Positions 1 to 15,701 of a stretch of DNA of 15,701 bases are shown piece after piece. Source of the DNA: Candidatus Fervidifonticultor secundus. GTDB taxonomy: Bacteria; Sysuimicrobiota; Sysuimicrobiia; Sysuimicrobiales; Humicultoraceae. The notes beneath the pieces are model-generated. The model searched no databases, was not told where the DNA came from, and saw nothing but the letters and a program-made list of their open reading frames with translations. Within the stretch, counting starts at the first letter, position 1; every line of letters begins with the position of its first letter. A program made the position numbers and the translations under genes. The stretch spans positions 1-15,701 of the forward strand of contig JAVKIP010000035.1 of assembly GCA_031459385.1 (NCBI GenBank). Reading direction: 5' to 3'.

Positions 1-1118
1 GTGGCGGCCCGGGCCTGGCGGCGCCGGTAGCGCAGTTCCCAGGCCAACGCGGCGGACAGTACGACCACCGTCGCCAGCAGAACCAGGGGCGGCTCGCGCT
101 CGATGACCGCGATGTTGAACATGATGAGCACGGTGAAGATGAGCCAGTAGGCCAGCGCCAGGACCCCCACCGTGAAGAAGAACGGACGCTCGGCGGGCCG
201 GCGGCCCCTGCTCCGGTCGAGGAAGGGCACCAGCATCCCGAAGCCGATCAGCAGGCCGGGCCCCAGGCCCGCCCACAGCGGCGGGGTGTACTTCACGTAC
301 TGGTAGAGCCCCAGGAAGTACCAGTCGGAGAGGATGGGCAGCGGCGTACGATTCGGATCGGCCCTGCGGCCGAGCTCAGCGGGGAGCACGTAACTGGTGA
401 ACACCAGCATCCCCAAGAACAGCAGGATCGGGAACCACGACATGTTGAGCCGCCGCCGGCGCGTCCGATAGTAGAAGAGTTCGGCAACGATGAGCAGCAC
501 CAGCGAGATGCCGAAGTGCAGGGCGTAGAACCGGGTGAGGGTCGCGGCGCCCACGGCCGGGCCGCCCAGGAACAGGAAGGCGATCATGGAACCCAGCTGG
601 AATCGCTCACCGATCACCGGGATCTTGGCGGTCAGCTCGTCGAAGTAGACGGGCACGGTCAGCACCGTCTTCGCCGCCCAGAACGCACGCTGATTCCAGA
701 TGAGCAGATAACCCGTGATGCCCGAGATCATGGCCAGGATCAGGCCGGCGAACGCCCACATCCAGCTCAGCTCCCCAGGCTTCTTGTACTCCCCCAGGAA
801 GTACATGCGGTAGATGCGCAAGATGATGGTGACGATGACGCCGTCCGCGGCGTACTTGTGCATGCCGCGCCACAGCCACCCCAGGGGGATCTCGTGCTGG
901 ATGCGCAGGATCGAGTTGTACGCGCCGGTAGGAGTGGGTTCGTACCAGAACATGAGGATGATACCGCTGGCCACGGTCACGATCCAGAAGAAGTACAGCA
1001 TGGGGCCCAACAGGTAGAGGGGGTTCGCCTGCTGACCGACCAGCGTCTCGTCGAAGAGATCGAGCTTGGCGCGACGGTCGCGGTACCACTCCTGTAGGCT
1101 GTCCAGGATGGCGGCCAT
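1..1118 (-). CDS. qcrB: Cytochrome b subunit of a Rieske/cytochrome bc complex, unsplit with about 8 TM helices, atypical (lacks haem bH ligands); 3' end lies outside the window
   Basis: Not in the ORF track because there is no stop in the window. Hand translation from ATG 1118 is open to base 1: MAAILDSLQEWY...SGIILMFWYEPTPTGAYNSILRIQHEIPLGWLWRGMHKYAADG...YKKPGELSW...ITGYLLIWNQRAFWA...IPVIG...GGPAVGAATLTRFYALH...ADPNRTPLPILSDWYFLGLY...LVPFLDR...ERPF. These are cytochrome b/b6 and subunit IV motifs in the expected order, directly downstream of a Rieske gene. Confidence 0.95.
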   Translation of the reverse strand, partial: MAAILDSLQEWYRDRRAKLDLFDETLVGQQANPLYLLGPMLYFFWIVTVASGIILMFWYEPTPTGAYNSILRIQHEIPLGWLWRGMHKYAADGVIVTIILRIYRMYFLGEYKKPGELSWMWAFAGLILAMISGITGYLLIWNQRAFWAAKTVLTVPVYFDELTAKIPVIGERFQLGSMIAFLFLGGPAVGAATLTRFYALHFGISLVLLIVAELFYYRTRRRRLNMSWFPILLFLGMLVFTSYVLPAELGRRADPNRTPLPILSDWYFLGLYQYVKYTPPLWAGLGPGLLIGFGMLVPFLDRSRGRRPAERPFFFTVGVLALAYWLIFTVLIMFNIAVIEREPPLVLLATVVVLSAALAWELRYRRRQARAA

Positions 1119-1161
1119 GGGTCAACGGTTCCTATGGGTCCACAGTATGGTCCACGCAGCC

Positions 1162-1824
1162 TCAGGCGATCCCGCCCGGCTCGATGCGTTCGATCACGAT
1201 CCGATTGCCCTCGATCTTGTGGTAGAACGTCCGCGGCGGCCGGGGTGCGGGGCCCGAGAGCACCCGCCCTGGCTCCGTGGGATCGGCCGGATCGTAGATG
1301 CTCAGATGACACGGGCACGCCATGAGAGCGTGCTGTCGGTCCCTGGGCGGCACGTATCCGCCATACCCCGAGGTGACCTCTCGCCACTCGGGGACGAAAT
1401 TGTAGATGCACCCCAGGTGAGGGCAGATGCGGGAGAACGCGATGATGTCGCTCTCCATGGACGCCGGCGTCTCGCCCAGGGCCCGCAGCCAGCCCCACGG
1501 GAGCTGGATCTTGTTGGGCAGCCTGATGACGACGCCGGGGACCGCCTGGGTCTTGAAGCCGTCGGGGGTGTACTGCGGATATTTCTGGGTGAACACGAAG
1601 TACTTGAAGTCCCAGGGCTTCGCCAGTTCTGCCAGCGTGGCGGCCACGACTGGCTCGCCGGTCGCCGCGTCCTGCGCGGTGGGCACCAGGATCGCGAACG
1701 GATCCACGTTGGGCTTCAAGTACCGCAACAGCGGCGAGGCGAACGCCACCAGGCCTCCGATCAGGGGGACCTCGGCCACCAGTCTCAGGAAGCGGCGGCG
1801 GCTAATCCCTGGATCCTGTGCCAT
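1162..1824 (-). CDS. qcrA: Rieske [2Fe-2S] subunit of cytochrome bc complex
   Basis: Tat motif SRRRFLR followed by a TM helix; box 1 CPHLGC (1408-1425); box 2 CPCHLSIYD (1291-1317); GPAPRP loop; GGAGG RBS just upstream of the ATG. Confidence 0.96.
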   Translation of the reverse strand: MAQDPGISRRRFLRLVAEVPLIGGLVAFASPLLRYLKPNVDPFAILVPTAQDAATGEPVVAATLAELAKPWDFKYFVFTQKYPQYTPDGFKTQAVPGVVIRLPNKIQLPWGWLRALGETPASMESDIIAFSRICPHLGCIYNFVPEWREVTSGYGGYVPPRDRQHALMACPCHLSIYDPADPTEPGRVLSGPAPRPPRTFYHKIEGNRIVIERIEPGGIA

Positions 1825-1837
1825 GCGCCTCCACCTG

Positions 1838-2740
1838 CTAGTGCCCGCGGGCCGGTGCGTAGTCGTAGAGAAACGTCCAGATGTAGTCCACCAGCGCCCA
1901 CACCTCGTCCTCTCGCAACTGGCCCTGATAGCCGGGCATGAGCCCGCGGCCGGTCCAGATGCGCTGGTAGAGCTCCGAGGGCTTCCGCTGCAGCATCAGG
2001 TTCACGTCCGTGAAGATCCCGGGGCCTTCCCCGCGACCCCACCCCCACAGGCGTGCCGCCATCTCCGCGCTCAGCGCGCCGCCCCGGCCGTCCCCGGCCG
2101 CACCGTGACAGGCGGCACAGGTCGCGGTCCGCCCGCCGCCGATCCCAAGGGCGCGGTTCTGGTAGATGTCGCGGCCAAGCGCCACAGAAGGCGGCGTGGC
2201 CGAGAACGTCTTGACGTAGAACAGGACGTCCCAGATCTGCGCGTCCGTCAGCGTGGGAAAGCCGCGGTTGGCGCCGTATGCCGGCCTCGGGCCAAACGCC
2301 GGCATCGCCGTGTGCGGCCGGCCCAGCTTGATGGTCTCGAACAGGGCGAACGGGGCATTCAGGCGCTGCTGCACCAGGTTGTGGAAGTTGGCGGGGCGGG
2401 ACGGCAGGTCTTCGCCCCGCAGCTTCAGGCCGAACATTCCGAAGAAGTCGGTCATGGGGTTCTTGTGCGGCGCGACCAGGCCTGCGGCGGCCGGCCCATC
2501 ACCGAACCCCTCGTTGCCGTGACACGGCCAGCACACCCGCTCGTAGATCCCCCGGCCTCGCGCAGCCGACGGCCGGGGATTGGTGGGCGCCAGGGGAGGC
2601 GCAGGCGGCGCCTCCACCAGGCCGGCACCCGCGGTCGCAGCGGTGCCGGTCCCCACGGTTGGCTGGCAACCGCCGGCGACCGTCGCGAGCAACAGCAAGA
2701 TGACGAGCGTGCGGCGCGACTGTGGCGGCAACAGGGGCAT
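1838..2740 (-). CDS. Dihaem class I cytochrome c, probable lipoprotein
   Basis: Two CxxCH motifs (CWPCH 2519-2533, CAACH 2105-2119), each followed by a Met-Pro distal ligand motif (TAMPAF, GLMPGY); two internally similar domains; signal peptide ending in lipobox-like VAGG-C. An alternative in-frame ATG at 2791 overlaps the upstream stop. Confidence 0.9.
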   Translation of the reverse strand: MPLLPPQSRRTLVILLLLATVAGGCQPTVGTGTAATAGAGLVEAPPAPPLAPTNPRPSAARGRGIYERVCWPCHGNEGFGDGPAAAGLVAPHKNPMTDFFGMFGLKLRGEDLPSRPANFHNLVQQRLNAPFALFETIKLGRPHTAMPAFGPRPAYGANRGFPTLTDAQIWDVLFYVKTFSATPPSVALGRDIYQNRALGIGGGRTATCAACHGAAGDGRGGALSAEMAARLWGWGRGEGPGIFTDVNLMLQRKPSELYQRIWTGRGLMPGYQGQLREDEVWALVDYIWTFLYDYAPARGH

Positions 2741-2790
2741 CGCAATTCCCCGTTGAGTTCTGCGCCTGACAACCAACTCCTCCCCCAGCA

Positions 2791-3693
2791 TCAGGCCTCG
2801 GACGACATCCTGGCGATCGCCAGCATCAGACCCACGATCAAGAGGGCGGCCAGCGTCCCGGCGGCCACCGGGGCCAGCCACAACCGCGCCGACGGCACGC
2901 CGGTAATGCTGAGGCGCAAGTCACCCGGCGGTACCGCCCGGGCTGTTGCGCGAGCGTAGACCTGCCCCTCGCTGGTGACCGGTGGCAGGAGCTGGAGCGC
3001 CGGTCCGCGGGCCTCCCCGGGCGCCCGAACGAAGATCTCGATGCGGTCGGCGCCGATCGCCAGGCGACGGTCGAGGGACACCTCGCCCGATCCGCCCACG
3101 GCGTACGCGTACGCCACCTGATGGGCGCCAGGCCTCACGATCAACCGATCGGTGATGGCACCGCCGTCGGCGCGCGGGCGGTGAAACCCGTCACCGAAGG
3201 TGATGTAGCGCGCGCCTCTGGGCAGCGGGAAGGCCACGTCGCCGAGAAATGTCCGGGTCGTCGGGTTCTGGAGGTGGACGACCTCGGAGACGCGCAGGTA
3301 GCCGCGCCAGACCTCCACCGCCACCCCGAGCAGTGCCATGCGCAGCGGAACCTGTGGGGACACATCGTACACCAACACGGTGACCTCGACCGGCCCGCCG
3401 CTCACCACCGCGTGGGTCGCGTACGAGACGCCCTGATGCTGGACGGTGACCAAGTAGCGACCATCGGCCAGACCGCTGAACCCGAATCGCCCGGCGGCAT
3501 CGGTGCGGGCGAGCGCGACGGGCTCCGGCCCCGCGGTGCCGATGAAGACGAGCTGGACCGGCGCCCGCGCGACCACCGAGCCCGCGGTGATGTTGCGCAC
3601 GACACCCCGGACGGCGCTTCCCGCCGACGGTGCCGCCGCCGCGGAAGCCGCGAACAGGCCCACGGCCGCGCAGAGCAGTGCCGCGCCTCTCAT
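2791..3693 (-). CDS. Exported protein with carboxypeptidase-regulatory-like (prealbumin/Ig-like) beta domain and C-terminal membrane anchor
   Basis: ATG 3693 overlaps the upstream TGA (ATGA); signal peptide MRGAALLCAAVGLFAASAAA; pattern ARTDAAGRFGFSGLADGRYLVTV typical of CarboxypepD_reg-like domains; C-terminal TM LAPVAAGTLAALLIVGLMLAIA. The ORF-track extension to 4302 overlaps other genes. Confidence 0.8.
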   Translation of the reverse strand: MRGAALLCAAVGLFAASAAAAPSAGSAVRGVVRNITAGSVVARAPVQLVFIGTAGPEPVALARTDAAGRFGFSGLADGRYLVTVQHQGVSYATHAVVSGGPVEVTVLVYDVSPQVPLRMALLGVAVEVWRGYLRVSEVVHLQNPTTRTFLGDVAFPLPRGARYITFGDGFHRPRADGGAITDRLIVRPGAHQVAYAYAVGGSGEVSLDRRLAIGADRIEIFVRAPGEARGPALQLLPPVTSEGQVYARATARAVPPGDLRLSITGVPSARLWLAPVAAGTLAALLIVGLMLAIARMSSEA

Positions 3694-3953
3694 GGGCCCG
3701 GCGGCGGTATCTTCCGGACGATCGCCGCCAGCTCGCCCTCCAGCGCCGCGCGCTGGGCGCGGTAGTCCTCGTCGGAGAGCTTGCCGGTGCCCCAATCGAG
3801 CTCGAGGTCGCGGAGCGAGCGCAGCGCCGCCGCCTGCGCGGCTTCCAGCGCATCGTGAGGGTCCGGGGAGGGCACCGTGGTCCGCCGGAACGCCGGCGCC
3901 AGCAGGTATGCCGCGGCGGACGCAACGACCAGGAAGAAGACGGCTTCGATCAC
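3690..3953 (-). CDS. Stand-alone CcmI/CycH N-terminal-like membrane protein (87 aa)
   Basis: GTG 3953 overlaps the ccmF stop (GTGA); N-terminal TM followed by LRSLRDLELDWGTGKLSDEDYRAQRAALEGEL, resembling the CcmI cytoplasmic helical segment; position directly after ccmF. Confidence 0.7.
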   Translation of the reverse strand: MIEAVFFLVVASAAAYLLAPAFRRTTVPSPDPHDALEAAQAAALRSLRDLELDWGTGKLSDEDYRAQRAALEGELAAIVRKIPPPGP

Positions 3954-5950
3954 GGCGCGCCGGGAACGCCCTCCGCGGACAGTGGGGCAGACCGCGGGGA
4001 GATCGGTGCCGGCGCCACCCGCCTCCACGTTTCGGGCAGCACGGCGAGGACCACACCCAGCACGATGATGAGTCCCCCGGCCCACAGCCATGAGACCAAC
4101 GGGTGCACCAGCACGCGGATCTGCGCGCGGCCGCCGGTGTCCCACTCCGAGAGGATGATGTACAGATCTTCACGCGGCGAAGACCGGATCGCCACATGGT
4201 GCATCGGCTGCTCTTGCGTGCGATAGAAGAGCCGTTGGGGGGTGAACGTCCCCGCAAACCGCCCGCCGGCCCAGACACGCACCGTGGCCTGGGTGATGTC
4301 AATCCCGGGCTGCTCTGCGGCCGACAGGCCTCCGAACTCCACGGTGTAGCGGCCCACGGCGAACCGCTCGCCGGGGCGCAGCCAGGCCGCAGACTGGGTC
4401 GCGAACGCGCTGCTCCCCGCGATACCCACGAGCATCACCAGGATGCCGAAGTGCACCGTGTAACCGCCGTAGCGCCGGCGGTTCCTCGCCACGAGCCGGA
4501 CCAGGGCGACGGCGGGGCCTTCGCCCCGCCGGACGCGAAGCCTGGTCCCGCGCGCGGCCTCCAGCACGATGGTGGCCAGCACGAAGGCGGAGGCGGCGAA
4601 GACCAGCAGCGCCCCAGGCGAGCGGATCCCGCCCACGGCGAGCACTACTGCCAGTAGCAAGCCAGCAGCCGCCGGGAACGCGAAATTCCGAGCGAGCTGC
4701 TCCGGCGTCGCCCTGCGCCACGGCAGCAGGGGCCCCACGCCCATCAGCAACAGGATCCCCACCGCGATCGGGATCATCACCGTGTTGAAATACGGAGGGC
4801 CGACGTTGATCTTTACGCCGCGGAACGCCTCGGTGATCGCCGGAAAGATGGTGCCGACAAACACCACCACGGTGGCTGCCACGAACAGCAGGTTGTTGGC
4901 CAGGAAGGCCGTCTCGCGGCTGACCACGGACTCCACCGTGCCCCGGCTGCGGAGCAGGTCCCATCGCCAGGCCAGCAGGGCGAACGACCCCACCAGCAGC
5001 AGGGCCAGGAACGCCAGGAAGAAGTACCCGATCGGCGACTGCGCAAAGGCGTGAATGGAGGACAGCACCCCGCTGCGCACCAGGAACGTGCCGAAGATGG
5101 TCAGCCCGAACGTGATGAGCACCAGCGCCACGTTCCAGGTCAAAAGCATCCCCCGCCGCTCCTGGATCTGGATCGAATGGATCCACGCGGTCGCGGTCAG
5201 CCAGGGCATGAATGCCGCGTTCTCCACCGGATCCCAGGCCCAGTACCCGCCCCAGCCCAGCACCACGTACGACCACTTGGCGCCGAACAGCAGGCCCAGG
5301 GTCAGGAACATCCAGGCCACGATCACCCATCGCCGCGAGAGCACGATCCAAGTGTCGTCGAGCCGGCCGGTCACCATGGCCGCCACCACCAGCGCAAAGG
5401 GGACGCTCATGCCGACGAAGCCCAGATACAGCATCGGGGGGTGCGCGGCCATCCAGGGGTTCCGCAGCAGCGGATTGAGCCCCTGACCGTCCGGCGGGGG
5501 TGGCACCAGCGGCGAGAACGGGTTGCTCGCCGTCGCCAGCAGGAGCGAGAAGAACGCGGCGATCACGAACAGGGTGGCCGCCGCAGGCGCCTGAAAGTCC
5601 GGATGGGCGCGCAGGCTGAAGACGCCCACCACCATGTAGAGCGCCAGGATCAGCGCCCACAGGAGCAGCGCGCCGTCGTGGCCGCCCCAGAACGCGGTGA
5701 CGGTGTAGAACGTCGATTGGAGGGTCTCGCTGGCGCCAGCCACGAACCGGACTGAGAAGTCCCTGGCGAGGAAGGCAGCGAACAGCGCTGCCGAGGCCAG
5801 CCCGATCAGCAGGGCCCACACCACCACGGCGCGGCGCCCGGCCGCCAGGAGCCCGCCGTCCCGCCACTTGATGCCCAGCACGGTGACCGCCAGCCCGTAG
5901 AGCGCCACCACCACCGCCGACTGGAGGGCGAACCGGCCGATCTCACCCAC
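3950..5950 (-). CDS. ccmF: Cytochrome c biogenesis haem lyase CcmF
   Basis: WWD motif WGGYWAWDPVEN, QGLNPLL, HPPMLYLG, conserved His in WIHS, SIHAF and TVHFG; 666 aa multi-TM protein; GGAGG RBS before the GTG. Confidence 0.97.
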   Translation of the reverse strand: MGEIGRFALQSAVVVALYGLAVTVLGIKWRDGGLLAAGRRAVVVWALLIGLASAALFAAFLARDFSVRFVAGASETLQSTFYTVTAFWGGHDGALLLWALILALYMVVGVFSLRAHPDFQAPAAATLFVIAAFFSLLLATASNPFSPLVPPPPDGQGLNPLLRNPWMAAHPPMLYLGFVGMSVPFALVVAAMVTGRLDDTWIVLSRRWVIVAWMFLTLGLLFGAKWSYVVLGWGGYWAWDPVENAAFMPWLTATAWIHSIQIQERRGMLLTWNVALVLITFGLTIFGTFLVRSGVLSSIHAFAQSPIGYFFLAFLALLLVGSFALLAWRWDLLRSRGTVESVVSRETAFLANNLLFVAATVVVFVGTIFPAITEAFRGVKINVGPPYFNTVMIPIAVGILLLMGVGPLLPWRRATPEQLARNFAFPAAAGLLLAVVLAVGGIRSPGALLVFAASAFVLATIVLEAARGTRLRVRRGEGPAVALVRLVARNRRRYGGYTVHFGILVMLVGIAGSSAFATQSAAWLRPGERFAVGRYTVEFGGLSAAEQPGIDITQATVRVWAGGRFAGTFTPQRLFYRTQEQPMHHVAIRSSPREDLYIILSEWDTGGRAQIRVLVHPLVSWLWAGGLIIVLGVVLAVLPETWRRVAPAPISPRSAPLSAEGVPGAP

Positions 5951-6098
5951 GGCGCACCTCCTGGGCCGAGCGGCCCTGGGCGTTGCGCTCGGCGATCTGT
6001 CGCTCAGCCTGCTCCATTGAGGACAGCAGCCGGAAGAGCCCGACCAGCAGACCGATCCAGACTACCGCCACCACGAGGACCAGCAGACCTGGCGTCAT
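5943..6098 (-). CDS. Small single-TM protein, CcmD-like (51 aa)
   Basis: ATG 6098, 4 nt after the ccmE stop: MTPGLLVLVVAVVWIGLLVGLFRLLSSMEQAERQIAERNAQGRSAQEVRRG. Hydrophobic helix plus charged helical tail; exactly fills the ccmE-ccmF gap and overlaps the ccmF start. Confidence 0.65.
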   Translation of the reverse strand: MTPGLLVLVVAVVWIGLLVGLFRLLSSMEQAERQIAERNAQGRSAQEVRRG

Positions 6099-6102
6099 GC
6101 GC

Positions 6103-6486
6103 TCAGTGGTCGGGCGCCTTGTATTCCGGGGGGTGAGTCGAGATGACCTGCGCGGCCTGGATGACTCCGGCGCCGTCCACGCGGCCTTCGACGAGGACCT
6201 CCCGGCCTTCGGCAAACAGGTCGGGCAGCGGGCCGCCATAGTGCACCTCGTACGGCGTGAGGCCGTCGGTGATCGCGAAGCGAATCAGGCCCTCGGTCTT
6301 GACCACCGATCCGGGTACCACGCGGCCGGCCATGCGGATCTTGTTGTGGCGCAGCTCGGGCTTGGACTTGAACTCGGTCGGGGTCAGGTAGTAGACCATG
6401 GACGACCGCACGCCCTGGTAGGCCACGAAGCCCAGAGCCGCCACGATGATGGCCGAGGCGACCACCAGCTTGCGCTTGGTGCTCAC
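6103..6486 (-). CDS. ccmE: Haem chaperone CcmE
   Basis: N-terminal TM, YYLTPTE, IRMAGRVVPGSV, YGGPLPDLFAEGREVLVEG, and C-terminal HxxxY haem motif (HPPEY). Confidence 0.95.
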   Translation of the reverse strand: MSTKRKLVVASAIIVAALGFVAYQGVRSSMVYYLTPTEFKSKPELRHNKIRMAGRVVPGSVVKTEGLIRFAITDGLTPYEVHYGGPLPDLFAEGREVLVEGRVDGAGVIQAAQVISTHPPEYKAPDH

Positions 6487-6614
6487 GCCTGGTTCCTCGG
6501 CGACGTGGAAGCGTCCGCCATCTCGGCGATGAGCCGCTGTCGGCCGATCAACGTCAGCACGTAGGCCACGAACAACGCGGCGACAATCAGGTAGGCGGCG
6601 GCCACGAAGCCCAT
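6483..6614 (-). CDS. ccmD: Haem exporter protein CcmD (43 aa)
   Basis: Too short for the ORF track. ATG 6614 directly after the ccmC stop: MGFVAAAYLIVAALFVAYVLTLIGRQRLIAEMADASTSPRNQA*. F-V-x-A-A-Y start, TM and basic tail; stop overlaps the ccmE GTG; canonical position between ccmC and ccmE. Confidence 0.8.
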   Translation of the reverse strand: MGFVAAAYLIVAALFVAYVLTLIGRQRLIAEMADASTSPRNQA

Positions 6615-6615
6615 C

Positions 6616-7290
6616 CTAGGCCTCTTCCAACGCTTCGATGAGCCGGGCCAGCGCCTGCTCCTGGCGCACGCGGATCGCGAGCAGCGCCGCGAACACCAGC
6701 ACGAATGCCAGGACGTTGACCAGCAGGGGCAGCAACATGCTGGCAGGCAGCGCTGGTCCCTCTGGCCTGAACACCGTCGGCTGGGGGTGCAGCGTGCGCA
6801 GCAGGATCGCCGACCAGTGGATCAGCGGGATGTCCAGCACGCCGATGATGCCGATGACCGCTGCGGCGCGCGCACCGCGGACACCCGGCGCCCATGCGCG
6901 GACGGCCAAGTAGCCCATGTAGATGAACCAGAGGATCAGCGTCGTCGTCAACCGCGCGTCCCAGGTCCACCACGTCCCCCAGACCGGCTTGCCCCAGATC
7001 GCGCCGGAGACCAGCGTCATGGAGATGAACAGGACCGCCAGCTCCGCGGCGCCGTGCGCCAGTCGGTCCCACCGGTCGTCGCGCTTCCACAGGAAGAGGA
7101 CGCTGCCCACGAACACCACGGCCAGGGCCCCATAAGCCGTGATCACGCTCGGCACGTGGATGTACATGATACGCTGGGGGATGCCCTGGATGACCTCGGT
7201 CGGCGCTGCCAGCAGCGCCCATGCCACACCCACCAGCATGAGCAACGTTCCGGCCACCAACAGGGGACGCGTCACGGGGAAAACGGTCAC
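6616..7290 (-). CDS. ccmC: Haem exporter/chaperone-loading protein CcmC
   Basis: RIMYIHVP, WWD motif WGKPVWGTWWTWDARLT, IHWS and RTLHP. Confidence 0.97.
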   Translation of the reverse strand: MTVFPVTRPLLVAGTLLMLVGVAWALLAAPTEVIQGIPQRIMYIHVPSVITAYGALAVVFVGSVLFLWKRDDRWDRLAHGAAELAVLFISMTLVSGAIWGKPVWGTWWTWDARLTTTLILWFIYMGYLAVRAWAPGVRGARAAAVIGIIGVLDIPLIHWSAILLRTLHPQPTVFRPEGPALPASMLLPLLVNVLAFVLVFAALLAIRVRQEQALARLIEALEEA

Positions 7291-7934
7291 TCCTCTAAGA
7301 CGAATTCGAAGAGCAGCCAGCTCGCGGTTAGCACGAGTATATCAAAGGCCCCCATCAACTGCAATTGGGCGCGGACGGCGGAAACCGGCGCCCCGTCTAG
7401 GATTGCGGCGGTGGCGCTGACCGCGGCGATGAGCAGGGGGAGCGTCACGGGCAACATGAGGAGGGGCAGCATGGCTTCGCGCAACCGTGTCTGCACCAAC
7501 AGGCCGCCAAACAGCGTGCCCGCGGCCGCGAGCCCCACACCGCCCAGGACGACGGGCAGCACCAGGGGCCACAGGCGGGTCCAGGCCGCCTCGGTGAAGA
7601 GCGCACCGAACGCCGGCAGCGAGATCACCTGCACGGCCACCAGCAGTAACCAGTTGGCCAGCGTCTTGGCCAGGAAGATGACGCCGCCGTCGACGGGTGC
7701 CAGGCGCAGCGCGGTCGCGTGATCGCGCTCCAGGGCCAGCGTGCGCGTGAATCCCAACGTGGCCGCGAACGCATAGGTGACCCACATGGCGGCCGGCGCG
7801 CTGGCCCGGTCCGAGCGCGCGGCGCCCAGCACCACCACCAGCAGGAACGCCAGTAGACCCACCGCCGTGGTGATCTCGCGGGTCCGCCACTCCAGGCGCA
7901 GGTCCTTGGCGACGAGGAGCACGAGGGTTCTCAC
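7287..7934 (-). CDS. ccmB: Haem exporter permease CcmB
   Basis: KDLRLEWR N-terminus, about 6 TM helices, LPLLMLPVTLPLLI motif; lies between ccmA and ccmC with 4-nt overlaps. Confidence 0.92.
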   Translation of the reverse strand: MRTLVLLVAKDLRLEWRTREITTAVGLLAFLLVVVLGAARSDRASAPAAMWVTYAFAATLGFTRTLALERDHATALRLAPVDGGVIFLAKTLANWLLLVAVQVISLPAFGALFTEAAWTRLWPLVLPVVLGGVGLAAAGTLFGGLLVQTRLREAMLPLLMLPVTLPLLIAAVSATAAILDGAPVSAVRAQLQLMGAFDILVLTASWLLFEFVLEE

Positions 7935-8632
7935 CAGCGGCTCCCGTGGAACCAGGCGGCCAGGCGCGCGTCATCCACGCTGTTGGCCGGCATGATCTCG
8001 GTGAGACGGCCGCCAAGCAACACGGTGATGCTGGCGTGCAGGTCCCGGGCCTCGGCCAGATCGTGGGTCGCAAACACGATGGTGCGGCCGCGTTGCGCTT
8101 CTTCCCGCAGCACCGCCGTCAGCCGGCCGCTGGCGGTCACGTCCAGACCGGTGTAGGGCTCATCGAGGATGAGCACGTCCGGATTGTGCAGCACCGCCCG
8201 CGCCAGATTCACCTGCTGTCGCTGGCCGCGCGAGAGGACCCTCACCCGGCGGTGCGCCAGTGGCTCCAGCGCCGCCTGCGCCAGCACGCCGGCCACGCGA
8301 TCGGCGCCCAGGCCGTAGAGGCCGGCGAAGAAGTGCAGGTTCTCGGTCACCGTGAGGTTGTCGTAGAGGAGCGACTCGTGGGCCACCAGCCCGATGCGGC
8401 GACGGATCTGGGGGTGAGGCGAGGCTGGACGGCCGAAGAGGACCACAGACCCCCGCGTGGGCGGCGACAGCGTGGCGATCACGCGCAACAGGGTCGTCTT
8501 GCCCGACCCGTTGGCCCCCAGCACCGCCAGGGTCAGCCCGGCGGGTACGCTGAGATCCGCCCCGCGGAGCACCGGTCGGTGGTCGTAGGACTTGGTGACC
8601 CCGCGCACCTCGATGGCCGCAACTCCACTCAT
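7931..8632 (-). CDS. ccmA: Haem exporter ABC ATPase CcmA
   Basis: Walker A GANGSGKT, LTVTENL, signature LSRGQRQQ, Walker B LILDEP, H-loop ATHD; first gene of the ccm cluster. Confidence 0.93.
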   Translation of the reverse strand: MSGVAAIEVRGVTKSYDHRPVLRGADLSVPAGLTLAVLGANGSGKTTLLRVIATLSPPTRGSVVLFGRPASPHPQIRRRIGLVAHESLLYDNLTVTENLHFFAGLYGLGADRVAGVLAQAALEPLAHRRVRVLSRGQRQQVNLARAVLHNPDVLILDEPYTGLDVTASGRLTAVLREEAQRGRTIVFATHDLAEARDLHASITVLLGGRLTEIMPANSVDDARLAAWFHGSRW

Positions 8633-10230
8633 CTGGCTGAGGGATCCTGCGTCGAGGCTGCGTCATCGGAGACCAGCAGGTCCACCACGGCCTCGACGTC
8701 TTCCACGCGGTGCAGGACGAAGGGGTACCCACGGTGGGCGGCGACATCGGCGTCGGCCTGCAGGTGATTCAGCCGGTCGAGCGCAGCCTGGACCTCGGCC
8801 ACCTGGTCGGCCACCGCGACCCGCAGGATGGCATTCAGCTCCCTGATGCGCCGGGTCGCGGCCCGTCTCTCGCGCCGGGTCAGCGCGGCGGCCTGCTCCA
8901 GCTGGCGGATGAGCGCCCACTTCTCCTCGACCAGGACCCGGTGTGCGCCCTCGGGCACGAGGAACCGTTCGGGATTGTGCTGCAGGTCCAGCAGACGCCG
9001 CGCCAGGCGCTGGCGCTCCAGGACGACGGAGCCTCCCGAGGCGAACGGCAGGAAGAGGGTGGCAGTGGCGGCCGCGTAGGCCGGCGGGGCGATCCCGAAG
9101 AACGCCCGGACGACTGCGTCGGTGGCGCGATCGTAGCGGGCGCCGCCCACGCCGTGGATGAAGAGGTCGCAGATTGCCAGGCGCACGAACGCCGTGAGGG
9201 TCAGCGCCCGGGGCCGCAGCGGCATGGCGGCAAACGCCGGCTCGTCGGGGTCCTCGGGCAGTCGGCCCACAACCCGGTGCCCGGCGGCGATGGCTCGGCT
9301 GGCGGGCTCGACGAACACCGGCCAGCGCTGGCCGTCGGCGAGGTACCAGAACGGCACCTCGACCCGGTCCGGCGCGATCGTCAGGTCGGGAAACGGCTGG
9401 GCCGCTGTTCGGATCCCGTAGTGCTCGCGATACGCGTCCAGGCAGGCGTTGTGGATCTCGGCGAAGCGCACCGCGTCCCGCATGATGGCCAGCGCGAACC
9501 TCCGGAACGCCGGCATGCCCGACATGACGGACACCGGCAGGTCCACGTAGGCCCGCGGGCCCTCCAGCCGCCGGCGCAGGGCCGTGATGGCACCGGCCAG
9601 TCCTCCCGGGGATCTTGGGGGCCACAGGGCCCGGGCTCGTCCCCAGGCCTCGGCGATCGGGCCGCTGCCGAGCGTGGCGAGGTAAGCGTCCACGGACGTG
9701 GCCAGGCGGCGCCAGTCGTCCTCGGTGGGAGCCGGGAGCAGCTCGAACGGCACCGTCGGCCCTCCGCGGGCCAGCGGTACCCGCGTCCGGCGCAGCCGCC
9801 CGTCGTCGTGGGGGACTTCCACCGCGATCTCGTCGGCAGCGTCGCTGTCCACGATGATGGCCAGACCCATCCCGTCTTGAGGCACGACGCGTGCCAGCGC
9901 CAGGTACTTGATCCAGATGCCGGGGTGCACGAACACCGGCTGGTGCCCGGTGGCCAGCAGCACCCCGGTTCGCCCGGACTCCACGGCGATCCCCAGCCGC
10001 CGGGTGTAGTCCGCGGCCCGGGCCAGCGCTTCCACCCGCGCGGTGCGGCGCAGCACCCCCAGCGGGACGCCAGCGATCTCCACCGCAGCCCCATCGAGGG
10101 CCTCCCGGTTCTGCCGGGCGCGCTCCAGCCACTCCCTCACGGGCGGGCGAGCCACGGCCGCCGGCGATGCCTGCGGGATCTCGAGCCCCACCTCCGGCCA
10201 CACCCCGTGGTCGGCGATTCCACCCGACAT
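8629..10230 (-). CDS. Uncharacterised 533-aa protein, probable distant BshC-like ligase
   Basis: ATG 10230 overlaps the deacetylase stop (TGATG). Motif order ATGHQP..HPGIWIK / IIVDSD / LRPRAL / DLFIHGVGGARYD / C-terminal coiled coil parallels BshC (TGQQ / EDHD / LRP / YxGGPGE / coiled coil). The CDS is solid; the family assignment is my recognition, not a search result. Confidence 0.6.
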   Translation of the reverse strand: MSGGIADHGVWPEVGLEIPQASPAAVARPPVREWLERARQNREALDGAAVEIAGVPLGVLRRTARVEALARAADYTRRLGIAVESGRTGVLLATGHQPVFVHPGIWIKYLALARVVPQDGMGLAIIVDSDAADEIAVEVPHDDGRLRRTRVPLARGGPTVPFELLPAPTEDDWRRLATSVDAYLATLGSGPIAEAWGRARALWPPRSPGGLAGAITALRRRLEGPRAYVDLPVSVMSGMPAFRRFALAIMRDAVRFAEIHNACLDAYREHYGIRTAAQPFPDLTIAPDRVEVPFWYLADGQRWPVFVEPASRAIAAGHRVVGRLPEDPDEPAFAAMPLRPRALTLTAFVRLAICDLFIHGVGGARYDRATDAVVRAFFGIAPPAYAAATATLFLPFASGGSVVLERQRLARRLLDLQHNPERFLVPEGAHRVLVEEKWALIRQLEQAAALTRRERRAATRRIRELNAILRVAVADQVAEVQAALDRLNHLQADADVAAHRGYPFVLHRVEDVEAVVDLLVSDDAASTQDPSAR

Positions 10231-10913
10231 CAGATCAGGCCATCCCACCGGACCACGCCGATCTCCTCCCGGCAGATGAAGGCTTCGCCATACCGCCGGT
10301 GGATGAGGCGGCCCCAGTAGCCGTTGGTCTCGCGGATCGTCTCGATGATCCAGCCGGTGCCTCGCGCTTCGCCGAACTGGGACTCGTAGGCGGCGATCGA
10401 GGCCAGCTTGGCGTCCATGTAGTCCGAGATGTCCACGATGAATGAGGGCTTGACGTGCAGCCGGTAGTGGGTGCTGAAGAAGTGGTACACGCGCCGCGGA
10501 TAGTGCGGCTCCCCCTTCATCGCGGTCCGGGTGAGTTTGGCGGTGAAGCGCGCTGCCTCACACAGCGCGCAGGCGGCCACGTGGTCCGGATGGGCGTCCG
10601 ACCAGTATGGGACGAACATGGCGTCCGGCCGCACCTCCCGGATGACCTCAGCCACCTGCACCCGTGCCTCGATGGTGTCCTGGAGATAGCGGTTGGGCAG
10701 CGCTAGAGTGATCCGGCGCTGCACACCCAGCAGGCGCGCGGCGGCGGCGGCCTCGGCGGCGCGGCGTTGGGGCGTGCCCAGGGGTGTGGGTTCGCCATCG
10801 GTGAGGTCGCAAAGCACGACGTCGTGGCCCTGGGCCAGCAGCCAGCACACCGTGCCGCCCATGGCGATCTCCACGTCGTCGGGGTGCGGGCCTATGGCGA
10901 GGAGACGGGCCAC
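10230..10913 (-). CDS. bshB1: PIG-L/LmbE family de-N-acetylase, BshB1-like
   Basis: GTG 10913 with GAGGTG RBS; Zn motifs GPHPDDVE and DAHPDH; DLTDGE; PSFIVDIS..KLASIAAYESQF; YGEAF. The substrate may differ from GlcNAc-malate. Confidence 0.82.
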   Translation of the reverse strand: MARLLAIGPHPDDVEIAMGGTVCWLLAQGHDVVLCDLTDGEPTPLGTPQRRAAEAAAAARLLGVQRRITLALPNRYLQDTIEARVQVAEVIREVRPDAMFVPYWSDAHPDHVAACALCEAARFTAKLTRTAMKGEPHYPRRVYHFFSTHYRLHVKPSFIVDISDYMDAKLASIAAYESQFGEARGTGWIIETIRETNGYWGRLIHRRYGEAFICREEIGVVRWDGLI

Positions 10914-11605
10914 CGCTTCACCTCTCGGTCGATCACCTCGTGGTAGTATCGCCGACGGACCTCGGGATCGTCCAGCCCGCCCCAGAACCGGCGGGCGGGA
11001 TTCTTGTAGATCCGCGCGGTCGCCAGCTCCCGTACCCGCAGGCCGTGGTGGGCCGCCTGCACCCACACCTGCAACGGCAGCCCGTACGAGGGCTCGGAGA
11101 GCCGCAGCCGTCGCAGGGCCTCGACGCGGTACGCCTTGAACCCACAGAACGCGTCGGTGAGCGGATAGCCGGTCAGGGCCCGAAGCCTGGCGGTGATTTC
11201 CTCGTTCAGGTGCCGCCGGTCCGGCGGCGCCGGATCGCCGCCGACAGCCGGATCCAGGTACCGGCTGCCGGAGACGATGTCTGCGCCAGCCAGCGCAGCG
11301 ACAAACTGGGGAATCTGGTGAGGCTCGTGCTGCTCGTCGCAATCCAGCGTGACCACCGCGTCGTAGCCATGGGCGGCCGCGTAGGCAAACCCGTCAATCA
11401 ACGACTGGCCGTAGCCTTCATTCTCCCGATGCGTGAGCACCGTCACATCCGCGTACGCCTTCAGGATCTCGGCCGACCCATCGGTGGATCCGTCATCGAC
11501 CACCAGCACGTCACACCCCTGCGCCCACCGCTGCACTTCCCGGAGGACCCGGTCAACCGTTGGCGCCTCGTTGTACAGAGGCAGCACCACCAGGGTGCGG
11601 GGCAT
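10892..11605 (-). CDS. Glycosyltransferase family 2 (DPM1/Ppm1-like, no C-terminal TM)
   Basis: LPLYNE, VVDDGSTDGS, NEGYG, DxD motif TLDCDEQH, VSGSRY, TDAFCGFKAY. Confidence 0.93.
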   Translation of the reverse strand: MPRTLVVLPLYNEAPTVDRVLREVQRWAQGCDVLVVDDGSTDGSAEILKAYADVTVLTHRENEGYGQSLIDGFAYAAAHGYDAVVTLDCDEQHEPHQIPQFVAALAGADIVSGSRYLDPAVGGDPAPPDRRHLNEEITARLRALTGYPLTDAFCGFKAYRVEALRRLRLSEPSYGLPLQVWVQAAHHGLRVRELATARIYKNPARRFWGGLDDPEVRRRYYHEVIDREVKRWPVSSP

Positions 11606-11611
11606 GGACGG

Positions 11612-12301
11612 CTACAGGAGCTTGATGCCGTTGATCTGTAACTTGAATCCGCACCCCAGAAATTCCGCGGCGCGGCGGCACATCAGCATCCGATCCAGGA
11701 AGATCTCGAAGTATTCCATGACCTGGGAGATGGCCGTGTCGATGGTCAGCTCCAGGGTCACCGTCTTGCTCTTCTCGTCCACACGCAGGAATGAGTGCTC
11801 CACGGCATAGTTCACCCGGTCATGGATGTCGAATGTGGACCGGTCGGGGTTGCGAACCCTGGTGCGGTGCACGTCAGACTTGTCGGCCAGGATCACCGCG
11901 GCGCCCACGGGACTGATGGCCTCGCCGTGCCGCTCCTCGTGGTTGCCGATGGCGCCCATGACCACGGCCCGCTCGTCAGGCGACATGCCCAACCGCCCGA
12001 GGATGTCATTGGCCAGCACGGCACCCGTGTGCTCGTGATTGGCCCGGCTCACCAGATTGCCCACATCGTGCAAGTACGCGGCGATGGCGGCGAGCTGTGC
12101 CGTGCGCTCGTTGAACCCCAGGCGGCGCAGGACGTTGGCCGCGATGTTCGCCGTCAGGTTGGCGTGACGCAGGCCGTGCTCGGTGTAGCCGATGACCCCA
12201 GTGTACTCATTGGCCTTGACCAGGAGCGCCTCGACCTCGGGATCTCGCTTGACATCTTCCAGGGTCGGCGTACCCGGTGCCGTCCCCCGTTCGTTGGTCA
12301 C
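11612..12301 (-). CDS. HD-domain metal-dependent phosphohydrolase
   Basis: H...HD...D signature: TEHGLRHA, AAYLHDVGN, HEHTG, GNHEE, ILADKSD; GTG overlaps the yajC stop. Confidence 0.92.
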   Translation of the reverse strand: MTNERGTAPGTPTLEDVKRDPEVEALLVKANEYTGVIGYTEHGLRHANLTANIAANVLRRLGFNERTAQLAAIAAYLHDVGNLVSRANHEHTGAVLANDILGRLGMSPDERAVVMGAIGNHEERHGEAISPVGAAVILADKSDVHRTRVRNPDRSTFDIHDRVNYAVEHSFLRVDEKSKTVTLELTIDTAISQVMEYFEIFLDRMLMCRRAAEFLGCGFKLQINGIKLL

Positions 12302-12591
12302 TCTTCGGCCTTCGCCTCGCCTTTCGCACGCACGTAGCTCACCGATCCCCGGTCAGCCTTGACCCGGACGTTGGGCGCCAGATCCAGGGTGAGCAGGTCA
12401 TCCTTGATGTCCGCGATGGTGGCGTGCAACCCGCCCAGCGTGACCACCCGGTCGCCCCGCCTCAGGTTGTTCAGCATTTCTCGGCGCTTCCTCTGCTGCG
12501 TCCGCTGCGGCCTGATCATGAGCACATAGAAAACCACGAAGATCAGGACCCACAGGAGCAGTACTGTGATCTGAGACTGCTGAGCCGGCAT
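12298..12591 (-). CDS. yajC: Preprotein translocase subunit YajC
   Basis: TM + FYVLMIRPQ + LRRGDRVVTLGGLH; GGAGG RBS; follows tgt as is usual. Confidence 0.96.
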   Translation of the reverse strand: MPAQQSQITVLLLWVLIFVVFYVLMIRPQRTQQRKRREMLNNLRRGDRVVTLGGLHATIADIKDDLLTLDLAPNVRVKADRGSVSYVRAKGEAKAEE

Positions 12592-12654
12592 CCGCTGCTC
12601 CTCCCACCTGTGAACCGTCAGCCATCCGTTCTGCGATGGGCAGGTGTCTCCTGC

Positions 12655-13767
12655 TCACCACGCAGTAGTATACGCTGCCAGCACATCCCGCATCCACGCC
12701 GCGTAGCGGCCGGCGCGCAGCGCCGCCCGCGCCTCCTTCACCATGCGGCCCACGAATGCCAGATTGTGGTAGGTAGCCAGGCGCGGGCCCAGCATCTCGT
12801 CGGCGTGGAACAGGTGGCGCAGGTAGGCGCGCGTGGTTGTAGTGCACACGCGGCAGGTGCACGACGGGTCGGGCGGCGACAGGTCGGCGCGATAGCGCCC
12901 GTTGCGGATGTTGAGGCGACCGGCGGCCGTGAAGATGGTCCCGGTCCGCGCCACGCGGGTCGGCAGGACACAGTCGAACAGGTCGATGCCCCGGGCGATG
13001 CCGTGCAGGATACCCGGAATCGATCCGACGCCCATGAGGTAGCGAGGGCTGGCCTGTGGGAGTTCCGGCACCACGGCATCGAGCATCTCGTAGGTGAGTT
13101 CGGGCGCCTCGCCCACGGACAGGCCGCCGATCGCATATCCAGGGAAACCAAGGGCTACGGTGCGGCGCGCGGCCTCCCGTCGGAGATCGGTGTCCAGCCC
13201 GCCCTGCACGATCCCAAACAACACGCCGAGGCCCATGCGGTCGTGATGAGCCCGCGCCCGGGCCGCCCAGTGCAGCGTCCGCTCCAGCGCCGAGCGCGCC
13301 TCCTGCGCCTCGTGCGGGTAGCCGAGGCACACGTCCAGGGGCATCAGCACGTCGGCGCCCAGGCGGCGCTGGATGTCCACGACGCCCTCGGGCGTGAACC
13401 GGTGGACCGTGCCGTCAATCGGCGATCGGAACGTGACGCCGTCGTCATCGAGCTGTCGCATGGTGGCCAGGCTGAAGACCTGGAACCCGCCGCTGTCCGT
13501 GAGGATAGGACCACTCCAGCCCATGAACCCATGGAGCCCGCCCGCCGTCTCGATGATCTCCACCCCCGGTCTCAAGTAGAGGTGGAACGCATTGGCCAGG
13601 ATCATCTGGGCACCGGTCTCCCGGACCTCGTCCGGCGTGAGCGCGCGCACGGTGGCGTTGGTGCCCACCGGCATGAACGCCGGGGTCTCCACGATGCCGC
13701 GGGCCAGGCTCAGCCGGCCAAGACGCGCGCGGGTCTGCTGGTCGGCTGCGAGGACGTCGAACCGCAT
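12655..13767 (-). CDS. tgt: tRNA-guanine(34) transglycosylase
   Basis: ATG 13767 (MRFDVLAAD, 370 aa); TPAFMPVGT, TDSGGFQVFSL, GIVQGG, GYAIGGLSVGE, PRYLMGVG, FDCVLPTR, Zn site CTCRVC...HN. Confidence 0.98.
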   Translation of the reverse strand: MRFDVLAADQQTRARLGRLSLARGIVETPAFMPVGTNATVRALTPDEVRETGAQMILANAFHLYLRPGVEIIETAGGLHGFMGWSGPILTDSGGFQVFSLATMRQLDDDGVTFRSPIDGTVHRFTPEGVVDIQRRLGADVLMPLDVCLGYPHEAQEARSALERTLHWAARARAHHDRMGLGVLFGIVQGGLDTDLRREAARRTVALGFPGYAIGGLSVGEAPELTYEMLDAVVPELPQASPRYLMGVGSIPGILHGIARGIDLFDCVLPTRVARTGTIFTAAGRLNIRNGRYRADLSPPDPSCTCRVCTTTTRAYLRHLFHADEMLGPRLATYHNLAFVGRMVKEARAALRAGRYAAWMRDVLAAYTTAW

Positions 13768-13790
13768 GTGCGCACCGGCCTGCCGCCGTC

Positions 13791-15071
13791 TCAGGGATAG
13801 ATGCCCCGGATCGTCAGGGCGTCGGCGACACGCTGCACCGCCCGCAGCAGCGCCGCCGCCCGCATCGTGACGCCCTCGGCCTGGGCCAGCGCGACCACCC
13901 CGCGGACGCTTCGCACCATGATCTGCTCCAGCCGACGATTGATCTCGTCTTCGTCCCAGAACAGCGACTGGAGGTCTTGCACCCATTCGAAGTACGAGAC
14001 GATCACACCCCCGCTGTTGGCCAGGATATCGGGCACCACCAGGATCCCCCGATCCGCCAGAATCTCGTCAGCCTCGGGAGTGGTGGGCCCGTTGGCGCCC
14101 TCCACGATCACCCTGGCCGCGATCCGTCCGGCGTTCTCGCCCGTGATCTGGCCCTCGAGGGCGGCCGGAACCAGGTAGTCGCAAGGCAACTCGAGGAGGT
14201 CGCGGTTGCTGATGGGCTCGCAGCCCGGGAACCCGACGACGGTCTTGCTTCGGGCCACGTGCGCCTGGAGCCCAGGCAGGTCCAGGCCCCTGGGGTTGTA
14301 GATGCCGCCGTTGACGTCGCTGGCGGCGATGATGGTGCACCCCTCGTCCCACATCAGGCGCGCCGTCGCCTCGCCGACGTTCCCGAATCCCTGCACGACG
14401 ACCCGCGCGCCCGTCCAGGGCAGGCCGTGCAGACGCGCCACCTCCCTGGCCGAGAGCATCACCCCGCGGCCGGTCGCCTCTCTCCTGCCGACCGACCCGC
14501 CGAGGGGCACCGGCTTTCCGGTGGTGACCGCTGGCGTGACCCGGCCCCGCTGCATGCTGAAGGTGTCCATGATCCAGGCCATGATCTGGGCGTTGGTCCC
14601 CACGTCCGGCGCCGGAATGTCGCCGTAGGGGCCCATGAGCACGCTGATCTCGGCCGCAAACCGCCGCGTCAGCCGTTCCAGTTCTGGCCCGGACAGCGTC
14701 TGAGGGTCCACCACCACCCCGCCCTTGGCGCCACCGTACGGCAGGTGCACCAGGGCGCACTTCCACGTCATCCACATGGCCAGCGCCCGCACCTCGTTGA
14801 GGGTCACACCGGGGTGGTAGCGGATGCCGCCCTTGGTGGGACCCAGCACCATGTTGTGGTGCACGCGGTAACCCGTGAAGATCTCGATGCGGCCGTCGTC
14901 CATCTTGACAGGAAAGCCAACGGTCAGCTCACGCTGCGGGGTCGCCAGGAACTTCTCGACGCCGGGGGCGAGGCGAAGGCGCCGCGACGCCACATAGAAC
15001 TGCGCCTGCGCCATCGCCCACGGATCGCCGGCGGCCGCCTTCGCGGCCGACGCGCGGAACTCCGGACTCAC
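13791..15071 (-). CDS. gdhA: Glutamate dehydrogenase (Glu/Leu/Phe/Val dehydrogenase family)
   Basis: GTG 15071 with AAGGAGG RBS 7 nt upstream; [49 protein letters not shown]. Catalytic and glutamate-specificity Lys/Ser residues are present. Confidence 0.96.
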
Positions 15072-15078
15072 AACGTCC

Positions 15079-15085
15079 CCTCCTT
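15079..15085 (-). promoter_or_regulatory. Shine-Dalgarno site of gdhA
   Basis: AAGGAGG on the minus strand, 7 nt before GTG 15071. Confidence 0.8.
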
Positions 15086-15183
15086 CGATGGCGGTTGCTT
15101 CCTGTCGGTCCCTGCGAACTCCTGTCAAGTGAGCCGCCCAAGCGTACGGCGGGCTCGAAACCGCCGCGTCGGGCCCGGGGTGG

Positions 15184-15212
15184 TTGCCTGCTCCACACCC
15201 TCCCTGTAGAAT
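15184..15212 (+). promoter_or_regulatory. Sigma70-type promoter for the divergent gene
   Basis: TTGCCT (15184-15189), 17-nt spacer, TAGAAT (15207-15212), followed by GGAGG and ATG 15240. Confidence 0.7.
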
Positions 15213-15239
15213 GGCGGCGACGAGGCACCGGAGGCGCAG

Positions 15240-15701
15240 ATGACCGGCGAATCTGACAGGCCCGCGTCCGAACAGACCCGGGAGGAGAAGCTGGCGGCGA
15301 TCAGGGCCCGAGCCGAAGCCCTGCGAGCGGCAAAGGCTGCGGCCGGCGCCACATCGGCCGGTGCGGCCACGCCGGGAGCGGCCGCACGCCCCGCGCCGGG
15401 GGGGCCCGCGGCGGCACCCACGGTCGAGGTGCCGGTCTCTTCGCTCAACCCCGGCGGCAGGCCCGCCACGCCGCCGCAGTCAACGAAGATCGAAGCGTAC
15501 GGCACGATCAACCAGAGCGTGGAACTCAGGGCCGACCCCGGCGAGGCCGAAAACCTCAAGAAGCTGCTCGGCGGCCTGGGTGCCTACCAGAATCCGCTGC
15601 GCGCCGGCGTCTGGCAGGTTGACTATCGCTACTACGCCGAAGCGCGCCGGCGCCTGGAGGCCGCGGGATACACTGTGACCGAGCAGGACTATCTGGACCG
15701 G
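15240..15701 (+). CDS. Hypothetical protein, 3' end outside the window
   Basis: Not in the ORF track (no stop). GGAGG RBS; frame open to the window end: [36 protein letters not shown](Ala/Pro/Gly linker)[74 protein letters not shown]-rich third codon positions. Confidence 0.85.

Follow-up and report, generated by a model that had tools for sequence, protein, structure and literature searches.

In cytochrome b, the first histidine of helix B and of helix D ligates haem bL (bp) and the second ligates haem bH (bn); these four histidines are regarded as invariant, and a Q cycle is held to require two haems in every monomer. The only onward route from bL in a cytochrome b dimer is the interface, where the two bL haems lie opposite one another. 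Among natural sequences, the second bH ligand alone is reported missing in the Pyrobaculum cytochrome b (Kao and Hunte, 2014; PMC4122944), and the cyanobacterial subfamily K is described as having a short cytochrome b whose helix 2 carries Glu or Gln (Dibrova et al., 2017; PMC5600118). The first of these studies is reported to have pre-filtered its sequences by removing any that missed one of the four histidines, so that a family like the one described here would be dropped (Kao and Hunte, 2014; PMC4122944). An engineered bc1 complex, with haem bH knocked out in one half (H212N) and the Qo site in the other, is reported to support photoheterotrophic growth through the bL-bL bridge, and symmetric bH knock-outs are reported not to (PMC4152375). 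The anammox complexes Kustd1480-1485 and Kuste4569-4574, as described, join a Rieske/cytochrome b core to a cytoplasmic FeS chain and are proposed to bifurcate quinol electrons and reduce a cytoplasmic acceptor; for the cytochrome b part, the authors' model is a homodimer that contains bP, bN, and cN haems (PMC12954380). For the family examined here, no published description was found in the literature searched, which comprised the text of openly accessible papers; the clade could appear in Figures 2 and S1 of PMC5600118, which give haem ligands per clade. The terms “cytochrome b,” “complex III,” “Rieske,” and “bc1” are absent from the main text of the Sysuimicrobiota paper PMC11604079, and the Melainabacteria paper PMC6349859, in the portions available to us, annotates petB/petC beside oxidase genes and is silent on ligands.

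The DNA analyzed here (the window) is one whole contig of 15,701 bases (69% G+C) from the 59-contig assembly of Candidatus Fervidifonticultor secundus. Its first open reading frame (3-1118, minus strand), identified from the reading frame, its translation, and Pfam, encodes a cytochrome b of the bL-only type, hereafter A; the frame runs off the window start, leaving residues 1-372 of 386 visible and the last 14 beyond the window. The full-length protein of 386 aa was obtained from a near-identical contig (L004:1622-2782) belonging to a Candidatus Fervidifonticultor quintus MAG (Ca. Sysuimicrobiota), which is 99.2% identical to the window across 2739 nt and gap-free. Three Pfam families matched A above their cut-offs, namely PF00033 (102.7 bits, cut-off 27.2), PF13631 (71.6 bits), and PF00032 (28.0 bits, cut-off 20.7). 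The visible protein contains histidines only at positions 75, 87, and 201, and no cysteine. A phmmer search against PDB chains matched 57 distinct chains, the strongest match being cytochrome b6 (E 2.3e-32), and in that alignment H87 (helix B; 858-860, minus strand, codon CAC) and H201 (helix D; 516-518, minus strand, codon CAC) correspond to the first b6 histidines of helices B and D, that is, to the bL ligands. The second helix-B histidine, 14 residues on, is replaced by R101 (816-818, minus strand, codon CGC; “ilHvfrvy” in b6, “ilRiyrmy” in A). In helix D, the bH histidine at +14/+15 is replaced by F215/Y216 (471-476, minus strand; TTC at 474-476 and TAC at 471-473), preceded at +12 by an invariant buried glutamate, E213 (480-482, minus strand, codon GAA). 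The original prediction, made from the window sequence, had assigned these residues in the same way, and the phmmer alignment and a BLASTP comparison with the co-encoded cytochrome b described below (B) both bear it out; the latter, gapless over helix D, equates R101 with H98, F215 with H199, and E213 with W197 of B. E213 thus lies two residues ahead of the lost histidine, and given that offset its side chain need not face R101.

In most of its remaining features, A resembles other cytochromes b. An AlphaFold2 model of moderate mean pLDDT (73.5) contains eight long helices, and Foldseek matched it to the eight-helix fold of bc1 cytochromes b at TM 0.56-0.63. The Qo-site motif S264-D265-W266-Y267 (318-329, minus strand) is close to the PxWY type, with D-W-Y retained and Ser in place of Pro, and reads SDWY in 77/77 loci; an SxWF variant is reported in another subfamily (PMC5600118). 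Scores against the NCBIfam models for cytochrome b6 (NF002990, 128.2 bits) and the ExtP b-type cytochrome (NF040969, 125.2 bits) fell below the curated cut-offs of 325 and 290, respectively. Across the family, the four-histidine set is reduced to H87 and H201, with the bH pair replaced; A nevertheless contains both PF00033 and PF00032 domains and has an adjacent Rieske gene, and it is therefore best regarded as a divergent member of the cytochromes b and not as a b6.

Conservation was assessed in an alignment of the query and its 120 best database matches (n = 121), which are 70-91% identical to it and mostly labelled as Armatimonadota MAGs. H87, R101, H201, and E213 were invariant in 121/121 sequences, R101 and E213 being the pair that the original prediction had singled out; positions 215 and 216 were F/L/Y and F/Y/V, and never His. 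In a wider set of 80 genome loci, of which 77-78 cover each ligand position, H87 was found in 77/77, H201 in 78/78, and E213 in 77/77, position 101 was Arg in 75 and Lys in 2 of 77, and His stood at position 215 in 3/77. The loop histidine His75 is His in only 98/121 close homologues, and Cys is absent from 106/121. A further proposed change, of the helix-C glycine to alanine in “WMWA,” is present in the query as Ala122 and is no family trait, with Ala in 42, Gly in 42, Ser in 34, and Phe in 3 of the 121 sequences. Ten pairwise comparisons of A with relatives gave Nei-Gojobori dN/dS values of 0.09-0.23, and across the loci position 101 is encoded by six different Arg codons plus AAG. Conservation of the ligand pattern is far beyond chance, and the loss of both bH ligands in A is real, ancient, and under purifying selection. 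Column identity was highest at residues 261-280 (mean 0.94), and residues 141-160 stood at 0.87; the Qo elements are thus the best-conserved parts of A, which argues for a working quinol site and not a relic. Contigs from three DNA runs, which possibly represent the source sample and hence are not independent, and from one metatranscriptome library showed no difference at 471-482, 516-518, 816-818, or 858-860. The RNA-library contigs hold the A gene with the same codons, which hints at expression, although DNA may be present in such a library too. One of the RNA contigs, of depth 2.8, skips 100 bases at 1182-1283, and this was not accepted as real.

The genes read before A on the same strand encode proteins of electron transfer and cytochrome c maturation. 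The Rieske [2Fe-2S] protein (1162-1824, minus strand) has a twin-Arg signal and the boxes CPHLGC and CPCHLSIYD separated by a 30-residue spacer; it scored 20.1 bits against PF00355 (cut-off 20.3) and had weak NCBIfam Rieske matches, and among family members both cluster boxes were found in 74/74 and the twin-Arg signal in 69/74. Next to it lies a di-haem c-type cytochrome with two CxxCH motifs (1838-2881, minus strand; PF00034 and PF13442, two stretches each), weakly similar to CcoP and QcrC and presumed to be the electron acceptor of the Rieske protein. The system I maturation genes follow, also on the minus strand: ccmF (3950-5950; PF16327, 240 bits, and PF01578), ccmE (6103-6486; PF03100), ccmC (6616-7290; PF01578), ccmB (7287-7934; PF03379), and ccmA (7931-8632; PF00005). 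On L004, A is followed by a 91-aa hydrophobic reading frame, B (385 aa), a 154-aa MvhD/FlpD protein, a polyprenyl synthetase, a histidine kinase, and a response regulator. The source genome (97.6% complete) carries a second copy of the whole operon on another contig, whose A' is 84% identical to A and likewise lacks the bH ligands. A second, canonical qcrB was sought in this genome and not found; its PF00033 matches are three only, A, A', and one B. The genome also holds three NrfD-family genes, so that the A complex is not claimed as its sole quinol:cytochrome c route, and PF02621 (futalosine pathway) had no match in it.

B joins a cytochrome b domain at its N-terminus (PF00033, 95.4 bits) to a 2x[4Fe-4S] ferredoxin domain at its C-terminus (Fer4 families), and is 30% identical to A. 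It carries all four histidines (H84, H98, H185, and H199) and eight cysteines, all conserved without exception in an alignment of members that covers every clade (13/13); in a larger set, all twelve residues were found in 66/73 rows, and the remaining 7/73 are probably cases in which the locus stops short of B and the script took A in its place. Six helices, A-F, are indicated by hydropathy and by a model of low confidence (pLDDT 62.2, used for the helix count only), in which the low-confidence ferredoxin part comes next; this count should place the ferredoxin domain in the cytoplasm. B retains helices E and F and the ef-loop aspartate (“LDVFY”/“DWFY”), and might thus own a quinol site and work alone. 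Homologue searches with B returned close relatives only, 252 with E <= 1e-10. B is not a canonical full-length cytochrome b. The adjacent FlpD partner scored 98.8 bits against PF02662 (cut-off 22.3), and its cysteines 19, 48, 73, and 78 are kept in 62-63 of 63 sequences.

The association of these genes was traced across the family, which ranges over Sysuimicrobiota (CSP1-3), Armatimonadota, an Anaerolineae MAG, and Melainabacteria; loci only 42-49% identical come from Fimbriimonadaceae, other Armatimonadota, the Anaerolineae MAG, and Melainabacteria/Vampirovibrionia. B lies downstream of A in 57/57 loci with at least 2.6 kb of downstream sequence; where that sequence reaches 3.3 kb or more, B and FlpD are both present, in 56/56 loci. 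On the upstream side, 72/73 loci with at least 800 bases have a Rieske gene; the exception, L013, has an A-type gene with no upstream Rieske match and no B in 1056 nt downstream. The flanks vary, Sysuimicrobiota having ccm genes there and Melainabacteria ccoN-ccoO/P (in the order ccoN, ccoO/P, cytochrome c, Rieske, A, small ORF, B, FlpD), but the core of Rieske, A, small membrane protein, B, and FlpD is constant. Two Melainabacteria genomes have A and B as their only cytochromes b, beside cbb3-type oxidase genes; of the five genomes checked besides the source genome, 3/5 hold a canonical cytochrome b as well. The operon holds one Rieske gene only. No FAD/NAD(P) oxidoreductase subunit was found in the operon, either on L004 or in the scanned Melainabacteria loci; an FAD_binding_2 reading frame downstream in locus L067 lies on the strand opposite to the operon.

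To place A among cytochromes b, a profile search over 1.84 billion representatives recovered 7317 cytochrome b relatives, and the best 150 were typed. Among these 150, the top 15 scores (430-666 bits) were all of the H-R/K-H-E type seen in A, full-length rows of that type numbered 20 (19 with the invariant Glu), 113 rows had His at all three unambiguous positions, and canonical sequences began near 207 bits; the helix D +14 histidine was retained in 5 of the 20 full-length A-family representatives. A tree was built from 70 N-terminal domains, comprising 14 A, 13 B, 4 outliers, and 39 others taken as every third remaining representative of at least 200 aa. A formed a single clade (SH-aLRT 99), and B stood on a long stem amid canonical sequences. 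A recent duplication giving rise to A and B was dropped on these grounds; the two are not sister paralogues, and a simple history of duplication and specialization is not shown by the tree.

A probably belongs to an undescribed complex III built of two unlike cytochrome b subunits. The reading we lean toward, if only modestly, is that A is the quinol-oxidizing, bL-only half of a heteromeric Rieske/cytochrome b complex and passes electrons from its bL to that of B. With the low-potential chain of A ending at bL and the dimer interface as the only exit, an A-B heterodimer is the best reading of the locus, and since the source genome has no canonical cytochrome b, none could replace B there. The original prediction had offered a bL-bL heterodimer with a canonical cytochrome b as one possibility; the A-B linkage in 56/56 loci favours the heterodimer, but the partner that it points to is not canonical and full-length. 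In such a complex, A and B would pair like the two cytochrome b monomers of bc1 or b6f. Quinol would be oxidized at the Qo site of A, with the first electron passing through the Rieske cluster to cytochrome c and on to an oxidase, and the second from bL of A to bL of B and then to bH of B. From there, electrons could reduce quinone at a putative Qi-like site of B, or continue to a cytoplasmic partner by way of both [4Fe-4S] clusters and that of FlpD. R101, E213, and other invariant charged residues may occupy or stabilize the vacant bH pocket of A. By analogy, the engineered bc1 speaks for the feasibility of a bL-bL route in A-B, at least as that construct is reported (PMC4152375). A bolder version, in which a natural heterodimeric complex III divides its parts between A (Qo and bL) and B (bL, bH, and a three-cluster FeS wire) and exchanges the low-potential electron with cytoplasmic ferredoxin-level carriers, instead of or besides Qi recycling, is in our judgment doubtful; we estimate that delivering electrons to such carriers against the membrane potential would be energetically tight.

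Counted against the A-B reading were the non-sister positions of the two proteins, the prospect that B acts alone, the single Rieske gene, and the presence of a canonical cytochrome b in 3/5 genomes. The main alternative is the one with which the original prediction had led, a true mono-haem complex without a Q cycle; it would be composed of an A homodimer with the Rieske protein and cytochrome c. Both quinol electrons would then leave through the Rieske protein, bL would serve as a transient store or a structural haem, and B with FlpD would be a quinone-linked module of its own, joined to A by nothing more than a common operon. The equipment of A suits such an arrangement, as it includes a complete Qo site, the C-terminal domain, and its own Rieske protein and cytochrome c; B, for its part, is built like the stand-alone anchors (di-haem b plus FeS) that link cytoplasmic FeS proteins to the quinone pool, keeps its ef-loop aspartate, and belongs to a separate lineage from A in the tree, and L013 offers an A-type gene standing alone within the sequence available. 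A homodimer, however, would leave bL as a dead end; the invariance of the bL ligands suggests that bL hands electrons on, and the symmetric bH knock-outs of bc1, as reported, do not support photoheterotrophic growth (PMC4152375). The linkage of A, B, and FlpD in 56/56 loci across phyla, despite changing flanks, also exceeds what mere co-regulation would need. With a four-histidine B, a ferredoxin domain, and FlpD added by the operon in all of those loci, the mono-haem headline is not supported, and we rate this alternative, with its homodimer, the exit of both electrons through the Rieske protein, and the independent B-FlpD module, as unlikely.

It is considerably less probable still that A binds haem bH or another cofactor through unconventional ligands. 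The helix-A glycines G38 and G52, which we take to be those that make room for two haems in canonical cytochromes b, are both invariant in a 14-sequence alignment, although of the two only G52 clears the 99% line among the 80 loci, and a histidine does occur at helix D +14 in a minority of sequences (3/77 loci, and 5/20 full-length representatives among the best 150). On the N-side halves of helices B and D, however, none of His, Met, Lys, Tyr, or Cys is conserved; position 101 holds Arg or Lys, positions 215/216 are F/Y/L/V/I/M in most sequences, and Arg is not a haem ligand. Lastly, an artefact or a decaying pseudogene, for which it could be said that R101 (CGC) and Y216 (TAC) are each one base away from CAC, can be set aside as already refuted, since 121/121 homologues are alike, dN/dS is 0.09-0.23, the second assembly is 99.2% identical, and the DNA and RNA-library contigs agree at these codons, in line with the original argument against sequencing error.

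The A family, which is strongly selected, breaks the four-histidine rule and does so in at least four bacterial lineages; in some genomes it provides the only Rieske/cytochrome b complex, encoded next to terminal oxidase genes. If A and B pair, they would be a natural counterpart of the engineered cross-dimer in which bL-bL transfer between monomers was demonstrated, and the disputed physiological role of that transfer would become directly testable. If the further electron path is also true, the fused ferredoxin and FlpD would constitute a so far uncharacterized electrical link from the quinol oxidation site to cytoplasmic FeS carriers, with a bearing on chemolithoautotrophy in Sysuimicrobiota and on how the b6f complex arose. 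Melainabacteria are the sister lineage of Cyanobacteria, and in the genomes checked A-B would be their only Rieske/cytochrome b complex, which, if true, bears on the interaction of b6f with ferredoxin in cyclic electron flow.

Compared with known systems, the A locus shares with canonical bc1, b6f, and Firmicute-type bc complexes the Rieske protein, a c-type cytochrome, and an eight-helix cytochrome b with its bL ligands, and its Qo loop is close to the PxWY type; in sequence A is nearest to cytochromes b6, and in fold to bc1 cytochromes b. The canonical complexes are homodimers with four invariant histidines in each cytochrome b, whereas A has two of the four, and they differ further from the A system in its SDWY motif, its lack of the haem cn cysteine, and its co-encoded, unlike B with an FeS tail and FlpD. 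Pyrobaculum and subfamily K resemble A as natural, clade-wide cases of bH/bn histidine loss, left unexplained in the available portions of the two papers, which for neither group mention another cytochrome b encoded alongside and bearing an FeS tail (PMC4122944; PMC5600118). The anammox FeS chain is described as ending in an FAD/NAD(P) reductase, whereas the A-B operon encodes no flavoprotein, and by the same description A-B is set apart by having one cytochrome b without bH and the FeS domain fused to the other (PMC12954380). The engineered Rhodobacter bc1, with one half lacking bH and the other a working Qo site, would share its mechanism with that proposed for A-B, but it is, as reported, a laboratory construct of near-identical subunits with a normal Qi site, whereas A and B are natural, 30% identical, and equipped with FeS clusters on B (Ekiert et al., 2014; PMC4152375).

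The genome from which the window derives (G000) carries a complete second copy of the operon on another contig, C2, at about 50.9-55.7 kb (loci L001, L003, and L084), comprising genes for cytochrome c, the Rieske protein, a cytochrome b paralogous to that of the window (A′), a small open reading frame (ORF), the paralog of the four-histidine cytochrome b fused to a ferredoxin (B′), and the MvhD/FlpD protein (FlpD). A′ is 84% identical to the cytochrome b of the window (A), is also of the Arg/Glu type, and lacks the bH histidines; B′ is 79% identical to B of L004, a contig nearly identical to the window that extends past its end.

Within the family, a minority of members keep the His at position +14 of helix D, in the form E-x-H (loci L027, L065, and L068; full-length representatives P0124, P0128, P0130, P0131, and P0136), and the helix B residue of these members is still Arg; they may preserve a record of which of the two bH ligands was lost first. 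Separately, locus L013 encodes an A-type cytochrome b at 9274-10386 (83% identical, 407 aa, 11 His). The 9.2 kb upstream of this gene contained no Rieske or cytochrome c match, B was absent from the 1056 bases downstream, and the gene may be a stand-alone paralog.

Near the N-terminus of A, a DLFDE motif occupies residues 20-24 (window 1047-1061), in which D20, F22, D23, and E24 were invariant among 14 diverse members and F22, D23, and E24 were at least 99% conserved across the 80 loci. The motif is on the cytoplasmic face, close to the expected place of Qi/bH, and could either belong to the charge network or serve to dock the FeS domain.

A polyprenyl synthetase gene follows FlpD (L004:4864-5994 and related loci), lying no more than 3.5 kb past it in 39 of the 50 loci whose sequence extends far enough, an arrangement suggestive of a connection with quinone side-chain synthesis. 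In Melainabacteria (L067, L073, L079, and L068), the module comes directly after ccoN and a ccoO/ccoP-like fusion, which both precede the Rieske gene. In the window, two minus-strand ORFs separate ccmF from the cytochrome c gene, one at 2791-4302 whose match to a carboxypeptidase-regulatory-like domain is weak (32.0 bits; cut-off, 32.3) and which as listed overlaps ccmF, so that its true start is probably later, and one of 151 aa at 3690-4145 for which no family was found. Immediately upstream of ccmA, a 539-aa ORF (8629-10248, minus strand) had no Pfam or NCBIfam match. Elsewhere in G000, on contig C14 (about 7.4-13.4 kb), a 663-aa frame lies between two NrfD-family genes; it has Fer4 and FlpD-like matches (HdrA/MvhD-like), and the region is possibly a cytoplasmic redox module of the type that FlpD proteins usually serve.

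The Rieske protein (window 1162-1824) has the box II context CPCHLSIYD, and in 73 of 74 family members 25-30 residues separate the CxHxGC and CxCH boxes. A count from the printed alignment gives 18 for the Rieske chain of Aquifex (6kls_A).

Follow-up and report, generated by a model that had tools for sequence, protein, structure and literature searches.

Three overlapping genes in a member of the Sysuimicrobiota, Candidatus Fervidifonticultor secundus, raise the question of which small molecule they make together. They lie on contig JAVKIP010000035.1 of assembly GCA_031459385.1, in a window of 15,701 nucleotides that represents the whole stretch of DNA analyzed here. An earlier note on this DNA proposed that they follow the three-step logic of bacillithiol biosynthesis with a different first enzyme, and that the product would be either a beta-linked low-molecular-weight thiol or a lipid-linked aminoacyl-hexosamine. 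Bacillithiol is made by BshA (GT4), BshB1 (LmbE), and BshC in Bacillus, Staphylococcus, Deinococcus-Thermus, and Chlorobiota, and this three-step logic is common to the trio. We examined the identity of the three proteins, the conservation of the genes, and the products that they could form.

Gene organization of the locus

The trio consists of three co-directional genes on the minus strand, located between an HD-domain gene and genes for cytochrome c maturation, as follows:

11612..12301, minus strand: HD-domain protein, 229 aa (PF01966, E = 4.9e-7), 6 nt upstream of the GT2 gene
10892..11605, minus strand: GT2 glycosyltransferase, 237 aa (PF00535), a DPM1/ArnC-like catalytic domain lacking a membrane part, in the place of BshA
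10230..10913, minus strand: BshB1-type PIG-L/LmbE zinc deacetylase, ~227 aa (TIGR04001, PF02585), with Ala at the BshB Arg109 position
8629..10230, minus strand: divergent BshC-like protein, putative amino acid (Cys) ligase, 533 aa from the ATG at 10230 (structural match, 4WBD)
7931..8632, minus strand: ccmA (TIGR01189, 139 bits versus a cut-off of 131.6), whose ATG overlaps the BshC-like stop
7287..7934, minus strand: ccmB (PF03379, E = 5e-18)
6616..7290, minus strand: ccmC (PF01578, E = 3.9e-32)
6103..6486, minus strand: ccmE (PF03100, E = 3.5e-23)
3950..5950, minus strand: ccmF (PF16327, E = 4.2e-71)

The positions given in the earlier note for a DPM1-like GT2, a BshB1-like deacetylase, and a 533-aa protein were confirmed, and the first two assignments were borne out by family models. 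The GT2 and deacetylase genes overlap by 22 nt and the deacetylase and BshC-like genes by 1 nt. The deacetylase most likely starts at the GTG at 10913, which is preceded 7 nt upstream by GAGG and lies within the 3′ end of the GT2 gene. For the BshC-like gene, the ORF finder placed the start at the GTG at 10248 (539 aa); the alternative ATG at 10230 forms a TGATG overlap with the deacetylase stop and gives the 533-aa protein. In the sequence ATGA, the ccmA start and the BshC-like stop overlap; the trio in this lineage is co-oriented and translationally coupled with ccmABC. Contigs from a hot-spring metatranscriptome library, in which carried-over DNA is possible, covered 28 of the 30 bins of positions 3900-13000; contigs of this same library bridged the HD/GT2, GT2/deacetylase, and BshC-like/ccmA junctions. 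Expression of the trio region is therefore possible.

The third protein has a predicted BshC fold

Sequence searches with the 533-aa protein gave no match in Pfam (up to an E value of 10), NCBIfam, or the PDB. It failed all curated BshC models (TIGR03998; PF10079 and PF24850), and none of 51 family representatives matched PF10079 or PF24850 at E ≤ 0.01. By contrast, its predicted structure (pLDDT 91.2), comprising a class-I-aaRS-type Rossmann core with a connective domain and a C-terminal coiled coil, matched BshC (4WBD) in Foldseek with an E value of 3.1e-10 and a probability of 1.00 over 543 columns, with the next match at 1e-3. In VIA, residues 17-528 of the model were aligned with residues 12-531 of the 4WBD chain (Z 24.7, rmsd 5.6, 453 residues), and the runner-up was class I LysRS (Z 18.8 over 275 residues). 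BshC alone matched the model over its full length, coiled coil included, and the ESM Atlas independently returned BshC clusters at TM 0.60-0.69. The hhalign comparison with canonical BshC depended on profile breadth, with a probability of 4.5% and an E value of 0.0089 for 29 sequences and 76.9% and 2.1e-5 for 57 sequences; the 57-sequence profile was colinear with 13 canonical BshC proteins. The paired motifs of the BshC-like protein and BshC were GHQ/GQQ, DxD/DHD, and HGxGGxxY/AGPGExxY, and GHQ is followed by HPG in the BshC-like signature. Judging from the predicted model, the protein listed as unknown in the earlier note is a full-length BshC-fold protein, and each step in the three-step bacillithiol/mycothiol logic would therefore be represented. 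According to PMC5790435, no one has yet reconstituted the BshC reaction in vitro, and the label "cysteine ligase" is thus inherited from Bacillus genetics.

The trio is conserved and canonical bacillithiol genes are absent

Synteny was counted over the 74 loci that had 1.6 kb or more of DNA upstream. Loci came from Sysuimicrobiota, Coriobacteriia/Actinomycetota, Nitrospinota, Planctomycetota, and Limnochordales records. The order GT2, deacetylase, BshC-like was found in 67 loci, and in a further 5 the GT2 gene directly preceded the BshC-like gene, so that these two genes adjoined in 72 of the 74 loci across several phyla. Because identical order and strand recur in 67 loci, the arrangement is not due to chance. 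Within Sysuimicrobiota, the BshC-like gene was present in 90 of 94 genomes (53 of the 54 high-quality ones) and was single-copy in 85 of the 90 carriers. The cassette comprises 3771 clusters at 50% identity, with at least 567 matches among one-per-species genomes; the source names among the matches listed were all "hypothetical protein" or "uncharacterized protein," and literature searches found no publication on this cassette.

Canonical BshC was found in none of the 94 Sysuimicrobiota genomes, this bin included, nor in any of five cassette-bearing genomes of other phyla. BshA scored above the cut-off in 1 of the 94, and the best GT4 elsewhere in this bin reached 99.6 bits versus 273.7. The bin had no GshA, no GshB, and no MshD above its cut-off, nor did it have YtxJ/BrxC, BrxA/B, or a YpdA/Bdr above its cut-off; in the control genomes, however, certain known bacillithiol producers likewise escaped the BrxA/B and YtxJ models. 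The earlier note had named two grounds for abandoning its proposal, namely a trio that is not syntenic in other genomes and a canonical bshA elsewhere that supplies ordinary bacillithiol. Both fail, because the trio is syntenic across phyla and canonical BshC and BshA are absent from the bin.

The HD-domain gene, whose product had no PDB match by sequence, adjoins the trio in the closest loci, an association limited to this family-level lineage. In Sysuimicrobiota loci, the trio is flanked by heme-synthesis and ccm genes; 27 of 69 loci encoded CcmA no more than 400 nt downstream, indicating that the ccm link is lineage-limited. The gene immediately upstream encoded OsmC in 15 loci, and ferredoxin was encoded downstream in 7. 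No flippase, GtrA, or GT-C gene recurred near the trio in 80 loci.

The GT2 lacks a membrane segment

The first enzyme belongs to PF00535 (E = 3.6e-28) and is a metal-type GT-A/GT2 protein, whereas BshA (TIGR03999) is a metal-independent GT-B/GT4 enzyme. In NCBIfam, models of polyprenyl/dolichyl-phosphate glycosyltransferases matched it best, but no score came near its cut-off (71.3/375, 61.8/370, and 49.5/529 bits). In a profile search against the PDB, PfDPMS was matched with an E value of 7e-23, and the closest solved relatives by sequence all act on polyprenyl phosphate. The predicted model (pLDDT 93.8) was close in Foldseek to PfDPMS (5mlz, E = 1.2e-15, TMq 0.77), ArnC (1.5e-14), and, nearly as near, the retaining, soluble-acceptor enzyme GpgS (3e-12). 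GpgS (glucosyl-3-phosphoglycerate synthase, GT81) and MpgS (mannosyl-3-phosphoglycerate synthase, GT55-type) are GT-A enzymes as well and attach a sugar to the 2-OH of a small, anionic hydroxy acid. They resemble the trio GT2 in being soluble GT-A proteins of similar size and predicted fold (TMq 0.68-0.72), but they are retaining, lack DxDxQH as far as the present alignments reach, and gave no profile match at E ≤ 1e-5; the NF010496 match was weak (25.3 bits versus 262).

The DxDxQH motif and the GSR-Y arginine (D88, D90, Q92, H93, and R115) were invariant or nearly so among 29 sequences and aligned with D89, D91, Q93, H94, and R117 of PfDPMS. PfDPMS, ArnC, GtrB, and PpgS, the nearest relatives by sequence and fold, have these residues in common with the GT2, together with equivalents of Glu12 and Arg131. 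Among the acceptor-phosphate residues of DPMS, Arg117 and Arg131 are kept, Ser135 is replaced by Asn, and Lys178 is not kept. From the alignment, the retained arginines fit a lipid phosphate and a small anion alike. Unlike the polyprenyl-phosphate enzymes, the trio GT2 has no transmembrane domain: its largest 19-residue hydropathy was 0.95, versus 2.5-2.8 for the CcmB/CcmC controls, and no segment in the 29 family members was as hydrophobic as these controls (KD19 maximum, 1.64). The counterparts of the DPMS interface helices were polar (mean hydropathy, -0.8; 36-38% charged). Since the enzyme lacks a membrane segment and these helices are polar, the product is more likely to be soluble than lipid-linked.

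The deacetylase resembles BshB1 but lacks Arg109

The second protein matched PF02585 (E = 5.4e-25), 2IXD (E = 5e-39), and the BshB1 model TIGR04001 (204.1 bits, and 207.8 in the genome search), exceeding the equivalog cut-off of 182.5. Its residues H7, D9, D10, R48, H105, D107, and H108 align with H12, D14, D15, R53, H110, D112, and H113 of 2IXD. The sections of PMC4101496 on the BshB active site name His12, Asp15, and His113 as zinc ligands and Asp14 as catalytic, along with Arg53, His110, and Asp112; the zinc ligands, the catalytic Asp, and the equivalents of Arg53 and His110 are kept in the trio enzyme. The same sections describe Arg109 as contacting GlcNAc-Mal and R109K as reducing activity on it. 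At this position, the trio deacetylase has A104, and GT2-linked deacetylases have Ala (69 of 70) or Thr (1 of 70). Two deacetylases not linked to GT2 have Val or Ala; Arg is found in 2IXD, 1UAN, and four of five canonical BshB1 proteins, and Val in the fifth. The replacement makes an altered substrate a candidate explanation, but it is not diagnostic because that canonical BshB1 also lacks Arg109.

Proposed pathway and its alternatives

We give even weight to the possibility that the trio works in the cytoplasm as a soluble pathway with the three steps of bacillithiol or mycothiol synthesis, leading to a Cys-hexosamine-X thiol whose aglycone, anomeric linkage, or both probably differ from those of bacillithiol. 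In this pathway, the GT2 would transfer an N-acetylhexosamine, probably GlcNAc from UDP-GlcNAc, onto a small anionic acceptor. The BshB1-type zinc deacetylase would free the 2-amino group, and the BshC-like enzyme would then couple an amino acid, cysteine being the likeliest, to the freed amine. The resulting Cys-hexosamine-X compound would serve as a low-molecular-weight thiol, probably with an aglycone and/or anomeric linkage other than the alpha-GlcN-L-malate of bacillithiol. The product would most likely be an undescribed Cys-aminosugar compound related, but not identical, to bacillithiol.

The trio resembles the bacillithiol pathway in having a deacetylase that passes the BshB1 equivalog model with its catalytic residues and a third enzyme with a predicted full-length BshC fold. 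It differs in the class of its first enzyme, in a ligase invisible to PF10079, PF24850, and TIGR03998, in having Ala, Thr, or Val at the Arg109 position, in its single overlapping operon, and, in this bin, in the absence of YpdA and bacilliredoxins. Mycothiol biosynthesis likewise runs from a glycosyltransferase (MshA) through a PIG-L deacetylase (MshB) to a class-I-aaRS-fold Cys ligase (MshC); however, MshA is a GT4 enzyme, MshC is a CysRS paralogue that matched the BshC-like model weakly (Z 9.9), and the bin lacks MshD.

Ordinary bacillithiol made by non-homologous replacement, with the GT2 as a functional BshA analogue forming GlcNAc-L-malate, is unlikely. The equivalog score of the deacetylase, the nearness of the GT2 fold to GpgS and MpgS, and the canonical BshB1 without Arg109 would agree with it, but all 70 linked deacetylases carry a replacement at the Arg109 position, the ligase is too diverged for any BshC model, and the bin has no YpdA. 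Moreover, bacillithiol is an alpha-glycoside, yet by sequence the GT2 groups with the inverting DPM1/ArnC enzymes and not with GpgS. The lipid-linked aminosugar envisaged in the earlier note is disfavored, and we consider it improbable. In that scheme, the GT2 would attach GlcNAc to polyprenyl phosphate on the inner side of the membrane, and PIG-L-type deacetylation and aminoacylation by the BshC-like protein would follow for export or envelope modification. In its favor, PIG-L itself deacetylates GlcNAc-PI; DPMS, ArnC, and GtrB are the best relatives of the GT2 by sequence and fold; the DxDxQH motif and the Dol-P phosphate-site arginines are conserved; the PpgS model, with 226 positions, shows that a polyprenyl-phosphate GT2 can be short and lack a membrane part; and the trio lies in a ccm operon, which acts at the membrane. 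Against this stand the polar, charged interface-helix equivalents, the lack of a CcmB/CcmC-like hydrophobic segment in all 29 family members, the loss of Lys178, the lack of a recurrent flippase, GtrA, or GT-C neighbor, and a deacetylase that resembles BshB1 and not the lipid-acting members.

There is also a small chance that the product is not a thiol, the BshC-like protein adding another amino acid or acting otherwise in the synthesis of an osmolyte, cofactor precursor, or secondary metabolite. The state of BshC biochemistry described in PMC5790435, the GHQ and HPG signature in place of GQQ, and the lack of bacillithiol-dependent enzymes in the bin are consistent with this. However, a near-universal gene that is single-copy in most carriers across a whole phylum would be expected for a core metabolite and not for a secondary one, redox neighbors recur (OsmC, ferredoxin, and ccm), and the bin has no other thiol pathway. 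Of the earlier proposal of a rewired bacillithiol-type pathway, the three-step logic is thus strengthened by the predicted BshC fold, the synteny, and the absence of canonical genes, and the lipid-linked branch is weakened.

Implications

In the part of Hiras et al. 2018 (PMC6282198) on the distribution of thiols, no low-molecular-weight thiol is documented or predicted for major lineages such as Planctomycetes, Verrucomicrobia, and Spirochaetes, and genome-directed searches in partial-pathway organisms are called for. The cassette is a concrete candidate for the missing thiol in such lineages, being a gene set kept in many little-studied bacterial groups without a known small protective thiol. 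It is found in cultured Gimesia and Maioricimonas strains, so its product is open to direct search. The trio also places a very divergent BshC relative in one operon with the enzymes that likely make its substrate, which may help to solve the BshC reaction. The coupling to ccmABC is a hint, and only that, of coordination between provision of the compound and cytochrome c maturation. Tentatively, and with more doubt than confidence, the cassette may make an undescribed cysteine-aminosugar thiol that acts as the main redox buffer of several large lineages lacking a documented or predicted small thiol, namely Planctomycetota (anammox relatives included), Nitrospinota, Sysuimicrobiota, and many Coriobacteriia; in Sysuimicrobiota, it would be made from the CcmABC transcript. 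If so, the supply of reductant would be tied to the attachment of heme to cytochromes c.

Gene organization of the locus

The window has a G+C content of ~70% and carries a single long run of minus-strand genes:

13791-15128, minus strand, glutamate dehydrogenase
12655-13986, minus strand, tRNA-guanine transglycosylase
12298-12591, minus strand, yajC
11612-12301, minus strand, HD-domain protein
10892-11605, minus strand, GT2 glycosyltransferase
10230-10913, minus strand, PIG-L deacetylase
8629-10230 (or to 10248), minus strand, BshC-like protein, 533 (or 539) aa
3950-8632, minus strand, ccmA, ccmB, ccmC, ccmE, and ccmF
within 2791-3950, minus strand, CarboxypepD_reg-domain protein of ~300 aa, after ccmF
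1838-2881, minus strand, dihaem cytochrome c
3-1118, minus strand, cytochrome b

The three overlapping genes described in the earlier note were confirmed, and the ATG at 10230 gives the third protein 533 residues, as the note had it. The HD gene is separated from the GT2 gene by 6 nt, and the GT2 and deacetylase genes overlap by 22 nt, with GAGG 7 nt ahead of the deacetylase GTG. The deacetylase gene meets the BshC-like gene at TGATG, and the latter meets ccmA at ATGA. From the coordinates, ccmA/ccmB and ccmB/ccmC each overlap by 4 nt.

A second block with HD, GT2, deacetylase, BshC-like, and ccmABC..F genes, corresponding to window positions 3739-15034, was found in the same bin (G000:C2:56000-72000, locus L012). 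The two BshC-like copies in the bin share ~58-60% amino acid identity. The same-genus genomes G001 and G002 contain one copy of the block each, and the second block is 84% identical to that of G001 at the nucleotide level, whereas for the window this figure is only 71%. For these reasons, the contig carrying the window may come from another, related organism that was co-binned (bin completeness 97.6%, contamination 5.5%), or else hold an old duplicate.

The third protein has the fold of BshC

Sequence searches gave no match for the BshC-like protein in Pfam (to E<=10), NCBIfam, or the PDB. A search of the PDB by phmmer or with the family profile did not find BshC of Bacillus subtilis (4WBD) and returned only weak CarD-type matches at residues 128-218 (E 0.0026-0.019), which probably reflect chance or a shared helical motif. 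The matched region, at about 9577-9849 of the window, pairs with the C-terminal portion of these CarD-type proteins, which bind RNA polymerase.

The structure model of the protein (pLDDT 91.2, pTM 0.86) matched 4WBD by Foldseek with an E value of 3.1e-10 over 543 columns, the runner-up being at 1e-3. VIA-align superposed the two end to end (Z 24.7, 453 residues), followed by class I LysRS (Z 18.8, 275 residues), CysRS (10.5), and MshC (9.9). The ESM Atlas model gave the same lead, with PF10079-bearing clusters at TM 0.60-0.69. We also compared profiles by hhalign, using 13 canonical BshC sequences as the reference set. The alignment was weak with a 29-sequence profile of the BshC-like family (probability 4.5%, E 0.0089); with a 57-sequence profile it reached 76.9% (E 2.1e-5, 310 colinear columns) and paired the BshC-like motifs GHQ, DxD, and HGxGGxxY with GQQ, DHD, and AGPGExxY of BshC. 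Neither PF10079 nor PF24850 matched any of 51 family representatives. Judged from its model, the third protein shares the BshC fold while lying outside all curated BshC models, and the two are probably of common origin. We use the label "BshC-like" because of the structure match and the 57-sequence alignment, although curated models miss the family.

The glycosyltransferase is related to polyprenyl-phosphate enzymes

The GT2 protein matched PF00535 (E 3.6e-28), and its top NCBIfam matches were dolichyl/polyprenyl-phosphate transferases, every one far under its cut-off. Its structure model, built with 29 homologues as input (pLDDT 93.8), most resembled DPMS of Pyrococcus furiosus (E 1.2e-15, TMq 0.77) and ArnC (1.5e-14); a soluble enzyme, glucosyl-3-phosphoglycerate synthase, came close behind (3e-12, TMq ~0.70). 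The sequence profile found only polyprenyl-phosphate enzymes (DPMS 7e-23, ArnC 2e-19). Across 29 family sequences, E13, D88/D90/Q92/H93, R115, and R130 are kept; the DPMS counterparts of these residues are described as binding the metal-diphosphate and the acceptor phosphate (PMC5526996). DPMS Ser135, by contrast, is replaced by Asn134, and DPMS Lys178 is not kept.

No membrane segment was found in GT2 by hydropathy. Two helices of DPMS are described as sitting in the membrane and holding dolichol (PMC5526996); their GT2 counterparts are polar in the 29 sequences (mean hydropathy -0.8, 36-38% charged). Going by the DPM1-type motifs, GT2 is plausibly an inverting enzyme with a beta-linked product, as the earlier note inferred, but this is not compelled because a near-identical fold occurs in retaining GT-A enzymes.

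The deacetylase is of the BshB1 type

The deacetylase passed the NCBIfam BshB1 equivalog model (204-208 bits versus a cut-off of 182.5) and aligned with BshB of Bacillus cereus (2IXD, E 5e-39), none of the metal or catalytic residues being missing. The position of BshB Arg109 is Ala in the window. This Arg is reported to contact GlcNAc-malate in docking, and even the conservative R109K change reduces activity (PMC4101496). Among 81 loci searched, 70 gave a deacetylase match, with Ala at this position in 69 and Thr in one; unlinked copies in two planctomycete genomes have Val and Ala. BshB1 from genomes with canonical BshC has Arg in four of five cases and Val in the fifth, so Arg109 is not universal even among canonical systems. 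The Val carrier (L114, G100:C111:87799-88455) is a canonical BshB1 (271.9 bits) located 35 nt after canonical BshC. In these sequences, replacement of Arg109 in cassette deacetylases thus appears as a strong tendency without diagnostic value.

Distribution and genomic neighbourhood

The BshC-like family comprised 3771 clusters (50% identity, E<=0.001), 2051 of them at E<=1e-30, and at least 567 relatives were present among 600 pattern matches in one-genome-per-species contigs. The best 80 loci came from Sysuimicrobiota (Ca. Fervidifonticultor, Sysuimicrobium, and CSP1-3), Coriobacteriia and other Actinomycetota, Nitrospinota, Planctomycetota/Brocadiia, and Limnochordales. Among 74 loci with at least 1.6 kb upstream, the GT2, deacetylase, and BshC-like genes occurred in the same order and strand in 67, bearing out across several phyla the conserved co-occurrence of the trio raised in the earlier note. 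GT2 lay immediately ahead of BshC-like without an intervening deacetylase in 5 loci, mostly planctomycetes, and 2 had neither arrangement.

In the phylum of the window, BshC-like was present in 90 of 94 genomes (53 of the 54 high-quality ones), canonical BshC in none, and BshA over its cut-off in one; these tallies include the unpublished genomes G016 and G024. The sole BshA (G022:C314:1808-2920, 521.8 bits) comes from a 59%-complete bin of 490 contigs without canonical BshC, and its contig is possibly foreign. A separate canonical BshC hidden elsewhere was rejected: none was found in the bin, in the 94 genomes, or in 5 cassette-bearing genomes from outside the phylum.

Gene calls at the compared loci came from a simple purpose-made ORF picker and are approximate. 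In Sysuimicrobiota, URO-D, ferrochelatase, PBG deaminase, ALAD, and class-III aminotransferase genes (5-8 loci each) lie 5' of the trio, and ccmABCEF with cytochromes c and b lie 3' of it. The loci with haem genes directly upstream are L025-L052, L055, L058, L063, L068, and L073. In Sysuimicrobiota other than the source of the window, haem, cassette-compound, and cytochrome c genes form one supercluster. The ccmA gene was within 400 nt downstream of the trio in 27 of 69 loci. A MerR-type regulator was also seen 5' of the trio in other Sysuimicrobiota, and the CarboxypepD_reg-domain protein follows ccmF, before the dihaem cytochrome c and cytochrome b, in 9 loci (matching genes in L013-L024). 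Among Coriobacteriia/Actinomycetota-type loci (L053-L092), an OsmC-family gene stood immediately 5' of GT2 in 15, and a small 2x[4Fe-4S] ferredoxin gene stood 3' of BshC-like in 7. Farther upstream at such loci were a Crp-type regulator, a cytochrome b5-like protein, and a response-regulator/T2SSE ATPase.

The HD protein is 79-89% identical in amino acids to those of the closest loci, conserved much better than the trio. Sequence searches of the PDB gave nothing for it, its NCBIfam matches were all weak, and its linkage to the trio is limited to the closest lineage; we set aside its role as a pathway phosphatase on these grounds. That it supplies a phosphatase step, if the GT2 acceptor bears a phosphate, is speculation.

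Other thiol genes and expression

GshA, GshB, YtxJ, and BrxA/B were not found in the bin, and neither MshD nor YpdA scored over its cut-off; given a bin completeness of 97.6%, all are likely absent from it. CcmH and a DsbD/CcdA-type protein are encoded at other sites of the bin and also by the two genus mates, so the cassette is no simple replacement for the usual reductant route, and we dropped the idea of a thiol substituting for CcmG/CcmH/DsbD.

One hot-spring study contained the window sequence both in its metagenomes (word share 0.67-0.75) and in one metatranscriptome library (0.44). Over 3900-13000, contigs of this library covered 28 of 30 bins and spanned three gene junctions; no meaning is attached to the two bins without cover. 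This cover hints at expression of the trio region, although contigs do not establish that the genes share a transcript, and the library may contain carried-over DNA.

Interpretation

The evidence best supports a soluble pathway of the bacillithiol type in which an unrelated GT-A enzyme has taken the place of the usual first enzyme. Its product would probably be a Cys-hexosamine glycoside with an aglycone or linkage other than that of bacillithiol. Ordinary bacillithiol remains an alternative, to be weighed with the BshB1 equivalog match on one side and the residue at position 109 on the other. A lipid-linked aminoacyl-glucosamine also remains, with the polyprenyl-phosphate relatives of GT2 set beside its polar helices; no recurrent flippase or GT-C gene was seen near the trio in the compared loci. 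A non-thiol product remains as well.

Reviews and primary papers, in their passages on these pathways, describe only GT4 BshA/MshA routes (PMC5790435, PMC7278568, PMC6282198). Our search of the openly accessible literature found no paper joining bacillithiol or BshC to a family-2 glycosyltransferase and no description of the BshC-like family or the GT2 cassette. A term search of the Sysuimicrobiota paper PMC11604079 found no mention of thiols. Hiras et al. name Planctomycetes explicitly among the groups for which no thiol has been predicted (PMC6282198); in cultured Gimesia and Maioricimonas, the BshC-like gene is present under the annotation "hypothetical protein".
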